In this document: positions 1-64,000 of the stretch, piece after piece
Position numbering within the stretch: position 1 is the stretch's first letter
Layout: each line of letters opens with the position of its first letter
Origin: Clostridiales bacterium
GTDB taxonomy: Bacteria; Bacillota; Clostridia; Saccharofermentanales; Saccharofermentanaceae
NCBI GenBank assembly: GCA_017513085.1
Contig: JAFWDK010000024.1
Span: forward strand, 1-64,000
Reading direction: 5' to 3'
Length of the DNA: 64,000 nucleotides
Made by a program: the position numbers and the translations under genes
Notes under the pieces: generated by a model
What the model saw: only the letters and a program-made list of their open reading frames with translations
Databases searched by the model: none
Told to the model about the DNA's origin: nothing

Positions 1-1
1 A

Positions 2-145
2 CCTGCTTCCGATGAGGTTACATACTGGGCCGGTCAGATCAAGAGCGGCAAGATGACACGTAGAGCAGTACTCGTATTCTTCGGTTCCTGTGATGAGTTC
101 ACAGCAATCTGTGCGAAGTACGGTATCGATCGCGGAAACATTTAA
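2..145 (+). CDS. 3' end of a DUF4214-tailed surface protein (partial, begins before the window)
   Basis: Frame 2 reads PASDEVTYWAGQIKSGKMTRRAVLVFFGSCDEFTAICAKYGIDRGNI*, which aligns without gaps to the C-terminus of the next gene. Confidence 0.85.
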   Translation, partial: PASDEVTYWAGQIKSGKMTRRAVLVFFGSCDEFTAICAKYGIDRGNI

Positions 146-207
146 TTAGTTAACTAAACTGCCCATAGACATAAATGGGGGACAATACGAGGGGGATATT
201 GATAAAT

Positions 208-3200
208 ATGAGTGATAAAAGATGGAGACGTGTTGGATGTGCGCTCTCTGTATTTGCTTTGCTGATTTCAATGATTTTTGTTCGTCCTGAAGTTCAGGCA
301 GCAGGAACTTTTTTTGATGGAGTGTATAGTTGCAGTATACTTTCATCTTCTACATGCAAAATTTTGTGGTATACGCCTACGGACTATAACGGAGATGCTT
401 TTGCATATACAATTCCTCGTACGATCAAGGATCCTAAAACCGGTACAGTTTATAATGTTGTAGAAATTGGAGATCAAGCATATGAGGATCTGAATATTTT
501 TTCTTCCATTAAAATCCCTGAAGGTGTGGTCACTATTGGTAATCGTGCTTTTAGTGGAAGTATGGGTTGTAAATCCCTTACTATTTCTTCGACCGTAAAG
601 AAGATTGGCGATCTTGCCTTTTATAAATGTTCAAATTTGCGAGATGTTGCTATTCCTCAAACTGTACAGTCTGTTGGTGCTATGGCATTTGCGACATTTG
701 CTACCGGGGCCAAAGCAACTGTTTATTCTTCGACATATTATGAATTGAATTCTTTCAGTGGTCGAGATCTGACAGTCATTCAGGTATCAGCCCCGACACC
801 GACAAATACGCCGACTCCGACGAATACGCCGACTCCGACATTTAGACCGACAGCTGCACCTAAACCAACTGACACACCAACACCGACCAAGGGTCCGACA
901 AAGGTTCCTACAGTCACTCCTACAATAACTCCAACCAAGAAGCCGACAAACACGCCTACACCTACAAATTCACCGACTCCGACTAAGAAGCCGACGAATA
1001 CGCCTACACCTACGAATTCACCGACTCCGACAAAGAAGCCGACAAACACGCCTACCCCTACGAATTCACCGACTCCGACAAAGAAGCCGACGAATACACC
1101 TACACCTACGAATTCACCGACTCCGACAAATAAGCCGACGAATACGCCAACACCTACGAATTCGCCGACTCCAACCAAGAAGCCGACAAACACGCCGACA
1201 CCTACGAATTCGCCGACTCCAACCAAGAAGCCGACGAATACACCAACTCCGACTAAGAAGCCGACAAATACGCCGACTCCGACTAAGAAGCCAACGAATA
1301 CGCCGACCCCGACTAAGAAACCGACAAATACGCCGACTCCAACTAAGAAACCGACGAATACGCCGACTCCAACTAAGAAGCCGACAAATACGCCGACTCC
1401 GACTAAGAAGCCGACAAATACGCCGACTCCGACTAAGAAGCCGACGAATACGCCGACTCCAACTAAGAAACCAACGAATACGCCGACTCCGACCAAGAAG
1501 CCGACAAATACACCTACACCTACGAATTCACCGACTCCGACCAAGAAGCCGACGAATACACCTACACCTACGAATACGCCGACTCCGACCAAGAAGCCGA
1601 CAAATACGCCAACACCTACGAATTCGCCGACTCCAACCAAGAAGCCGACGAATACACCTACACCTACGAATTCACCGACTCCGACCAAGAAGCCGACGAA
1701 TACACCTACACCTACGAATTCGCCGACTCCAACCAAGAAGCCGACTAATACGCCAACACCTACGAATTCGCCGACTCCGACCAAGAAGCCGACGAATACG
1801 CCTACACCTACGAATTCGCCGACTCCGACAAAGAAGCCTACGAATACGCCTACACCTACGAATACACCGACTCCGACTAAGAAGCCGACAAATACGCCGA
1901 CAAGTACTCCGGTTCCGACAAAAAAGCCAACTCCGGCTGTACCTGTTGCGGCTATGCCGGATGTATTGGGCATGAATTATCATGACGCCAGAAAACAGAT
2001 TGTTCGTGAACTCAAAGACGAAGGATTCCAAACCGTGAATGTTGAATACGAATGGGTATCAACAACTGATCCGGACAAGAACCTGACTGTTTTGAAATCT
2101 GATCCGACAGCTAATACGCATATTCCGGTGAATAGTTCATCTGTAAAGATCACGCTCTTTGTTGCAAAAATAGGTGAGTTGCCGTCGCCGACTCCTACAA
2201 AAGTCCCGACTAAAGCACCGACTAAGGCACCATCCGCTGCGCCGACGAGATCTTCTGCTCCGACTTCGGTACCTACGAAAAAGCCGACTAAAGCGCCGAC
2301 AGCTACTCCGGCAGTTCCTAGAACAGTTATGCCTGACATCGTTGGTATGAACTATCATGATGCCAAGAGCCTTGTTGTAAGAGAACTTAAAAATGCCGGT
2401 TTTGAGACTGTTAATGTTGAATTTGTCTGGATCGAAACAAAAGATCCGGAGCGCAATCTGAAAGCTCAGTCGTCCGATCCGGCAGCGAATTCGACGGTAT
2501 ATCTCCTTGACCTTTCTATTACGGTCAAGATCTATGTAGCTAAACTGCCTACCGAATCTACGCCTGTACCTACTAAGGCTCCTACGAAGGCTGTTACAAA
2601 GACTCCTACAAAAGCACCGACGAATAAGCCGACTGCTAAACCGACAGCTACTCCGACTTCTAAGCCTTCTTTCAAACAGTTCGTGGAGCGTTTGTACGAA
2701 TGTGCTTTGAATCGTACGGCAGATGCCGCAGGGTTAGACTACTGGTGCAAAGAAGTGCAAAGTGGCCGTCGTTCCGGTGCAGACTGTGCACGTTACTTCC
2801 TGCTGGAAGCTCCTGAGTTTATGAATCGTAACCTGGCTCCGGATGCTTTTGTAGAGACACTGTATAAAACATTCTTTAACCGTAACTCTGATGCTGCGGG
2901 TAAGAAGGGCTGGGTAGATGCTCTGTATTCGAACAAGATGTCACGAGCCCAGGTTGTGGAGAACTTTATCGAATCTACGGAGTGGTGCAATGTTTGTGCG
3001 ACATACGGAGTCAAGTCCGGTGCCTTATATCACAAAGCAACCGTGGCTTCTGAAAATGCAAAAGAATTCGCCACAAGACTTTATACCTGCTGTCTCGGCC
3101 GTTCGGCTGAGGCTGGTGGACTCAAGTATTGGAGTCTTGCGCTGACCAATTTTGAGGCGACCGGTTGTGACGCTGCAAGAGAGTTCTTTACAAGCGATGA

Positions 3201-3414
3201 GTTTGTTGGATTAAAGACGAGTAATGAAGAGTATGTTCGCCGTCTTTATAAGACCTTTATGGGTAGAACACCTGACTCGAGTGAAGTTGCTTTCTGGGCC
3301 GGTAAGATCAAAGAAGGAAAGATGACTCGAAGAGAGGTTCTTGCCAGCTTTGGTTCCAGCACTGAATTTACGCAGATCTGCGCGAAGTATGGTATTTCGC
3401 GAGGCAGCATCTAA
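208..3414 (+). CDS. Secreted surface protein: BspA-type LRR, Pro/Thr stalk, two PASTA-like domains, C-terminal DUF4214-like repeats
   Basis: Signal peptide ending VQA; [13 protein letters not shown]-type LRR_5 repeats; [12 protein letters not shown] and [17 protein letters not shown] starts; [17 protein letters not shown] repeats. ATG 208 chosen because of the GGGGGA RBS upstream (ORF track starts at 175). Confidence 0.8.
937..1878 (+). repeat. Intragenic tandem repeat: 6 x 48 nt, 9 x 30 nt, 8 x 48 nt
   Basis: Units encode [16 protein letters not shown] (16 aa) and [10 protein letters not shown] (10 aa) with mostly synonymous variation; blocks start at 937, 1225 and 1495. Confidence 0.95.
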
Positions 3415-3429
3415 TAGCATTTTATGATA

Positions 3430-3488
3430 GGGTGTGATCGTGCCGGATTTTGGCCGACACTTTCACATCCTTTTTTTTTGCTTTTTTT
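3430..3488 (+). terminator. Probable intrinsic terminator
   Basis: gggtgtga...tcacatcc stem followed by long T tracts. Confidence 0.55.
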
Positions 3489-3517
3489 AAACTTTGATAT
3501 TTACGGTATAAAAAGTG

Positions 3518-3546
3518 TTGCTTTTTATTTCCGGTTGTTCTAAAAT
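3518..3546 (+). promoter_or_regulatory. Sigma-A promoter for the thrS leader
   Basis: TTGCTT-17-TAAAAT just upstream of the T-box leader. Confidence 0.6.
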
Positions 3547-3557
3547 TGAAAATCACA

Positions 3558-3803
3558 AAGACATTGACGAGGATATGCTTCGATATATGCGCCGCCAGAG
3601 AGAAAGAGTACTTGCTGAGAGCTCTTTTCGGAATACTGTATCAGAAGAACCACCTTTGAGTCGCATCTGTGAAATAATAGTAGCAGATAGCCGCTAACCA
3701 CAAGCGTTACGAGAGGAAATGAGTGGTTTGTCCATGATGGATAAGCAATTAGGGTGGAACCGTGCAGCCATGCATCCCTTTTTATGGGAAGCGTGGCTTT
3801 TTT
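3558..3803 (+). promoter_or_regulatory. T-box riboswitch (Thr)
   Basis: AGAGA and GCTGAGA stem-I motifs, ACC codon(s) in the likely specifier loop (agaagaaccacc), T-box AATTAGGGTGGAACCGTG at 3747-3764, terminator agccatgc...gcgtggct-TTTTT, upstream of thrS. Confidence 0.92.
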
Positions 3804-3837
3804 GTATTCAAATGAAATGACCAAAGGAGGAATTAAC

Positions 3838-5616
3838 ATGGTTGATTTTAGTAACAAAGAAGAGAGAAACAAGTACCGTCATAGTACATCGCACATCCTT
3901 GCTCAGGCAATCAAGAGGCTGTGGCCGGAGACAAAGCTTGCTATAGGTCCTGCGATCGACGATGGATTTTATTATGATTTTGACCGTGATGAAGCTTTTA
4001 CGTCTGAAGATCTGAAAAAAATCGAAGATGAGATGAAGAAGATCGTAAAAGAAAATCTTCCTATTGAACGATTTGAGTTGCCTCGTAAGGAAGCTCGTGA
4101 GTTGATGGTTAAACTGGATGAACCTTACAAGGTCGAGTTGATCGATGATCTTCCGGAAGATGCTGTCATTTCATTCTATAAACAGGGTGAATTCACAGAT
4201 CTTTGTGCCGGACCGCATATGGAAAGCACAGGAGAAATCAAAGCTTTCAAGCTTCTTTCATGCGCTGGAGCTTATTGGAGAGGATCTGAAAAGAATAAGA
4301 TGCTTCAGCGTATTTACGGAACATCTTTCCCGGATAAGGATCAGTTGAAGGCTTATGTTGCTGCTCGTGAAGAAGCTTTGAAGAGAGATCACAACAAACT
4401 CGGTCGTGAACTGGAGTATTTTACTACTGTGGATTATATCGGTCAGGGTCTTCCGATTCTTCTTCCGAAGGGTGCGCGTGTGGTTCAGTTGTTACAGCGC
4501 TGGGTAGAAGATGTGGAGCAGAAGCACGGTTGCCTTCTCACAAAGACACCGTACTTTGCAAAACGCGATCTGTACAAGATCTCCGGTCACTGGGATCACT
4601 ACCGTGATGGAATGTTTATCATGGGTGATGCAGATGATGAGAGCAAAGAGTGTTTTGCTCTTCGTCCGATGACATGTCCGTTCCAGTATCAGGTATTCCT
4701 GAATCGTCAGAGAAGTTACCGTGACCTTCCGATGCGTCTGACGGAGACTTCGACTCTTTTCAGAAATGAAGATAGCGGTGAAATGCATGGTCTGATCCGT
4801 GTGCGTCAGTTCACTATCTCTGAGGGTCATTACATCTTGCGACCAGATCAATTGGAAGAAGAATTTGCTAACTGCCTTGAACTTGCTAAGTATTTCCTTG
4901 GAACGGTAGGACTTCTTGAAGATTGTACTTTCCGTTTCTCACAGTGGGATCCGGCTAACCCGAAGAATAAATACGAGGGAACTAAGGAGCAATGGGAAGA
5001 AGCGCAGGCAGTTATGAAGAAGATCCTTGATGATCTTGGCCTCGAGTATTCGATCGGTATCGATGAAGCGGCTTTCTATGGTCCGAAGCTGGATATCCAG
5101 TATAAGAACGTATTCGGAAAAGAGGATACTCTTGTTACGATCCAGATCGATATGCTTTTGGCGCAGCGCTTTGGCATGGAATATATCGACAAAGACGGGC
5201 AGAAGAAGAATCCGTACATCATTCATAGAACCAGCTTGGGATGCTTCGAGAGAACTTTGGCGTACCTTATCGAGAAATATGCAGGTTGTCTGCCTCTTTG
5301 GATGGCACCGGAGCAGGTACGTATACTGCCGATTGCCGATGCTCATCTTGATCGTTCATTTGAGATCCGTGATGCGCTTCGTGCAAAGGGAATCCGTGCT
5401 GAAGTGGATGACCGTTCTGAGAAACTCGGTAAGAAGATCCGTGAAGCCAATATCGATAAAGTAATCTATATGTTTACTGTCGGTGATAAGGAAGTGGAGG
5501 AAGGAACTGTTTCCGTCCGTTCCCGTTTCGAAGGTGATCTTGGTTCCATGTCGATCGATGCTATTTCTGAAAAACTGCTTGAAGAGATCGAGTCTAAAAA
5601 AGCAGTGAAGGCATAA
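3838..5616 (+). CDS. thrS: Threonyl-tRNA synthetase
   Basis: RHSTSHILA, DLCAGPH, SGHWDHY, RPMTCP and FYGPKLD motifs; AGGAGG RBS before ATG 3838. Confidence 0.97.
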   Translation: MVDFSNKEERNKYRHSTSHILAQAIKRLWPETKLAIGPAIDDGFYYDFDRDEAFTSEDLKKIEDEMKKIVKENLPIERFELPRKEARELMVKLDEPYKVELIDDLPEDAVISFYKQGEFTDLCAGPHMESTGEIKAFKLLSCAGAYWRGSEKNKMLQRIYGTSFPDKDQLKAYVAAREEALKRDHNKLGRELEYFTTVDYIGQGLPILLPKGARVVQLLQRWVEDVEQKHGCLLTKTPYFAKRDLYKISGHWDHYRDGMFIMGDADDESKECFALRPMTCPFQYQVFLNRQRSYRDLPMRLTETSTLFRNEDSGEMHGLIRVRQFTISEGHYILRPDQLEEEFANCLELAKYFLGTVGLLEDCTFRFSQWDPANPKNKYEGTKEQWEEAQAVMKKILDDLGLEYSIGIDEAAFYGPKLDIQYKNVFGKEDTLVTIQIDMLLAQRFGMEYIDKDGQKKNPYIIHRTSLGCFERTLAYLIEKYAGCLPLWMAPEQVRILPIADAHLDRSFEIRDALRAKGIRAEVDDRSEKLGKKIREANIDKVIYMFTVGDKEVEEGTVSVRSRFEGDLGSMSIDAISEKLLEEIESKKAVKA

Positions 5617-5630
5617 AGGTAGCTAAACAA

Positions 5631-5673
5631 CAGTCAAGGGTCGGTATTGAAAGACTATGCCGACCCTTGACTG
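5631..5673 (+). terminator. Strong hairpin, probable terminator after thrS
   Basis: cagtcaagggtcggta...tgccgacccttgactg inverted repeat. Confidence 0.7.
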
Positions 5674-5702
5674 AATTACCTTTAGTTTTTATATTTTTTG
5701 GG

Positions 5703-5731
5703 TTGACACTTTTGAAAAATAGAAGTATTAT
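5703..5731 (+). promoter_or_regulatory. Sigma-A promoter of tRNA-Pro
   Basis: TTGACA-17-TATTAT. Confidence 0.75.
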
Positions 5732-5747
5732 CTAGTGGTTGTTGCAT

Positions 5748-5823
5748 CGGGGTGTGGCTCAGGTGGTAGAGTGCTTGCTTCGGGAGCAAGAGGCCGCGAG
5801 TTCGAGTCTCGCCACTCCGACCA
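5748..5823 (+). tRNA. tRNA-Pro (anticodon CGG)
   Basis: 76-nt cloverleaf; anticodon arm cttgc-ttCGGga-gcaag; GTTCGAGT T-loop; encoded CCA. Confidence 0.95.
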
Positions 5824-5857
5824 AAACCATCTCACATAAGTGAGATGGTTTTTTTTA
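5824..5857 (+). terminator. Intrinsic terminator after tRNA-Pro
   Basis: aaaccatctcac-ataa-gtgagatggttt plus T tract. Confidence 0.85.
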
Positions 5858-6004
5858 TGCCTGTAAGTTAAAAAGAATTGAATATCTCTTTCTTTGTCCG
5901 TTTGTCTAAATTATGTTCATAATTGTTCACAAAATCTTTACAGTGTGTGAACGAAGTGTTAACATAGTGTTGGTTGAAAAGTTTATGGATCGAAAGGACG
6001 GGTT

Positions 6005-6487
6005 ATGAGGACTTCTTACAAAGTATGTAGCTTATTGCTGGTAATGATCATTCTGGTAATGATCGTTGGCGGAATTATTCAGGACCGCAGAGCTAAGCGT
6101 GCCCGCATTATCGATTCTGTCAGCAAGACGATGGATGCTGCCGGTTGTAAAGAAGTTTCATCTGATTATGATCCGGAGCAGGATGAGAAGAACGCTGATT
6201 CAAAACTAACCAAAGCGAAAATTGAAGAAGTATCATCTTCTGTGTTGGCTGAGAACCGTCTTTCAAAAGATGAAAGCCGTAATTTCTCTGCTATTATAGG
6301 TAATGCACTTCACGATGCCAGATATCACATTGAAGAAATTGAAATAGATGGTTCCAATGCTAAAGTCAAAGTCGAGATCTTTTACGGGAAACAATCGGAT
6401 TATATCGATATGGAGTTTACTTACGGAAAAGACGGTTGGTCTTTAGTTAATGGCGAAGATGCCGCACTCTCTCTGTTTTCAAATTGA
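6005..6487 (+). CDS. Hypothetical membrane-anchored protein (possible NTF2-like fold)
   Basis: N-terminal hydrophobic helix; AAGGA RBS; C-terminal beta-strand pattern ending FTYGKDGWSL. Confidence 0.6.
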   Translation: MRTSYKVCSLLLVMIILVMIVGGIIQDRRAKRARIIDSVSKTMDAAGCKEVSSDYDPEQDEKNADSKLTKAKIEEVSSSVLAENRLSKDESRNFSAIIGNALHDARYHIEEIEIDGSNAKVKVEIFYGKQSDYIDMEFTYGKDGWSLVNGEDAALSLFSN

Positions 6488-6581
6488 AGAATACGTTTGT
6501 TTGATAATCTTAGTTCTTTCTAAAATCGCCCTTGTATTGTATTATATTTGTTGATGGCTTTTATATACGGGGGGATTTGAT

Positions 6582-7136
6582 GTGAGTGGTGTTGTTTTAT
6601 TCGGAAATATGAAGAAAACTCATAGAGTTGCATTGATTGCGATAGTAGTTGCACTGATCGTATTTGCTACTTTTTTCTTGTTTGTTCATTTTGGACCGTC
6701 ATCGGATAAATCTATGGTTTATGGCGCGGTCGAGTATATTCTGGATGAGTATGGTGCCGTAAGCTCGAAGGGGAAAACCTGGTCTGACTATAGTAAAAGG
6801 GAAAGTGATCTTCCGTTTCCGAATTACACAGCGATCGGACTATGTAATTATCTGGGACTGGGCGAATTTGCTGAAGAAGCCCTTGCCCGCAAAGCGCTTC
6901 TTGAAGGTTGTACGTATACGATTTCCGGTTGTGAATTCATTAAAGATTCGGCTATTGTGACTGTGGATCTTGATACTCCTAGAAATGGAAAAGCTGTAGC
7001 CAAGATCCGTTTTGAGAAAAAGGGCGGAAGCTGGGAAGTCGATCATGAAAGCGTTTTCCTTGCTGTTCTTGCCGGTAATGGTATTGGCGGTTCCGGAAAT
7101 GCGATATCAGACATTTTTAAATCACTTCGAGACTAG
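6582..7136 (+). CDS. Hypothetical membrane-anchored protein (possible NTF2-like fold)
   Basis: N-terminal TM helix; pattern ending FEKKGGSWEV; start GTG 6582 or ATG 6609. Confidence 0.6.
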   Translation: MSGVVLFGNMKKTHRVALIAIVVALIVFATFFLFVHFGPSSDKSMVYGAVEYILDEYGAVSSKGKTWSDYSKRESDLPFPNYTAIGLCNYLGLGEFAEEALARKALLEGCTYTISGCEFIKDSAIVTVDLDTPRNGKAVAKIRFEKKGGSWEVDHESVFLAVLAGNGIGGSGNAISDIFKSLRD

Positions 7137-7156
7137 TGTTTGTTACAGGGTATTGA

Positions 7157-7174
7157 TTCGAAATCGATTTCGAA
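7157..7174. promoter_or_regulatory. Perfect 18-bp palindromic operator (LacI-family-like) upstream of the xylanase
   Basis: TTCGAAATCGATTTCGAA, followed by TTGAAG-17-TAATAT (7181-7209); the core recurs at 50222. Confidence 0.7.
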
Positions 7175-7263
7175 AAATGATTGAAGTTGTTTGTCCTTTA
7201 AGTTAATATAGTAATGTATTAAATTTATGGCCATATTTGGTCAAAAAATGGGAGGAACAAACA

Positions 7264-9441
7264 ATGAAAAAACAAAAGATTGCTTCTGTTGTTTTGGCAT
7301 CGGCGATTTTGTCTTCTGTTGCATTGAGCGGATGTAAATCTGAAGGCACAACTTCGATCTCCCTTCAGGGCTATCAGCCGCCAACGGGTTACACAACAAC
7401 GGCGTCACCTGAAGATCAGTTTGAAGTTACCAAGCCGGAAGTTAAAGACGGAGTGCCGAGCGTCATGGAGGACTTTAACAGTGATGAAATGATTGCTGAA
7501 GCCAGAGGTGAAGTTACACTTACAGTCGAAGATGCGAAGAACGCCAACGGTAAAGTCGTTCGTTGCACCGGTCGTACTGATAACTGGAACGGTATCAATT
7601 TCCCGTGCTCTGTATTTGCCGGAAACAATATTCGCATTCAGACACGTTGCCGTTGCCCGGGTGGTACGGTAAGAATTTCTCTTCAGTTCGATAATATGGG
7701 TAACACGACATATTCGAACCTGATGGATATCAAGGATTGTTCCGCTGATTTCGTAGAACAGGTCGTAACATGTTCTGTTCCGGAAAATGTCGAGAATGTA
7801 TTTGTATATCTCGAGGGCGTTGATACTTCCGATATTCTTTGTGACTATATGTATGTTACATGTGATGGTGAGTATAAGGATCCAAGCGCTGCACCAAAGG
7901 CAGAGATCGCTGATACATCTTCCTATGAATCACTGAAGGACCTTTATAAAGATCAGTTCCTGCTCGGTTGCTGTGTTCCGAGAAACATGATCGAAGTTGA
8001 AGAGTCTGAGCCATACAGAAAACTTCTCCTTGCTCAGTTTAATTCTTTCACTTGTGAGAATGAGATGAAGCCTGACAGCATTCTTGATGCGGAGACAAAC
8101 CTTGGTGATCCTGCTAAGTATAATGAAGCACCTGCAGTTCATTTTGATGCTTGCAAGGCTACTCTTGATTTCGCTAAGGAAAATGGTATCAAGATGCGTG
8201 GACATACTTTGGTATGGCACAACCAGACACCGGATTGGTTCTTCTATGAGAACTATGATGTGAATGGCAAACTTGCCAGCCGTGAATTGATGCTTAAGCG
8301 TCTTGAGAATTACATCAAAGCTGTATTTGAGTATATCAATGCTAACTACTCTGATGTATTCTATGCATTTGATGTTGCTAACGAGTGTGTCGATGATGAA
8401 TACAATCTCCGTAAGAGTCATTGGACAGAGACGATCGGTGACGATTTCCTCGTTTATGCTTTCCAGTATGCAAGAAAGTATGCAGGTAAAGACATTAAGC
8501 TTTTCTACAACGACTATAACGAGTATGTTGCTAAGAAGCGCGACAAGATCATCGAAGTGCTGAAGCCGATTGCTGAGGCCGGTAATATCGATGGTATGGG
8601 TCTGCAGTCTCACATTTCCAACCCTGTTTCGATGGAAGATTATATTGGTTCTTTGAAGAAGTATGCTGATGAACTCAAGGTTACCATCCACGTAACAGAA
8701 CTTGACGTTAATGCCCAGAAGGCTTCCGGCAACCCGGATTATGATCAGGGCGTCTACTATCAGACATTGTTTACTGAGCTCCTGAAGGCAAAGAAGGAAG
8801 GTTACGACATTGAGAGCGTAACGATCTGGGGTCTCACAGACCTTGGTTCCTGGCGTTCAGCTCAGACTCCTGTTCTTTTCACAGGTAACCTCGAAGCTAA
8901 GCTTGCTTTCCAGGGCGTTGTAAATGCAATCAAGGGTGGCGAGATCGAGAAACCGGCAGATTATGTTGAACCGCCGAAGGAAGGCGATCCTTTCGATGAT
9001 AATTTCGAAAATGATAAGTTTGCAGGTGTTGCTAGAGCAGGTGTAAATCTTAAGGTCGTTTCCGAGGGTGCTTACGAAGGCGAGAAGTGCCTGGCTGTAA
9101 CCGGTGCTTCTGAAACATGGGATGGTTACACAGTAGATCTTTCCCGCTTCCTTGGTAAGAAGATCAAGTTCTCCTTCGCTTTGAAGTCTACAGCAGCAAA
9201 GACAAGCTTCAGTGCTGATATTGCTGATCTGTGGCCTCATATCATCGAAGTGGATACAAGCTCCGGTGAATGGGTTCCGGTTGAGGGCGTTCTGGATATG
9301 ACATCCAACAAGTGGATCCTGCCGTCCGGCGATACAGTTGAAGTTCCTGCAGATATGAGTTCTCTCATGCTGTATTTCGAGACATTCGACTGCACAGATG
9401 ATTTCTATGTAGATGCTTTCCACATTGAAATTGCAAGCTGA
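7264..9441 (+). CDS. Lipoprotein endo-1,4-beta-xylanase (GH10) with flanking CBM4/9/22-like domains
   Basis: Lipobox LSGC; ENEMKP, RGHTLVWH, DVANE (acid/base), YNDYN, HVTELD (nucleophile); GRTDNWNG and ETWDG CBM-like motifs; GGAGG RBS. Confidence 0.92.
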   Translation: MKKQKIASVVLASAILSSVALSGCKSEGTTSISLQGYQPPTGYTTTASPEDQFEVTKPEVKDGVPSVMEDFNSDEMIAEARGEVTLTVEDAKNANGKVVRCTGRTDNWNGINFPCSVFAGNNIRIQTRCRCPGGTVRISLQFDNMGNTTYSNLMDIKDCSADFVEQVVTCSVPENVENVFVYLEGVDTSDILCDYMYVTCDGEYKDPSAAPKAEIADTSSYESLKDLYKDQFLLGCCVPRNMIEVEESEPYRKLLLAQFNSFTCENEMKPDSILDAETNLGDPAKYNEAPAVHFDACKATLDFAKENGIKMRGHTLVWHNQTPDWFFYENYDVNGKLASRELMLKRLENYIKAVFEYINANYSDVFYAFDVANECVDDEYNLRKSHWTETIGDDFLVYAFQYARKYAGKDIKLFYNDYNEYVAKKRDKIIEVLKPIAEAGNIDGMGLQSHISNPVSMEDYIGSLKKYADELKVTIHVTELDVNAQKASGNPDYDQGVYYQTLFTELLKAKKEGYDIESVTIWGLTDLGSWRSAQTPVLFTGNLEAKLAFQGVVNAIKGGEIEKPADYVEPPKEGDPFDDNFENDKFAGVARAGVNLKVVSEGAYEGEKCLAVTGASETWDGYTVDLSRFLGKKIKFSFALKSTAAKTSFSADIADLWPHIIEVDTSSGEWVPVEGVLDMTSNKWILPSGDTVEVPADMSSLMLYFETFDCTDDFYVDAFHIEIAS

Positions 9442-9464
9442 TCGCTCGATTATGATTAAATGAA

Positions 9465-9498
9465 GAGAAGCCGTGTCTTCGGACGCGGCTTCTTTTTT
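9465..9498 (+). terminator. Intrinsic terminator
   Basis: agaagccgtgtc-ttcg-gacgcggcttct plus T tract. Confidence 0.9.
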
Positions 9499-9571
9499 GT
9501 AGTTATTACGAATATGCTATAATCGTTCTGTCGATTTCCTATATCGAACTTAGTTTAGAAAGGTGAGCTAC

Positions 9572-10090
9572 ATGAGTATTACTGCAATCGTTGCTGTGGA
9601 TGAAAACTGGGGAATTGGATATAAAGGTGAACTGCTGGCAAGTCTTCCTGAGGACCAGAAATTGAATTTTAAAGTTAAAACTCTGGGACATCCGGTTATA
9701 TATGGAAGAAAGACATTAGAAACGTTCCCGAAAGGCAAGCTTTTGCCTGGCAGAGAAAACATAATCCTTACGCGGAATCCGGATTTTTCTTATGAGGGTG
9801 CCACGATCATGCACTCAGTTACGGAAGTGGTGGAATATGCGGAGAAGCAACCGGATGAAACTTTTTTTATCATTGGCGGAGCACAGATCTATGAGCAGTT
9901 CCTGCCTTATTGTGACACTTGTGTCGTAACCAGGATCAAAAAGAGTTATCCGGCTGATGCGTTTTTCCCGAATCTTGATATGATCAATGCATGGGAATTG
10001 TTTTCACGTGAGCCGGAAGTTCGATCGATTAAGGGCGTAAGTTTTGAAATCTGGACGTATAGACGAGTTTCAGAATTTTTTGGGGTGTGA
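9572..10090 (+). CDS. folA: Dihydrofolate reductase
   Basis: IVAVDENWGIG, GRKT, LPGRENIILTR, IIGGAQIY, DAFFP. Confidence 0.95.
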   Translation: MSITAIVAVDENWGIGYKGELLASLPEDQKLNFKVKTLGHPVIYGRKTLETFPKGKLLPGRENIILTRNPDFSYEGATIMHSVTEVVEYAEKQPDETFFIIGGAQIYEQFLPYCDTCVVTRIKKSYPADAFFPNLDMINAWELFSREPEVRSIKGVSFEIWTYRRVSEFFGV

Positions 10091-10166
10091 AAACTGCACA
10101 AAAGAGATGTGTGCAGGATGCACAACGGTTTTCTTGTTTGTCTGTGCAACATCTACAATTCTTGCA

Positions 10167-10195
10167 TTGACGCCTTTTTTTCGTAAAGATATAAT
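10167..10195 (+). promoter_or_regulatory. Sigma-A promoter
   Basis: TTGACG-17-TATAAT upstream of the small HPr-like gene. Confidence 0.75.
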
Positions 10196-10273
10196 GAAAC
10201 CGCAAAGACAGGAAAGCTTTGCAGAGGAAAAAAGAAAGAAAGAAAACTCATTTAGATTAAGGAGGTAGTCATC

Positions 10274-10540
10274 ATGAAGGCTTTTAACATGAGCAATGTA
10301 GATGTTCACCAGTTTATGCAGGCACTTGATTCTTGTTCCGGCGATGTAATGCTTATTACAGATGAAGGTGACAAGTTCAATCTCAAGAGCAAGCTCAGCC
10401 AGATCACAGGTTTGATGAAGCTGATCGAAGGTGGTAAGCTTGTTGATGCTAAGATTTATTGCTCTAACGTTGAAGACGAGGCTCTGCTTTTCAGACTGAA
10501 TCTTTTCGGAACAGTAGAAGAAGTCGATCATATCGGCTAA
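10274..10540 (+). CDS. Small HPr-fold-like protein of unknown function
   Basis: 88 aa, strong AAGGAGGT RBS; FNLKS resembles the HPr Ser46 motif; no His15 motif. Confidence 0.6.
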   Translation: MKAFNMSNVDVHQFMQALDSCSGDVMLITDEGDKFNLKSKLSQITGLMKLIEGGKLVDAKIYCSNVEDEALLFRLNLFGTVEEVDHIG

Positions 10541-10594
10541 TCCTACGAGCAAAAGATCTTAAGAGCGGAAACATCCGCTTGGTATGATTTTTCT

Positions 10595-10622
10595 AAAAGA
10601 GGGCTGATTGCCCTCTTTTTTC
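10595..10622 (+). terminator. Intrinsic terminator
   Basis: aaaagagggc-tgatt-gccctctttt plus T tract. Confidence 0.85.
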
Positions 10623-10696
10623 TTAATATTTTCTTAGTAATTTATCTGACGTACAAGTATATAATAAGATAAGCGTATGAGGAGGATAGGGTATTC

Positions 10697-11722
10697 ATGA
10701 TCAAAGAGTTTAAAGTCAATCTGTTTCGCATTTTGCGAACTAAATCTTTTTACGTTGTATTGATTATTCTCCTTGCGCTTAGTGTATTTAGTGCTTTTGT
10801 AGTCTTTTTTGTTTCTGATGATCCACTTGATGTTTTTTATTCTGATGATGATTCTGAGACGTTAACGACAGATGAATTAGTTCAAGTACTTCAAGAAGCC
10901 GAGCAAAAGTATATGATTAATTCCCAAGCTCAAAGTTTGATTGCAGAATCCCAGTTGCCGGATACAGGAGATCCGGCAATGGATAGCCGGATCATGGAAG
11001 CGATGGAATCTATATCGAACAATGAAAAGTCTGAGGAGTCTGCAGATGCATATAATGAGTCTTTTCAGTCGTCTTTTATGGAGGGCTTTCAACTTGGTCT
11101 ATCCAGTATAAGGCCATTGAATAATACTTTAGATGTACTGAATATGTCCTTAGGCAACGAGTTGCATCTTTTCCTTTTTCAGATAATTGTCGCTTTGTAT
11201 ATTGGCGCAGAATATAAGTCCAGGTTTCATATCAATCGTTTTTCTTTGAACACTACGCGAGCAACGATCCTTTTGGGCGAATGGCTTACGTTGCAGATCC
11301 TTTTCGTGTTGATGATGGTTTTAGAGTATTTCACTACCTTAGGTTTGTCTGTTTTGTTCTGTTCGTCGTTTGAATGGACTAGAGTATCTGAATCGTTGAT
11401 TCGTTTCGGGTATTATACTCTCATAGTTATGGCTTATACTTCTTTTACTTTTATGATTGCGGTTTTACGACGCGGGAGTGCGATGGCAATCGTTTTTTCC
11501 AGCCTCTTTACATTTGATGTATTGCATCTTGTTTTTGCCGTAGCTTCGATACTGAACTCTAAAATAATGAATTTGTCGCCTTCGTTTTTATTGAGTACGG
11601 TTTCTACAAATAATACGCTCACTATTCAAACAAGTTTTGCCGTTATCGCGATTCTTATAGGGTATATTGCTGTTTTCGTCGGTTCTACTTTGTCAGTATC
11701 ATCTTATCGTGATGCGTACTAA
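10697..11722 (+). CDS. ABC-2 type transporter permease-like membrane protein
   Basis: One TM, large acidic loop, then about five TMs; N-terminal LFRILRTKSFY and IGAEYKS motifs. Confidence 0.7.
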   Translation: MIKEFKVNLFRILRTKSFYVVLIILLALSVFSAFVVFFVSDDPLDVFYSDDDSETLTTDELVQVLQEAEQKYMINSQAQSLIAESQLPDTGDPAMDSRIMEAMESISNNEKSEESADAYNESFQSSFMEGFQLGLSSIRPLNNTLDVLNMSLGNELHLFLFQIIVALYIGAEYKSRFHINRFSLNTTRATILLGEWLTLQILFVLMMVLEYFTTLGLSVLFCSSFEWTRVSESLIRFGYYTLIVMAYTSFTFMIAVLRRGSAMAIVFSSLFTFDVLHLVFAVASILNSKIMNLSPSFLLSTVSTNNTLTIQTSFAVIAILIGYIAVFVGSTLSVSSYRDAY

Positions 11723-11776
11723 AAGTACGAAGTGTGTTATAATATTGTCCACGAAAAAGAATGCTTGGAGAATATA

Positions 11777-12604
11777 ATGATCAATTATCTGTATAATTCC
11801 AGGGATATTGCGGCATATTTTAAGTGGGCCGGCGTTTCCTCTCACCAGGAGAAAGAGTATCTGCACTATATTTTTATGATCGGTGCCGATATCCTTGCCA
11901 AACCACTTACACGCGAATATGAAGCATTTGAAACTGCAGTATATAGAGATTTATACTATTTATGGTCGGAGGGCTTTGAAAACGAGTTTTCCGATATTGC
12001 TACGATTGCGCCCAAGGGCGCTGTTTCACTGATCTGTGATCAGGAATTTATATGTCTGGAATCGTATATGAAGCTTCTTGCTTTGCATCTGATCTTTTCC
12101 AGAAATCTGCCTTATGTACACGTCAACTTCAATGGGCTTATGTTACCGTTAGGCTTAAAGGGCGATTTTTCCGATTATGAGCGTAATGTAGCGATAGCAT
12201 GTGAAACACTCCATCTTGTTACAAGAGATGTTTTCGGTAAACCATTCGATCTTCATCTCGGCATTCCGGATGAAGTGCTCTGTCTTTCTTTGGAACAGTC
12301 ATTCCGGCAATCTTTGTCCGCCCATGAGGATTTCCGTAAACGTTTTATTAAACATGCTGCTTCGCGTCTTGCTGAATTAAAACTCACGTCCAAAGCGATT
12401 CATGAGAAAGAAGAAAAGAAGAAAGAACGCAATTTGAAGAGAAAACTCGCACGGGAGAAGGCAAATCAGAATAGAATGGCTGAAAAGTCAAAGCGTTCAG
12501 TTTCTTCAGGAAAGAAAGAAACTACTACTGTTGTGAAAAAATCAGAGAAGATAGAAAAAGAAAAAACGGCTGGAAAGAAGCCGGATAAAAAGAAACCAGA
12601 ATAA
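11777..12604 (+). CDS. Hypothetical protein with Lys/Glu-rich C-terminal tail
   Basis: Long ORF, GGAG RBS before ATG 11777; no recognised motif. Confidence 0.65.
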   Translation: MINYLYNSRDIAAYFKWAGVSSHQEKEYLHYIFMIGADILAKPLTREYEAFETAVYRDLYYLWSEGFENEFSDIATIAPKGAVSLICDQEFICLESYMKLLALHLIFSRNLPYVHVNFNGLMLPLGLKGDFSDYERNVAIACETLHLVTRDVFGKPFDLHLGIPDEVLCLSLEQSFRQSLSAHEDFRKRFIKHAASRLAELKLTSKAIHEKEEKKKERNLKRKLAREKANQNRMAEKSKRSVSSGKKETTTVVKKSEKIEKEKTAGKKPDKKKPE

Positions 12605-12616
12605 AGGGATACGGGT

Positions 12617-15600
12617 ATGAGCAATACATTGAACATGGGACTGGACATTGGTTCCACGACTATAAAGATCGTTTTAACGGAAGGCGAGAAGATCGTTTAC
12701 CAGGAATATCGAAGACACCATTCTGATATTGCCGGCGAGCTTTTAAGTGCTTTTGAAGAAGTAAACAAGAAGTTCCCGGATTTGAGAGCCAGAGTGCAGA
12801 TTACGGGTTCCGGCGGACTTTCCGTTGCGAAATGGCTTGGCCTTGATTTTGTTCAGGAAGTTATTGCTGAAACTGTTGCGATTTCGAAATATCATCCCGA
12901 AACGGACGTCATCATCGAATTAGGAGGAGAAGACGCGAAGATCACATATCTGCACCCTGTTCCGGAGCAGAGAATGAATGGTACATGCGCTGGCGGAACG
13001 GGTGCTTTTATCGATCAGATGGCTACACTTCTGCGTACTGATGCAGACGGCCTGAATGAGATGGCGAAGTCCTATAAGACGCTTTATACGATTGCTTCAC
13101 GCTGCGGCGTTTTTGCCAAGAGCGATCTTCAGCCTTTGATCAATGAAGGGGCTGCCAAGGAAGACCTGGCGGCATCCATTTTCCAGGCAGTTGTCAATCA
13201 GACGATTGCCGGACTTGCGTGTGGACGTCCGATCCGTGGACATATCGCATTCCTTGGTGGTCCGTTGTTCTTTAATTCTGAGCTTCGTAAGGCGTTTGAG
13301 AGAACGCTGGAAGAGCAGGTCAAATCATTCTGGATCCCTGATAATGCGCAGATCTATGTTGCTCTGGGAGCTGCACTGGGAGCTAAGGGCAAAGAAGTTC
13401 TGCTTTCCGATCTGATAGCTTCTTTTGCATCCAAGGAGGGTTTTGAACCGGATATCAAGCGTATCGCGCCGTTGTTTGCCGATGCCCGTGAAAAAGAACT
13501 GTTTGATGAGCGTCATCAGCGTGCCACTCTGGATCTGTATCAGTTGGCTAAGCAGAAGGGTCCTTGCTATCTGGGTATTGATGCCGGTAGTACGACCACT
13601 AAAGCTGTTCTGATCAACGAAGAGGGACAGATGGTCTACACCTATTATGCAAGTAACCAGGGCAATCCGGTAAAGAGTGCCGTAAATATCGTTAAGCAAC
13701 TTTACGAGCAGATGCCGCCGGAAACTTATATCGCGAACAGTTGTGTTACAGGATATGGTGAAAACATAATCCGTGCTGCATTGGGCGTTGATCTGGGTGA
13801 AATTGAAACAATGGCACATTTCCAGTCGGCAAAGTATTTCTGCCCGGATGTCGATTTTATTATTGATATCGGCGGACAGGATATGAAGTGCATGAAGATC
13901 CGAAATGGTGTAATTGACTCCATTATGCTGAATGAGGCCTGTTCTTCAGGCTGCGGATCCTTTATCCAGACTTTTGCTGAGAATCTGAATATGGATGCCC
14001 ATACTTTCTCTTTGGAAGCTTTGTCCGCTAAAAATCCGGTCGATCTTGGAACCAGATGTACCGTATTCATGAATTCCAAAGTCAAGCAGGCACAGAAAGA
14101 GGGAGCGACCGTTGGTGATATTTCCGCGGGACTTTCGTATTCTGTCGTCCGTAATGCACTTTATAAAGTTATCAAGATCCGTGATACGCAGGAGCTTGGA
14201 AAGAAGATCGTCGTGCAGGGAGGTACTTTCCTGAATGATGCGATCCTTCGTTGTTTTGAGCTGATTTCCGGACGAGAAGTCATTAGACCGAATGTAGCCG
14301 GCCTGATGGGTGCTTTTGGCGCTGCAATCATTGCTAAAAAACGTATGCCGAAGGATCAGAAAGTATCAGGTCTTCTTGGTCTGGAAGAACTCAATCGTTT
14401 TGATATGACGACAGAGATGACGACATGCCCGCTTTGCACGAATCATTGTAAATTGACGATCTCGACTTTCTCGAACGGAGAACGCTTTATTTCAGGTAAC
14501 CGATGTGAGCGTGGTGAGGGGAAGGAAAAGGCGAAAGATACTTTACCGAATCTGATTGCGTATAAATATGCCAGAACGTTCCGTTATAAACCTCTTGCTA
14601 AGGATAAGGCTCCGCGTGGAGAGATCGGTATACCGAGAGCTCTGAATATGTATGAGAATTACCCGTTCTGGTTTACTGTGCTGACAGAACTCGGTTTTTC
14701 GGTCGTTATTTCACCAAGGTCAAATCATGAATTGTTTGAGAAGGGTATGGATTCTATTCCTTCTGAGAGCGTTTGCTACCCGGCCAAGCTTGTTCATGGT
14801 CATATTGAGAGCCTGATCGAGAAGGGGATCAAGACTATATTCTATCCTGATATTCCGTATGAACGTCACGAGAATAAGAATTCCGGAAATCACTTTAATT
14901 GTCCGATCGTGGCGTCTTATCCGGAAGTGATCCGTAATAATCTGGAAAATATCCAGGATAAGGGAATTAAGTATCTGAATCCATTCCTGCCTTTGGATAA
15001 CGATGATGCTCTTGCAGAGCAGCTGGCGATCGCTTTTGCTGAGTTTGGTGTGACGAAAGCCGAGGCTGAGAAGGCGGTTGCGGCAGGAAACAAAGAGTAT
15101 GATGATTACAAAGCTGATATCAGAAGAAAAGGTCAGGAAGTCATCGAAGATCTGGAGCGCACCGGACAGAAGGGTATAGTGCTTTCGGGGCGTCCGTATC
15201 ACACAGATCCGGAGATCCATCATGGTATCCCGGAGATGATCAATTCACTTGGCCTGGCCGTTCTTAGCGAGGATAGTGTGGCTGTTCCGGGAAGACTGCA
15301 GCGTCCGATCCGTGTTGTAGACCAGTGGATGTATCATACACGTCTTTATGAAGCTGCCGCTTATGTTGCGACTAACGATAATCTGGAATTGGTGCAGCTT
15401 ACTTCTTTTGGTTGCGGACTTGATGCCGTAACGTCCGACCAGGTTCAGGAGATCCTGGAATCTCAAGGAAAGCTATATACTTTGCTGAAAATCGATGAAG
15501 TAAGCAATCTGGGTGCTGCGCGTATCCGTATGCGTTCTTTGAAGGTCGCTATGGATGAACGTGAGGCGGCTAGAAAAGACGGCACTATGCCGAAAAGAGA

Positions 15601-17011
15601 GAGAAAGTCGTATACGATCAAGCGTGTTCCGTTTACAGAAGAACACAAGAAGCGTCATACGATCCTGGCACCACAGATGGCTCCGATCGAGTTTGAGTTT
15701 GTTGAGGCAGTATTCCACCATCACGGATATAAGTTGAAAGTTCTCAAGCAGGCGACTCAGGCAGATATCGAGTGTGGATTGCGCTTTGTCAACAATGACG
15801 CATGTTTCCCGACGGTCATCGTTGTTGGTCAGATGGTCAATGCAATCTTATCCGGCGAAGTGGACCGTGATAATACTACGGTGCTTATTACTCAGACGGG
15901 TGGCGGTTGCCGTGCGACGAACTATGTTGCTTTCTTGAGAAAAGCACTTCGCGAAGCCGGATATGGCGATATCCCGGTCATTGCTCTTTCTGTGCAGCAG
16001 TTTGAGAAGAATCCTGGATTTAAACCGACCTTGCCGTTTATTAACAGCGCACTCCGTGCCGTTTGCTATGGAGATATGCTCCAGACGTTGCTTTTGCGTG
16101 TGCGTCCGTATGAGAAGGTCAAAGGATCGGCCAATGCTTTGTATCAGTTCTGGAACCGTTGCGGCAAACTTTTCTTTAATCCAAAGGAGAAGTTTGAGGA
16201 TATAACGACCGAGTATATCATGGCGGAAGCTTGCAAGAACGTGCCTTTGACCGAGGAAGAAAAAAAAGCGGTCGAAGATCTGCTCCGCGAACTTCATTGC
16301 GCAAAGATCGGTCGTCCGTCATCTTACAGGCGTTTGATCGATGCGACCATTGATACTTTTGACAAATTCCCGATGCTGGATATTCCTAGAAAGCCACGCG
16401 TCGGTCTGGTCGGTGAGATCCTCGTTAAATTCCAGCCTGATGCCAATAACCATGCTGTAGACGTTGTTGAACAGGAAGGCTGTGAAGCAGTTGTTCCGGG
16501 TCTTTTGGATTTCTTCCTGTATTGTGCGATGGGTCCTGTCTGGGCGGCGGATCACCTGGGAAGAAGTAAGAAGTCTGCATGGCTTTCAAACCGTGGAATC
16601 GATCTTCTCCAATCTTATCGTCGGCATATCGTCAAAAAGATGGCCGAGACAGGGAAGTTCCAGCTTCCGCAGAGTATCCGTCATATGGCAAAGAAAGCGG
16701 AGAGCGTGCTATCCTGTGGAAATGACAATGGTGAAGGCTGGTTCCTGACCGCTGAAATGATTGAACTGATCGAGAGCGGAGTACCGAATATTATTTGTGC
16801 TCAGCCGTTTGCATGCCTTCCAAACCATGTTACCGGAAAGGGTATGATCAAAGAGTTGAGAAGACAATATCCGGAGTCTAACATTATTCCGATCGACTAC
16901 GATCCGGGCGCCAGCGAAGCCAACCAGCTGAACCGTATCAAACTTATGGTCAGCACAGCGCATTATCGGGAAGAGATGAAGAGACAGAAAGAAGAGAATA
17001 ACAATAAGTGA
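12617..17011 (+). CDS. Fused acyl-CoA dehydratase activase / DUF2229 Fe-S protein, probable single-gene plasmalogen synthase (PlsA-PlsR type)
   Basis: Two BadF/BcrD-type ATPase domains ([16 protein letters not shown]; CAGGTG, CSSGCG), CxxCxNxC, SESVCYP, SFGCG, then [25 protein letters not shown]. Confidence 0.75.
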
Positions 17012-17029
17012 TTTTCAGGAGATAGCGAC

Positions 17030-19795
17030 ATGTCCGAAACCAAGCGTATCCTTCTGGTAGATGGTAACAGTATTATTAACCGATCCTATTACGCCACCGC
17101 AGGCCGTAACAACCTGACGGCCCCTGATGGTACGCCGACCGGCGCAGTCAATATCTATCTCAACACACTTGCCAAGTACATGAGTGAGGTTGAACCTACT
17201 CATACTTGCACGCTCTTTGATCTCAAGGCGCCAACATTCCGTCACAAGGAATATGCCGAGTACAAAGGGACCCGAAAAGGCATGCCGGATGATCTGGCGG
17301 CGCAGATGCCGGTGCTGAAAGAAGTACTGGACGCTATGGGGTTCCCTCGCTATGAACACGAAGGCCTGGAAGCGGATGACTTGATCGGCACATTAAAGAC
17401 AATGTCTGTAAATGCAGGCTTTGAGGTTTTTATTCTTAGCGGAGACAAAGATGATTTCCAGTTGATCGATCCGCATACTAAGATCATCATGCCCGTGACC
17501 AAGAAAGATGGAAGCGGCACGGATTATTACGACGAAGTGCTTTTTACCGAGAGGTACGGTATCGCGTCTTCCGATTTTGTTACGGCAAAAGCACTGATGG
17601 GTGACAGCAGTGATAATATTCCCGGTGTGAAGGGTATCGGTGAGAAGGGTGCTATGGAACTTGTCCGTAAGTACGGTACTCTGGATAATCTCTATGCGCA
17701 TCTTGATGAATTAAGCCCGAAACTTCGCGAAAAACTTGAGAATGATAAAGACAACGCATATATGTCTTTACGGCTTTCGAAGATCGTGACAGATGCAGAT
17801 CTGAATATTACTCTGGATCAGCTTATTAGAAAGCCGATCGATATGCAACAGGCGGCAACTTGTTTTTACAAGTTCGGATTCCGAAGCCAGATGAAGAAAT
17901 GGGGCATTGATGAAAACTCTGCCATAACCGAACAGGTTTCTTCGGAAGAAAGCCAGGAAGAAGGGGAGTATCCGAAGCTTTCAGGAAAGAAGCCGCATAT
18001 CTTATTGAATCAGGATGTCGTATCGGTGCTCCCGACTATTCTTTCCGGCATCAGTCCTGACAATCCGGCCGCCTTGGACATGGACGATATCCAAGGACCT
18101 GTTCTTGCTCTTTCTGTTGCACCGGATCAGGTATATATGTGGTCGGATAAAGCTGATCAGGAAAAGATCATAACTGAGCTGGGAAAGGCCGGTATTGGTA
18201 AAGATAAGGAACACGCGCCGATCACCTACAGAACGAAGAATCACTTCAAAGTATTTGAAAACAGCATTCCTTTCGATGTTGTTTTCGATGTCGAGATAGC
18301 CGGATATGTCCTGAACTCGATCGAGGGAGCGGATCCTTCTTTTGAGATGCTTCTTGAACATGGCACACGGCGCCCGTTCCCGATCCTGGAAGGATATAGA
18401 GAAGAAAAGGGTGAAACCAAAAACCGGCAGCAGGATCTTTTCTCCTTGCTTGAATCTGCATCTTCCGCTCCAAAAGAACTTACGGATGATGACCTTTTGG
18501 ATTATGCGTATCGGATACTTCTGGTCCGCTGGCTGTCGTATTTCCAGAAAGCAGAGATTGAAAAACAGGATATCGGAAAACTGATCTATGAGATCGAAAT
18601 GCCGCTTGTTATGGTGTTGGACCGTATGGAGCGAAGTGGCATTCTGGTTGATGTGGCGCAGATCGATACCCTCCACGAAGAATTTGATAAGAAACTATCT
18701 GTGCTGGAACAGGAGATCTATGATCTTGCCGGTGAAGAATTCTCCATTCTATCCACCAAACAGCTCGGACAAGTGCTTTTTGATAAACTTGCTCTTCCGT
18801 CCGGAAAAAAGCTTAAGAGCGGGGGATACTCCACGAATTCGGATGAACTGGAAAGACTCCGCGATAAACATCCGATCGTGGATAAAGTCCTGGAATACCG
18901 TCAGATCCAGAAACTCGACTCTACCTTCGTTCTTGGCCTTAAGAAGAGTATTTCGGAAAAAGACGGGCGTGTGCATACGACTTTCAGCCAGGCCATGACC
19001 AATACAGGACGTCTTTCTTCATCCGATCCGAATCTTCAGAATATCCCGATCCGTTCGGATCTCGGCAGTTTGATCCGCCGCGCTTTTGTAGCGAAAGAGG
19101 GCTATGTCTTGATCGACGCGGATTATTCACAGATCGAATTGCGTCTTTTGGCGGCAATTTCTCACGATGAAGAAATGATCTCCGCTTTTAAAGAGGGCAG
19201 GGATATCCATACGAAAACAGCCTGCGGTATTTTCGGAGTCAGTCCGGAAATGATCGATCCCGGAATGCGTGCGGCGGCCAAAAGAGTGAACTTCAGTATT
19301 GTATATGGAGTCAGCGATTATGGCTTGTCTCAAGATCTTGGCGTTAGTGTATACGAGGCGCACCGGTATATTGAAGAGTATTACCGTCAGTTCCCGACGA
19401 TCAAGCCATGTCTGGAAGGCTTTAAGCAGGAAGGGCACGACAAAGGATATGTTTCCACGCTTTTCGGCAGAAGAAGGATCTTGAAGGAACTTAATTCTGC
19501 GAATCACAATATCCGAAGCTTCGGCGAACGCGCGGCCATGAATACGCCGATCCAGGGAACCGCCGCGGATATTATTAAACTTGCGATGAACCGTGCGGCC
19601 CAAGCGCTTCAAGAAGCGGATCTGGATGCTAAACTCATATTGCAGGTCCACGATGAATTGATCGTGGAAGCCAAAGAAGAAATCGCGCCCCAGGCTGCGA
19701 AGATCCTTCAAGATGCGATGGAACAGGTTGTATCGCTTGATGTACCGCTTCTTGCAGAAGCCCGGATCGGTCACAGTTGGGCGGAAGCGCATTGA
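17030..19795 (+). CDS. polA: DNA polymerase I
   Basis: LLVDGNS, EADD, GDSSDNIPGV, TGRLSSSDPNLQNIP, DYSQIELR, LQVHDE. Confidence 0.98.
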   Translation: MSETKRILLVDGNSIINRSYYATAGRNNLTAPDGTPTGAVNIYLNTLAKYMSEVEPTHTCTLFDLKAPTFRHKEYAEYKGTRKGMPDDLAAQMPVLKEVLDAMGFPRYEHEGLEADDLIGTLKTMSVNAGFEVFILSGDKDDFQLIDPHTKIIMPVTKKDGSGTDYYDEVLFTERYGIASSDFVTAKALMGDSSDNIPGVKGIGEKGAMELVRKYGTLDNLYAHLDELSPKLREKLENDKDNAYMSLRLSKIVTDADLNITLDQLIRKPIDMQQAATCFYKFGFRSQMKKWGIDENSAITEQVSSEESQEEGEYPKLSGKKPHILLNQDVVSVLPTILSGISPDNPAALDMDDIQGPVLALSVAPDQVYMWSDKADQEKIITELGKAGIGKDKEHAPITYRTKNHFKVFENSIPFDVVFDVEIAGYVLNSIEGADPSFEMLLEHGTRRPFPILEGYREEKGETKNRQQDLFSLLESASSAPKELTDDDLLDYAYRILLVRWLSYFQKAEIEKQDIGKLIYEIEMPLVMVLDRMERSGILVDVAQIDTLHEEFDKKLSVLEQEIYDLAGEEFSILSTKQLGQVLFDKLALPSGKKLKSGGYSTNSDELERLRDKHPIVDKVLEYRQIQKLDSTFVLGLKKSISEKDGRVHTTFSQAMTNTGRLSSSDPNLQNIPIRSDLGSLIRRAFVAKEGYVLIDADYSQIELRLLAAISHDEEMISAFKEGRDIHTKTACGIFGVSPEMIDPGMRAAAKRVNFSIVYGVSDYGLSQDLGVSVYEAHRYIEEYYRQFPTIKPCLEGFKQEGHDKGYVSTLFGRRRILKELNSANHNIRSFGERAAMNTPIQGTAADIIKLAMNRAAQALQEADLDAKLILQVHDELIVEAKEEIAPQAAKILQDAMEQVVSLDVPLLAEARIGHSWAEAH

Positions 19796-19813
19796 CAGGA
19801 AAAGGAGAATTTC

Positions 19814-20422
19814 ATGTTTGTTTTAGGAATAACAGGTGGCATCGGATGCGGCAAAAGCACTGTTTCCGGATACTTCCGGGAAAGAAATGTCCGTGTTCTG
19901 GATGCAGATGAGATCTCAAGACAAGTTACGGATGTCGGCGGTGCTGCACTGCCTGAAATAGCAGAACTTTTGGGAAGCCGGGCTATTAATTCGCAGGGTG
20001 CTTTGAACAGGAAATATGTGGCCTCGCTTGTCTTTTCCGAGAAGAAGAAGCTGGATAAGCTTTCTTCTATTATTCATAAGTATGTTCTTTCCACGATTGC
20101 GGAAGAAATCGTAAAAGAAGCGGAGAAAAAAACGAAACTCCTTGTTCTGGATGTACCGATCCCGGTCAAACATGGTTTTGTCGACGTCTGCAACCAGATC
20201 TGGGTCGTGAGCACAAGAGATGACATACGTCTAGACCGTCTCGTGCTGCGCGGCATGGATCGTGAAGACGCGAAAAAACGGATGGCGATGCAGATGACAC
20301 GCGAAGAGTACGAGGAATTGGGCGATGTTATACTGGTCAATGACGGAACTATAGATGAGTTGATCCTTCAAATCGAGGATGCTGTGAAAAAAGAACTAAA
20401 CGAGCGAGGGATAAGGCTATGA
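19814..20422 (+). CDS. coaE: Dephospho-CoA kinase
   Basis: GITGGIGCGKST P-loop, DAD motif, directly after polA. Confidence 0.93.
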   Translation: MFVLGITGGIGCGKSTVSGYFRERNVRVLDADEISRQVTDVGGAALPEIAELLGSRAINSQGALNRKYVASLVFSEKKKLDKLSSIIHKYVLSTIAEEIVKEAEKKTKLLVLDVPIPVKHGFVDVCNQIWVVSTRDDIRLDRLVLRGMDREDAKKRMAMQMTREEYEELGDVILVNDGTIDELILQIEDAVKKELNERGIRL

Positions 20423-20706
20423 ATGCAAAAGTGATCCTATCGTTATGTTTCCTGGTTTTCTCCGTTATTGTAACGATCCTTTTTTTTACCGTGCTTCGAA
20501 AAAAGAAATACGGAAAGTTCTGCGGAGCTTCCTCTGTGGCATATGCATCCGGGTGTCTTTTTATATTTCTTTTGGCTCTTCTCAAGAAAGATGCACCGAT
20601 GATCTTTGTTATCCTTGCAGATTCTCTTGTTACCGGAGTATTTATATTTACAACCGTGATGCTGATTTTAGTCAGCACAAAGATCGTGGAGGAGAAAACT
20701 TCCTGA
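20419..20706 (+). CDS. Small hypothetical membrane protein (three TM)
   Basis: ATGA overlap with the coaE stop; three hydrophobic segments. Confidence 0.6.
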   Translation: MNAKVILSLCFLVFSVIVTILFFTVLRKKKYGKFCGASSVAYASGCLFIFLLALLKKDAPMIFVILADSLVTGVFIFTTVMLILVSTKIVEEKTS

Positions 20707-20722
20707 AAGCGAGGAAACGAAT

Positions 20723-22624
20723 ATGGGAATGGGTGGTCCTGGCTCCATGCGAATGGGGCCGAGAGGTTTTCTTACTGAAGAAGAGAAAAAGAATAAACCG
20801 AAGGTCGATAAGAAGCTTCTGAAGCGTATCGCTTCATACATGAAGCCATATAAGCTTCAGTTTGCGCTTGTATTTTTATCGATCCTGCTTTCCTCGGTCG
20901 TCGGATTATTCCCGTCGATCATAACGGGAAGGATAGTTGATAAGGCGCTTCTCGGAGATGACCTCGGTCTTCTTATCAAACTCCTGATCGCTGCATTTGT
21001 AGCTCTTACCGCATCTCAGGTAATCAGCGTTATCGAAAGTTACATTAATGCGTGGATCTCCCAGCGTATCATCTTTGACATGAAAAACGAGATGTATCGA
21101 CACTTGCAATGGATGCCGCACAGTTTTTTTACTACGGAAAAGCAGGGCGATATCATTACGAGAATGAATACAGACATTTCCGGTGTCAGTTCCATTATTT
21201 CCAATACACTTTCAAGCTGTGTCAATAATCTGGCTACCGTGGTCACGACACTGGTTGCTCTCTTTATGATGAGCGTTCCTCTGGCTCTTGTCGGTATCCT
21301 CATTATTCCGCTTTTGATCCTTCCGACCAGAAATGTCGGCCGGCAGCGATATAAGATGCTTACGAAGACTCAGGAAAAGAATGATGAACTTAATCAAGTG
21401 ATCAATGAGACGCTTTCTGTTTCCGGATCCATGCTGGTCAAGCTTTTCACAAGAGAAGATAAAGAATATGAAAACTTCGTTGAGGTTAACGAACAGGTCA
21501 CGAAGCTTTCTCTGAAAGAACAGAGAAGCGGTAAATGGTTCCGCGTTATGATGGGTATGTTTACACAGGTTGGCCCTTTGCTGATCTATTTTGCCGGCGG
21601 TGTCTGCCTGATCAAGAAATACGACACTACACTTACTGTTGGTATAGTAACGGCAACTGTTGCGCTGATCAACCGTCTGTACCGACCTGTTGAATCCCTG
21701 ATGAATCTTGGCGTCGATTTTACAAGGTCGCTCGCGCTCTTTACCCGAATCTTCGATTACTTTGATCGTGAAAATCCGCTGAAATCCCCTGAAAATGGCG
21801 TGAAACCGGATGTTGCGAATAAGGATATCGTCTTTGATCACGTGAAGTTTTCATATACTCCGGAAAAAGAACTTTTACAGGATGTATCATTTACCGTTCC
21901 AGGCGGAAAAATGTATGCGATCGTCGGACCTTCCGGTTCCGGTAAATCTACAGTTGTGAACTTTATTCCACGTCTTTATGATGTTCAGGAAGGAAGCGTA
22001 AAGATCGCAGGGGAAGATGTCAGAGATATAGATCTTACCTATCTCCGACAGCAGATCGGTGTGGTAACACAGGAGACGTATCTTTTTAACGGCACGATCA
22101 AGGAAAATCTTCTTTATGCAAAAGAAGATGCAACGGATGAAGAGATTGAAAAAGCCTGTAAGATCGCCAGCATTCACGATTTTATCGTCAAGCAGCCGGA
22201 CGGATACAACACCATGGTCGGTAACCGTGGACTAAAGCTTTCCGGCGGTGAGAAACAGCGTATCAGTATTGCGCGCGTTATCTTGAAAGATCCGAAGATC
22301 CTGATCCTTGACGAGGCAACCAGCGCACTTGATTCCATCTCGGAAAATGCCATCTCGGAAGCGCTTGAAGTTCTGATGCAGAACCGCACATCCATCGTTA
22401 TCGCGCACAGGCTCTCAACAATTATGAAAGCAGAGAAGATCGTCGTGATCGCGGACGGCCATGTTGCTGAACTTGGCACGCATCAGGAACTCCTCGACAA
22501 AAACGGAATCTATAGAGACCTTTATGAGACACAGTTCCGTCAGGTCCTCGAAATGCAGGATCAGTCCAAGACCGGTGATCCGGAGTGGGAAGATAAGAAA
22601 ATGATCCAAAATGACGTGTACTGA
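20723..22624 (+). CDS. ABC exporter, fused permease plus ATPase (MdlB/MsbA-like)
   Basis: TM domain, GPSGSGKS, LSGGEKQR, ILDEATSALD, IAHRLST. Confidence 0.93.
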   Translation: MGMGGPGSMRMGPRGFLTEEEKKNKPKVDKKLLKRIASYMKPYKLQFALVFLSILLSSVVGLFPSIITGRIVDKALLGDDLGLLIKLLIAAFVALTASQVISVIESYINAWISQRIIFDMKNEMYRHLQWMPHSFFTTEKQGDIITRMNTDISGVSSIISNTLSSCVNNLATVVTTLVALFMMSVPLALVGILIIPLLILPTRNVGRQRYKMLTKTQEKNDELNQVINETLSVSGSMLVKLFTREDKEYENFVEVNEQVTKLSLKEQRSGKWFRVMMGMFTQVGPLLIYFAGGVCLIKKYDTTLTVGIVTATVALINRLYRPVESLMNLGVDFTRSLALFTRIFDYFDRENPLKSPENGVKPDVANKDIVFDHVKFSYTPEKELLQDVSFTVPGGKMYAIVGPSGSGKSTVVNFIPRLYDVQEGSVKIAGEDVRDIDLTYLRQQIGVVTQETYLFNGTIKENLLYAKEDATDEEIEKACKIASIHDFIVKQPDGYNTMVGNRGLKLSGGEKQRISIARVILKDPKILILDEATSALDSISENAISEALEVLMQNRTSIVIAHRLSTIMKAEKIVVIADGHVAELGTHQELLDKNGIYRDLYETQFRQVLEMQDQSKTGDPEWEDKKMIQNDVY

Positions 22625-22677
22625 ACCGATCAGGTAATGCGGCCTTTATCTCAGGGGAAATTATTCGAATCTACTTT

Positions 22678-23769
22678 TTATACATTGAATCGGAAGAGAA
22701 CTACGTCACCGTCTTTCATGACATATTCCTTACCTTCGGATCTTACAAGTCCTTTTTCTTTAGCAGCGGTATATGTTCCGCAAGCCATCAGATCGTCGAA
22801 AGCAACAACTTCGGCACGGATAAATCCTCTTTCAAAATCTGAGTGGATCTTACCTGCGGCCTGAGGAGCTTTCGTTCCGTTCTTGATCGTCCAGGCGCGA
22901 ACTTCCTGAGGACCGGCTGTGAGATAAGAAATGAGGCCAAGGAGCTTATAACTGGCCTGGATCATCTTATCCAGACCAGACTGGGAAAGACCGAGTTCTT
23001 CCAGGAACATGGCCTTTTCTTCCGGATCGAGCATCGCGATCTCTTCTTCGATCTTTGCGGAGATAACGACGCATTCTTCTCCCGAACGTGCAGCGATCTC
23101 CTGAACAGTCTTAACATATTCGATGTCCGGATTGGAAATGTCGCTTTCGGCAATATTTGCAACATAGAGGACAGGTTTCAGAGAAAGAAGGGCAAGATCT
23201 TTGACAAACTCCATTTCTTCCTCGTCAAAGGTGAGGGAACGGGCCGGCTTTTCTTCTTCGAGAGTCTTGGCAATCTTTTCGTAGCAATCCAGTTCAGCCT
23301 GGAATTTCTTGTCTCCGCCTTTCATCATCTTTCTGACTTTATCCAGTCGACGGTCCATATATTCCATATCGGACAGGATCAGTTCCAATTCGATGGTTTC
23401 GATATCGCGCTTCGGGTTAGCGCCGCCATCTACGTGCACGACATTGGAATCGTCAAAGCAACGTACTACATGTACAATGGCATCGACTTCACGAATGTTG
23501 GCAAGAAATTTATTGCCCAGACCTTCACCTTTGCTAGCGCCACGGACGAGTCCGGCGATATCTACGAATTCGATTACTGCCGGAGTATATTTTTCCGGAT
23601 TATACATCTTTGCGAGTTCATCCAGACGGCTGTCCGGAACAGATACGACACCGACATTCGGTTCAATCGTGCAAAAAGGATAGTTTGCGGATTCCGCGCC
23701 TGCCTTCGTAATGGCGTTAAAAAGGGTGCTTTTGCCGACATTCGGCAGACCAACGATACCAAGTTTCAT
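22678..23769 (-). CDS. ychF: Ribosome-binding ATPase YchF
   Basis: GIVGLPNVGKST, NYPFCTIEPN, DIAGLV, IHSDFERGFI. Confidence 0.98.
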   Translation of the reverse strand: MKLGIVGLPNVGKSTLFNAITKAGAESANYPFCTIEPNVGVVSVPDSRLDELAKMYNPEKYTPAVIEFVDIAGLVRGASKGEGLGNKFLANIREVDAIVHVVRCFDDSNVVHVDGGANPKRDIETIELELILSDMEYMDRRLDKVRKMMKGGDKKFQAELDCYEKIAKTLEEEKPARSLTFDEEEMEFVKDLALLSLKPVLYVANIAESDISNPDIEYVKTVQEIAARSGEECVVISAKIEEEIAMLDPEEKAMFLEELGLSQSGLDKMIQASYKLLGLISYLTAGPQEVRAWTIKNGTKAPQAAGKIHSDFERGFIRAEVVAFDDLMACGTYTAAKEKGLVRSEGKEYVMKDGDVVLFRFNV

Positions 23770-23944
23770 AGAAGATGACCTCGTTTCTTATTCTCAATAC
23801 TATTTAATCAGACATAAATCTACTATTAACGAACCCATATTATAGCACATTTCGTGCTTTTGTCGTGATTTGTCGGAAAAATCTCAAGTATGGCTTTCCA
23901 AAAGAGAGTAGAATGACACAAATTTTAAGTTTTCGGAGGGAAAA

Positions 23945-25504
23945 ATGGGAAGTGTACTGCCAAAGAATGCAAAGGTGAAAACAGTCTATCTTCAAGGACT
24001 GGAGGGATGTGAAGCGGAAGTGGAAGTTTCTATTTTTCAAGGACTTCCAAGTTTTGAAGTAGTGGGTCTGGGCGATTCTTCCATTAAAGAAGCGAAGGAA
24101 CGTGTACGTGCGTGTATACGTGCATGTGGGTATACTTTCCCCAAACAGAGGATACTGGTCAACATCTCGCCCGCATATCTTCATAAATCCGGGTCTTCGT
24201 TTGATCTACCGATAGCTCTGGGGATCTTGCTTGCATCCGGACAGATCTATAGCATATTTTCAGATATCGTAGCCTATGGTGAACTTTCTTTGACCGGTGA
24301 GATCAAACCGGTTCCGGGAAGTATTTCGCGTATGCTTGCGCTGGAACATATTAAGAGCGATATTGTTATTATTCCGTCGAAAGATAGTGAAGAAGCCTCG
24401 CTTCTTTCCGTTGAGGCAGAGGGCGTCTCTTTTTTGTCTGATGCGATCGCGCATCTTGAAGTAGTCACACCACATAATAACCGGCCGGTATCTGTTATTT
24501 CGGAATTGCCTGATCCGGCGGTGGATATTTCCTGCCTTCGTGGCCAGCCCTCAGCCGGGCGGGCTATGATTCTTGCAGCGGCAGGATTCCATAATCTTCT
24601 TTTTTCGGGATCCCCGGGAACGGGTAAGTCACTTTCGGCACAGATCATTCAGGGACTTCTTCCGCCCCTTTCTTTGAAGGAGAAAATTGAACTCTTGAGA
24701 GTGGAAAGTTCCCTTTCTGTTCTGGATACTCATGATATTTCGTCTTGTGAACGTCCGTTCCGTTACGTTAATCCTAATTGCACACCATCCGCACTGGTCG
24801 GGGGCGGGCGCAATGCCATACCCGGCGAAATCTCACGTGCACTTCATGGAGTGCTTTTTCTTGATGAGCTTCCTGAGTTTTCGCCTAAAGTCCTCGATCT
24901 TCTCCGTGTTCCGTTAGAAAGCGGGGAAGTTGAGGTTTCCAGGAATTCTGTCAGTAATACTTTTCCAGCTAAATGCATGCTTGTGGCTGCAATGAATCCG
25001 TGCAGGTGTGGAAAGTGCATCGAATCTCCGTCAGAGTGTACCTGCACACCATCTATGATCCGGAATTATCAGGGAAGGATCAGCGGTGCTCTTCTGGATA
25101 GAATGGATATATATTGCTATATGTCCAGAATATCGGAATCTGCGATGATGGAGGCAATCAGTTCAGATGATAAAAAGGAAAGCAAGGAGTGGAGAAAGAA
25201 GATCAATGATGTCTGGCAGAGACAATACCGTCGCTGTGAAGATATGGGGATCGAGAAGGTACGTAACGGTGAGTGCCGGGAACAGAACCTTACTGAACTG
25301 TTTCGTCTTGGAAAAAAAGAAAGTGAATACGCGGCAATGGTGGCGAATAAGATGAAACTTTCGGTGCGCGGGTTGAGAAGACTTGTACGGCTTTCGCGTA
25401 CCATAGCGGATCTTGATCTTTCTTTAGATGTAAAGTGTGAGCACATTATGGAAGCACTGACATATCGGATACCAATGCGTTCTGAATCGGGGGTGCGTGT
25501 ATGA
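23945..25504 (+). CDS. comM: YifB/ComM family Mg-chelatase-like AAA ATPase
   Basis: N-terminal Lon-like domain (GSSFDLPIALG), GSPGTGKS, GVLFLDELPEF, AAMNPC; upstream of dprA. Confidence 0.88.
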   Translation: MGSVLPKNAKVKTVYLQGLEGCEAEVEVSIFQGLPSFEVVGLGDSSIKEAKERVRACIRACGYTFPKQRILVNISPAYLHKSGSSFDLPIALGILLASGQIYSIFSDIVAYGELSLTGEIKPVPGSISRMLALEHIKSDIVIIPSKDSEEASLLSVEAEGVSFLSDAIAHLEVVTPHNNRPVSVISELPDPAVDISCLRGQPSAGRAMILAAAGFHNLLFSGSPGTGKSLSAQIIQGLLPPLSLKEKIELLRVESSLSVLDTHDISSCERPFRYVNPNCTPSALVGGGRNAIPGEISRALHGVLFLDELPEFSPKVLDLLRVPLESGEVEVSRNSVSNTFPAKCMLVAAMNPCRCGKCIESPSECTCTPSMIRNYQGRISGALLDRMDIYCYMSRISESAMMEAISSDDKKESKEWRKKINDVWQRQYRRCEDMGIEKVRNGECREQNLTELFRLGKKESEYAAMVANKMKLSVRGLRRLVRLSRTIADLDLSLDVKCEHIMEALTYRIPMRSESGVRV

Positions 25505-26676
25505 ATCAAGAGTCTGATTTGAAAGCCGATCTGTTTTGCTCACTATTAATCAGTAAGAAGATCCTTAGCAGTATGCAGATACGAAGACTGATGGAGAGTT
25601 TAAAGATCGATTCGGCTTCTGATCTATATTTAAACCGTTCTGAGGTTCTAACGAAACAAAATCTGACGACGGATCAATGGGAAGCCTGTAGCAAATTCAT
25701 AGAATCTCCCGCCAATGTAAGGATCGATGAGTATGTCGAGTATGTTGATAAAAAAGGGATCTATTCCATGGATTTCTTTGACTCTCTTTATCCGTCATAT
25801 CTTCGTAATCTTCCGAATATGCCGTTGGTGTTATATATGAAAGGAGACCGAAGGCTTCTTTCGGAACAAAGTGCAAGAGTATCGATCGTAGGAACAAGAC
25901 GTCCTTCTTCGTATGGAAGAAGGGTAACAAGAGACTTCTCACATGAGTTGACGCTACATGATGTGGTGGTGGTCAGCGGTTTGGCAAGAGGAATAGATGG
26001 TATTGCGCATATGACTTGCCTTGAAACAGGCGGAAAGACGATTGCAGTGCTGCCTTGCGGTCTGGATATGATATATCCGCCGGACCATACGGATCTGTTT
26101 CACGAAATCGCGTCAAAAGGATTATTACTATCCGAACTTCCTCCAAGCACGAAAGTGATCCGTCAGTATTTTCCGGCAAGAAACCGTATACTTTCAGCAC
26201 TTTCGGATTGTGTGCTGATCACCGAAGCAGGCGAAAAAAGCGGAACACTTCATACAGCGGCATTTGCTGCAACGCAAGGAAGAGAAGTATTCGTGGTTCC
26301 TACAAGTGTCTATTCTGATACGGGAAAGGGGAATCTTGAACTCATGAAGGATGGAGCCCAGGTTGCGACCGAACCGGAAGACATACTGGCATTTCTCGCA
26401 GGGGCGATCTTTTTCAGAGAGATCGATGAAATCAAGGATGAATGGAAAATGAAGAAATTGAAGGAAAAAATAAAGAAAATGCCGCAGAAACTGGAGCAAG
26501 ATGAGGTAAGACTTCTGATTTCCGAGGTGCTTATGTCTCAGGAATTGAGTGCTGATGAGATCTCCATGGAAACGGAATTGCCGTATGTCATGGTCGTGAA
26601 GGAACTCGGAAAGATGGAAATTGAGGGAATTGTAGTGCAGGAAAAGCAAAAATACATTTTGACAATTCGCCTATAA
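25501..26676 (+). CDS. dprA: DNA processing protein DprA
   Basis: IVGTR, VSGLARGIDG, FPARNRI, EAGEKSGT, C-terminal winged helix. Confidence 0.95.
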   Translation: MNQESDLKADLFCSLLISKKILSSMQIRRLMESLKIDSASDLYLNRSEVLTKQNLTTDQWEACSKFIESPANVRIDEYVEYVDKKGIYSMDFFDSLYPSYLRNLPNMPLVLYMKGDRRLLSEQSARVSIVGTRRPSSYGRRVTRDFSHELTLHDVVVVSGLARGIDGIAHMTCLETGGKTIAVLPCGLDMIYPPDHTDLFHEIASKGLLLSELPPSTKVIRQYFPARNRILSALSDCVLITEAGEKSGTLHTAAFAATQGREVFVVPTSVYSDTGKGNLELMKDGAQVATEPEDILAFLAGAIFFREIDEIKDEWKMKKLKEKIKKMPQKLEQDEVRLLISEVLMSQELSADEISMETELPYVMVVKELGKMEIEGIVVQEKQKYILTIRL

Positions 26677-26725
26677 TGAATTATATATATTAAATGTTAG
26701 AAAATCACTTTTGGGAGAAAGATAG

Positions 26726-28927
26726 ATGAGTAAGAACTTAGTAATCGTTGAGTCCCCTGCAAAGGCGAAGACTATCGGACGATATCTTGGAAAAGATTAT
26801 AGAATCACTGCCTCGGTCGGACACATCCGTGATCTGCCTTCTTCAACTATGGGTGTCGATGTTAAGCACGATTTTAAACCGACATACATCAACATGAGAG
26901 GAAAAGAGAAGGTGATCCGTGAGCTCAAGGAGCTTGCCGGAAGTGCGGACAAAGTTTATATCGCAACCGACCCTGACCGCGAAGGAGAAGCTATTGCCTG
27001 GCATATCGCCAAAGTTCTTAATATCGATCTAGACGATGAATGCCGTATCTCTTTTAATGAAATTACGGAAAAAGCAATTAAAAATGCTATCCTGTCTCCC
27101 AGAAAAATTGATGTTGATCTTGTGAACGCCCAGCAGGCCAGACGTGTTTTGGATAGACTTGTCGGTTATGAATTAAGTCCACTTCTTTGGGCTAAGGTAA
27201 GAAAAGGCCTTTCTGCCGGACGAGTTCAATCTGTCGCGACAAAACTTGTCGTTGACAGAGAAAAAGAAATCAACGCATTTAAGCCTGAAGAATATTGGAA
27301 TGTAAACGTTGAACTTTCTCCGATCGATTCCGGATTCCCGTTCAAAGCTCGTTACCATGGCGAGAAGAAGGGTGATAAGATCGAAAAAATCAAACTCTCC
27401 AATAAGGAAGAGACAGACAAACTTCTTTCTTCTTTACAGGGAGGTTCTTATATAGTTGATACAGTCAAGAAGGGACGTAAGCACAGACAACCTTTTGCTC
27501 CTTTTACTACAAGTACATTGCAGCAAGAGGCATCCAGACGTATCAGTTTTACTTCCAGAAAGACTATGAGCGTAGCGCAGCAGCTCTATGAAGGTGTTGA
27601 GATCGCAGGCCAAGGCCAGATCGCTCTTGTATCTTATATCCGTACAGACTCCGTTCGTGTTTCGGATGAGGCAATGGCTGCTGCCAGAAGTCTTATTGCC
27701 GAGAAGTATGGCGAGAAGTATTTGCCCAAGTCTCCTAGAAAATATGCGAATAAGAATTCGGCACAGGATGCCCATGAAGCGATTCGCCCGACTCATTTTG
27801 AATTAAGCCCGGAATCCATAAAGAATTCTCTTTCTTTGGATCAGTACAAGCTTTATAAGTTGATCTGGGATCGTTTCCTGTCTTCTCAGATGGCATCTGC
27901 TGAAGTAGATACTGTTTCTCTGGATGTGCGCTGCAATCAGTCGATTTTCCGTACACAGGGTGAAACCATCAAGTTCCAGGGTTTTTTGGCAGCATATGCT
28001 GATTTGAATGAAGATACTTCCGATGACGAAAAGAATGCAAAGGCAAAACTTCCTGAATTGGTTGAGAACCAGGAGCTGAAGTTGATCGATATCGCTTCGG
28101 AACAGAAGTTTACGATGCCGCCGCCAAGATTTACCGAGGCGACTTTGATCAAGATGCTTGAAGAAAAGGGTATTGGACGTCCATCTACATATGCTCCGAC
28201 GATTTCTACGATCCTGGAGAGAAATTATATCAGTAAAGAAGGCAAGGTACTTTGCCCGACCGAGCTTGGCAATGTGGTAACAGAGCTTCTGGCAGATCAT
28301 TTTACGGAGATAGTAGATGTCTCATTTACTGCCGATATGGAAACAAAACTTGACCAGATCGAATTAGGAAAGAAGGACTGGGTAAAAGTTCTTTCGGAGT
28401 TCTATCCGCCTTTCCACGAACTTATCCTAAAAGCTGGATCCGCTGTGTCCAAAGTAAAAATGGCAGAAAAGCAGACCGGCGAGAAGTGCCCGGATTGCGG
28501 CAATGATCTCGTGATCAAAGAAGGTCGTTTTGGTCAGTTTATTGCTTGCTCTCATTTCCCTGAGTGCAAATATACGAAGAATATTGAAGTTACGGTCAAG
28601 GGTAGTTGCCCGCTTTGTGGCAGCGGTCTCGTTTCGCATCGCTCGACTAAGTATAAGGGTCGTACTTTCTATACCTGTGACAAAAAGGGTAAGGATCCGG
28701 AATGTGGCTTTATCAGTTGGGATCTTCCAATTGAAGGACAAAAGTGTGATACATGCGGAAGCTATATGGTATGGAAGCGTTTCCGTGGCAGAGCATATCC
28801 TAAGTGCGCAAATCCGGATTGCCCGAAGAATACAGCTAAAAAATCATCTAAATCTTCTGACACAGAAGAATCTGATGTGGAAAAACCTGTTAAAAAGACA
28901 AGAGGAAAGAAGAGCAAAGAGGAGTAA
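26726..28927 (+). CDS. topA: DNA topoisomerase I
   Basis: IVESPAKAKTI, ATDPDREGE, SAGRVQS, YIRTDS, C-terminal Zn ribbons. Confidence 0.98.
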   Translation: MSKNLVIVESPAKAKTIGRYLGKDYRITASVGHIRDLPSSTMGVDVKHDFKPTYINMRGKEKVIRELKELAGSADKVYIATDPDREGEAIAWHIAKVLNIDLDDECRISFNEITEKAIKNAILSPRKIDVDLVNAQQARRVLDRLVGYELSPLLWAKVRKGLSAGRVQSVATKLVVDREKEINAFKPEEYWNVNVELSPIDSGFPFKARYHGEKKGDKIEKIKLSNKEETDKLLSSLQGGSYIVDTVKKGRKHRQPFAPFTTSTLQQEASRRISFTSRKTMSVAQQLYEGVEIAGQGQIALVSYIRTDSVRVSDEAMAAARSLIAEKYGEKYLPKSPRKYANKNSAQDAHEAIRPTHFELSPESIKNSLSLDQYKLYKLIWDRFLSSQMASAEVDTVSLDVRCNQSIFRTQGETIKFQGFLAAYADLNEDTSDDEKNAKAKLPELVENQELKLIDIASEQKFTMPPPRFTEATLIKMLEEKGIGRPSTYAPTISTILERNYISKEGKVLCPTELGNVVTELLADHFTEIVDVSFTADMETKLDQIELGKKDWVKVLSEFYPPFHELILKAGSAVSKVKMAEKQTGEKCPDCGNDLVIKEGRFGQFIACSHFPECKYTKNIEVTVKGSCPLCGSGLVSHRSTKYKGRTFYTCDKKGKDPECGFISWDLPIEGQKCDTCGSYMVWKRFRGRAYPKCANPDCPKNTAKKSSKSSDTEESDVEKPVKKTRGKKSKEE

Positions 28928-28932
28928 TCAAT

Positions 28933-30264
28933 ATGTTCGAGCCGGAAGTGACGATCATTGGCGCCGGACTGGCCGGAGCAGAAGCGGCATGGCAGGTGGC
29001 CAGACATGGTGTGCGTGTCCGACTTTATGAAATGAAACCGGTACGCAAGAGTCCGGCACATCATAGTGACAAATTTGCCGAACTTGTCTGTAGTAATTCT
29101 CTTCGATCCAATCAGCTGGAAAACGGAGTGGGACTTCTTAAGGAAGAGTTGCGCATCCTTGGATCATTGATCATGGAATCTGCTGACAAGGCGCAAGTGC
29201 CTGCCGGTGGTGCGCTTGCAGTCGATAGAGAAGAATTCTCCGGATATATAACGGAAAGAATCAAGAACCATCCTTTAATCGAAGTTGTTTATGACGAGAT
29301 CAAATCGATACCTGATGAGGGTGTTGTGATCATCGCAACGGGACCACTTACAGATGGTGAGCTTTATGACAGTATCATGCAAAAGATCGGTCAGAAAGAT
29401 ATGCATTTTTTTGATGCAGCTGCGCCTATTGTAATGGAATCAACGATAGATCGCTCGATCTGCTTTGCCATGTCCCGATATGGCAAAGGAGGAGATGATT
29501 ATCTTAACTGCCCGATGAATGAGGAAGAATACCGCGCATTTTACGAAGCGTTGATTTCTGCCGAACTTGCAGATGTGAAGGGCTTTGATAAAGAAACAGT
29601 TTTCGAAGGATGTATGCCTATCGAGACCATGGCGAAACGTGGATATGATACGATGCGTTTCGGTCCCTTAAAACCAGTCGGTCTGATCGATCCGCGTACA
29701 GGCAAAGAACCTTACGCATGTGTACAGCTCCGTCAGGATGACCGCATGGCATCGATTTATAATATTGTCGGATTCCAGACACGTCTGAAATTCCCTGAAC
29801 AAAAACGAGTGTTCGGAATGATTCCCGGTCTTCAGAATGCTGAGTTTACACGTATGGGCGTTATGCATAGGAATACGTATATCGAATCTCCGAAACTCCT
29901 TTCTGCCACTTATCAGCTGCGGGAAGATCCCCGGATCTTTTTTGCGGGACAGATTACCGGAGTGGAAGGGTACATTGAATCTACAGCGTCAGGCTATCTT
30001 TCCGGCTATTATGCAGTTACTATGGTCCGCCCGGACATGGAACAGGTGACTTTCAGTCCTGAAACCATGATCGGAGCCATGGCAGCTTATGTATCTGATC
30101 CGAATGTGAAGCATTTTGTTCCTATGAATGCTAATTTCGGTTTAGTTGCTCCACTTGGTTATAAAGTTAAAGGCAAGAAGAAAGAGAAGAACCTTGCCTA
30201 TGCGGAGCGTGCCATCGCTGAAGTTTGTAAGAATAAAGAGAAGATGGAGTTGTTTTGGAAATGA
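28933..30264 (+). CDS. trmFO: Folate-dependent tRNA m5U54 methyltransferase
   Basis: GAGLAG, AELVCSNS, FFDAAAP, GVMHRNTY; follows topA. Confidence 0.96.
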   Translation: MFEPEVTIIGAGLAGAEAAWQVARHGVRVRLYEMKPVRKSPAHHSDKFAELVCSNSLRSNQLENGVGLLKEELRILGSLIMESADKAQVPAGGALAVDREEFSGYITERIKNHPLIEVVYDEIKSIPDEGVVIIATGPLTDGELYDSIMQKIGQKDMHFFDAAAPIVMESTIDRSICFAMSRYGKGGDDYLNCPMNEEEYRAFYEALISAELADVKGFDKETVFEGCMPIETMAKRGYDTMRFGPLKPVGLIDPRTGKEPYACVQLRQDDRMASIYNIVGFQTRLKFPEQKRVFGMIPGLQNAEFTRMGVMHRNTYIESPKLLSATYQLREDPRIFFAGQITGVEGYIESTASGYLSGYYAVTMVRPDMEQVTFSPETMIGAMAAYVSDPNVKHFVPMNANFGLVAPLGYKVKGKKKEKNLAYAERAIAEVCKNKEKMELFWK

Positions 30265-31130
30265 AACTTGCTCGGAATATCCAATATGAAAGTGAAAAAG
30301 TATCGTATAAGAGCTTCCTGAAAGCATATGGCCATAACTGGGCTAAAGTCTGTATCAGCAACGCAGTTCTGCTGTTGTGTAACCTTCTTTCCATGGTAAT
30401 CGGTCTTGCTATCGTTATGTTCATCTTTCCCTTTATTTTTCCGTCTTTCCTTCCGGATTCGTTGAAAGACTTTCTTTTGACAAATGGTTTTGTATTAGAG
30501 GCGGAAGCCACAAATGAAGCTGTGCAAAGTATCTACTATCTGCTTTGCCTGATCCTGGATATGATGATGACAGGCCTGATGTTTGTAATAAACGGTCCTG
30601 TGCAGTGCGGTATCGTTTACTATTTGCGTAATCTTCTTGAAGGAGATGCCAGACTGAGAGATGATTTCAAAAAAGGTATGAAGTTAAACTGGAAAAAGTC
30701 TTTGGGGGCTTGTATCCTCTCCATTCTGGTCACTGTTGTCCTGATTTTTAATATCGGGTACTACAGAAATGTTGGCATGGGGTCAATTACTCCTTTTGTA
30801 CAGGGTTTTTTCACATGGTGCCTTGTTTTTTGGGGCTGTATGCAGCTTTATGTTTATCCGCTTATTGCTTGTACGGATCTTTCTCTCAAAGATGTGTACA
30901 GAAATGCTGCTTTGTTTTCCGTGAAGAGTTTCTTTGCTACACTAGGCATGTTCTTCCTGCAATGCCTGCTTTTCCTTGTTATACCATTCGTGCTGATCTT
31001 TTTTGCGGGGCAGATCGGATATGGCGTGGCGGTACTCTTATATCTGCTCTTTTCTTTTGGGTTTATGACATTTCTTTCGACATATCACTCCTGGAAACTA
31101 ATCAATAACTACGTAAAAACAGAAAAATAA
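30261..31130 (+). CDS. YesL/DUF624-like integral membrane protein
   Basis: Multiple TMs, DFKKGMKLNWKKS and YVYPL motifs; ATGA overlap with trmFO. Confidence 0.65.
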   Translation: MKLARNIQYESEKVSYKSFLKAYGHNWAKVCISNAVLLLCNLLSMVIGLAIVMFIFPFIFPSFLPDSLKDFLLTNGFVLEAEATNEAVQSIYYLLCLILDMMMTGLMFVINGPVQCGIVYYLRNLLEGDARLRDDFKKGMKLNWKKSLGACILSILVTVVLIFNIGYYRNVGMGSITPFVQGFFTWCLVFWGCMQLYVYPLIACTDLSLKDVYRNAALFSVKSFFATLGMFFLQCLLFLVIPFVLIFFAGQIGYGVAVLLYLLFSFGFMTFLSTYHSWKLINNYVKTEK

Positions 31131-31219
31131 GTATTCCTTATGCATAGCAAGTGATATGTACTTTTTAATGTTGATGGTCTAGAATATATAGGTATTCTTA
31201 CTTTAATAGGAGCGTGCTT

Positions 31220-32683
31220 ATGATACAGTGTGAAAGAGGTCATTTCTTTGATGAGAATCGTTATTCCGGTTGCCCTTATTGCAATCAGATCAATAATCAG
31301 CAAAGGAGTGTGATCCCACCGATTGCTCCGGCAATGGAAATTCCCAAGCCTTCTTGTGGAAAGACAGTTGCTATTGAAGGAATGGATACAACTCCATCTG
31401 TAGGCAAGACCGTTGCCATAGATAACTTTGAAGAGAATACTCCACATATCGGAAAAACAGTTGCCATCACAGAAGATGCAACATATGCTCCACCGGCTGC
31501 TCCGTCATCCGTAGAACAGGTATCTTCGCCTTCGGTTGCAGCAGCTCCTGTTGCACCAGTAGCAGCTGCTGCAGTGGCTGCTCCTTTTTCAGAGCCAACA
31601 CCGTTTACAGCACCGACGTCTTCGGAAAATACAGCTGTTTCCAATGGTTCCCTGTTTAATGACGGGGCTCAGGAACAGCCCGGACCGGCTTCAGAACAAA
31701 CGGATCCGGAGTCCATTATGAGACCTTATCAGGTTACCGGTCTTGGTGTTAAGGAGAATCCTCAGCCGATTCCGGTCAGTGAACCGACTTATGAGCGTCC
31801 GTACGCTGTTTCCGGCCTTGGTGTCAAAGAGAATCCGACTCCGACGTCTGCTGTAGAGGTCGGTGCAACATTCCCGGTTCCGCAACAGGGAGAAGCTCCT
31901 ATGTCTGCTGAAGCCAGTGCTTTTGCTTCTGTGGGATTCCCGGGAGGTCCGAATCCTTTTATGGCTCCCGGCATGATTCCGGGTATGCCTGTAGGCGCAC
32001 CGCCTGCACCTGTCCCGACTACTCCAAATGTTGAAGTTCCTGCGCCAATAATTGAACCTGTTTCTTTGAATGGTGAAAATTCTGCTTCAGTAGTGGAAGA
32101 ACCTTCTCCTGAAGTTTCGGAAGCAGCTTCGGTAATAGAAGAAACTGTTCCGGTAGTGGAAGAAATCGTACATTCTGAACCGGAGACGGTTCCTGCAGTT
32201 GCAGAGACGGTTCCTGTTGAACAGCCTGTCGTTGCTCCGCAGGCCGCGCCTATCGAAACTCCTGTTGCTTCTCCGTTCATTATGCCTGCTCCTGTGGATC
32301 CGCATGCCACGGTGGCAATGACGGAATCGGATATGGATTATCTTCCGAGAGTACATGCCCGCGCGTTCCTCGTTTGTACAGATGGTCCTATGACCGGAGC
32401 ATCTTTTGTATTCCAGGAGAATAAGGCTATTATCGGACGTCAGAAGAATTATGAGATTTCATTGTTCCGCGATCCGTCGGTATCCCGTAGTCCGCATGCC
32501 ATTATCAAGTATGACAAGGATAGTCTAACGTATACCGTTGCTCCGGGTGATGCTGAAAAGAGAGTATCTGTAAATGGAACATTCATTACTTCCGAGCAGT
32601 CTTTAGGTATTTACGATATTTTGGGTATCGGACAATCCAGACTCTTATTTATTCCTGTTTGCAGTGAGAAGTTTGCATGGTAA
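31220..32683 (+). CDS. FHA-domain protein with N-terminal Zn-ribbon-like motif and long Pro/Ala/Glu-rich linker
   Basis: CERGH...CPYC at the N-terminus; IIGR...SVSRSPH...VNG FHA at the C-terminus; AGGAG RBS. Confidence 0.85.
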   Translation: MIQCERGHFFDENRYSGCPYCNQINNQQRSVIPPIAPAMEIPKPSCGKTVAIEGMDTTPSVGKTVAIDNFEENTPHIGKTVAITEDATYAPPAAPSSVEQVSSPSVAAAPVAPVAAAAVAAPFSEPTPFTAPTSSENTAVSNGSLFNDGAQEQPGPASEQTDPESIMRPYQVTGLGVKENPQPIPVSEPTYERPYAVSGLGVKENPTPTSAVEVGATFPVPQQGEAPMSAEASAFASVGFPGGPNPFMAPGMIPGMPVGAPPAPVPTTPNVEVPAPIIEPVSLNGENSASVVEEPSPEVSEAASVIEETVPVVEEIVHSEPETVPAVAETVPVEQPVVAPQAAPIETPVASPFIMPAPVDPHATVAMTESDMDYLPRVHARAFLVCTDGPMTGASFVFQENKAIIGRQKNYEISLFRDPSVSRSPHAIIKYDKDSLTYTVAPGDAEKRVSVNGTFITSEQSLGIYDILGIGQSRLLFIPVCSEKFAW

Positions 32684-33612
32684 GTTTTCTCTTAGCAGTC
32701 AATTCGGAAAAATTGAAGTCATTCCTGAATAAGTGGGGATTTCTTTGTGGTATTGCACTTGCGCTTATCGTGATAGGTGTAATTGTAGCTGTTTGGCTGA
32801 TTTTGAAAAAAAATACGCAAGAAGAGCCATCTTCTGATACAAATCCGAATGGGTCGCTTGGTTCGATGGATAATGGTTTTTTTAGAATTGAAGTCGGAAA
32901 CTGCCAAGGTTTGGGCGAAAGAGATGAGCAACAGGATGCTTTCGGCTTTTCTCCCAATGCCAAATGGAAAGATAAAGGATTCCTGGCTGTGCTTTGTGAT
33001 GGAATGGGCGGTCTTGATTCTGGAGCTGTGATTTCCAACAAACTGGTATCAGATGTAATCAAAGAGTTTCCTTATTCGTTTGAAGAATTGAAGGATGGTT
33101 GGATCATTGATTCTCTTTCTGCAGATATTTATTCGAATTATTACGGTAGAGGTGGTACAACGCTGATCATTACTTTCCTTAAGGGTGATAAGCTTTGGTT
33201 TGCTTCGGTCGGAGACAGTGATCTTCTTCTTTATCGTGAAGGCCGGATCTATGCTATGAATCAACGTCAGGAGTATGGTAATAATTTGCTCATGAAAGTC
33301 GTTGATGATGCACTTTCCATGGAGCAGGTGATAGGTAACAGTGATGCTCCTGCGCTTACTGAATATATGGGCGCACAGCATGCTGAAGCTGATTATTCCA
33401 TCCGCCCTTGGCAAGTTAAAGAAGGAGATGTCTATCTTCTTTGTTCAGATGGTGTTTCGGATACATTGACTTTTGACGAGATCCGTGAGGCAATGTCTCA
33501 TGATGCTTCCGAGTGTGCGGAACTTCTCGAGAAAGGTATAATAGAGAAGAATAAGCGGTTTCAAGATAATTACACGGCTATCGTGTTTTCAATAAAAAGG
33601 GTGGAGGTATAA
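32677..33612 (+). CDS. Membrane-anchored PP2C-family Ser/Thr phosphatase
   Basis: N-terminal TM; R..QQD, CDGMGG, GTT, VGDS, CSDG, DN motifs. Confidence 0.9.
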   Translation: MVSFLLAVNSEKLKSFLNKWGFLCGIALALIVIGVIVAVWLILKKNTQEEPSSDTNPNGSLGSMDNGFFRIEVGNCQGLGERDEQQDAFGFSPNAKWKDKGFLAVLCDGMGGLDSGAVISNKLVSDVIKEFPYSFEELKDGWIIDSLSADIYSNYYGRGGTTLIITFLKGDKLWFASVGDSDLLLYREGRIYAMNQRQEYGNNLLMKVVDDALSMEQVIGNSDAPALTEYMGAQHAEADYSIRPWQVKEGDVYLLCSDGVSDTLTFDEIREAMSHDASECAELLEKGIIEKNKRFQDNYTAIVFSIKRVEV

Positions 33613-33615
33613 AAA

Positions 33616-34944
33616 ATGAAGTGGGTTAAAAGAATTGTTATGATTGTGCTGGCTTTGGGTATTGTTGGTTCAGGTATCCTGGCGTTCCTGTCTTACAATA
33701 ATTGGAAAGATGCAGATAAAGAAGTTACTCGTCTTTCTCTTTTGCAGGATGAGAATGGTGTATCCATTCCTACTACGGAAAATCAGAAATCTGTCGTATT
33801 GGTTGCCTGCATGAATAATCAAGGTTACGGTGGAGAAGGAACCGGATATGCTGTAGGTGAATATGGTGAAGATGTAAAATACATTGTTACCAATGGTCAC
33901 GTAGTTTCTTTTATGGAAGAGGATGATGCCTTTCAGGCTTACGTGTTTTTCGGAAAGAACGACTATCAGATCGCAGAAGTCGTATTTTACCAGTACGACA
34001 AAGATATGGATATGGCTATTCTGAAACTTCCAAAAGCAATCGATGAGCGTATTCCTGTAGCGATCCGTGATTCGGATGATGTAGACGTCGGTGACAAGTG
34101 TGTGGCTATAGGCTTCCCGGATAAGGCAAATAATCTCGATACGAATTTTACTCCTGATATTGCCAGTCAGACGGTTACCGCAGGTGTAATCGGAAAAGTA
34201 AAAGTTAATCCTGCCGGAAAGAATTATAAGTCTTTCCAACATGATGCGTTTATTACACATGGTAATTCCGGTGGACCTCTGTTTGATGAACATGGTTTCT
34301 TGATCGGTATGAATACAGAAGGCCGTGAGGATTCTGAAAACGTTAACTTCTCTATCATGAGTAACGAGATCACAAAAGTCCTGAAAAAGAATAAAATCAA
34401 ATTCATGACAGATGAGGATTATATTGAGGAAGCCGCTGCAGACAAGAAAGCCAGCAAGGGCAAAAAGTCCGAACTCAGTAAGAAAGAAGATGAGGCCCAG
34501 GCAGAAAAGACCAAGTTTTTCGTATTCCTGGGCGTAGGTGCTGCTTGTGCGGTTGCACTGCTCGTTCTTGCAATCCTTGGAAACAAAAAGGTCGTTATGG
34601 TCGGTGAGCAGGATGATGGCAAGAAGTCCTATCTTACCTGCACTAAGGGTATATATGCCGGACAGAAATTCGAATTTACCGATCACACCATGACGATCGG
34701 GCGTGATCGCAATACATGTACTTTCGTTTTCCCGGAAAACACACCGGGTATCAGCTCGAACCACTGTTCCGTATACTTTGATCCAAGAACGAAGAGTTTT
34801 GTGTTGACGGATAATGGCTCAACATATGGCACATATCTGTCTGACGGAAGAAAACTTACCAAAGGAGTTCCGGAACAGTTGACTCCGGGTTCGGTATTCT
34901 CTTTGGCAGATAAAACCAACGAATTCCTTGTAGAAAGAGAGTAA
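33616..34944 (+). CDS. Trypsin-like serine protease with second TM and C-terminal FHA domain
   Basis: TNGHVV (His), DMAILK (Asp), HGNSGGP (Ser); TM FFVFLGVGAACAVALLVLAIL; IGRD...SSNH...GSTYGT FHA. Confidence 0.9.
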   Translation: MKWVKRIVMIVLALGIVGSGILAFLSYNNWKDADKEVTRLSLLQDENGVSIPTTENQKSVVLVACMNNQGYGGEGTGYAVGEYGEDVKYIVTNGHVVSFMEEDDAFQAYVFFGKNDYQIAEVVFYQYDKDMDMAILKLPKAIDERIPVAIRDSDDVDVGDKCVAIGFPDKANNLDTNFTPDIASQTVTAGVIGKVKVNPAGKNYKSFQHDAFITHGNSGGPLFDEHGFLIGMNTEGREDSENVNFSIMSNEITKVLKKNKIKFMTDEDYIEEAAADKKASKGKKSELSKKEDEAQAEKTKFFVFLGVGAACAVALLVLAILGNKKVVMVGEQDDGKKSYLTCTKGIYAGQKFEFTDHTMTIGRDRNTCTFVFPENTPGISSNHCSVYFDPRTKSFVLTDNGSTYGTYLSDGRKLTKGVPEQLTPGSVFSLADKTNEFLVERE

Positions 34945-34945
34945 G

Positions 34946-35653
34946 ATGGATTTTTATTCATATACAAACAAAGGCGGACATGAACCGAATTGTGATTATC
35001 AGCAGGTCATCGAGCATGATAATAAAGTGCTGATGGTGGTCTGTGATGGTTTGAATGGTCTGCCTTCCGGAGATGAAGCGGCAAAGATCATCGGAGATAT
35101 CGCCATTGCGTCCCTGATTGAAGGCCAGGAGCCTTCCCAGGCTTGTGTTACCGCAAATGCGAAGTTTCGCGAGATGCAGTTTGATAATGTCAATCTCCGA
35201 CGTGCAGGCGCTACGATATGCGTAGTCCGTATTGCTGACGGAATCTGCAGCTGGGCGAATGTCGGGGATTCCCACATCTATCACTTTTCGGAGAGTTCTC
35301 TGGTACACCATTCGTGTGACGATACGTTTGCATATCAGATGTTTGTACGTGGAGAGTGTGACTATGAGGCACTTCGAGAGATCGAGAACCGTACCGGGAT
35401 GAATGTTTGTATTGGACAGAAAGATACTGTTGAGCCACATGTTGAAGAATTTCCGATAGCTGATTCGGATGGAATACTTGTATGTTCGGATGGCTTCTGG
35501 GAAAATGTATATGAAACGGAAATGACGATCGATTTCGTGAAATCTTTTAATGCTAAAGATTGGGCGAGAAAGATGCTTCTGCGTGCGATCCAACGTGGAC
35601 AATTTAAGGGTGATAATCTCACTCTGATTACATATATAAAGATGGCAGGTTGA
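34946..35653 (+). CDS. Soluble PP2C-family phosphatase
   Basis: NCD, CDGLNG, NVGDS, CSDGFW, DNLT motifs. Confidence 0.88.
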   Translation: MDFYSYTNKGGHEPNCDYQQVIEHDNKVLMVVCDGLNGLPSGDEAAKIIGDIAIASLIEGQEPSQACVTANAKFREMQFDNVNLRRAGATICVVRIADGICSWANVGDSHIYHFSESSLVHHSCDDTFAYQMFVRGECDYEALREIENRTGMNVCIGQKDTVEPHVEEFPIADSDGILVCSDGFWENVYETEMTIDFVKSFNAKDWARKMLLRAIQRGQFKGDNLTLITYIKMAG

Positions 35654-35657
35654 TAGA

Positions 35658-38081
35658 ATGGATACAAAAAATCTGTGTTTTGGTTGTTTTAATGCGCATA
35701 ACGGACAAGGTCCTTGTCCTCATTGTGGATTTGACCTTGCGACGGTAAAGCATCCTTTTGTTGCTCTTCCTATCGGCACGATCCTGAATGGCAGATACCT
35801 CACCGGACGTGTTCTTGGAGTGGGCGGCTTTGGTGTTACGTATCTTGCATTTGATATGACGTTGGAGATCTGTGTGGCGATCAAGGAATTCCTGCCTTCC
35901 GGAATCGCGCTTCGTGACTCTGACCGTTATACTATGACTGTGACAGCACCGGAAGAACAACCTAAATTTGATTCCGGCGCATCCAAGTTCCTTGAAGAAG
36001 CACGTCTTTTGGCAAAACTGCGAGATGTTCCGAATATTGTTACCGTGCAGGATTATTTCCGTGAAAACAATACCGCGTACTTTGTTATGGAATACGTAGA
36101 AGGTGTAGATCTTATGCGGTATACGCAGATGCGTGGTGGTAAGCTTTCTTACGAAGAGACTCTGCAATTGACTTTGCCGATTATTGATTCGTTGGCTCAT
36201 GTTCATGCGCACAATCTTTTGCACCGTGATATCAGTCCGGACAATATCGTCGTGACAAAAAACGGTAGCACACGTCTCCTTGATTTTGGCGCAGCTCGTC
36301 TGGCTATCGACACGGAGAAAAGTAAATCTATTATTTTAAAACATGGTTTTGCTCCGGAAGAACAGTACAGAAAACACGGAAATCAGGGCCCGTGGTCAGA
36401 TGAATATGCATTAGCTGCCACGATGTATCTGATTATGACCGGTGTGATGCCTCCGGATTCTATCGAGCGTGTGCATGATGACTCCCTGGTACCGCCGATC
36501 CAGCTCGGTGTGCAGATCCCGCAGCATGCAAACGATGCTTTGATGAAAGCACTGGCTGTCAGTGCTTCTGAGCGTTTCCCGGATATGAGTTCTTTTTCCG
36601 AAGCTTTGACAGGAAAGAAAGCGGTTGCTCCGGTCTCTTATGCAACAACAGGAGGAAACTACGGAACAGGTTTCGGAAGCACGGATTTGCCTACGGCGTC
36701 TTCGGCTTTGGAAGGCAATATGGTAGAGGGTAAGACTGTTGCTATGCCACAGGAGACAGAGGCTGTTACTAATCCTGCGCAAGCTGTTGCCCAGGCTCAG
36801 GCAGCTTCGCAACAAATGCCACAGAAAGTGATTTCTCCGTCGATCCTGAATCCGGATCAGAATAATGGACAGATCGCCCCGCCTTCTACTTTTACTCAGA
36901 CGCCAAAGAAGAAGAGTATCTGGAAACGGCCGGTAACTTATATCCTTGCGGCGTGTATCGCGCTGGTGGGTGCGGGTGTTCCTACCGGGATCTATTTGTA
37001 TCAGAATGGATATTTCGGCGAAGCCGAGGAATCTTCTACACGAAGAACGAAGAAAACCACTACGGAAGCTTCGGAAACAGAAGAGACGGTTCCGCCTGAG
37101 TCTTCGGAATATGCAGATCCTGCTGTGCTGGAAGATGATAATAAGAAGATCTATACGGATTCCGTCAGAGGATTCAGTATTTCGGCTCCGAAGAATTACT
37201 CTTTTGAGAATAATGATGGGATCTATGTGCTGACTCGGACTGATTCTCAATGCTTCGTCTATACTGATATGCTTTCTCATTATGGAGATTTGCGAATCAA
37301 GTCTCTTGATGATTTTGTTGCGGTAAGCAATTCTTTTGTTTCGGATTATCTCGATAATAAACTCGGACTTCAGGATTATACGTTAAAGACAGGTGAATAC
37401 CAGTTTGTTTACAGAGCGAGCAACGCGTATAGTGTCGTATGTGACGCCAATGCTTATTCAAATGGAAAACGTGTGGACGTAACTTTTGTAGCGACCGAGT
37501 TGAAAGAGAAAGAAGCGGTCCTCTTGAATTGCGCCGTGATGCCTTTAGATGAAAAGGGCATGTATTCCAGCGATGACTGGACACAACTTCAGGAAATACT
37601 GGATACGTTAATCGAGGATTCGACCAAAACGAGTTCTTATGAAATGTTTGAACATGAAAACAAGCCCAAGTTCCATTTCCTTTATAAGAAGTCGGATGTT
37701 GCGTCGATCAGTACCGAGGAGATAGCTAATTCTGTGCAGTCTACCAACCTTGTGTTTAATGGTACAGATCCTGAGAAAAATGTGATTCGTGTGGTAGCCA
37801 TGGGTAAGCAGGGTTCGATCTCAACTGCATGTAAGACAGCTGAACAAGCAATAGGATTCTCTGTCGGTGGCTATACGGCAGTTACACCGATCGTTCGTAC
37901 GAGTTCGGATATTCGTGTCAGAAACTATGCTGTACAAAAAGACGGTGAGAACCTCAATTGTACAGTCTGTGTCATCAAGATCGGTGGTCAGTACTATTCC
38001 GTTATTGCTGTCAGCGATGATGATTCTCTGGAAAAGATCGCATTGAACTTTACTTTGGTCGTTATGTCATTGTCCACATGA
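35658..38081 (+). CDS. Hanks-type Ser/Thr receptor kinase: Zn ribbon, kinase, TM, extracellular domain
   Basis: CFGC...CPHC; LGVGGFGVTY, VAIKE, HRDISPDN, DFG, APE; TM ILAACIALVGAGVPTGIYL. Confidence 0.93.
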   Translation: MDTKNLCFGCFNAHNGQGPCPHCGFDLATVKHPFVALPIGTILNGRYLTGRVLGVGGFGVTYLAFDMTLEICVAIKEFLPSGIALRDSDRYTMTVTAPEEQPKFDSGASKFLEEARLLAKLRDVPNIVTVQDYFRENNTAYFVMEYVEGVDLMRYTQMRGGKLSYEETLQLTLPIIDSLAHVHAHNLLHRDISPDNIVVTKNGSTRLLDFGAARLAIDTEKSKSIILKHGFAPEEQYRKHGNQGPWSDEYALAATMYLIMTGVMPPDSIERVHDDSLVPPIQLGVQIPQHANDALMKALAVSASERFPDMSSFSEALTGKKAVAPVSYATTGGNYGTGFGSTDLPTASSALEGNMVEGKTVAMPQETEAVTNPAQAVAQAQAASQQMPQKVISPSILNPDQNNGQIAPPSTFTQTPKKKSIWKRPVTYILAACIALVGAGVPTGIYLYQNGYFGEAEESSTRRTKKTTTEASETEETVPPESSEYADPAVLEDDNKKIYTDSVRGFSISAPKNYSFENNDGIYVLTRTDSQCFVYTDMLSHYGDLRIKSLDDFVAVSNSFVSDYLDNKLGLQDYTLKTGEYQFVYRASNAYSVVCDANAYSNGKRVDVTFVATELKEKEAVLLNCAVMPLDEKGMYSSDDWTQLQEILDTLIEDSTKTSSYEMFEHENKPKFHFLYKKSDVASISTEEIANSVQSTNLVFNGTDPEKNVIRVVAMGKQGSISTACKTAEQAIGFSVGGYTAVTPIVRTSSDIRVRNYAVQKDGENLNCTVCVIKIGGQYYSVIAVSDDDSLEKIALNFTLVVMSLST

Positions 38082-40270
<2,189 letters not shown>

Positions 40271-40385
40271 AGCTTCATATTATAATTGTAATTGACGTTC
40301 ATGTATAGTAGGTGGTATCATTTTATGAGGTTTTTACTGCCCAAACGGCGTAATTTCCAATAAATTTTGATAAAGAAATGGAGGC

Positions 40386-41285
40386 ATGTTTATGAAGAAG
40401 CCGGTTTTTGTGGGTTCTGCTGTAGCCCTGGTGACACCTTTTAACGAAGGAGGTGTAGATTCGAAAAAACTTAAGGCTCTGATCGACTTCCATTTGGCAC
40501 ATAAGACAGATGCAATCGTAGCATGCGCGACGACCGGTGAAGCGGCAACTATGCCGGATGAAGAACATCTTGCGACGATCCGTGAAATCGTTGAGTATGT
40601 GGACGGTCGTGTTCCGGTTATTGCCGGTACGGGAAGTAATGATACGGCTCATGGCGTGAAGCTTGCAAAGGAAGCGACGGCTATTGGCGCGGATGCGCTT
40701 TTGGCTGTTACACCATATTATAATAAGGCTTCCCAGGAGGGGATCTACCGCCACTTCAAGGCAACTGCCGAAGCGACGGATCTTCCGATCATTGTTTATA
40801 ATGTACCATCCAGAACGAATCTTAATATTGCTCCGGCAACGTATAAGAGACTTTCGGAAATCGAGAACATTGTCGGCGTCAAGGAATGTAACATGAATCA
40901 GATCCCGGAAACAGTGAATCTTTGTGGAGATGATCTTGTCCTTTATTCCGGCGAAGATGGACTTGTAGTTCCGCTTTTGTCGATGGGTGGTAAGGGTGTC
41001 ATTTCCGTTGCTTCACACATTGTTCCGGAAACTATGCACGATATGGTCATGGCTTTCTTAAATGGTGATGTGGCGACAGCGGCGAAGATGCAGGCTAGCA
41101 TCGTTCCTTTGGTAAAAGCACTTTTCTCGGATGTTAATCCGATTCCTGTCAAGGAAGCTTTGAACATTCTGGGTTGGGATATCGGTTCTTGCCGTATGCC
41201 ATTGTGCGAGATGAGTGAAGAGGGCAGAAAGAAGCTTGCTGATATACTGAAGCAGTATGATCTGTCTTTTCATCCGAATAAGTAA
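40386..41285 (+). CDS. dapA: 4-hydroxy-tetrahydrodipicolinate synthase
   Basis: ALVTPF, TTGE, PYYNK, YNVPSRT, GVKE, NPIPVK. Confidence 0.96.
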   Translation: MFMKKPVFVGSAVALVTPFNEGGVDSKKLKALIDFHLAHKTDAIVACATTGEAATMPDEEHLATIREIVEYVDGRVPVIAGTGSNDTAHGVKLAKEATAIGADALLAVTPYYNKASQEGIYRHFKATAEATDLPIIVYNVPSRTNLNIAPATYKRLSEIENIVGVKECNMNQIPETVNLCGDDLVLYSGEDGLVVPLLSMGGKGVISVASHIVPETMHDMVMAFLNGDVATAAKMQASIVPLVKALFSDVNPIPVKEALNILGWDIGSCRMPLCEMSEEGRKKLADILKQYDLSFHPNK

Positions 41286-41296
41286 GGAGAAGGAAT

Positions 41297-42055
41297 ATGT
41301 CTGAGGTACGAGTATTTTTAAGTGGTTGCATGGGCCGAATGGGTCGTGTGATTACTGAGATGTGCAGTGAGTATGAGGATACTGTTATCGTTGCCGGTTC
41401 TGATGTTGTGGAAAATCCGAATTCTTCCTTCCCGATCTACAAAGATCCGACCGAGTGTAAAGAAGAATTTGATGTGATCATCGATTTTTCCCATGTAAGT
41501 GCTTTTGCCGGAATTACAAAACTGGCGGAAACATCCGGCAAACCGATCGTTATGTGTACGACCGGACTTTCCGAGGAACAGAAAGCAGACCTTAAGAAAC
41601 TCTCTGAAAAGGTTGGCGTCTTTTACTCCGGAAATATGTCGCTGGGCATAAATGTTTTGATCAATTTGGTGAAGAAGGCTGCGGCGCAGCTTTATCCTGA
41701 TTTTGATATTGAATTGGTTGAGGAACATCACAATAAGAAACTTGATGCTCCTTCCGGTACAGCGCTGATGATCGCAGATGCGATGAATGAGGCAGTGGAT
41801 AACCGTTTGGAGTATGTTTATGAACGTCAGTCCAAGCGTCAGAAGCGTGAAAAGAAGGAATTGGGGATCCATTCGATCCGTGGCGGCAATATTGTCGGCG
41901 AACACAAGGTCATGTTTATCGGCGGAGAAGAGATATTGACGATCTCTCACTCTGCACAGACGAGAAACGTGTTTGGGCGAGGCGCTGTTGCTGCGGCAAA
42001 GTATATGCTTGGCAAAGGACCGGGTATGTATGATATGCAAAGTATGCTTGGTTGA
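41297..42055 (+). CDS. dapB: 4-hydroxy-tetrahydrodipicolinate reductase
   Basis: GCMGRMG, IDFS, EEHHNKKLDAPSGTAL. Confidence 0.96.
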   Translation: MSEVRVFLSGCMGRMGRVITEMCSEYEDTVIVAGSDVVENPNSSFPIYKDPTECKEEFDVIIDFSHVSAFAGITKLAETSGKPIVMCTTGLSEEQKADLKKLSEKVGVFYSGNMSLGINVLINLVKKAAAQLYPDFDIELVEEHHNKKLDAPSGTALMIADAMNEAVDNRLEYVYERQSKRQKREKKELGIHSIRGGNIVGEHKVMFIGGEEILTISHSAQTRNVFGRGAVAAAKYMLGKGPGMYDMQSMLG

Positions 42056-42095
42056 TCCCGGGCGACTGAAATAATTAACAATTGGAGGAACAGGA

Positions 42096-42536
42096 ATGAT
42101 TAAGGTATTACTTGATGCGGCAGCTGGAACAGGAGAGGCTACACCACAGGGCCCGAGCACACTGATCATGCTTGCTATTTTCGGTGTTTTCATTATTTTC
42201 TGGTATTTTATCGGAATCCGGCCGCAGAGAAAAAGAGAGAAAGAATTAAAGACGAAGGTCGACAGTATGCGTGTCGGTGACCGCATTATTACGATCGGCG
42301 GTCTTTGCGGACAGGTTGCGAATATTAAAGATGATGAGGTTACGATCATGACCAGCGCAGCGAATACTCTTGTTACTTTCAAGAAGTCTGCGATCAATAA
42401 CGTAATCAGTCGTGATGCTAAGCCGGCAGATGCTGAGCCGGCTAAAGAAGAGAAGAAAGCTTCGAAAGATGAGGCTAAGAAAGAGTCTTCGGAAGTAGAA
42501 ACTGTTTCTGAAGATAGCGGCTCTTCTGAAGAATAA
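42096..42536 (+). CDS. yajC: Preprotein translocase subunit YajC
   Basis: TM followed by IRPQRKR and VGDRIITIGGLCG. Confidence 0.9.
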   Translation: MIKVLLDAAAGTGEATPQGPSTLIMLAIFGVFIIFWYFIGIRPQRKREKELKTKVDSMRVGDRIITIGGLCGQVANIKDDEVTIMTSAANTLVTFKKSAINNVISRDAKPADAEPAKEEKKASKDEAKKESSEVETVSEDSGSSEE

Positions 42537-42567
42537 TCTTTTTTTTGATATCAAATCAGATGATATG

Positions 42568-42606
42568 AGATGGAGTTACCTTTGCTTAAGGGGTAACTCC
42601 ATTTTG
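42568..42606 (+). terminator. Hairpin, probable terminator after yajC
   Basis: atggagttacc...ggtaactccat followed by T-rich sequence. Confidence 0.7.
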
Positions 42607-42698
42607 CTTCATTTCTAAAGTGCTTTTGCGTTGTTCCTATGATAAAATAATAAGGTGTTCTTTTCCTTCAAAACGGAAGGACATGAATTTAAAAAAGG

Positions 42699-44579
42699 AT
42701 GGTAAACATGAGTAACGGTCGTGGTGGAATACCCAATGAAGTGGTGGAAGAGATCCTTTCACGAAGTGACATTGTGTCGATCGTCGGACAGTATGTTCAG
42801 TTTACCAAGTCGTCCGGACAAAACCAGTTCGGTCTTTGTCCTTTTCATTCTGAAGATACGCCGTCTTTTTCAGTATCCACAAATAAACAGATCTATTATT
42901 GTTTCGGTTGCCATAAGGGCGGAAATGTTGTGAATTTCATTATGGAGGTCGAGCACCTTTCCTATGTTGAAGCGTTGAAGTTCCTCGCGGAGAAGGTCGG
43001 TGTGAAGGTCCCTGAACCGGATGATGATAATTATCGGCGTGAAGAGTATCAGAGAAAGCGCATCAAGGAAGTCCTTCTTGAAGCTGCCCGTTACTATTAT
43101 GCTTGTTTTCGTTCCGATAAGGGGCGTGAGGCCAAGGCATATCTTACTAAGAGACAGATTTCGCCTCAAACTGCGACAAAGTTCGGTCTCGGATATGCTC
43201 CGAATGAATGGAACGGCCTGTATAATCATTTGGTTTCAAAGAAGTTTACGCAGAATGAGATCGCCAAGTCCGGTCTTTTTATTACGAAGAACGGCAAGAC
43301 TTATGATCTTTTCCGCGGACGCCTGATGTTTCCGATCTTTAATGCGATGGGTGAACTGATTGCTTTCGGCGGACGTATCATCGGGGATGGACAGCCTAAA
43401 TATGTCAACTCTCCGGAATCCCCGGTATACTCGAAACAGAGAAATCTGTATGCTTTGAACTTTGCCAAGTCTGCCAAGATGAAACAGATCATTGTCGTAG
43501 AGGGCTACATGGATGTTATCTCGATGCATCAGGCCGGTGTTACGAATGCAGTGGCTTCGCTTGGTACAGCGTTAACTGAGAGACAGCTGGATCTGTTGGA
43601 GCGGTATTGCGAGGAGGTAGTGCTTTTTTATGATTCGGACCGTGCCGGACAGAATGCGGCGATCCGAGGTTTGAAAATGCTTTTTGACAGAAAGAAGAAG
43701 CATACCGGTATGACGACAAAGGTTCGTGTCGCGAAAGTTCCGAATGGAAAAGATCCGGATGAGTTTATCCGTGAGTTCGGGAAAGATAAGTTTGCGGAAG
43801 TGGTGGCTAATGCAATGCCTGTGCTTGATTATCTGGTGGAATCTGCACGACTTCAAAGTATGGAAAGCGGAAGCTTCGATTCTGTGCTTTTTCAGCAGCT
43901 TATTTCTACGTATCTTTCCTGGGAAGATAATATGATCCTCCGTGAAAGGGCGGCAAATCAGGCGGCACAGATCCTTGGCGTATCGACGGCATCGGTCATG
44001 GCGGAAGTCGGTAAACTTTCGGTCAAAAGCCATACTGACGCGGTGATCCGTTCCAGAAAGGAAGTGGAGCGGCAGGATACGATACTTCCGGAAAAGAAGA
44101 TCGGCGAGACGGCTTCTCCGGAAGAAATCGTGCTTATGTGTTTGCTTTCGGAATTGAAGGAATCCTATCCGGCTTTCGTTGAGAAATATAAAGACAAACC
44201 GTTGGTAACCGATTTTTCAATGGGAACGATGCGAACGATCGCGACAGAAGTGCTGCCGATACTTGAGACAGGGACACTTGATGCCAACAGATTGCTTCTT
44301 GCTTGCGAAAACCTGATCCTGAACAGAAGAGCAGCCAAAGATACGATTTCTGAGGCTTTGCTACGCGTGGAATATGGAAAGGATCTGGATGAACTGATGC
44401 GAAATACTTTGAATTATCTTTATCTGGTCCGTCTTTCCGTCTATACCAAGCAGAAGGATGAACTTGCGAAGCGGCTCGATGCCATGCCGGACGGAGATGA
44501 TCGTGTAGCAACGGAAAACGCATTCCGGCAGACTTTGGAGTATTTGCAGTTTTTAAAGAGAAAGATGAGGAAGACTTAA
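42699..44579 (+). CDS. dnaG: DNA primase
   Basis: CPFH...CFGC zinc finger, PKYVNSPE, VEGYMD, YDSD Toprim, KDPDE. Confidence 0.97.
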   Translation: MVNMSNGRGGIPNEVVEEILSRSDIVSIVGQYVQFTKSSGQNQFGLCPFHSEDTPSFSVSTNKQIYYCFGCHKGGNVVNFIMEVEHLSYVEALKFLAEKVGVKVPEPDDDNYRREEYQRKRIKEVLLEAARYYYACFRSDKGREAKAYLTKRQISPQTATKFGLGYAPNEWNGLYNHLVSKKFTQNEIAKSGLFITKNGKTYDLFRGRLMFPIFNAMGELIAFGGRIIGDGQPKYVNSPESPVYSKQRNLYALNFAKSAKMKQIIVVEGYMDVISMHQAGVTNAVASLGTALTERQLDLLERYCEEVVLFYDSDRAGQNAAIRGLKMLFDRKKKHTGMTTKVRVAKVPNGKDPDEFIREFGKDKFAEVVANAMPVLDYLVESARLQSMESGSFDSVLFQQLISTYLSWEDNMILRERAANQAAQILGVSTASVMAEVGKLSVKSHTDAVIRSRKEVERQDTILPEKKIGETASPEEIVLMCLLSELKESYPAFVEKYKDKPLVTDFSMGTMRTIATEVLPILETGTLDANRLLLACENLILNRRAAKDTISEALLRVEYGKDLDELMRNTLNYLYLVRLSVYTKQKDELAKRLDAMPDGDDRVATENAFRQTLEYLQFLKRKMRKT

Positions 44580-45250
44580 TGGATCTAGCGAAAGAAGAGC
44601 TTTCACCACGACTGATGACGGTCGTTTCGCTGATCCCCGAGTGCCGGACTGTGATCGATGTTGGTTCAGACCACGGAAAACTTGGCGCCTGGTGTCTTTC
44701 GGCAAAGCGGTGCCGATCACTGGTTGCGACAGATATTCACGAAGCGCCTGCCAAGCGTACCGGTGACTATCTGAGACTTTGCGGTTTTTCGGGAGAATCT
44801 TCTGTTCTTTGTACTGATGGCCTTACAGGTGTCGACGTATCTGATGATACGACTATCGTTATAGCCGGAATGGGCGGCCTCGAGATCAGAAAGATACTGC
44901 AGTGCTTTTTACAAAGAATAGAAGAACTTCCATCAGATCTTACTTTTGTGCTTCAGCCGCAAAGGTCTTTTTATGAATTGCGTGCCTTTTTGACGGAACA
45001 CGGGCTGGCCATCCGTGAAGAAGCTATAGCTTTGGAACGCGGTCATTTTTATACAGTGATGAAGGTGGTCCCGGATAAAGGGGTGAAAGAATTAAGTGAT
45101 GCGGAATTATTTCTTGGACCGTATTTGCTTAGTCAAAAACCACCGCATTTTAAAGAATATATGAATCACCAGCATGGAGTGCTTGAAAAACAGGCGCTCG
45201 GCGATGTCAGATGCCGGAACGTGCTGGAACAATGGGAGGCTTTATTATGA
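44579..45250 (+). CDS. trmK: tRNA (adenine22-N1)-methyltransferase
   Basis: LSPRL, DVGSDHG, IAGMGG, LQP; TAATG overlap with dnaG. Confidence 0.9.
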   Translation: MDLAKEELSPRLMTVVSLIPECRTVIDVGSDHGKLGAWCLSAKRCRSLVATDIHEAPAKRTGDYLRLCGFSGESSVLCTDGLTGVDVSDDTTIVIAGMGGLEIRKILQCFLQRIEELPSDLTFVLQPQRSFYELRAFLTEHGLAIREEAIALERGHFYTVMKVVPDKGVKELSDAELFLGPYLLSQKPPHFKEYMNHQHGVLEKQALGDVRCRNVLEQWEALL

Positions 45251-46017
45251 AAAAGGAATATCTTGTACATGATGTTATGGCGGCCATGCAGGAGATCGCT
45301 CCCGCAGAACTTGCCTGTTCCTGGGATCATGTCGGACTTATGATCGGCGATCCGGGGGCATCAGTGAAAGGTGTGCTTCTTGCCTTGGATCCGAATCGTG
45401 CTGCAATCGAGGCGGCTGTTTCGGCCGGCGCCAATTTGCTCATTACGCACCATCCGCTATTCTTTCATCCTGTGCACGAACTTGATTATCAGACATCTAT
45501 CGGCGCGAATGTCCGCCAGCTGATCCAAAACGATATCAATGTCTTTTCGGCGCATACCAATCTGGATAAAGCTAAACACGGCGTAAATCAGGCTTTGGCA
45601 AAAGAACTGGATCTTGTTATGCCGGTTCTCCTTGAGGGTGCCGAGGTGGGTATCGGGGGGAGTCTTGGAGATGATTCCAGAAATCTTTTCGAATATGCAG
45701 AATTCGTTAAACTTCAGCTTGGCGCTACAGGCGTGATCTTAAATACCGATCAGGATCAGGAAGTTTCCCGGGTGTTTCTCCAAGGCGGTGCTTTTGACGA
45801 AGATGTAATGCCGATACTGAAAATGGCTAGGATCGACTGTGTGGTGACCGGAGAAATGAAGCATTCTCATATGGTTGAACTTGAAGAAGCAGGGATCGCG
45901 GCGATCGTGTGCGGTCATGAAGTGACCGAACGCATAGTTCTGCCGAGTTTAAAGGAACAGCTTTTGCGCAAATTGCCGAATTTGCCGGTTACAGTCTTTT
46001 CCGGGCACAAATGGTGA
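45247..46017 (+). CDS. Nif3-like dinuclear metal centre protein
   Basis: WDHVGL, ITHHP, HTNLD, TGEMKH, GHEVTE; ATGA overlap with trmK. Confidence 0.92.
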   Translation: MKKEYLVHDVMAAMQEIAPAELACSWDHVGLMIGDPGASVKGVLLALDPNRAAIEAAVSAGANLLITHHPLFFHPVHELDYQTSIGANVRQLIQNDINVFSAHTNLDKAKHGVNQALAKELDLVMPVLLEGAEVGIGGSLGDDSRNLFEYAEFVKLQLGATGVILNTDQDQEVSRVFLQGGAFDEDVMPILKMARIDCVVTGEMKHSHMVELEEAGIAAIVCGHEVTERIVLPSLKEQLLRKLPNLPVTVFSGHKW

Positions 46018-46063
46018 AAAAAAGAGGTAGAAGTTAATTCTACGTTCGATTATAATACTATTG

Positions 46064-46424
46064 TTTTCTAAGCTGGGCCGGATGATCGCGGGCACAAGTG
46101 TCGAAAGACCGTGCATGAGGAAAGTCCGGGCTCCATAGGACAAGGGTGCCGGGCAGTTCCCGGTGAAGGTAACTTTAAGGAAAGTGCAACAGAAAAGAAA
46201 ACCGCCGGTTCTTTCGGGAAACGGTAAGGATGAAAAGGCGAGGTAAGAGCTCACCGGCGATACGGTAACGTATCGGCCTTGTAAACCCCACCCGGAGCAA
46301 CGCCGTGGGAGATAGAACTGTGGTCCGCAGGTCTCAAGGAGGCGGCTTGAGCCGGAACGAGATTTCCGGTCTAGATAGATGATCATCCATGACAGAACCC
46401 GGCTTACAGGTCCAACTTGGAAAA
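46064..46424 (+). ncRNA. rnpB: RNase P RNA (type A-like)
   Basis: GAGGAAAGTCCGGGCTC, AGTGCAACAGAAA, GTAAACCCC, ACAGAACCCGGCTTA conserved blocks; terminal P1 pairing; TATAAT at 46051. Confidence 0.96.
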
Positions 46425-46497
46425 TACTTTATTTGTTAAAACATTACATGTTATTGATGTATGAAGAATATTAATGTTTAGAAAGAAGGAAAGTGAC

Positions 46498-47670
46498 ATG
46501 GCAGAATCGTATCTCAGTCGAGGAGTGTCTCCTACAAAGGATGATGTAAAGAAAGCAGTGGCAAATCAGGATAAAGGTGTTTTCCCGGGTGCTTTTTGCA
46601 AATTGATCGAAGATCTCGGCGGAGATCCTGACTATTGTACAGCGATCCATGCTGATGGCGCGGGGACCAAATCTTCTGTTGCTTATATTGCTTACCGTGA
46701 GACAGGTGATCTGAAGTGGTTTAAAGGTATCGCGCAGGATTCTCTCGTAATGAATACTGATGACCTGGCTTGTGTCGGTGCCATTGAGAAGCTTTCCTTG
46801 TCCAATACGATCGGCCGTAATGCACATCGTGTGGATGGTAAGTGTATCGCAGCTGTCATCGAAGGATATAACGATATTGTCGGCAAACTCCAGGACATGG
46901 GATTTGATCTTTCTATGTGCGGCGGGGAGACTGCAGATGTCGGAGATCTGGTACGTACGTTGATCGTTGACTCTCCGATCGTTACACGTGTCGCTAGAAA
47001 GAATGTTATTAATGCAGCTAACATTAAACCCGGACATGTGATTGTCGGATTGGCTTCCTTCGGACAGGCAACCTACGAAGATTCATATAACTCCGGTATT
47101 TCTTCGAATGGCTTGACTGCTGCACGTCACATGCTTCTTTGCAAAGATTACCTGCGTGAATATCCCGAGTCCGTTTCTGAAACGATCCCGGAAGATAAAG
47201 TATATTGCGGTAAATTCCGTCTTACTGATAAACTTCCATACAGTGAGCAGACGGTTGCAGAAGCGATCCTTTCTCCGACGCGTACATATCTTCCTGTTAT
47301 TCGTGATGTTCTTTCTTCCTATCGTGAACAGATCTCCGGTATTATCCACTGTACAGGTGGCGGACAGGCTAAGTGCCGGGATTTCGGTAAGAATATCCGT
47401 ATCGTAAAAGACAATCTTTTCGCTTTCCCACCGATCTTTCAGACTATCTATGAGTCCGGTGAGATCCCGATGAAAGAAATGTATCAGGTATTCAACTGCG
47501 GTCACAGAATCGAGTTCTACTGCGACGAGAGTGTGGCAGAAGGTATCATGAAAATTGCCGGAAAATACAACATCGAATCCAGGATCGTCGGTCGTGTGGA
47601 AGCATTACCGGAAGGTTCTGAGAATCAAGTCGTCATTCGCGCAAACGGGGAAGAGTTTATCTACGGATGA
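46498..47670 (+). CDS. purM: AIR synthase (PurM), long variant
   Basis: RGVS..KDDV, HADGAGTKS, MNTDD, GGETADVGD, SNGLT, HCTGGG, FNCG. Confidence 0.8.
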   Translation: MAESYLSRGVSPTKDDVKKAVANQDKGVFPGAFCKLIEDLGGDPDYCTAIHADGAGTKSSVAYIAYRETGDLKWFKGIAQDSLVMNTDDLACVGAIEKLSLSNTIGRNAHRVDGKCIAAVIEGYNDIVGKLQDMGFDLSMCGGETADVGDLVRTLIVDSPIVTRVARKNVINAANIKPGHVIVGLASFGQATYEDSYNSGISSNGLTAARHMLLCKDYLREYPESVSETIPEDKVYCGKFRLTDKLPYSEQTVAEAILSPTRTYLPVIRDVLSSYREQISGIIHCTGGGQAKCRDFGKNIRIVKDNLFAFPPIFQTIYESGEIPMKEMYQVFNCGHRIEFYCDESVAEGIMKIAGKYNIESRIVGRVEALPEGSENQVVIRANGEEFIYG

Positions 47671-47698
47671 GCCTCACGTGTTGATGTGGTGTAAGAAG

Positions 47699-48538
47699 AT
47701 GCGTCATTCTATAGTCAGGACCATGAATGTTTTGCTCGTTCTGGCAATGATCCTTCCAATGGTTTCTTGTGGAAGTCTGGATCAGAGTCTTTCGAAGATC
47801 ACGACTGTTTCTTCCGAATCGACACAAGCGCCCGTTCCGGGTTCTTCATCAGATAAGTCTGTGCCTGTGTCCGATAATGAATCGGATCTGAGCGAATTAG
47901 TGAGATCCTATATGGATACATTGATTTCCGGTGATGTTGACGCAGTGTGTAAAAAGTTCGGTTGTCAGAGGTCGGAGATCCTCTTTGCGTCTTCCAAGGT
48001 GGATGAAGTCGTTTTTCCTATTTTGTATCAGAATGCGACGTATTCTGTTGGCGGCGTGATCACGTCAGATCATTCGGATTATTCTGTTGATGTGACACTG
48101 ATGTTTCCGGATATTGCCGACTGTTTTGATCAGGTGCTCCAGGATACTGATTTTATGGTAGAGGCATCTAAAGATTGGGTGCTGGCTTTGAAAGCTCATG
48201 AGAATGTTCAGGAAGAAAAAGACGAGATGGTCTATCTGGCTTTTGCGGAAGCTTTGGTCCGTATTAAAGACGGAACATACCAGAGGAAGACAATGTATAC
48301 GGAATTATTCCGCTTTCATGCAAATCCGGGAGAGTATATCTGTGAAGGATACCCGAACTTTGTCAGTCTTTTGGGAAAAAGCAACTACATGAGGCGGTTC
48401 GCTTTTGTAGACATAAGAGAGGAGTATGACCTTCTTTCTCTTTATACCCCTCTATTTGTAAAGAGTGGAACGATTACTTCGGAGGAGGCGGATACGATCC
48501 TTCAGGAGAAGTTTGCGGAGATTGCGAATTTCGGTTGA
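47699..48538 (+). CDS. Hypothetical lipoprotein
   Basis: Hydrophobic signal ending MVSC, Ser-rich linker; start codon uncertain. Confidence 0.6.
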   Translation: MRHSIVRTMNVLLVLAMILPMVSCGSLDQSLSKITTVSSESTQAPVPGSSSDKSVPVSDNESDLSELVRSYMDTLISGDVDAVCKKFGCQRSEILFASSKVDEVVFPILYQNATYSVGGVITSDHSDYSVDVTLMFPDIADCFDQVLQDTDFMVEASKDWVLALKAHENVQEEKDEMVYLAFAEALVRIKDGTYQRKTMYTELFRFHANPGEYICEGYPNFVSLLGKSNYMRRFAFVDIREEYDLLSLYTPLFVKSGTITSEEADTILQEKFAEIANFG

Positions 48539-48624
48539 ATCGGAATTCTGCATCCTCGAAAAACGGTAGAAAACTTAATTTTTGAAGATTTTTCAGTTTT
48601 AGACTGTTTTTTTCAAAAAGAGTG

Positions 48625-48653
48625 TTGACAAGCGATTTTATCATCGATATAAT
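48625..48653 (+). promoter_or_regulatory. Consensus sigma-A promoter of tRNA-Lys
   Basis: TTGACA-17-TATAAT. Confidence 0.85.
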
Positions 48654-48685
48654 AATCAACGTTCGCGAGGAAAGCGATCGAAAAT

Positions 48686-48761
48686 GTACCTTTAGCTCAG
48701 TTGGTAGAGCAACTGACTCTTAATCAGTGGGCCCAGGGTTCGAGTCCCTGAAGGTGCACCA
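48686..48761 (+). tRNA. tRNA-Lys (anticodon CTT)
   Basis: 76-nt cloverleaf; actga-ctCTTaa-tcagt anticodon arm; encoded CCA. Confidence 0.95.
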
Positions 48762-48762
48762 G

Positions 48763-48789
48763 ACCGGATCAGAAATGATCCGGTTTTTT
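48763..48789 (+). terminator. Intrinsic terminator after tRNA-Lys
   Basis: accggatca-gaaa-tgatccggt plus T tract. Confidence 0.85.
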
Positions 48790-48878
48790 ATTTTCTTCAC
48801 GTTCCATCGTACAAGTATATTTCCTTGTGATATAATTTCTTTATTGCGGCATGGACCGAATAACAGGAGGAAGTTTAA

Positions 48879-50162
48879 ATGGATAATAATTTCAGTATAG
48901 AGACCAATTGCGTACAGGGTGCATATCAACCGAAAAATGGTGAACCAAGAGTGATGCCGATCGTGCAGAGTACGACATGGAAATATTCCTCAACAGAGCA
49001 GATGGGTCGTCTTTTCGATTTGGAAGAGAACGGTTATTTCTATACACGTCTTGCTAATCCGACCAGCGATCTGGTAGCAGCGAAGATCTGTATGCTGGAA
49101 GGTGGCGTAGCGGCGATGCTGACTTCTTCCGGTCAGGCGGCAAATTTCTATTCGATTTTTAATGTGTGTTCCGCCGGTGATCACATCGTTTGTTCTTCGG
49201 CAATCTATGGCGGCACATATAATCTTTTTGCTCATACGATCAAGAAAATGGGCATCGATGCGACTTTCGTATCTCCGGATTCGACTGAAGAAGAGATTCA
49301 GGCAGCTATCCGTCCAAATACTAAGCTCGTTTTCGGTGAAACGATTGCCAACCCTGCTTTGAATGTCCTTGATATTGAGACATTTGCAAAGACTGCACAT
49401 AAGAACGGACTTCCATTCATGATCGACAATACATTTGCTACACCGATCAACTGTCGTCCGATCGAGTGGGGTGCGGATATCGTTATCCATTCCACAACCA
49501 AGTATATGGATGGTCATGCAACTTCTGTCGGTGGCTGCATCGTGGATGCAGGTACTTTTGACTGGGCGAAATATCCGGACAAATTTGCCGGACTGGTTGA
49601 GCCGGATGAAACTTATCATGGTGTTTCCTACACAGGCCGATTCGGTAAGTCTGCTTTCATCATGAAGGCTGTTGCTCAACTGATGCGTGATCTTGGATCT
49701 ATCCCGGGCCCGATGAATGCGTTTTTGCTGAATCTTGGTTTGGAGACGTTGCATCTTCGTATGCCGCGTCACTGTGAAAATGCTCTGGCGATTGCCGAGT
49801 ATTTACAGAAGCATCCGAAGATTGCCTGGGTTTCTTATCCTGGCCTTCCTGGTGATAAGGAATATGCTAAGGCACAGAAATACATGCCGAACGGAACCTG
49901 CGGTGTTCTTTCTTTCGGTGTGAAGGGTGGAAGAGAAGCTTGTGTAAAGTTCATGGATTCACTTAAACTTGCTGCTATCTGTACTCACGTTGCTGATTGC
50001 CGTACTTGCGTCTTGCATCCGGCTTCCCATACACATCGCCAGATGAATGACGAGGAATTGAAAGCCGCCGGTGTCAGCCCGGATCTGATCCGTTTCTCAG
50101 TTGGTATCGAGAATAAGGAAGATCTTATTGCTGATATTGAACAGGCACTCGCTAATGTATGA
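48879..50162 (+). CDS. metY: O-acetylhomoserine sulfhydrylase (PLP)
   Basis: YTRLANPT, SSGQAA, DNTFATP, HSTTKYMDGH, HPASHTHRQ. Confidence 0.9.
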   Translation: MDNNFSIETNCVQGAYQPKNGEPRVMPIVQSTTWKYSSTEQMGRLFDLEENGYFYTRLANPTSDLVAAKICMLEGGVAAMLTSSGQAANFYSIFNVCSAGDHIVCSSAIYGGTYNLFAHTIKKMGIDATFVSPDSTEEEIQAAIRPNTKLVFGETIANPALNVLDIETFAKTAHKNGLPFMIDNTFATPINCRPIEWGADIVIHSTTKYMDGHATSVGGCIVDAGTFDWAKYPDKFAGLVEPDETYHGVSYTGRFGKSAFIMKAVAQLMRDLGSIPGPMNAFLLNLGLETLHLRMPRHCENALAIAEYLQKHPKIAWVSYPGLPGDKEYAKAQKYMPNGTCGVLSFGVKGGREACVKFMDSLKLAAICTHVADCRTCVLHPASHTHRQMNDEELKAAGVSPDLIRFSVGIENKEDLIADIEQALANV

Positions 50163-50221
50163 TCCTTCCGCTTTCCTCTTCTTGATGTTATCCGTGAGAA
50201 GGTGCTTTTGAAGAAGAATAG

Positions 50222-50235
50222 CGAAATCGATTTCG
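50222..50235. promoter_or_regulatory. Second copy of the palindromic operator
   Basis: CGAAATCGATTTCG, identical to the core at 7159-7172; TAAAAT at 50267. Confidence 0.7.
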
Positions 50236-50310
50236 AAAAAGCATTTCCATTTACGCTCCTTTTATGTAAAATAGAAGGAGCGTAAATATTTTCCCAAGGA
50301 GGATCAATCA

Positions 50311-50946
50311 ATGAAGATCTATAGCGTATTGGACAAAGAATTCGCACCTTATGGTAAGGTTTTGGAAGGTTATGATGTAGCCGATCTTCTCAAGGCTCTT
50401 GATGAGAAGACACCTCTTCCTGAAGGCGTAGACTATGTTATGAGCTGCGCTGACCTCGAGTATACCAAAGCTTTTGGCCAGCTTCAGAATAATGCATACG
50501 GTGGCATGCCGATTCAGCTCGGTTACTGCAATGGTCATAACACGAAGCTTAACTGCCTCGAGTATCACCGCGACAGCGAACTGAATATCGGTTCAACCGA
50601 CTTTATTCTTTTGCTTGCTAAGGCTGACGATATCATCGATGGAAAACTCGATACATCCAAGGTCATGGCTTTTAAAGCGGAAAAAGGTCAGGTCGTTGAA
50701 GTTTATGAGACATCTTTACACTATGCTCCGTGTTCTGCGAAGAAGGGTGAAGGATTTAAGGTCGTTATCGTTCTGCCGAAGGGTACGAATGGTCCGGTTC
50801 CGGCACTTATACCTGCAAATGAAGAAGATAAGTGGATGACAGCTTGCAACAAGTGGCTCCTTGCTCATGAAGATTCTTCTGAAGCAAAGAGCGGTGCTTA
50901 TGTAGGTCTTACCGGCGTAAATCCGGATATTGCTGATCTTATCTGA
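50311..50946 (+). CDS. DUF4867-like cupin-type protein
   Basis: YGGMPIQLGYCNGHN, LEYHR.SE, LHYAPC and NKWLLAH motifs recalled for this family; AAGGAGG RBS. Confidence 0.75.
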   Translation: MKIYSVLDKEFAPYGKVLEGYDVADLLKALDEKTPLPEGVDYVMSCADLEYTKAFGQLQNNAYGGMPIQLGYCNGHNTKLNCLEYHRDSELNIGSTDFILLLAKADDIIDGKLDTSKVMAFKAEKGQVVEVYETSLHYAPCSAKKGEGFKVVIVLPKGTNGPVPALIPANEEDKWMTACNKWLLAHEDSSEAKSGAYVGLTGVNPDIADLI

Positions 50947-50983
50947 TCCGTATAGTCCGAATTCCGGCTAACAGAAGTTAAAG

Positions 50984-51044
50984 AAATCTCCCTATCGGTG
51001 AATCTTTTCAATAAAGAGACGATTGAGCCGACGGGGAGATTTTT
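50984..51044. terminator. Probable bidirectional terminator between convergent genes
   Basis: aaatctccctatcgg...ccgacggggagattt imperfect inverted repeat. Confidence 0.6.
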
Positions 51045-51066
51045 AATGCTGTTTATTCTTGGTTAA

Positions 51067-52416
51067 TCAGCCGAAGAATTCTTTATATAGAGTTCTTACA
51101 GCGTAGGAACAATACTCTTCACGAACACCGAACATAACGGAGATCTCAGAAGCACCCTGGTTGATCAGCTCCAGGTTGATACCGGCTTTACTGAGAGCAG
51201 TTGCAGCTCTTGCCGTAGTACCAACAGTATTCGCCATAGCCTCACCGACGATCATGACGATTGCAAGATCACGGTTAACAGATACGGAATCAACATTGAG
51301 TTCCAAACTGATGCGCTGGATGATCCGACGTTCTTTTTCCGGTGTGAAATCAGCGGAACGCAGGATGATGGAAACCGAATCGATGCCGGATGGCATGTGC
51401 TCGATGGATAATCCCTCATCAGCAATGATTGCCAGAACTTTAACAAGGAAGCCGACTTCGCGGTTCATCAGATACTTGCTCATATTCAGAGCGCAGAATC
51501 CTTTTTCACCGGCAATACCGGTTACAAGAGAGTCGTAATGTGTTCGCTTGCTGACGATCATAGTGCCTTTGCCAGACGGGTTGTTGGTGTTTTTGATGTT
51601 AACCGGAATGCCACGTACAAATGCAGGGTAGAGGGCTTCTTCGTGAAGCACCTGGAAACCGGCATATGCAAGTTCGCGCATTTCATCGTATGTGATCTCG
51701 GTAACCGGGAATGGATCCTTGACCAGATTCGGGTTCACGGCAAATACGTTATCTACATCAGTCCAGTTTTCATAAACAGTGGCATGAAGTGCTGCCGCCA
51801 GGATCGCACCGGTAATATCAGAACCGCCACGGGAGAAGGTGATGATCTCGCCGTCTTTAGAATAACCAAAGAAGCCAGGGAAGACACAGATCTCGCGGAG
51901 ACGGGAAAGGTCAGCAAGGTTGTCATAGGATTCCGGAAGGACTTTAACATGACCGCCAACTTCGGTTTCCAGATAGAGACCGGCAACTTTAGGATTGCAG
52001 TAAGTGGCTTTGTGGCCTGTCTTGGTAAGATAGGTGGCTACAAGACGGGCACAGCTGTCTTCACCAAGAGCTTTGGTCGCATCCATAAAGAGGGATGCAT
52101 CCTTGATCGGTTCGTTCACTGAACTTTCGATGTTTTCCTTGATCGATTCCATGCACTCGGGGATCTCGAGTTCTTCGCAAATGGAAGAGTAACGATCCAG
52201 AACAGCCTTGAGTTCTTTTTCACCGGATTGACCGGAAATCTTTGCGTTGGCCAGTGAAATGAGAAGATCTGTGACTTTAATATCGGAAGAGAATCTCTTT
52301 CCTGGTGCGGATACAACGATCACACGCCGCTCCTCGTCGCTGAGCAATATATCGCAGACCTTTTTGATTTGAGTGGCGTCTGCACAGGATGAACCACCGA
52401 ATTTCGTAACTTTCAT
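51067..52416 (-). CDS. lysC: Aspartate kinase
   Basis: MKVTKFGGSS, VVSAPGK, SRGGSD, WTDVD, two ACT domains; AAGGAGG RBS before 52416. Confidence 0.92.
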   Translation of the reverse strand: MKVTKFGGSSCADATQIKKVCDILLSDEERRVIVVSAPGKRFSSDIKVTDLLISLANAKISGQSGEKELKAVLDRYSSICEELEIPECMESIKENIESSVNEPIKDASLFMDATKALGEDSCARLVATYLTKTGHKATYCNPKVAGLYLETEVGGHVKVLPESYDNLADLSRLREICVFPGFFGYSKDGEIITFSRGGSDITGAILAAALHATVYENWTDVDNVFAVNPNLVKDPFPVTEITYDEMRELAYAGFQVLHEEALYPAFVRGIPVNIKNTNNPSGKGTMIVSKRTHYDSLVTGIAGEKGFCALNMSKYLMNREVGFLVKVLAIIADEGLSIEHMPSGIDSVSIILRSADFTPEKERRIIQRISLELNVDSVSVNRDLAIVMIVGEAMANTVGTTARAATALSKAGINLELINQGASEISVMFGVREEYCSYAVRTLYKEFFG

Positions 52417-52566
52417 GAAAACCGAACCTCCTTGATTCGTTGCTTTTCGTTTCAAGCTATTATATATGTATATATGACGTTTTCGCAAGTAAAAGAACCT
52501 GTGACTTGCGGTTTTTTCATATCATTGGTATGCTTACGAAGATATTTGGTAGCATGGAGAGGTGTT

Positions 52567-53058
52567 ATGGGTAATATTTTCCGCCCGAATATGTGTGCGC
52601 ATAAAGTAAGTGATCTCGACTTTGGTGATCTTAGAAGCCGGGGATTCCGTTATGCACTTCTTGATTTTGACAATACGCTTGCTCCGGACCATTATACTGA
52701 ACCGATCGACTATTCCTACGATATGGTGAAAAGAATGAAACAAGCCGGTTTTTCGTTATGCCTCGTATCAAATGCGAAATCGGAACGATCGGCCAATATC
52801 GCTAAAATGCTTGATATTCCTTGTATTTCATATGCGCATAAACCTAGCCCTTCCGGAGTTTTGAAAGCTATGGAGAAGATCGGCGCGCAACAAGAATCCA
52901 CGCTCATGATCGGGGATCAGATCTTCACGGATGTAGCAGCCGGTAATCGGGCAGGCATTTTTACGATCCTTGTCGATCGTTATACAAAAAAAGAAGTATT
53001 TTATGTTGTTTTAAAACGTTTCCCTGAATGGATCATACGAAAAATCTGCAGATTCTGA
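52567..53058 (+). CDS. YqeG-family HAD IIIA phosphatase
   Basis: DFDNTL, VSN, KP, IGDQIFTD. Confidence 0.9.
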   Translation: MGNIFRPNMCAHKVSDLDFGDLRSRGFRYALLDFDNTLAPDHYTEPIDYSYDMVKRMKQAGFSLCLVSNAKSERSANIAKMLDIPCISYAHKPSPSGVLKAMEKIGAQQESTLMIGDQIFTDVAAGNRAGIFTILVDRYTKKEVFYVVLKRFPEWIIRKICRF

Positions 53059-53088
53059 ATATTCAGGCCTTTTGTATGGGGGAATGAA

Positions 53089-53117
53089 TTGACAACCGTT
53101 TTTGTAAAAAATATAAT
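53089..53117 (+). promoter_or_regulatory. Consensus sigma-A promoter
   Basis: TTGACA-17-TATAAT. Confidence 0.8.
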
Positions 53118-53224
53118 AACGTTGTGATCTTTTTGAATAATTACGCTTTTTGTTAATTGGTCGGGGGGGATCAATTATTTGAAAAGTGATGAGACGTTTG
53201 AGTCTGATTATGGAGGCCCCCCCT

Positions 53225-55477
53225 ATGAAAAGTAATGGTAGTAAGCATTTGCTGACGGCTGCAATTGGTGTATTTGCGTCGGTCAGTATTTTTTTGTCCG
53301 CCTGGAATGGCTTAGGCAGTAAAGTTGCCGCGAATGGTGAAAAGAAAAACATTTCGATTGGCCCGGGAGTATTGGGATACTATATGAATACCAGCGATAC
53401 AGCTATGGTATATATGGGAAATTCCGATTATTCAGGCATGAGCTGGCTGGTTGTAGGAAATAACCAGCATGGTGTCGCTTCCGATTCCAACTATAGTTGC
53501 TTGACTCTCCTTGCGTATAAAAATATCGGAGAGTCATCTGCATTCGTTCAAGGCGGAATGAGTAATGCTTATAATGGTTCTGCATTGCAGACTTCTGTGA
53601 ATTCCATTTATGAAAATAGCTTTTCACCGGCTGAAAAGGCAGCTCTTTGTGCAAGACAGTTGCCATCCGGTCAGTTTTCTTCTGAATCTCCATATACCAA
53701 CGGAGTTTCAGGAACGGCAATATCTAATGCCAAGCTTTGGCCGCTTTCCTCACAAGAAGCTTATCAGCTTGACAGTTATCTTAGAAGAAACAGTAACAGC
53801 TACTGGCTAAGATCACCGGGACACTCTTCTCAGAAAGGTGCCGTGGTATCCAATGAGGGTGTGCTGGATTATCTTGGCCAGGACACGGCAATGAAATTAG
53901 GTGTTCGTCCTGCGATGAACGTTCAACATTCATCTGTTTTTCTGGTTTCAAGCAGTGTTGAAGGAAAACCGTCAGAAATTGTGAACGGGGCATTCTTCCC
54001 GGTAAATGAATTGCGCTACAATACATTTAAAATGACTTTTTTTGATTCGCAAAGACAAGGATTCAGCGCAGAACGTACGGACTACGGAAATGTGATGGCC
54101 GGTGACACTGTATCTATCCGTTTCAACAACGCGAAACTGTTAACCAGTAATACTGACGAACGGGTTTCGGTCATCCTGACTGACAACACGGGGGAGATCC
54201 TGTATTATGGAACTCTGGCGTACAGGAAACAGAGCGGCGAATCGAAGATGAGGATCCCGGAAGAGTTAACAAACGGGAAATATGTATTGAAAGTGTTTTC
54301 TGAACAGCGCAATGATTTTTGCCATTCTGATTATTCCTCAAATGTCGTGGATATTCCGATCACTGTGACTTCAGCTCCGAAAACACCTTTAAATGTTCAT
54401 GTAGTGGCAACATCGAATACATATGCCAGAGTATACTGGGATGGTGTCATGTATGCGGACGGATATGAAGTGAGCCGTGCCACATCTCCCGATGGACCTT
54501 ATACGGTTCTTGGTACTACTACGATAATCAGCCGTAGTTGCGGAAATCTGACCAGCGGTAGAAAGTATTACTTTAGAGTCCGTTCATATCGTTATATCGA
54601 CGGAGCGATATTCTATAGTGATTACAGTCCAGCGACGGAAATCGTTACTCCGTTCAAAGCACCTGCAAATGTGAAAGTTCAGGCTACTTCAAACACGTAT
54701 GCGAAAGTTTCATGGGATGCCGTGTCCCGTGCGTCCGGTTATGAAGTTTACCGTTCGTTGTCGGCATCGGCGCCTTTTACATTGCTTGGCACTGTAAGTG
54801 ATACAAGCAGAAGCTGCGGAAATCTTCCTAGTGGAAAGATGGTGCGTTTTAAGGTGCGCGCGTATGTTGATATAGACGGGAAGAGGTATTATGGTGATTT
54901 CAGCCAGGAAGTACGCGTTGTGACACCTCTTGTTGCGCCTTCCGGAATGCGTGCTCAGGCCACGTCGAATTCATATGCGCGAGTTTACTGGAATGAAGTT
55001 CCCGGCGCGACAGCGTATGAAGTTTACCGGTCCACATCTTTAAACGGTACTTATACTTTGCTTGGCTCCGTCAATGATCTGAGCCGCAGTTGCGGAAACC
55101 TGACAAGCGGGAAGAAGTATTATTTCAAAGTCCGCGCATATGTTTCCATTCAAGGTCAAAACTATTATGGTTCTTTCAGTACGCCGGTGAGTGTCATTAC
55201 GCCACTTGCTACTCCGACCGGATTGAAGGCCCAGGCTACATCGGCTACGTATGCCAGACTTTCCTGGAATACTGTGACAGGTGCGGCCGGATATGAGGTC
55301 TATCGCTCCACTTCGGCAACAGGGAACTATACTTTGCTTGGCACGGTTGATACGAATAGCAGAAGCTGCGGAAATCTGACCGCGTCAAAGTACTATTTTA
55401 AAGTACGCGCGTACTCGATCGTAGATGGTCAGAAATTCTATGGCGATTATAGTACTGTATTGACGTATCAGCCGTGA
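53225..55477 (+). CDS. Secreted protein with DUF6273-like domain and four C-terminal FN3 repeats
   Basis: Signal peptide; YWLRSPG...GVRPA; four repeats W..V..A.GYEV.R...SRSCGNL..Y.F.VRAY; GGAGG RBS before ATG 53225. Confidence 0.8.
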   Translation: MKSNGSKHLLTAAIGVFASVSIFLSAWNGLGSKVAANGEKKNISIGPGVLGYYMNTSDTAMVYMGNSDYSGMSWLVVGNNQHGVASDSNYSCLTLLAYKNIGESSAFVQGGMSNAYNGSALQTSVNSIYENSFSPAEKAALCARQLPSGQFSSESPYTNGVSGTAISNAKLWPLSSQEAYQLDSYLRRNSNSYWLRSPGHSSQKGAVVSNEGVLDYLGQDTAMKLGVRPAMNVQHSSVFLVSSSVEGKPSEIVNGAFFPVNELRYNTFKMTFFDSQRQGFSAERTDYGNVMAGDTVSIRFNNAKLLTSNTDERVSVILTDNTGEILYYGTLAYRKQSGESKMRIPEELTNGKYVLKVFSEQRNDFCHSDYSSNVVDIPITVTSAPKTPLNVHVVATSNTYARVYWDGVMYADGYEVSRATSPDGPYTVLGTTTIISRSCGNLTSGRKYYFRVRSYRYIDGAIFYSDYSPATEIVTPFKAPANVKVQATSNTYAKVSWDAVSRASGYEVYRSLSASAPFTLLGTVSDTSRSCGNLPSGKMVRFKVRAYVDIDGKRYYGDFSQEVRVVTPLVAPSGMRAQATSNSYARVYWNEVPGATAYEVYRSTSLNGTYTLLGSVNDLSRSCGNLTSGKKYYFKVRAYVSIQGQNYYGSFSTPVSVITPLATPTGLKAQATSATYARLSWNTVTGAAGYEVYRSTSATGNYTLLGTVDTNSRSCGNLTASKYYFKVRAYSIVDGQKFYGDYSTVLTYQP

Positions 55478-55510
55478 AAAAAGAATTTTGATATATCTTA
55501 ACATTTTTAC

Positions 55511-55539
55511 TTGCACAATCATAAACACTAAAGTAAAAT
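55511..55539 (+). promoter_or_regulatory. Sigma-A promoter of the efp cluster
   Basis: TTGCAC-17-TAAAAT. Confidence 0.6.
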
Positions 55540-55593
55540 ATTATAGCGTTATTAAGATTAAGTATTTTATTAGTATATTTCGGAGGAAATTTT

Positions 55594-56151
55594 ATGATTA
55601 GCGCTGGTGATTTTAGAAATGGTATGTGCTTTGAGATGGACGGACAGGTTTTTCAGGTTGTTGAGTTCCAGCATGTAAAGCCTGGTAAGGGTGCCGCTTT
55701 TGTACGTACAAAGTACAAGAACGTAAAGACAGGATCCGTTGTTGAGAGAAGCTTCAACCCTAACGAGAAGTTTGAACAGGCACAGCTCGAGCGCAATGAT
55801 ATGCAGTATATCTATGCAGATGGTGATCTTTACTACTTCATGGATCAGGAGACCTATGAGCAGCGTCCGATTTCTAAAGAGAACATCGGTGATAACATCC
55901 GTTTCCTCAAGGAAGAGATGGTTTGTAAGGTTCTTTCCTATAAGGGTGAGATCTTCGGTGTTGAACTTCCGATCGTTGTTGAGCTCGAAATCACTGAGTG
56001 CGAACCTGGTGTTCGTGGTGATACGACAAACAATGCTACGAAGATCGCTACTCTGGAGACCGGTGCTACCGTTAAGGTTCCGTTGTTCGTGAACCAGAAC
56101 GAAATTATCCGTGTTGATACTCGTACAGGTGAATATCTGGAGCGTGCATAA
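55594..56151 (+). CDS. efp: Elongation factor P
   Basis: [31 protein letters not shown]. Confidence 0.98.
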
Positions 56152-56193
56152 TTTCACGTTCTGATTTCACTTCGAGAAGAGGGAATTCACAAA

Positions 56194-56574
56194 ATGGGTG
56201 AGAATCTCGTATCGGAATCAATCAAAGGCGAACGCTCGATGTCGCAAGGCTTTGTTGCTCAGTATGCAGCAGAAGCCGCCTTGCGTACGGAGGGCGTTGC
56301 TCGTCTTACGGCTTCTGTACCTGTTGTGCTTAAGGAATCCTTGGGTTTTGTGCATGAAGGAAAAGGTGTTCGAGTTGAGTTTTCCGAGAATGAAGAGGGT
56401 TTTGTTTCTGTCACTGTTTATCCGATCGTCTATTATGGTATGATTATTCCAGAGATAGCCTGGTCGATCCAGGAGAGAGTAAAAGAAGATGTTGAGAAGT
56501 TTACAGGCCTCGTTGTGGAGTCTGTGAACGTTCATGTTTGTGGCGTGGTTTTGAAGGAGGAGTCTGGTTCATGA
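56194..56574 (+). CDS. Asp23/Gls24 family protein
   Basis: KGVRV, YG..IPEIA..IQE.V...TGL.V..VNVHV. Confidence 0.88.
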   Translation: MGENLVSESIKGERSMSQGFVAQYAAEAALRTEGVARLTASVPVVLKESLGFVHEGKGVRVEFSENEEGFVSVTVYPIVYYGMIIPEIAWSIQERVKEDVEKFTGLVVESVNVHVCGVVLKEESGS

Positions 56575-57122
56575 ACCGATTGATCCGATTTGTTCTGATC
56601 GTTTATTCGACATTGTTGGCAGTACTTTCTCTGCTTTTGCTTTATGCTTTGCTCGATGATGGTATTTTTGCCGATCTCCTTGGCCCGCTTTCCAGCATTG
56701 TTATGGATCCGTATAAGAAATACATCTATCTTGCCGTGCTTCTGATTCTTCTGATCTCTTGTGTCATCACGGTTACCTACTGCCTTTTGAACGGCAGATT
56801 GAGCAAGACACGAATCCGTCAGACAGAGATCGGTTTTGTAGAGATCGGTGTGGATGCGATCGAGAGTATTGCTTTGAACTCGGCCAAGAGCGCGCAGGTT
56901 GGCATCAAGACTGCCCGTGCCCGTGTTTCTTCGGCTAAGAATAATTCTATACGTGTATATTTGAGCGCAGTTTTGTATTCCAATGTGGAAGTTCCGTCGA
57001 CTATGGCGAAGGTTCAGGAGCGCATTAAGAAAGATATCGAAAAGTATACCGGTATCACAGTTCAGAATGTTTCCGTCAAGGTAAGTCGTGTTGAACCTGT
57101 AGTGGCGAAGGTGGAGCGCTAA
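56571..57122 (+). CDS. amaP: Alkaline shock response membrane anchor AmaP
   Basis: Two TMs plus Asp23-like C-terminus, between asp23 and DUF2273; ATGA overlap. Confidence 0.8.
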   Translation: MNRLIRFVLIVYSTLLAVLSLLLLYALLDDGIFADLLGPLSSIVMDPYKKYIYLAVLLILLISCVITVTYCLLNGRLSKTRIRQTEIGFVEIGVDAIESIALNSAKSAQVGIKTARARVSSAKNNSIRVYLSAVLYSNVEVPSTMAKVQERIKKDIEKYTGITVQNVSVKVSRVEPVVAKVER

Positions 57123-57125
57123 GTA

Positions 57126-57362
57126 ATGAGATCACTTATCGTCAAAATCTTTGATATGCTGAAAGACAAGAATTCGGGCAAGATCGGTGCCGCGATTGCA
57201 TTTGTTTTTGCCATTTTTCTTGTGATCTTCGGTTTCTTCAAAACTTTGTTCATTATCATCCTGACGATCGTCGGGTATGTGGTGGGAGCGCTTTTGTTTT
57301 CCGATAGAGATAAGATTAAGGACTGGATGGATAAGATCCTTCCACCCGGGAGGTTTAGATGA
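57126..57362 (+). CDS. DUF2273 small membrane protein
   Basis: GKIGA...GFFKTLFI...GY..G; conserved position before nusB. Confidence 0.8.
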   Translation: MRSLIVKIFDMLKDKNSGKIGAAIAFVFAIFLVIFGFFKTLFIIILTIVGYVVGALLFSDRDKIKDWMDKILPPGRFR

Positions 57363-57769
57363 GTAGAAGAGAAGCCCGTGATGCGGCATTAGCTTTTTTG
57401 TTCCAGTTGGATTTCCGTAAGGAGCCGATTTCCGAACAGCGTGAATTATATTTGCAGGGGCATCCTCTTGATGATGAAGATGTTCCGTTTTTCGATGCTT
57501 TGGTAAATGGCGTCTGTGAAAAACGAGACGAGCTGGATACGGTTTATTCCAAGTATTTGAAAGATTGGAAACAGGATCGTCTTCCGAAAGTCGATGTTGT
57601 GATTTTACGTATTTCTGTGTTTGAGATGCTGTACATGGAAGATGTACCAATCAATGTTTCGATCAGCGAAGCCGTTATTCTTACTAAGAAATACAGTTCC
57701 GAAGAATCAAAAGGATATGTTAATGCTATCCTTGGTAAAGTCGGAAAAGAACTAGAAAATAATGGATAA
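57359..57769 (+). CDS. nusB: Transcription antitermination factor NusB
   Basis: SRREAR, W..DRL..VD..ILR, EAV.L.KKY, YVNAILG. Confidence 0.95.
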   Translation: MSRREARDAALAFLFQLDFRKEPISEQRELYLQGHPLDDEDVPFFDALVNGVCEKRDELDTVYSKYLKDWKQDRLPKVDVVILRISVFEMLYMEDVPINVSISEAVILTKKYSSEESKGYVNAILGKVGKELENNG

Positions 57770-58973
57770 TGCGGTTTTCTCGGTATCTGATCTGAATGAG
57801 TACGTAAGCACATTGTTATCTTCAGACAATGTGCTTTGTCAGTTGTGTGTCAAAGGTGAGATCTCGGGCTATAAGCGCTATCCTTCCGGACATGCGTACT
57901 TTCAGTTAAAGGATGAAAGAGCCGCTGTCAGTTGTGTGATATTTAAAGGAAATTTCCAACGTTTGGCTTTTGCGCCGGAAAACGGAATGAAAGTATTGCT
58001 TTTTGGCCGTGCTGCGCTTTATGGTGTGGATGGTAAGTTTCAGATCATCGGATCATTTATGCAGGAAGAAGGTCAGGGAGAGCTTTTTAAGCAGTTTGAA
58101 CTTCTCAAACAGAAAATGATGGCGGATGGTTTGTTCGATGCTGAACATAAGAAACCGATCCCGTTTTTGCCGAGACGCATAGGCGTAGTTTCATCGCCCA
58201 AGGGTGCCGTGATCCAGGACATCATTAACGTTTTGACGAGACGTTTCCCGAATTTTGATCTGCTTTTATATCCTTCCGCCGTGCAAGGGAAAGAGGCTTC
58301 GGCAGAACTTATCCGCGGAATACGGACTCTTGATGCTCGTGAAGATATTGATGTGATCATCGTTGCCCGTGGCGGAGGTTCGATGGAAGATCTATGGTGT
58401 TTTAACGATGAAGCTTTGGGGCGGACGATCTACGAGGCAAATACTCCAATCATTTCTGCGGTCGGTCATGAGACGGATTACACGATCTGTGATTTTTGCG
58501 CGGATCTTCGGGCACCGACACCATCTGCAGCAGCTGAACTGGTCATGCCGAATAAAGAAGATGTTCTTCAGCGTTTGCTCAAACTTCGTTCCGATCTAAA
58601 GAGCGCTACGTCGCAAATGCTCAGGATGAAGAGTCATAAACTTGATCTTCTTTCTCAGCATCGTGCATTGATGCTTCCTTCGGTCCGGATTCAAAATGAA
58701 CTCCAGCGTTGCGACCAGATGACCGAGAAGATGAAGGCAGGATTAGAACGTAAACTGTCGTTTTATCGGGAAGGATTATCCTCGGATCTGGCCAAGATCG
58801 AAGCATTGAATCCTATGAGCGTTTTGTTGAGAGGATACTCGTATGTTACGGATGAACGATCCAAAACCGTGGATTCGGTAAATTGTGTTAATATAGATGA
58901 AACGATCACTATCCATGTGGCGGATGGTGTTTTGGGCGCCAAGGTGGTCTCCAAGAAAGAAAAAGAGGGTTGA
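57762..58973 (+). CDS. xseA: Exodeoxyribonuclease VII large subunit
   Basis: GEIS, SGHAYF, RGGGS.EDL, SAVGHETD, TPSAAAE. Confidence 0.96.
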   Translation: MDNAVFSVSDLNEYVSTLLSSDNVLCQLCVKGEISGYKRYPSGHAYFQLKDERAAVSCVIFKGNFQRLAFAPENGMKVLLFGRAALYGVDGKFQIIGSFMQEEGQGELFKQFELLKQKMMADGLFDAEHKKPIPFLPRRIGVVSSPKGAVIQDIINVLTRRFPNFDLLLYPSAVQGKEASAELIRGIRTLDAREDIDVIIVARGGGSMEDLWCFNDEALGRTIYEANTPIISAVGHETDYTICDFCADLRAPTPSAAAELVMPNKEDVLQRLLKLRSDLKSATSQMLRMKSHKLDLLSQHRALMLPSVRIQNELQRCDQMTEKMKAGLERKLSFYREGLSSDLAKIEALNPMSVLLRGYSYVTDERSKTVDSVNCVNIDETITIHVADGVLGAKVVSKKEKEG

Positions 58974-58975
58974 AA

Positions 58976-59197
58976 ATGGCTGATAATGTAAATGATATGT
59001 CTTATGAAGAGGCGGTAAAAGAACTGGAATCTATCATTTCCAAGCTGGAGTCGGGCGAGGCTTCTCTGGATGATTCCATTAAAATGTATTCACGAGGTAT
59101 GGAGCTTTCCAAGTTCTGTAAAGATAAATTGGATTCGATCGTTAAGAAGATCAGTATTCTTTCTGATGACGGTTCCGGTGAGTCGGATTTTTCCTGA
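58976..59197 (+). CDS. xseB: Exodeoxyribonuclease VII small subunit
   Basis: SYEEA..ELE.I...LE.G..SLD; follows xseA. Confidence 0.93.
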   Translation: MADNVNDMSYEEAVKELESIISKLESGEASLDDSIKMYSRGMELSKFCKDKLDSIVKKISILSDDGSGESDFS

Positions 59198-59212
59198 GGG
59201 TTGAGGTGAAAT

Positions 59213-60115
59213 ATGGCCAGTAATATAACCGTCAGTATGAAAAAGTATCAAGAACGTCTTGAAAGCAAACTCCCGGAAGTTTTCCCCAAAAAACTGGGTG
59301 ATGATCCGACTGTTGTGGCATCGCTTTACAGTCTGCTTGCAGGTGGAAAAAGGATCCGTCCTGTTCTGATGTATATGTTTGCCGACATGCTTAATTTGGA
59401 TCTTGATGTGGTCGATGATTTTGCAGTGGCAATCGAAATGATCCATACTTATTCTTTGATCCATGATGATCTGCCTTGTATGGATGATGATACGCTTCGC
59501 CGTGGTAAGCCCACATGTCATGTGGCAAACGGAGAGAATTTCGCGCTCCTGGCCGGAGATGCTCTTCTGAATCGAGCGTATGAGATTATTTTCGGTGCAG
59601 TCAAAAAGCGTTCTTATACGATCCAGGCAGCCTGGTTTCTGGCTGATTGTGCCGGTATTAACGGTATGATCGGAGGGCAGAGCATTGATTTGGCCTCGGA
59701 AGGAAAGAAGATCGATACGAATAAACTTTGTGAACTGCATGAGAAAAAAACTGGTGCGTTGATTAATGCGGCATGCCTGATTCCGTATTATATTTATGAA
59801 GCACAGAACGGTGAAGATAAGAAATTGAATAACCTTATCAAGTCCTTTTCGCAAGGGACCGGACTCGGCTTTCAGATTAAAGATGATCTTCTTGATGTGC
59901 AGGCAGATGAATCTGTTCTCGGCAAGTCTATCGGTAAAGACCAGCGTGATGAAAAATCCACTTTTGTTACGCTCTTCGGTGAAACCAATGCACAAAAAAT
60001 GCTTGATGACACATATAAAGATGTTTTCCGGGCTTTGGACGGATTGAAAACGATGGGTTATGACGTGCAGGATCTGCGTCTTTTGAGCGAACTTTTGCAG
60101 AACCGTATCCAGTGA
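59213..60115 (+). CDS. ispA: Farnesyl diphosphate synthase / polyprenyl synthetase
   Basis: GGKRIRP, SLIHDDLPCMD, RRG, KTG, FQIKDD. Confidence 0.95.
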   Translation: MASNITVSMKKYQERLESKLPEVFPKKLGDDPTVVASLYSLLAGGKRIRPVLMYMFADMLNLDLDVVDDFAVAIEMIHTYSLIHDDLPCMDDDTLRRGKPTCHVANGENFALLAGDALLNRAYEIIFGAVKKRSYTIQAAWFLADCAGINGMIGGQSIDLASEGKKIDTNKLCELHEKKTGALINAACLIPYYIYEAQNGEDKKLNNLIKSFSQGTGLGFQIKDDLLDVQADESVLGKSIGKDQRDEKSTFVTLFGETNAQKMLDDTYKDVFRALDGLKTMGYDVQDLRLLSELLQNRIQ

Positions 60116-60127
60116 GTGTGAGAACAT

Positions 60128-62005
60128 ATGAATGAGCACCCGATCCTAGACCAGATCCAAAAGCCGTCAGATGTTGCGGCACTCAGTTTCGAAGATTCCA
60201 AAAAACTTGCAGAGGAACTTCGGGATGTTATTGTTGACCGCGTTTCGCAAAATGGTGGCCATCTGGCATCGAGCCTAGGTGTTGTCGATCTGACGATTGC
60301 GCTTTTGTCTGAGTTTGATCCGCCTCACGATCAGATCGTCTGGGACGTGGGACATCAGGCATATGCTTATAAGCTTCTTACCGGAAGAAAAGATCAGTTT
60401 CATACACTGCGCAAATACGGTGGCATAGCCGGTTTCCCGAAACAAAGCGAGAGCATCTATGATGCTTTCGGCGTCGGACATAGCAGCACATCTGTTTCAG
60501 CGGCGCTTGGACTTTTACGTGCCAAGAAGCTGAAAGGGGATGACGGTCATGTGGTTGCTATCATCGGTGATGGAGCCATGACAGGCGGCATGGCTTTTGA
60601 AGGATTAAATGATACCGGACACTTTAGTGAAAATCTTACTGTTATCCTCAACGATAATCAGATGTCTATTGATAAAAACGTCGGTGGTCTTTCCCGTGCT
60701 TTGGCTGAACTTCGTTCGTCCAAAGAATATATCAAAGTGAAAAGCCGGGTCGAGAGGTTCCTTCTTGCGATCCCTTTGATCGGCCGCCCGATTGCCCGTT
60801 TTATCCGTATGATCAAAACATGGTTCCGTCTTTTTATCCGACGCAATGTTCCGGTTATCTTCGAGGATTTGGGATTTCAATATTTCGGACCATTTGACGG
60901 TCATAATATTGCGCTTCTGAAGAAGAAACTGGAGATTTCAAAGGAGATCAACGGTCCGGTTCTGATCCATATCGTTACAAAGAAGGGAAAAGGCTTCCCT
61001 AAGGCAGAAGAAAATCCTTCTGCATATCACGGTGTGTCTGCATTCGACAAGGAAAAAGGTGTGGTACCTTCTAATAAGATGACTTTCACCAAGTGCTTTT
61101 CTGCTTCTATGGTCCGTATCGGGCAGAAGTATGAGAACGTTGTGGCTATATGCGCTGCGATGATGACCAGTACTGGCCTTTCCGAGTTCAGAAAGCATAT
61201 GAAACTCCGTTTCTTTGATGTTGGTATTGCGGAGGAACATGCGGTTACCATGGCTGCCGGCATGGCGACAAATGGCTTTGTTCCGGTTGTTGCACTGTAT
61301 TCGACTTTTGCCCAGCGTGCTTATGATCAGATGCTTCATGATGTATGCCTTCAGGATCTGCATATGGTACTGGCTCTTGATCGAGCCGGCATCGTTGGTG
61401 CAGACGGTATGACGCATCAAGGTATATACGATATTTCCATGATGCTTTCCATGCCCAATGTTACTCTCCTGTCGCCTTGTAATTTTTCAGAACTGGATCG
61501 GATGCTGGAATGGGCGGTGGCAGAAGGAACCGGCCTGATCGCTGTTCGATATCCTCGTGGTGGCCAAAGCACTGTCCTTGAAGATATCCCTTCTTCGGAA
61601 GGGATCGCGCCACGCATCCTGCGAGATGGAAAAGAAGTGGCGATCCTTTCCCTGGGTGTTATGGCCGAGCAGGCTCTTTGTGCGGCAAAAGCACTTGAGG
61701 ATAAGGGCATTTTCTGCCGTGTGATCGATATCCGTTGTGTGAAACCGCTTGATATCGACACTTTGTCTGAGCTTTTACACGATGTGACTTCTATCGTTAC
61801 CATAGAAGACGGCATCGTACACGCCGGCTTCGGTACATATCTTCTTTCTGTTCTGGAAAAGAAGGGCATGCTCTCTTCTTTCAGGAATTTTGTCAGCCTT
61901 GGTGTTTCCGATCAGCCTCTTACTGCAGGTGATCGTAAGACGCTTCTTGAAAAAGAACATATGGATGAAAATGCTATCATAGAGACTGTTCTCTCAATGA
62001 AATAA
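60128..62005 (+). CDS. dxs: 1-deoxy-D-xylulose-5-phosphate synthase
   Basis: GGHLASSLG, WDVGHQ, GDGAMTGG, DVGIAE, DRAG. Confidence 0.97.
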   Translation: MNEHPILDQIQKPSDVAALSFEDSKKLAEELRDVIVDRVSQNGGHLASSLGVVDLTIALLSEFDPPHDQIVWDVGHQAYAYKLLTGRKDQFHTLRKYGGIAGFPKQSESIYDAFGVGHSSTSVSAALGLLRAKKLKGDDGHVVAIIGDGAMTGGMAFEGLNDTGHFSENLTVILNDNQMSIDKNVGGLSRALAELRSSKEYIKVKSRVERFLLAIPLIGRPIARFIRMIKTWFRLFIRRNVPVIFEDLGFQYFGPFDGHNIALLKKKLEISKEINGPVLIHIVTKKGKGFPKAEENPSAYHGVSAFDKEKGVVPSNKMTFTKCFSASMVRIGQKYENVVAICAAMMTSTGLSEFRKHMKLRFFDVGIAEEHAVTMAAGMATNGFVPVVALYSTFAQRAYDQMLHDVCLQDLHMVLALDRAGIVGADGMTHQGIYDISMMLSMPNVTLLSPCNFSELDRMLEWAVAEGTGLIAVRYPRGGQSTVLEDIPSSEGIAPRILRDGKEVAILSLGVMAEQALCAAKALEDKGIFCRVIDIRCVKPLDIDTLSELLHDVTSIVTIEDGIVHAGFGTYLLSVLEKKGMLSSFRNFVSLGVSDQPLTAGDRKTLLEKEHMDENAIIETVLSMK

Positions 62006-62107
62006 ATGTTTCCCGATCTCAACAGTTTTTTCTTTGCTGCCTTTTTCCAAATTACGTAGTTTTTCGACAAAAGTGTGAGAATTCGTCAATAAATGTAGAT
62101 TTATTAT

Positions 62108-62145
62108 GATGCATAAATACAAAATAATCTGTATAATTAGTACGG
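62108..62145. promoter_or_regulatory. Possible tandem ARG boxes overlapping the nadK-argR promoter
   Basis: TGCATAA at 62110 and TGTATAA at 62130 (20-bp period); TATAAT at 62132. Confidence 0.45.
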
Positions 62146-62166
62146 ATATGAAGGAGGCTTTCCATC

Positions 62167-63042
62167 ATGAGGTTTGGTATCGTAGTAAATGAAGATAAAG
62201 ATCCGGGTTATGCTTTTGCCAAGCATGCCGTGGAAGTTTTGCGTTCTCGTGATTGTGAAGCCGTCCTTGCTCCTGAATATATGGATACGGATCTGGCTCT
62301 GACGGATGGAGTCGTTATAGATGATTACGCTACATGCGATATGCTTTTTTCAATGGGTGGCGATGGAACTTTCCTTCGCACCGTGCATAAGTTCTTGAAT
62401 GAGAGCATCCCGATCATTGGCGTGAATCTTGGAAGTATCGGTTTTTTGACAGAGATACAGAAGGAGGATTTCGAGGATGCGGTCGATCGTCTTTTAGATG
62501 GCCGTTATACTTTGGAAGCCCGTTCCCAGTTAGATGTCACGCTTTGCTCGGAAGATGGTACGGTCAAAGAACATGGTCTGTGTCTGAATGATGCGGTAAT
62601 CGCGCGGGGAGCCAATATGCATGTCGTAAATCTTGATCTTCTGATCGATCATGACTACGTTGAGCGTCTTTCAGGGGATGGTGTGATCCTATCTACCGCT
62701 ATGGGTTCTACAGCATATTGTCTTGCAGCAGGTGGACCGATCGTAAAGCCTGAACTTGATGTTTTTATGGTTACACCGATCTGCCCGCACACTCTTCATA
62801 ACAGGAGTTACGTTGTTTCAGGAGATAGCGTGATCGAGATCACCATTGATCGATTCTCAGATGCTCCGATCCTTTCTTTGGACGGACGTCCGAATATTAT
62901 GCTTGAATATCACGACCGTATCGTGCTCAAGAAATCTGTGACACCGGTCGTTGTTGCTAAGATCGGTTATAAGAATTTCTATCAGACAGTAAGACAGAAG
63001 ATCCGAGCGAGAGGTAGTTTCTATGAAGATGGCGAAAAATGA
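62167..63042 (+). CDS. nadK: NAD kinase
   Basis: GGDGT, GVNLG.IGFL, LND, DG...ST..GSTAY..AAGGP. Confidence 0.95.
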   Translation: MRFGIVVNEDKDPGYAFAKHAVEVLRSRDCEAVLAPEYMDTDLALTDGVVIDDYATCDMLFSMGGDGTFLRTVHKFLNESIPIIGVNLGSIGFLTEIQKEDFEDAVDRLLDGRYTLEARSQLDVTLCSEDGTVKEHGLCLNDAVIARGANMHVVNLDLLIDHDYVERLSGDGVILSTAMGSTAYCLAAGGPIVKPELDVFMVTPICPHTLHNRSYVVSGDSVIEITIDRFSDAPILSLDGRPNIMLEYHDRIVLKKSVTPVVVAKIGYKNFYQTVRQKIRARGSFYEDGEK

Positions 63043-63499
63043 GCGTCAGGAAGCGATGCTGAAACTGGTGCGTGCGAAGGACATCAGCACGCAGGAAGAA
63101 TTGGCCCGTGAGCTTGAAAACGCCGGCTGGCAAGTTACTCAGGCTACGGTATCCCGTGATATAAAAGATCTTGGGATCATTAAAGTTACTTTGCCTTCCG
63201 GCGGCACAAAATACAGTGTGCTTGACCGTACCGGTGATGTTGCTCCCGGAAGATTGTTGTCTGTGTTTTCGCATTGTGTTTTATCTTGTGAAGTTGCTAT
63301 GAATCTCGTTGTTGTGAAAACGTTGCCGGGTATGGCGAATGCAGCGGCTTCTGCGTTGGATTCGATCCATCTTCCGGGTGTTGTCGGAACGATTGCCGGC
63401 GACGATACGGTTTTTATCGCAACGCCAAGTAATGAAGACGCCCTGGCTATCAATTCGACGATCAAGGATATGAATTCCCGTTCCGGATCGGATGCATAA
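63023..63499 (+). CDS. argR: Arginine repressor
   Basis: TQEEL, TQATVSRDI, KTLPG.A, GTIAGDDT. Confidence 0.96.
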   Translation: MKMAKNERQEAMLKLVRAKDISTQEELARELENAGWQVTQATVSRDIKDLGIIKVTLPSGGTKYSVLDRTGDVAPGRLLSVFSHCVLSCEVAMNLVVVKTLPGMANAAASALDSIHLPGVVGTIAGDDTVFIATPSNEDALAINSTIKDMNSRSGSDA

Positions 63500-63510
63500 G
63501 AGAGGCAAAA

Positions 63511-64000
63511 GTGTTATTACAGCTGACCATACAAGATTTTGCCATAGTAGAATATGCTTCGTTTGCGCCTGGCAAGGGTCTGAATATCCTTACCGGTGAG
63601 ACGGGTGCAGGTAAATCATTGATCATCGATGCGATCGGTGCACTTCTGGGCCATCGTATCGGTCGTGATTATGTGCGCAAGGATGCAGAGAAGGCAGTGA
63701 TCGAAGCCGTATTTGACGGGATCTCCACATCTGTTCCTTCCGAAGTTTTAGATGAATACGGAATAGAAGCAGAAGAAGACTCCCTTATTCTTCTGCGTGA
63801 GATCAATAAGGACGGCCGTAGCCTTGTACGAGTGAATGGCCGTACAATGCCGGTTTCTGTTTTGAAATCGATCGGTTCATATCTTGTCGACATTCATGGA
63901 CAGCATGACCAGCAGACGATCTTTGATCCATCCAAACACCTTGGAATCCTCGATTCGTATCTTGGTGATGAGATCAAACCTCATCTTCAGGCTTTCCAAA
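63511..64000 (+). CDS. recN: DNA repair protein RecN (partial, runs off the window; not in the ORF track)
   Basis: GTG start after GAGG; reads LLQLTIQDFAIV...GLNILTGETGAGKSLIIDAI...DIHGQHD; follows argR. Confidence 0.95.
   Translation, partial: MLLQLTIQDFAIVEYASFAPGKGLNILTGETGAGKSLIIDAIGALLGHRIGRDYVRKDAEKAVIEAVFDGISTSVPSEVLDEYGIEAEEDSLILLREINKDGRSLVRVNGRTMPVSVLKSIGSYLVDIHGQHDQQTIFDPSKHLGILDSYLGDEIKPHLQAFQ

Follow-up and report, generated by a model that had tools for sequence, protein, structure and literature searches.

A conserved gene cluster of Clostridia encoding a PpkA-like receptor kinase, two PP2C phosphatases and an FHA-coupled protease: a putative threonine phosphorylation module

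In the threonine phosphorylation pathway of type VI secretion, as outlined in the part of the source drawn upon here, the membrane kinase PpkA phosphorylates threonine on an FHA protein or on TssL, an FHA domain docks on the phosphothreonine, the FHA scaffold contains a disordered region, and the PP2C phosphatase PppA reverses the modification (PMC5995506). The actinobacterial locus fhaA-fhaB-pstP-rodA-pbpA-pknA-pknB likewise encodes a receptor kinase together with an FHA scaffold and, as membrane proteins, an FHA protein and a PP2C, according to the available part of PMC6554272. The Esr pathway of Schaalia runs from a surface sensor through a Ser/Thr kinase to a threonine in the disordered region of a protein ending in an FHA domain, with a phosphatase alongside; the accessible portion of the report describes MoxR, vWA and transglutaminase components, an Ig-repeat/beta-propeller sensor and a transcriptional output (10.64898/2026.09.08.750141). 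The vWA-STPK-FHA-PP2C operon DRA0331-0334 of Deinococcus encodes an FHA protein and a PP2C besides its kinase and features push-pull control; in the available excerpt the FHA domain is fused to the PP2C, the operon is linked to the DNA-damage response and no protease is mentioned (10.64898/2026.01.23.701218). In PrkC/PrpC (Stk1/Stp1), the PASTA kinase pair of Firmicutes, a Hanks kinase and a PP2C are neighbours in the genome.

Our analysis of a 64-kb stretch of DNA from a gut-type Clostridia genome, that of a Clostridiales bacterium (the window), confirmed a cluster of five genes, g1 to g5, that follows the logic of the type VI pathway but lies in a Gram-positive host with no type VI genes nearby, carries the FHA domain of its scaffold protein g1 at the C-terminus, has a second FHA domain fused to a transmembrane protease (g3) and encodes two PP2Cs. 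Compared with the actinobacterial locus it lacks SEDS/PBP genes and PASTA repeats (none found in the kinase g5 by Pfam), has a second PP2C and bears a protease ectodomain on the protein that resembles FhaB/FipA in its TM-FHA part, and all NCBIfam scores of its proteins lie far below the family cutoffs. Unlike Esr, it has no MoxR and, in the window, no vWA, and the coupled part is a protease. From PrkC/PrpC it differs in neighbourhood and in its kinase, which has no PASTA repeats, is nearer to PpkA than to StkP and scores 145 bits against the 450 cutoff of NF033483. The literature searched yielded no description of this gene composition, in line with the original remark that no characterised system of this make-up was known to its author; relatives do exist, since the PpkA-like kinase makes the module a relative of the type VI threonine phosphorylation pathway. 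We favour, at about an even chance, the reading that g1-g5 form one conserved Clostridia signalling module, a PpkA/PppA/Fha-type pathway without an attached secretion system, whose output is the FHA-coupled extracytoplasmic protease. Such a module would probably link surface sensing to proteolysis outside the cell.

Organization and recurrence of the gene cluster

The cluster (31220-38081) comprises five forward-strand genes with spacings of -7, 3, 1 and 4 nt by ORF calling, just as first described, and is packed as one operon-like unit (Table 1). The ATG of g1 at 31220 is supported by an AGGAG 7 nt upstream and by an identical 487-aa protein in a public collection. A promoter scan stayed at chance level (19 found, 18.7 expected). 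Domains of g1-g5 were called with Pfam and NCBIfam. These matches, together with the Zn ribbons and hydrophobic segments, agree with the domain make-up foreseen for all five proteins, and the intact catalytic and binding motifs of the kinase, the PP2Cs and the FHA proteins amount to the complete writer-reader-eraser set that had been proposed. The view that the cluster was inserted between housekeeping blocks found no backing: its GC content of 0.43-0.46 equals that of the remainder of the window, which consists of core housekeeping genes throughout, and its flanks are ordinary.

Table 1. Features of the cluster (positions in the window; residues of the respective protein)
Feature	Position (nt)	Strand	Residues	Remarks
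g1	31214/31220-32683	+		ORF; scaffold protein, 487 aa
g1 Zn ribbon	31220-31288	+	C4, H8, C18, C21	invariant in 17/17 orthologs
g1 three G-K-T-V-A-I motifs	31358-31468	+	T49, T64, T80	15-16 residues apart; candidate phospho-acceptor/FHA-docking sites
g1 A-T-V-A-M motif	32306-32320	+	T364	12 residues before the invariant Pro opening the FHA domain
g1 FHA domain	32345-32659	+		G-R, S-R(+1 residue)-H and N-G present; aligned to OdhI/GarA, E 0.13
g2	32677-33612	+		ORF; PP2C phosphatase, 311 aa; start overlaps g1 stop by 7 nt
g2 hydrophobic segment	32749-32805	+	25-43	N-terminal
g3	33616-34944	+		ORF; TM1, HtrA-like S1 protease, charged stalk, TM2, putative cytoplasmic FHA
g3 TM1		+	7-25	hydrophobic segment
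g3 HtrA-like S1 protease	33838-34389	+	75-258	Trypsin_2, 4.5e-23
g3 TM2	34522-34578	+	303-321	hydrophobic segment
g3 FHA	34645-34905	+	344-430	Pfam FHA, 1.8e-12
g4	34946-35653	+		ORF; soluble PP2C phosphatase, 235 aa
g5	35658-38081	+		ORF; receptor kinase, 807 aa
g5 Zn ribbon	35676-35726	+	C7, C10, C20, C23	invariant in 61/61 kinases
g5 PpkA-like Hanks kinase domain	35802-36614	+		Pfam Pkinase, 3e-30
g5 juxtamembrane G-K-T-V-A-M	36729-36746	+	T360	candidate autophosphorylation/FHA-docking site
g5 TM	36942-36998	+	429-447	hydrophobic segment; juxtamembrane linker lies N-terminal to it
g5 ectodomain	36999-38078	+		~360 aa; without Pfam family

Similar clusters had been anticipated in other Clostridia, and the proposed search for co-occurrence of the five genes located all of them together in an Oscillospiraceae genome (locus L004), where the order g1-g2-g3-g4 is kept with overlaps of -14, -4 and -4 nt and the kinase gene has moved to the 5' end. 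Identities to the L004 proteins are 33% for the FHA region of g1 (6e-25), 35% for g2 (1e-44), 33% for g3 (1e-58), 29% for g4 (5.5e-35) and 48% for the kinase domain of g5 (4e-98). A reduced trio of protease-FHA, PP2C and kinase occurs in Lachnospira (L056), without g1 and without the second PP2C; its kinase is a different one, lacking the Zn ribbon, 28% identical to g5 and with a helical ectodomain. Given this trio, the conserved core may consist of protease-FHA, PP2C and kinase alone. Among the 83 loci examined, only L004 and L056, the two that encode the protease-TM-FHA fusion, have an adjoining PP2C and kinase. In five generic-HtrA loci some kinase occurs at a distance of at least 5 kb, and a PP2C match is missing from all five. 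The single genome scan was dominated by generic HtrA genes, and the actual foreign neighbourhoods seen are those of L004 and L056. In 13 of 120 listed g3 clusters the longest contig had exactly the same size as in one of the 120 listed g5 clusters, and five of these 13 contigs measured 7-9 kb; among 72 g1 entries, equal-sized contigs were noted with g3 entries in 10 and with g5 entries in 8. Parts of the module thus share contigs, often of less than 10 kb, in over a dozen further lineages, the long contigs attesting a shared contig and not adjacency.

Since gene order and overlaps are conserved across families, chance adjacency of unrelated genes is excluded. Grouped with it as extremely improbable is a regulatory locus of a secretion system, a possibility prompted by the PpkA-like kinase and by the FHA/kinase/PP2C sets that regulate type VI secretion in the part of PMC5995506 drawn upon. 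No secretion-system genes were found in the window or, for L004 and L056, in the ~6-10 kb around the module. A further argument against it is that Firmicutes are not known to possess type VI systems.

Receptor kinase, protease-FHA fusion and phosphatases

The kinase domain of g5 is PpkA-like by sequence affinity: its best solved relative is PpkA (5hnv; E 2e-42, 149 bits), followed by StkP (1e-24, 91 bits), and all 61 sequences compared retain K76, HRD189-191, N196 and DFG209-211. PpkA of P. aeruginosa carries a periplasmic vWA domain; g5 differs from PpkA by its N-terminal Zn ribbon and non-vWA ectodomain. With Zn-ribbon kinases encoded on Deinococcus plasmids g5 shares 36-40% identity, and one such plasmid locus had no FHA or PP2C neighbours. 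The ectodomain of g5 gave no Pfam match at E<=10; a PsbP/DcrB-like assignment is offered as a lead only, based on the Atlas (DcrB 0.92-0.94, PsbP 0.89-0.91) and on sub-threshold PsbP_2 or PsbP matches in 3 of 61 family members. Kinase domains of near orthologs are 84-96% identical, which represents very strong constraint, whereas the ectodomain diverges far faster or is swapped, as by the LRR of L004; one relative (P0193) shares 81% identity with g5 in the kinase and 10% in the ectodomain.

All 18 sequences compared keep the catalytic residues H95, D132 and S218 of g3 and the FHA residues G362-R363, S380, H383 and N-G unchanged, and 119 of 120 homologs among the matches listed contain both the trypsin and the FHA Pfam domain. 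Being flanked by a TM segment on either side, the protease domain is predicted to face outward, with the FHA domain in the cytoplasm. Like HtrA, DegP and DegS, g3 has an S1C-type catalytic domain with an intact His-Asp-Ser triad, and among its solved relatives mycobacterial HtrA1 (1e-14) and DegS (1e-10) rank highest; in contrast to them it carries a C-terminal TM and the putative cytoplasmic FHA where the PDZ domain is missing (none detected by Pfam), and its NCBIfam scores reach 40-87 bits where the cutoffs stand at 400 or more.

The predicted location of protease and sensor domain on the same membrane face, where the FHA domain would hold both together, and the presence of the site-1 protease DegS among the solved relatives agree with proteolysis as input or feedback, by which the FHA-tethered protease would cleave the kinase ectodomain or an extracellular pro-ligand, switching the kinase on or shedding it after activation, in the manner of site-1 cleavage. 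The original description, too, allowed for proteolysis as either input or output. We judge this clearly unlikely as an input or feedback step, because the ectodomains differ (an LRR in L004, helical in L056 and without a recognised fold here) while the protease is conserved, which argues against a specific fit between protease and sensor, and no evidence for a cleavage site was obtained.

Envelope surveillance and inter-cell conflict had both been named at the outset as possible roles. Fast-evolving or swapped sensors on a conserved signalling core would fit an anti-phage or inter-bacterial conflict system with the protease as effector. Gram-negatives use PpkA-type kinases to drive an antibacterial weapon, as stated in the part of PMC5995506 at hand, and related logic appears in the accessible part of the report on Esr epibiont sensing (10.64898/2026.09.08.750141). 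At the domain level PADLOC matched g5 to PD-T4-6/mad6 kinases, g3 to RT-protease/LmuA proteases and g4 to PDC-M21C; all these domains are generic, and neither g1 nor g2 was matched. The chromosomal surroundings of the locus are core, the window, L004 and L056 yielded no mobile-element, toxin or immunity genes, and no full-length g3 relative turned up among 72,556 plasmid records (0 of 435 matching records reached 80% coverage) or 50,697 phage records (0 of 12). We therefore hold a role in conflict to be highly doubtful.

Both phosphatases are PP2Cs with only 22% mutual identity, so the pair is old. The metal-binding motifs of g2 (D87, D108-G, G-D180-S, D258-G and D297-N) recur without change in 5 of 5 PP2Cs, and PppA is among the best solved relatives of g2 (2.3e-10). 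Its membrane anchoring, part of the original prediction, is borne out as far as the hydrophobic segment goes; the flanking charges are ambiguous (3 K/R N-terminal to it, 2 K/R and 3 D/E C-terminal to it) and would, if anything, place the PP2C outside the cell, and the L004 ortholog lacks the segment. In g4 no hydrophobic segment was found.

The membrane-associated PP2C, the position among core genes and the constrained kinase domain fit housekeeping control as well, in which the locus would be the Clostridial counterpart of the actinobacterial fha-pstP-pknB locus, tuning wall synthesis or division, and the protease would process or quality-control wall or secreted proteins; a response to threats from outside would not be its purpose. 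PMC6554272, in the part available, describes a pknB-fhaA cluster as conserved in some Firmicutes. The TM-FHA part of g3 matches the FhaB/FipA model NF049868 (4.7e-8, 33 bits, below the cutoff of 125). The layout of g1, with a small domain at the N-terminus, a long spacer rich in P/A (340 residues) and an FHA domain at the C-terminus, parallels the architecture of FhaA. We nevertheless regard this explanation as unlikely: rodA, pbpA and other wall-synthesis genes are absent from all three loci, PASTA repeats are missing, the kinase is nearer to PpkA than to the StkP-type PASTA kinases, and an ectodomain that is swapped or diverges sharply between close relatives would be unusual if the wall precursor to be sensed does not vary.

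Threonine motifs of the scaffold and the proposed pathway

The g1 family numbers 1570 representatives at E<=1e-10, and of 147 distant ones 143 show a Zn-ribbon pattern. Full-length g1 gave only a sub-threshold Pfam match, to Yop-YscD_cpl (24.6 bits, cutoff 33.2), and its excised C-terminal 127 aa pass the FHA cutoff (25.8 against 20.7 bits). The S-x-x-H loop holds a one-residue insertion, which together with the YscD-type best full-length match means that phosphothreonine binding by this FHA domain may be different or lost.

T49, T64 and T80 of g1 are invariant in 17 of 17 orthologs. At least two TV.[ILM] motifs occur in 71 of 74 homologs (mean 3.5, compared with 0.27 in shuffled sequences), and KTVA[ILM] was not found in the 15,101 residues of 30 other genes of the window. 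At the position of T364, 53 of 55 family sequences have Thr, although the family is only ~30% identical; 49 of the 55 have V/I at +1, and in 47 of the 55 the +3 residue is hydrophobic. In 142 distant family proteins, T..[ILMV] was present at 1.62 times and [KR]T..[ILMV] at 5.6 times the shuffled expectation; the controls were flat (S..[ILMV] 0.99 times, [ILMV]..T 1.11 times) or depleted (T.[ILMV] 0.63 times, T...[ILMV] 0.86 times), and the bias is thus specific to Thr and to position +3. It matches what would be expected of FHA ligands under the pT+3 rule, as given in part of PMC5549992, and the motifs are candidate docking sites. The TssL site ...LPpTVVEI... has Val at +1, as in the g1 and g5 motifs, and, against the expectation, Glu instead of a hydrophobic residue at +3, in the portion of PMC5995506 that covers it.

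All 34 full-length orthologs have the juxtamembrane TV.[ILM] motif of g5, but of 86 kinases at greater distance only 11 do; the remaining 75 lack it, as does the L004 kinase. No Thr motif of this kind is present in g2, g3 or g4, and a linker motif occurs in just 19 of 116 protease-FHA proteins, so that the protease-FHA protein appears to be solely a reader.

Among solved structures, OdhI and GarA alone were found to be related to the g1 FHA domain; their similarity is weak (E 0.13-0.6), and they share with g1 a conserved Thr shortly before the FHA domain. By analogy, the pre-FHA Thr of g1 suggests phosphothreonine-FHA self-binding, in cis as in OdhI or in trans as in TIFA, in which such self-binding takes place in trans. 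Compared with OdhI/GarA, g1 has in addition the Zn ribbon, the spacer and three more Thr motifs, and no link to metabolism is evident.

Returning to the signalling module that we favour, g5 would sense an extracellular cue through its fast-evolving ectodomain and phosphorylate Thr in its own juxtamembrane motif as well as in the four T-V-A-[I/M] motifs of g1. These phosphothreonine sites, each with a hydrophobic residue at +3, would dock the FHA domains of g1 and of the g3 tail, and binding of the g1 FHA domain to g1 sites could produce a multivalent, possibly self-associating scaffold. Docking would bring or cluster the outward-facing HtrA-like protease at the activated kinase, making proteolysis outside the membrane the regulated output, and the phosphatases g2 (membrane-proximal in this genome) and g4 (soluble) would erase the marks. 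The L004 locus encodes a second ectodomain-TM-FHA protein, with a signal peptide, vWA, TM and FHA, which points to the same logic of a cytoplasmic FHA domain tethering a surface domain.

Gene cluster and its counterparts in other genomes

The module comprises five co-oriented genes, separated from g1 to g5 by spacings of -7, 3, 1 and 4 nt, so that the ORF coordinates return the same values as the original prediction. For g1, the ATG start at 31220 was favoured over a GTG at 31214, as it is preceded by AGGAG 7 nt to the 5' side and gives a 487-aa protein identical to one in a public collection.

Genes of the module, with identity of their products to the counterparts in the Oscillospiraceae locus L004
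Gene	Position	Strand	Basis	Product	Identity to L004 counterpart (E-value)
g1	31220-32683	+	ORF call, 487 aa	Zn-ribbon/FHA scaffold	33%, FHA region (6e-25)
g2	32677-33612	+	ORF call	PP2C, hydrophobic N-terminus	35% (1e-44)
g3	33616-34944	+	ORF call	Protease-TM-FHA fusion	33% (1e-58)
g4	34946-35653	+	ORF call	Soluble PP2C	29% (5.5e-35)
g5	35658-38081	+	ORF call	Zn-ribbon receptor kinase	48%, kinase domain (4e-98)

Upstream of g1, a gap of 89 nt follows a membrane-protein gene (30255-31130; 291 aa, five membrane segments) that shares 10 nt with the end of trmFO; its product gives a weak match to the MusI family (30.7 bits, cutoff 160), and no counterpart was seen beside the module in L004 or in the Lachnospira locus L056. 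At the other end, the stop codons of g5 and of the convergent tgt on the minus strand abut without a spacer (38079-38084), with no terminator-like hairpin at the junction. Promoter and terminator scans of the locus gave matches at chance level, an Rfam search over 30000-39500 returned no match and no tandem DNA repeats were called. The GC content of the cluster (0.43-0.46) is that of the remaining window, which consists of core housekeeping genes (thrS, polA, coaE, comM, dprA, topA, trmFO, tgt and queA, along with dapA, dapB, dnaG, metY, lysC, xseA, ispA, dxs and nadK) and contains no kinase, PP2C or FHA genes outside the module. Also encoded in the window, and unrelated to the module, are a 1079-aa ORF (175-3414) with no NCBIfam match at E<=1e-10 and a 1464-aa protein (12617-17011) with two acyl-CoA dehydratase-activase-like stretches.

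A scan of genome contigs with generic protease patterns revealed 78 ordinary HtrA loci and two with the protease-TM-FHA fusion, L004 in Candidatus Oscillibacter avistercoris and L056. The joint occurrence of all five genes, which had been proposed as a check, was found in L004, where a Zn-ribbon LRR kinase, a Zn-ribbon/FHA protein, a PP2C, the protease-TM-FHA fusion and a second PP2C follow one another, the last four with successive overlaps of 14, 4 and 4 nt, and each protein pairs reciprocally with one protein of the window. It held only in part for L056, a reduced set in which the protease-TM-FHA fusion is accompanied by a PP2C and a kinase, but by only one PP2C, and by a different kinase without the Zn ribbon. 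Fusion, PP2C and kinase were combined only in these two among the 83 loci examined; five generic HtrA loci had some kinase at least 5 kb away and none of them a PP2C match. A 786-aa ORF in L004 (9030-11390) was set aside, as it appears to be an out-of-frame reading of GC-rich sequence and has no Pfam match on either strand.

Co-residence was also assessed by exact matches in the longest-contig size printed for each protein cluster, a measure that on long contigs denotes a shared contig and not adjacency. For at least 13 of the 120 listed g3 clusters the size equals that of a cluster among the 120 listed for g5, and five of the contigs so shared are only 7-9 kb long; of 72 g1 rows at least 10 match g3 rows and at least 8 match g5 rows. 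Named family members include Neglectibacter timonensis (Oscillospiraceae), Christensenellales and Candidatus Pelethousia.

The flanking genes differ between the window, L004 and L056, and at none of the three loci is the module flanked by secretion or wall-synthesis genes; the module is therefore self-contained. The same observation bears on the rival reading of a secretion-system regulatory locus, which the original prediction had named among its refuting outcomes: no type VI genes occur in the 64-kb window or in the surroundings of the L004 and L056 modules.

The protease fusion, the phosphatases and the receptor kinase

The g3 protein consists of a short N-terminus, a TM segment, an HtrA-like protease domain, a charged stalk, a second TM segment and an FHA domain. 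Its catalytic triad H95/D132/S218 and the FHA residues G362-R363, S380 and H383 show no variation across 18 of 18 diverse relatives; G401 is nearly invariant (at least 90%) and N400 is conserved in most rows. The two TM segments and the basic N-terminus indicate that the protease should face the outside and the FHA domain the inside of the cell. Among solved structures, mycobacterial HtrA1 and DegS come closest, and g3 shares with the HtrA/DegP (S1C) proteases the chymotrypsin-fold domain with its His-Asp-Ser triad, aligned to HtrA1. However, whereas those proteases carry one or two C-terminal PDZ domains, no PDZ match to g3 was found in Pfam, and the HtrA/Deg NCBIfam models all score far under their cutoffs. 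Residues 332-417 match the FhaB/FipA model NF049868, a TM-FHA type, at 33 bits, below its cutoff of 125. Trypsin and FHA Pfam domains are both present in 119 of the 120 g3 relatives listed. Searching plasmids and phages with g3 by tblastn gave protease-domain matches only, with no record covering 80% of the query. The best plasmid match (Subdoligranulum, L081) proved to be an unrelated 794-aa protease among housekeeping genes.

Both g2 and g4 are PP2C phosphatases according to Pfam, NCBIfam and solved relatives, with PppA among the top solved matches of g2. The metal-binding residues of motifs I, II, VIII and XI (D87, D108, D180, D258 and D297-N298 in g2 numbering) are invariant across g2, g4 and three orthologs, and identity between the two proteins is only 22%. 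Residues 25-43 of g2 are strongly hydrophobic, while g4 has no hydrophobic segment. An extracellular placement of the g2 phosphatase was considered and set aside, the charge bias of the flanks being weak and the L004 ortholog having no anchor.

In g5, a Zn ribbon is followed by a Hanks kinase domain, a linker, a TM segment and an ectodomain of ~360 aa; the five Lys/Arg residues preceding the TM segment place the kinase domain inside the cell. All 61 of 61 relatives have the Gly loop, the VAIK lysine K76, HRD, N196, DFG and APE unchanged. Among solved structures the kinase domain is closest to PpkA (5hnv; E 2e-42, 149 bits), with StkP and further kinases of the PASTA type far behind (about 1e-24, 91 bits). 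In contrast to the PrkC-PrpC and Stk1-Stp1 pairs with their extracellular PASTA repeats, g5 has no PASTA match in Pfam and scores 145 bits against a cutoff of 450 with NF033483, which agrees with the earlier separation of this module from PrkC/PrpC. When the Zn-ribbon and kinase part was searched against plasmids by tblastn, kinases of Azospirillum (44% identity) and Deinococcus (36-40%) were retrieved. The former, on a chromid of Azospirillum brasilense (L082, 9001-9945), is a Zn-ribbon kinase aligned with g5 residues 5-319 that ends right after the kinase domain. Neither this locus nor the Deinococcus locus L083 has FHA or PP2C neighbours, so both were ruled out as the same system, and the PpkA-like Zn-ribbon kinase clade is thus much wider than the module.

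Within the g5 family (3680 relatives among 7999 scored) the kinase domain is extremely conserved and the ectodomain is not: mean identities are 88% and 41%, respectively, in 13 near orthologs and 62% and 14% in 68 more distant members. Some kinases among P0193-P0210 and P0214 share ~80% of their kinase-domain residues with g5 but only ~10% of those in the ectodomain, the values for P0193 being 81% and 10%; P0214 is a 1399-aa protein with two tandem kinase domains. An ectodomain of 300-400 residues is kept in 34 of 34 near orthologs and in 72 of 86 other relatives, and the L004 kinase carries LRR repeats in its place. The g5 ectodomain itself has no Pfam match at E<=10, no solved relative among PDB sequences and no internal repeat detectable by hhalign. 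Atlas scores of 0.89-0.94 were obtained with DcrB, DUF4946 and PsbP-like proteins, and PsbP models gave sub-threshold matches in 3 of 61 g5 relatives; this PsbP/DcrB likeness may serve as a lead only. The pairing of a conserved kinase with a swappable ectodomain suggests that the module responds to surface cues that vary and are perhaps biotic.

This variability bears on three rival readings. In the first, the module would be a housekeeping morphogenesis system, the counterpart of the actinobacterial fhaA-fhaB-pstP-…-pknB locus. Its location among core genes and the very tight constraint acting on the kinase are in keeping with such a role, and a pknB-fhaA cluster has been reported in some Firmicutes (PMC6554272); however, the sensor is variable, PASTA repeats are lacking, and rodA and pbpA, which are linked to the actinobacterial fhaA-pknB division locus, are absent from the window, L004 and L056. 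The second reading, a defence or conflict system, would be consistent with the variable sensor and the PpkA ancestry of the kinase, and the Esr epibiont-sensing pathway (preprint 10.64898/2026.09.08.750141) offers a formal parallel. It is opposed by the lack of mobile or toxin genes in the window, L004 and L056 and of any full-length g3 relative on plasmids or phages, and by PADLOC 2.0, whose matches were to generic kinase, protease and PP2C models only, with none for g1 and g2. In the third, the protease would serve as input or feedback by acting on the ectodomain of g5 itself; this is less probable, because the protease is conserved across loci in which the sensors are not alike.

The scaffold and its threonine motif array

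The g1 protein begins with a Zn ribbon, whose C4, H8, C18 and C21 are invariant in 17 of 17 orthologs, and a spacer of ~340 residues rich in Pro and Ala leads from it to the FHA domain. At full length g1 gives only a sub-threshold YscD-type match in Pfam and no FHA match above cutoff; the last 127 residues scanned alone reach 25.8 bits against a cutoff of 20.7. The sole solved relatives of this domain are OdhI and GarA (E 0.13-0.6), with which its G-R, S-R and N-G motifs, each at least 90% conserved, align, apart from a one-residue insertion before the His.

Three G-K-T-V-A-I motifs (T49, T64 and T80) stand 15-16 residues apart in g1, a further A-T-V-A-M (T364) lies 12 residues N-terminal of the Pro that opens the FHA domain, and the juxtamembrane linker of g5 carries G-K-T-V-A-M (T360). 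All 17 of 17 g1 orthologs share T49, T64 and T80, although the surrounding spacer is partly unalignable, and at least two TV.[ILM] motifs occur in 71 of 74 g1 homologs (mean 3.5 vs 0.27 in shuffled sequences). The juxtamembrane motif is present in all 34 full-length kinase orthologs vs only 11 of 86 more distant kinases, and the L004 kinase does not carry it. The pre-FHA Thr is found in 53 of 55 wider g1-family sequences (~30% identity), with V/I at +1 in 49 and a hydrophobic residue at +3 in 47. Elsewhere, no KTVA[ILM] occurs in the 30 other window genes (15,101 residues) and no T-V-A-type motif in g2, g3 or g4; among protease-FHA relatives, T..[ILMV] is present in the TM-FHA linker of only 19 of 116.

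Enrichment was expressed as the ratio of observed to shuffled expectation in the spacers of 142 distant g1-family members. T..[ILMV] reached 1.62 times and [KR]T..[ILMV] 5.6 times the shuffled expectation, against 0.99 for S..[ILMV], 1.11 for [ILMV]..T, 0.63 for T.[ILMV] and 0.86 for T...[ILMV] as controls. FHA domains bind phosphothreonine with a selectivity set by the +3 residue, the classes including pTxxM and pTxxV (PMC5549992). FHA ligands would be expected to show such a bias, restricted to Thr and to the +3 position, and on this footing the motifs are candidate phosphorylation and binding sites. By analogy, the conserved Thr before the g1 FHA domain suggests self-binding, either in cis, as in OdhI and GarA, or in trans, as in TIFA, where phosphothreonine-FHA binding joins separate molecules; multivalent clustering of this kind is also known from the M. 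tuberculosis transporter Rv1747.

An analogue of the array is seen in L056, where G-E-T-S-V-L occurs twice in the cytoplasmic linker of the protease. Located 3' of the kinase in that locus (13907-14566) is a gene for a 219-aa protein with an N-terminal TM segment and a disordered tail containing E-T-S-V-L, E-T-S-I-L and G-T-A-V-L, which may be a substrate or a scaffold replacing g1.

Several other features of the g1 family were observed. Among strains at least 97% identical, the spacer (32140-32170, ~residues 308-317) holds 0, 1 or 2 copies of the 7-residue unit VEESAPI, resulting in proteins of 487, 494 and 501 aa with all conserved motifs intact; no tandem DNA repeat was called at this unit in the window copy. 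Further conserved spacer motifs (31700-31960) are V-[TS]-G-L-G-V-K-E-N-P, present twice, G-A-T-F-P and A-F-A-x-x-G-F-P-G-G-P, and a C-terminal C-x-x-K-F-x-W (32660-32680) recurs in 143 of 147 distant representatives of the family.

Proposed pathway and relation to known systems

In type VI secretion, PpkA, PppA and an FHA protein form a threonine phosphorylation pathway that switches the system on: as described in PMC5995506, PpkA phosphorylates Thr-362 of Fha1 or Thr-14 of TssL, an FHA domain is then recruited and PppA reverses the modification. The TssL site has Val at +1 and Glu at +3 (PMC5995506); the former is shared with the T-V-A motif of g1 and g5, the latter is not. The pathway of P. 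aeruginosa responds to membrane damage (PMC7817224, PMC13713981), and condensates of type VI Fha have been described (PMC13389060). A PpkA-type kinase is likewise present here and is likewise encoded together with PP2Cs and FHA proteins, two of each; the module does not, however, sit in or beside a type VI cluster.

Our analysis thus leads us to propose, with about even odds, that the module is a PpkA/PppA/Fha-type pathway in a Gram-positive organism, in which the FHA-tethered partner is an outward-facing protease and not a secretion machine. A signal at the ectodomain would activate the g5 kinase, which would phosphorylate its own juxtamembrane Thr and the candidate sites of the g1 array. The FHA domains of g1 and g3 would then dock on the phosphorylated threonines, so that the g3 protease would be drawn to these sites or clustered, with a change in its activity or location, and the two PP2Cs would reset the system. 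A more specific version, which we regard as rather improbable, is that g1 acts as a phosphothreonine template: each of the three pT-V-A-I motifs would capture one g3 FHA tail and assemble an active protease trimer outside the membrane, since HtrA-type proteases have the trimer as their basic working unit, and the fourth motif together with the g1 FHA domain would chain scaffolds into larger membrane clusters.

Hanks kinase/PP2C/FHA modules are a known kind, and much work has been done on them in Actinobacteria and in the control of type VI secretion; to our knowledge, almost nothing is known of them in the anaerobic Clostridia, which dominate gut and rumen communities. The open-access literature searched yielded no description of the widespread protease-TM-FHA fusion, of the fixed set of partners with which it occurs (a PpkA-like kinase bearing a Zn ribbon, two anciently diverged PP2C paralogs and the Zn-ribbon/FHA scaffold), or of the T-V-A-[I/L/M] motif array. 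The module is widespread, with 2133 protease-FHA relatives at E<=0.001 among 8000 candidates scored and a scaffold family for which a profile search gave 3253 representatives at E<=0.001, or 1570 at E<=1e-10. The proposed pathway would imply that a PpkA-type pathway exists without a secretion system and that phosphothreonine reading can be coupled directly to an extracellular protease. The template version, if true, would represent a Gram-positive, secretion-independent PpkA offshoot that turns surface sensing by a hypervariable receptor kinase into local proteolysis, with a formal likeness, in its inside-out control of a protease, to receptor-kinase-driven surveillance in eukaryotes. As the T-V-A-[I/L/M] array provides concrete mutable residues, the role of the non-PASTA receptor kinases of Firmicutes becomes directly testable.

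A theme of Zn-ribbon kinase, PP2C and vWA in actinobacteria is mentioned in PMC7159879, in passages that do not cover this module. The vWA-MoxR ternary systems and Esr-type sensors have a MoxR ATPase and a vWA protein in the cluster, whereas the window module has neither. In L004, which has no MoxR, the second PP2C is directly followed by an extra gene (7377-8957) for a protein with a signal peptide, a vWA domain, a TM segment and an FHA domain, a further surface domain with a cytoplasmic FHA as its tether; this protein supports the view that FHA domains couple surface-exposed domains to the kinase.

Follow-up and report, generated by a model that had tools for sequence, protein, structure and literature searches.

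A conserved threonine motif in a zinc-ribbon–FHA scaffold and its operon kinase as a candidate phosphothreonine–FHA docking ligand in Clostridia

A short threonine motif, Φ-G-K-T-V-A-[I/M], recurs in a zinc-ribbon–FHA scaffold and in the Hanks-type kinase encoded in the same operon, and the pattern in which it is conserved looks, from the alignments, like that expected of an FHA ligand: the Thr is never replaced by Ser, the footprint spans −3 to +3 with an aliphatic residue at +3, and the surrounding segments are predicted to be disordered. The operon lies in a 64,000-nucleotide stretch of a Clostridiales bacterium genome (contig JAFWDK010000024.1; hereafter, the window). On the evidence assembled here, docking of the phosphorylated threonines on FHA domains is probably the best reading of these motifs.

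The operon and its neighbourhood

The module comprises five genes, encoding the scaffold, two PP2C phosphatases, a protease–FHA protein and the kinase (Table 1). Because homologues of the scaffold begin with MIQC, its true start is likely to be the ATG at 31220 (MIQCERGHFF). The zinc-ribbon segment accounts for most of the 89 homology matches in one search; the long linker that follows is rich in Pro and Ala, and an AlphaFold2 model of the scaffold is confident at the N terminus and in the FHA domain and disordered in the middle. In the protease–FHA protein, two hydrophobic stretches were read from the translation. The kinase consists of an N-terminal four-cysteine zinc ribbon, a kinase domain, a juxtamembrane linker, a transmembrane segment and an extracellular domain of about 340 amino acids (aa), and carries the HRD and DFG catalytic motifs of a Hanks-type enzyme (LHRDISPDN and DFGAAR). 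Judging by their translations, we take the neighbouring genes to be topA, a trmFO-like gene and a gene for a membrane protein, with tgt and queA beyond the kinase on the other strand. The five-gene module is conserved across many gut and rumen Clostridia, and its carriers include cultured Christensenella, Gallintestinimicrobium and Hominifimenecus, as well as Bacillus timonensis.

Table 1 Features of the operon and positions of the motif copies in the window
Feature	Positions	Strand	Basis or detail
Scaffold, 489-aa ORF: zinc ribbon, three GKTVAI, disordered linker of ~280 aa, ATVAM, C-terminal FHA	31214..32683	+	ORF, AlphaFold2, hhalign
Zinc ribbon, C-x3-H ... C-x2-C type (CERGHFFDENRYSGCPYC)	31220..31291	+	Invariant in alignment A2; pLDDT 85–88
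Motif copy 1, GKTVAI, T51 (489-aa numbering)	31358..31375	+	GGA AAG ACA GTT GCT ATT
Motif copy 2, GKTVAI, T66	31403..31420	+	GGC AAG ACC GTT GCC ATA
Motif copy 3, GKTVAI, T82	31451..31468	+	GGA AAA ACA GTT GCC ATC
Proximal block DPHATVAMTESDMD, T366, before the FHA domain	32297..32338	+	Contains ATVAM
FHA domain with family-specific C-terminal FIPVCSEKFAW tail	32357..32680	+	Structural matches, conserved residues
PP2C phosphatase, N-terminal hydrophobic segment	32677..33612	+	PF13672, 33.2 bits (cut-off 24)
TM, trypsin/HtrA-like protease, TM, cytoplasmic FHA	33616..34944	+	PF13365, 83 bits; PF00498, 47.9 bits
Second, soluble PP2C phosphatase	34946..35653	+	PF13672, 43.9 bits
Hanks-type Ser/Thr kinase, 807 aa	35658..38081	+	PF00069, 105.9 bits (cut-off 31.7)
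Kinase juxtamembrane motif MVEGKTVAM	36720..36746	+	Conserved in orthologue alignment

The motif is private to the scaffold and the kinase

An earlier note on this DNA had reported three GKTVAI copies and an ATVAM in the scaffold and a GKTVAM in the kinase, encoded by differing codons. All five are present where it placed them, with ATVAM read from GCC ACG GTG GCA ATG (32306–32320) and the kinase GKTVAM from GGT AAG ACT GTT GCT ATG (36729–36746), and the codons for G, K, T, A and I do differ between copies. Among the 19,334 six-frame open reading frames (ORFs) of at least 60 aa in the genome, GKTVA[ILMV] occurs six times, and four of these matches fall in the scaffold and the kinase. Amino-acid composition predicts 0.33 matches in the 1,477,874 residues searched, and finding at least four in the 1,296 residues that the two proteins comprise has a Poisson probability of about 3e-16. 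One remaining match sits in the Rossmann loop of an ORF that, from its sequence, we presume to be glutamate-dehydrogenase-like; the other is in a 140-aa ORF that we judged to be non-coding. The further GKTVA[ILM] substrates that the note proposed to seek by a proteome scan did not emerge, as no other candidate protein in the genome was marked. The strict motif is therefore a private code rather than one that marks substrates in general.

The threonines are conserved in disordered segments

Conservation of the motif in homologues, on which the claim had been made to depend beforehand, was found for both the scaffold and the kinase. The three N-terminal copies are kept in 67 of 71 scaffold homologues and the strict pattern before the FHA domain in 65 of the 71, in proteins of 44–97% identity. 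In an alignment of 50 scaffold sequences (A1; columns counted over non-gap rows), T51 is Thr in 49/49 rows and T66 and T82 in 48/49 each; D362, A365, T366 and V367 of the proximal block are each kept in 49/49, and Ser is absent at all four Thr positions. The residue at +3 is L, M or I in the proximal motif (49/49), I or V in copies 1 and 3, and I or L in copy 2. Around the conserved motifs, the flanking linker residues vary. AlphaFold2 gives a pLDDT below about 55 around every copy in the scaffold, and below 50 for most of residues 25–64 of a small relative described below. With the motif segments predicted to be disordered, their invariance is not explained by the fold. The conserved footprint, −3 to +3, agrees with the positions that are described in PMC4157861 as setting FHA peptide specificity (pThr+3, +1, −2 and −3), and PMC3146460 describes FHA domains as highly specific for pThr over pSer.

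MVEGKTVAM is conserved in the window kinase and in all seven related loci that hold a kinase (an alignment of eight orthologues); nothing else in that part of the linker is strongly conserved. The pattern M-[VI]-x-G-x-T-V-x-[MI] is present in 18/18 database homologues, which keep G(−2), T, V(+1) and M/I(+3) and vary at −1 and +2. In the operons of the wider family, nearly every kinase lacks the strict motif in its juxtamembrane linker: only that of locus L045 has it, with looser variants in L055 and L082. The kinase copy is largely clade-specific, and kinase-borne docking is not general to the module.

The scaffold ends in a divergent FHA domain

The C terminus of the scaffold is predicted to adopt the 11-stranded β-sandwich of the FHA fold. 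Residues 379–487 of the AlphaFold2 model match solved FHA domains, best that of SLMAP (6ar2_A; Z 9.8, rmsd 3.3, 98 aligned residues), followed by EmbR (Z 9.2), FhaA (3poa; Z 9.1), and OdhI and GarA (Z 8.8). The closest solved relatives are GarA, FhaA and OdhI by profile, and GarA and OdhI by fold (31–37% identity). G408, R409, S424, R425, H428, N454 and G455 are nearly invariant across the 50 sequences, and the GR, S-R-x-x-H and NG elements align with GR, VSR-x-HA and NGT of OdhI and GarA; the pThr-binding residues are intact. The domain is divergent: it has no PF00498 match and reaches 24.6 bits against a gathering cut-off of 33.2 for PF16697 of the FHA clan. Members of the small family pass PF00498 (25.6 and 30.0 bits against 20.7). 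In the AlphaFold2 monomer models of the scaffold and a small-family protein, no motif was placed on the FHA domain; such an outcome would be expected for an unphosphorylated ligand, yet it lends the docking reading no support.

A wider zinc-ribbon–FHA family

The window scaffold is a long-linker member of a wider family with the layout zinc ribbon, (Φ-G-K-T-V-A/G-x)n, FHA; hhalign of the scaffold against the small zinc-ribbon–FHA (ZnR–FHA) proteins gave a probability of 100% and an E value of 1.3e-40. In an alignment of 70 small proteins with identities down to 33% (A4), the proximal Thr is invariant (70/70, Ser in none) and its +3 residue is I, V or L in 68/70. The last T[VI][AGSP] lies exactly 16 residues ahead of the F/W of FHA strand 1 in 49 of 61 small-family proteins; in the window scaffold, the proximal motif lies about 19 residues before the Phe of that strand. 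The small-family counterpart of the window's proximal block is an invariant GKTV[GA][IVL], and ATVAM is the ancestral, position-fixed copy of the wider family and not a degenerate extra. Small-family linkers contain [KR]T[VI][AG] 111 times, whereas 200 shuffles gave 1.9 on average and never more than 6, and across 80 loci (960,674 aa in total) G[KR]TV[AGP] occurs 91 times in family ORFs against 16 in all others. At +3, Ala is frequent among the distal copies of small-family proteins (GKTVAA, in 54 of 155 motif contexts), a departure from the usual aliphatic preference at pT+3.

The conserved operon partners of the wider family are a PP2C phosphatase, a protease–TM–FHA protein and a zinc-ribbon kinase. 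A PP2C homologue is present in 75/80 loci and a protease–FHA homologue (>350 aa, E<1e-20) in 62/80, and kinase, PP2C and second FHA protein occur together in 50 of the 54 loci of at least 12 kb. The motif is always found beside FHA, Hanks kinase and PP2C genes. The family extends to other phyla. The multi-zinc-ribbon protein P0073, which has no FHA domain, carries KTVPV or KTVAV after several of its ribbons, and most FHA-less multi-ribbon proteins lack the motif (P0074, P0076 and P0078–P0082).

Comparison with known FHA systems

Each of the mechanisms considered below has a published precedent in Actinobacteria or Bdellovibrio: PknB–FhaA for recruitment of an FHA protein by a kinase linker, Rv1747 for a multivalent scaffold, and GarA/OdhI and DgcB for a self-ligand. 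Like the window family, GarA (Rv1827) and OdhI are FHA regulators of small size whose disordered N-terminal tail holds a Thr motif that can be phosphorylated, the Thr being a candidate phosphosite here. The scaffold FHA domain matches GarA chains by profile (E 1e-5) and by fold (7rj3_B, E 5.5e-8, 34% identity; 8p5x_G, 37% identity). The tether between Thr and FHA domain is considerably longer in GarA and OdhI, whereas the window family has its proximal Thr closer to the FHA domain, a zinc ribbon at the start of the tail, and two to seven copies of Φ-G-K-T-V-A/G-Φ in place of ETTS. Its operon partners are the protease–FHA protein, PP2Cs and zinc-ribbon kinase instead of TCA-cycle enzymes, and its hosts are Clostridia and others instead of Actinobacteria. 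Membership of the GarA/OdhI equivalog family was rejected, as NCBIfam NF041660 scored 20.5 bits for the window protein and 34.9 for P0141 against a cut-off of 200, and ETTS is lacking. Passages in PMC8546545 present the phosphorylated tail of GarA and OdhI, with its conserved ETTS, as thought to engage the protein's own FHA domain, and autophosphorylated sites of PknG as anchoring the GarA FHA domain, a use of FHA domains as docking sites on autophosphorylated kinase segments that resembles what we propose for the window system.

In overall layout the scaffold matches FhaA (Rv0020c), for which Roumestand et al. 2011 reportedly describe a disordered linker, about 300 aa long, between a small domain at the N terminus and an FHA domain at the C terminus. 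Sequence similarity to FhaA is confined to the FHA domain (TB39.8, E 3.5e-5), and the scaffold differs in its zinc-ribbon N terminus and in sharing one motif with the kinase. The FhaA FHA domain binds the phosphorylated juxtamembrane domain of PknB, according to a passage in PMC12077195, and the window kinase likewise has a conserved Thr motif in its juxtamembrane linker. The window locus is not the mycobacterial FhaA–PknB division operon (FhaB, PstP, RodA, PbpA, PknA and PknB), given that no RodA, PBP or PknA genes are among its neighbours. The regulatory module of Rv1747 (FHA–linker–FHA), the partner of PknF, also has several phosphorylatable Thr in a disordered linker alongside its FHA domains. 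PMC8339232 describes linker pT152 and pT210 as driving oligomerisation with those domains and, citing Heinkel et al., reports phospho-dependent compaction, oligomerisation and phase separation, the precedent for reading the triple GKTVAI as a multivalent scaffold. Rv1747 is, however, an ABC transporter whose single chain holds two FHA domains; in the window, two proteins carry one FHA domain each and one motif is repeated. In Bdellovibrio DgcB, which the structural search also matched through its FHA domain (6hc0_C, E 6.6e-7), the activating ligand is described in PMC6733907 as a phosphopeptide from the protein's own N-terminal region; DgcB differs in its GGDEF cyclase output, its single tail site and its lack of a zinc ribbon or repeated motif.

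Discussion

The earlier note had proposed a built-in FHA docking code. The conservation pattern fits an FHA ligand, but the kinase copy proved to be largely clade-specific and the motif no general substrate code. In the docking reading, the Φ-G-K-T-V-A-[I/M] peptides would be short linear motifs with the zinc-ribbon kinase of the operon itself as the probable writer of their phosphothreonines, and the resulting pThr-x-x-(I/M/L/V) would be bound by an FHA domain of the same operon; which domain reads which copy we infer. The proximal ATVAM would be the ancestral self-ligand of the family; phosphorylation would let it fill an FHA pocket, either that of its own protein (in cis) or that of a neighbour (in trans), and so switch the adaptor. 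The invariance of this Thr and its fixed spacing from the FHA domain are indirect signs of such a self-ligand switch. With the proximal Thr only about 13–17 residues from strand 1, and the GarA/OdhI tether so much longer, binding in cis would be sterically tight. The three distal copies would make the long-linker scaffold multivalent, and the clade-specific juxtamembrane copy may be an autophosphorylation site through which the kinase recruits the scaffold, the protease–TM–FHA protein or both at the membrane. Resetting the system would fall to the two PP2C phosphatases.

Other explanations fare less well. We think it unlikely that the motif works independently of phosphorylation, for example by β-strand addition to the zinc ribbon, a PP2C, the kinase (as a docking site and not an acceptor) or some other partner. 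The frequent Ala at +3 of distal copies and the motifs of FHA-less P0073 would suit such a mode, as would the phospho-independent contacts that the GarA FHA domain also makes, to which the title of Nott et al. 2009 reportedly points. Strict Thr without Ser across the 50 and 70 aligned sequences is nevertheless hard to explain without a pThr reader, and both the co-occurrence with FHA, kinase and PP2C and the scarcity of the motif among FHA-less multi-ribbon proteins weigh against it.

More doubtful still is that the Thr are kinase acceptor sites acting without FHA reading, for instance through a charge-driven change in the linker or another interaction, the shared sequence reflecting substrate preference. 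A single kinase specificity would indeed give kinase and substrate a common motif, and bacterial kinases carry several phosphosites in their juxtamembrane linkers even where the species has no FHA domains: a passage in PMC12077195 describes seven phosphorylated Thr in the StkP linker and streptococci as lacking FHA domains. Yet the proximal motif keeps a fixed distance to the FHA domain (16 residues in 49 of 61) and never varies in proteins that have this domain, which ties it to that domain and not to the kinase alone, and an aliphatic +3 is a known determinant for FHA readers. A chance repeat, or the neutral remnant of a recent internal duplication, has almost nothing left to recommend it. 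The N-terminal copies do lie 15–16 residues apart, much as tandem duplication would leave them, but the Poisson probability and the differing codons speak against it, and retention amid varying flanks in most clade homologues and in a family reaching other phyla refutes it.

Extending the docking reading to the whole family is a tentative step, and we hold its parts jointly to be possible without expecting all of them to stand. The operon would then belong to a widespread transmembrane signalling module with a private phospho-address, Φ-G-K-T-V-A/G-Φ, spread over Clostridia, Bacillus, Bifidobacteriaceae, Bryobacterales and a betaproteobacterium. The writer of this address would be a zinc-ribbon receptor kinase, which would place it on a zinc-ribbon–FHA adaptor and, in this clade, also on itself. 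Its readers would be the FHA domain of the adaptor and the one that an HtrA-like protease acting outside the cytoplasm exposes inside it. Phosphorylation would either gather a multivalent cluster at the membrane or relieve the self-inhibition of the adaptor, and the long-linker scaffold, with its 3+1 copies, may be a condensate-forming elaboration.

Our literature search for the module and the motif found no description of either, and the zinc-ribbon–FHA family is apparently undescribed. To our knowledge, nearly all that is understood of bacterial phosphothreonine–FHA signalling comes from work on Actinobacteria and a few Proteobacteria. The class of mechanism is already known, and the finding extends it rather than overturning it. 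It defines a precise peptide code, an invariant Thr at a fixed distance from an FHA domain, and offers a simple system for the switching of an FHA adaptor by its own tail, the recruitment of that adaptor by a kinase and the role of an extracytoplasmic protease with a cytoplasmic FHA domain. If the wider reading is true, cytoplasmic Thr phosphorylation would be coupled to proteolysis outside the cell.

A repeated T-V motif shared by scaffold and kinase

Five copies of a short T-V motif are carried by the 489-aa scaffold, a zinc-ribbon protein with a C-terminal FHA domain, and by the juxtamembrane linker of the Hanks kinase, all at exactly the positions reported in an earlier note, and their codons differ between copies. 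They lie in an operon of five genes that all run in the same direction. ORF calling placed the scaffold start at the GTG at 31214 (MLMIQC...), but the ATG two codons downstream (31220) is the more likely start because all homologues begin there, with MIQC.... Immediately upstream lies a gene for a multi-pass membrane protein without a Pfam match, which is kept in synteny in 8 close loci and absent from 80/80 wider-family loci.

Features of the operon and its flank in the window, with one further FHA gene of the same genome
Feature	Position	Strand	Basis
Multi-pass membrane protein, 291 aa	30255-31130	+	
Scaffold, 489-aa protein	31214-32683	+	ORF
GKTVAI, T51	31358-31375	+	
GKTVAI, T66	31403-31420	+	
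GKTVAI, T82	31451-31468	+	
P-Y-x-V-[TS]-G-L-G-V-K-E-N-P, two copies	31724-31768, 31796-31843	+	
ATVAM, T366 (proximal copy)	32306-32320	+	
PP2C phosphatase with N-terminal hydrophobic segment	32677-33612	+	ORF, Pfam
TM / trypsin-like protease / TM / FHA protein	33616-34944	+	ORF, Pfam
Second PP2C	34946-35653	+	ORF, Pfam
Hanks kinase, 807 aa, cytoplasmic part ~1-430	35658-38081	+	ORF, Pfam
Kinase N-terminal 4-Cys zinc ribbon	35676-35729	+	
Kinase linker GKTVAM, T361	36729-36746	+	
Kinase linker island [KR]-[VLM]-[IL]-S-P-S-[IVL]-L	36825-36848	+	
Motif-spanning peptides: SCGKTVAIEG; DPHATVAMTESD; MVEGKTVAMPQ			
Other FHA protein of the genome (~410 aa)	G000 contig C14:164550-165782	+	Pfam

The strict pattern GKTVA[ILMV] has six matches in the 3.06-Mb genome (19,334 six-frame ORFs of at least 60 aa), four of them in the scaffold and kinase, against 0.33 matches per 1.48 million residues expected from composition (Poisson P ~3e-16 for at least four in these two proteins). 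By sequence reading alone, the fifth falls in the Rossmann loop of a glutamate-dehydrogenase-like ORF; the sixth is in a 140-aa ORF that appears to be non-coding. The proteome scan that had been suggested for further GKTVA[ILM] substrates thus yielded none that convinced beyond the scaffold and kinase when the strict motif was searched across the whole genome. The motif is absent from the other kinase of the genome, which is of PASTA type (contig C13), and from the genome's other FHA protein, the only further one by Pfam, which has a central hydrophobic segment ahead of its C-terminal FHA domain.

Conservation in close relatives

In eight syntenic loci from rumen Clostridiales genomes, every scaffold has three N-terminal x-[KES]-T-V-A-[IV] copies and an x-A-T-V-[AS]-M-TESDMD segment ahead of the FHA domain (8/8 each). 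Among 71 database homologues of 44-97% identity, three N-terminal copies are found in 67, two in 2, one in a short 300-aa entry that is probably partial, and none in a protein that lacks the N-terminal zinc-ribbon start; the strict pre-FHA pattern is present in 65. In a 50-sequence alignment the acceptor columns hold Thr at T51 (49/49), T66 (48/49), T82 (48/49) and T366 (49/49), with no Ser at any of the four, and the linker positions flanking the motifs are variable.

The kinase copy is similarly kept in this clade. GKTV[AG]M occurs in all seven related loci that extend to the kinase gene, and M-[VI]-x-G-x-T-V-x-[MI] in all 18 proteins of a kinase-linker search that included the window's own kinase. 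Positions -1 (K/R/T/S) and +2 (A/G/N/M/Q) vary, which leaves G(-2), T(0), V(+1) and the aliphatic residue at +3 under constraint. The motif thus persists in homologues of both proteins, its loss there having been named in the earlier note as grounds for refutation.

Both linkers carry other conserved peptides. In the scaffold, a P-Y-x-V repeat present twice is followed by G-A-T-F-P and A-F-A-x-x-G-F-P-G-G-P; the repeat and these subsequent positions are near-invariant in 50 homologues and look like further linear motifs. The second island of the kinase linker was found by pattern in 15/18 homologues, and a conserved basic stretch, K-K-K-S-I-W-K-R-P, adjoins the membrane directly ahead of the TM segment.

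A wider zinc-ribbon–FHA family

A profile of the scaffold's first 95 residues gave 89 matches among 1.84 billion representatives, among them small proteins (~175-225 aa) with a single zinc ribbon, 1-7 copies of Φ-G-K-T-V-A/G-x and an FHA domain ending F-x-P-x-C-x-x-x-F-x-W, to which the scaffold FHA domain and tail are homologous (hhalign probability 100%, E 1.3e-40). The same search recovers proteins with many C-x-x-G-H-F-Y-D ... C-P-x-C zinc ribbons (3-12 in P0073-P0083 and others). Of these, P0073 has several ribbons followed by KTVPV or KTVAV, without an FHA domain; in P0091 and P0131 such a ribbon precedes what reads as a kinase-like region. The two-ribbon family member P0129 has G-K-T-L-x-[FY] in place of G-K-T-V-A-x, and +1 and +3 therefore differ between lineages.

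Of 110 relatives in a genome scan, 80 loci were retained, from Christensenella, Oscillospiraceae, Lachnospiraceae, Bacillus timonensis, Bifidobacteriaceae, Bryobacterales and a Pseudorhodoferax, with a family ORF recovered by pattern in 70. All 70 keep the proximal Thr, and 68 of them have I, V or L three residues after it. Where the final T[VI][AGSP] motif and the F/W of FHA strand 1 could both be located (61 proteins), they are separated by exactly 16 residues in 49. Small-family linkers contain 111 [KR]T[VI][AG] matches, whereas 200 shuffles averaged 1.9 and never gave more than 6. G[KR]TV[AGP] was counted in every ORF of the 80 loci (960,674 aa): family ORFs hold 91 matches and the other ORFs 16, including a few in kinases. 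ATVAM in the window, about 19 residues ahead of the strand 1 Phe, is thus the ancestral copy that defines the family. In the window clade it has been separated from the distal copies by insertion of a Pro/Ala-rich linker of ~280 aa.

Genes for kinase, PP2C and FHA proteins invariably accompany the motif. A Christensenella sp. locus (L019) has the window's gene order (ZnR-FHA, PP2C, trypsin-TM-FHA, small ORF, kinase), its small family protein being encoded at L019:10001-10552, and these genes are also present in Bacillus timonensis (L053), in a different order. Carriers in culture include a Christensenella species and Hominifimenecus. Matches to the protease-FHA protein, kinase and PP2C were found by phmmer in 50/54 loci of at least 12 kb, a count open to FHA-to-FHA cross-matches; a protease-FHA homologue of >350 aa at E<1e-20 is present in 62/80. 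We had expected the kinase copy throughout the family and rejected this: outside the window clade the strict linker motif is rare, occurring among wider-family loci only in L045; L055 and L082 have looser forms of it, and eight loci a Q-T-V-Y variant. By a loose pattern applied to the untrimmed upstream reading frame, a 4-Cys zinc ribbon like that of the window kinase starts nearly all kinase-like ORFs beside ZnR-FHA genes in 63 loci (L009-L088). Zinc ribbons at the N termini of both kinase and adaptor may reflect a shared partner or ribbon–ribbon pairing.

Predicted structure

AlphaFold2 monomers, taken as evidence of disorder only, place the motifs of the scaffold and of a small family member in disordered, undocked segments. 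In the scaffold, pLDDT is 85-88 for the zinc ribbon, 66-86 for the FHA domain and below ~55 between them; in the small protein, it exceeds 93 in the FHA domain and is mostly <50 at residues 25-64. The scaffold FHA fold matches SLMAP, EmbR, FhaA, OdhI and GarA (Z 9.8 to 8.8), the best Foldseek matches of the small protein are GarA and OdhI (31-37% identity), and the closest solved relatives by sequence profile are GarA, FhaA and OdhI. Residues expected to contact pThr (GR, S-R-x-x-H and NG) are near-invariant; R409 and S424 of the scaffold are pocket residues. Co-folding of the scaffold FHA domain (376-489) with the motif segment 40-100, using custom alignments and no controls, gave ipSAE 0.00 in both runs and was counted neither way.

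Discussion

What could hold this peptide constant? Its location in predicted disorder argues that the invariance is not a folding constraint. A general substrate code written in the strict motif was rejected, given that its other genomic matches are a Rossmann loop and an apparently non-coding ORF. Cleavage of GK/TVAI by the operon's own trypsin-like protease was also rejected on grounds of compartment: by predicted topology two TM segments flank the protease domain, which would therefore be extracellular if the FHA domain of this protein is cytoplasmic, where the motifs would also be. The strict Thr, the -3 to +3 footprint, the predicted disorder and the gene company fit a putative pThr-x-x-aliphatic FHA ligand. 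FHA domains discriminate against pSer (PMC3146460), and the conserved footprint coincides with the positions, -3 to +3, reported to tune FHA specificity (PMC4157861). Counting against docking are the short tether of the proximal copy to its FHA domain, the frequent Ala at +3 in small-family distal copies and the kinase copy, which is largely clade-specific.

The earlier note had suggested recruitment by the kinase copy, a multivalent scaffold or an intramolecular switch, and each has precedent in known systems. The switch of a GarA-type FHA protein was reportedly described by Nott in 2009. The cited papers state that FhaA is bound by the phosphorylated PknB juxtamembrane domain (PMC12077195, citing Roumestand 2011), that the GarA FHA domain docks on autophosphorylated sites of PknG, with an ETTS tail as acceptor (PMC8546545), that linker pThr and FHA domains of Rv1747 lead to oligomerisation and phase separation (PMC8339232, citing Heinkel), and that the FHA ligand of DgcB is its own N terminus (PMC6733907). 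The mechanism class is already known; in open-access papers and preprints we found no description of the motif, the zinc-ribbon–FHA family or the five-gene module. On balance we favour, with some reserve, the reading of these motifs as candidate pThr–FHA docking sites.
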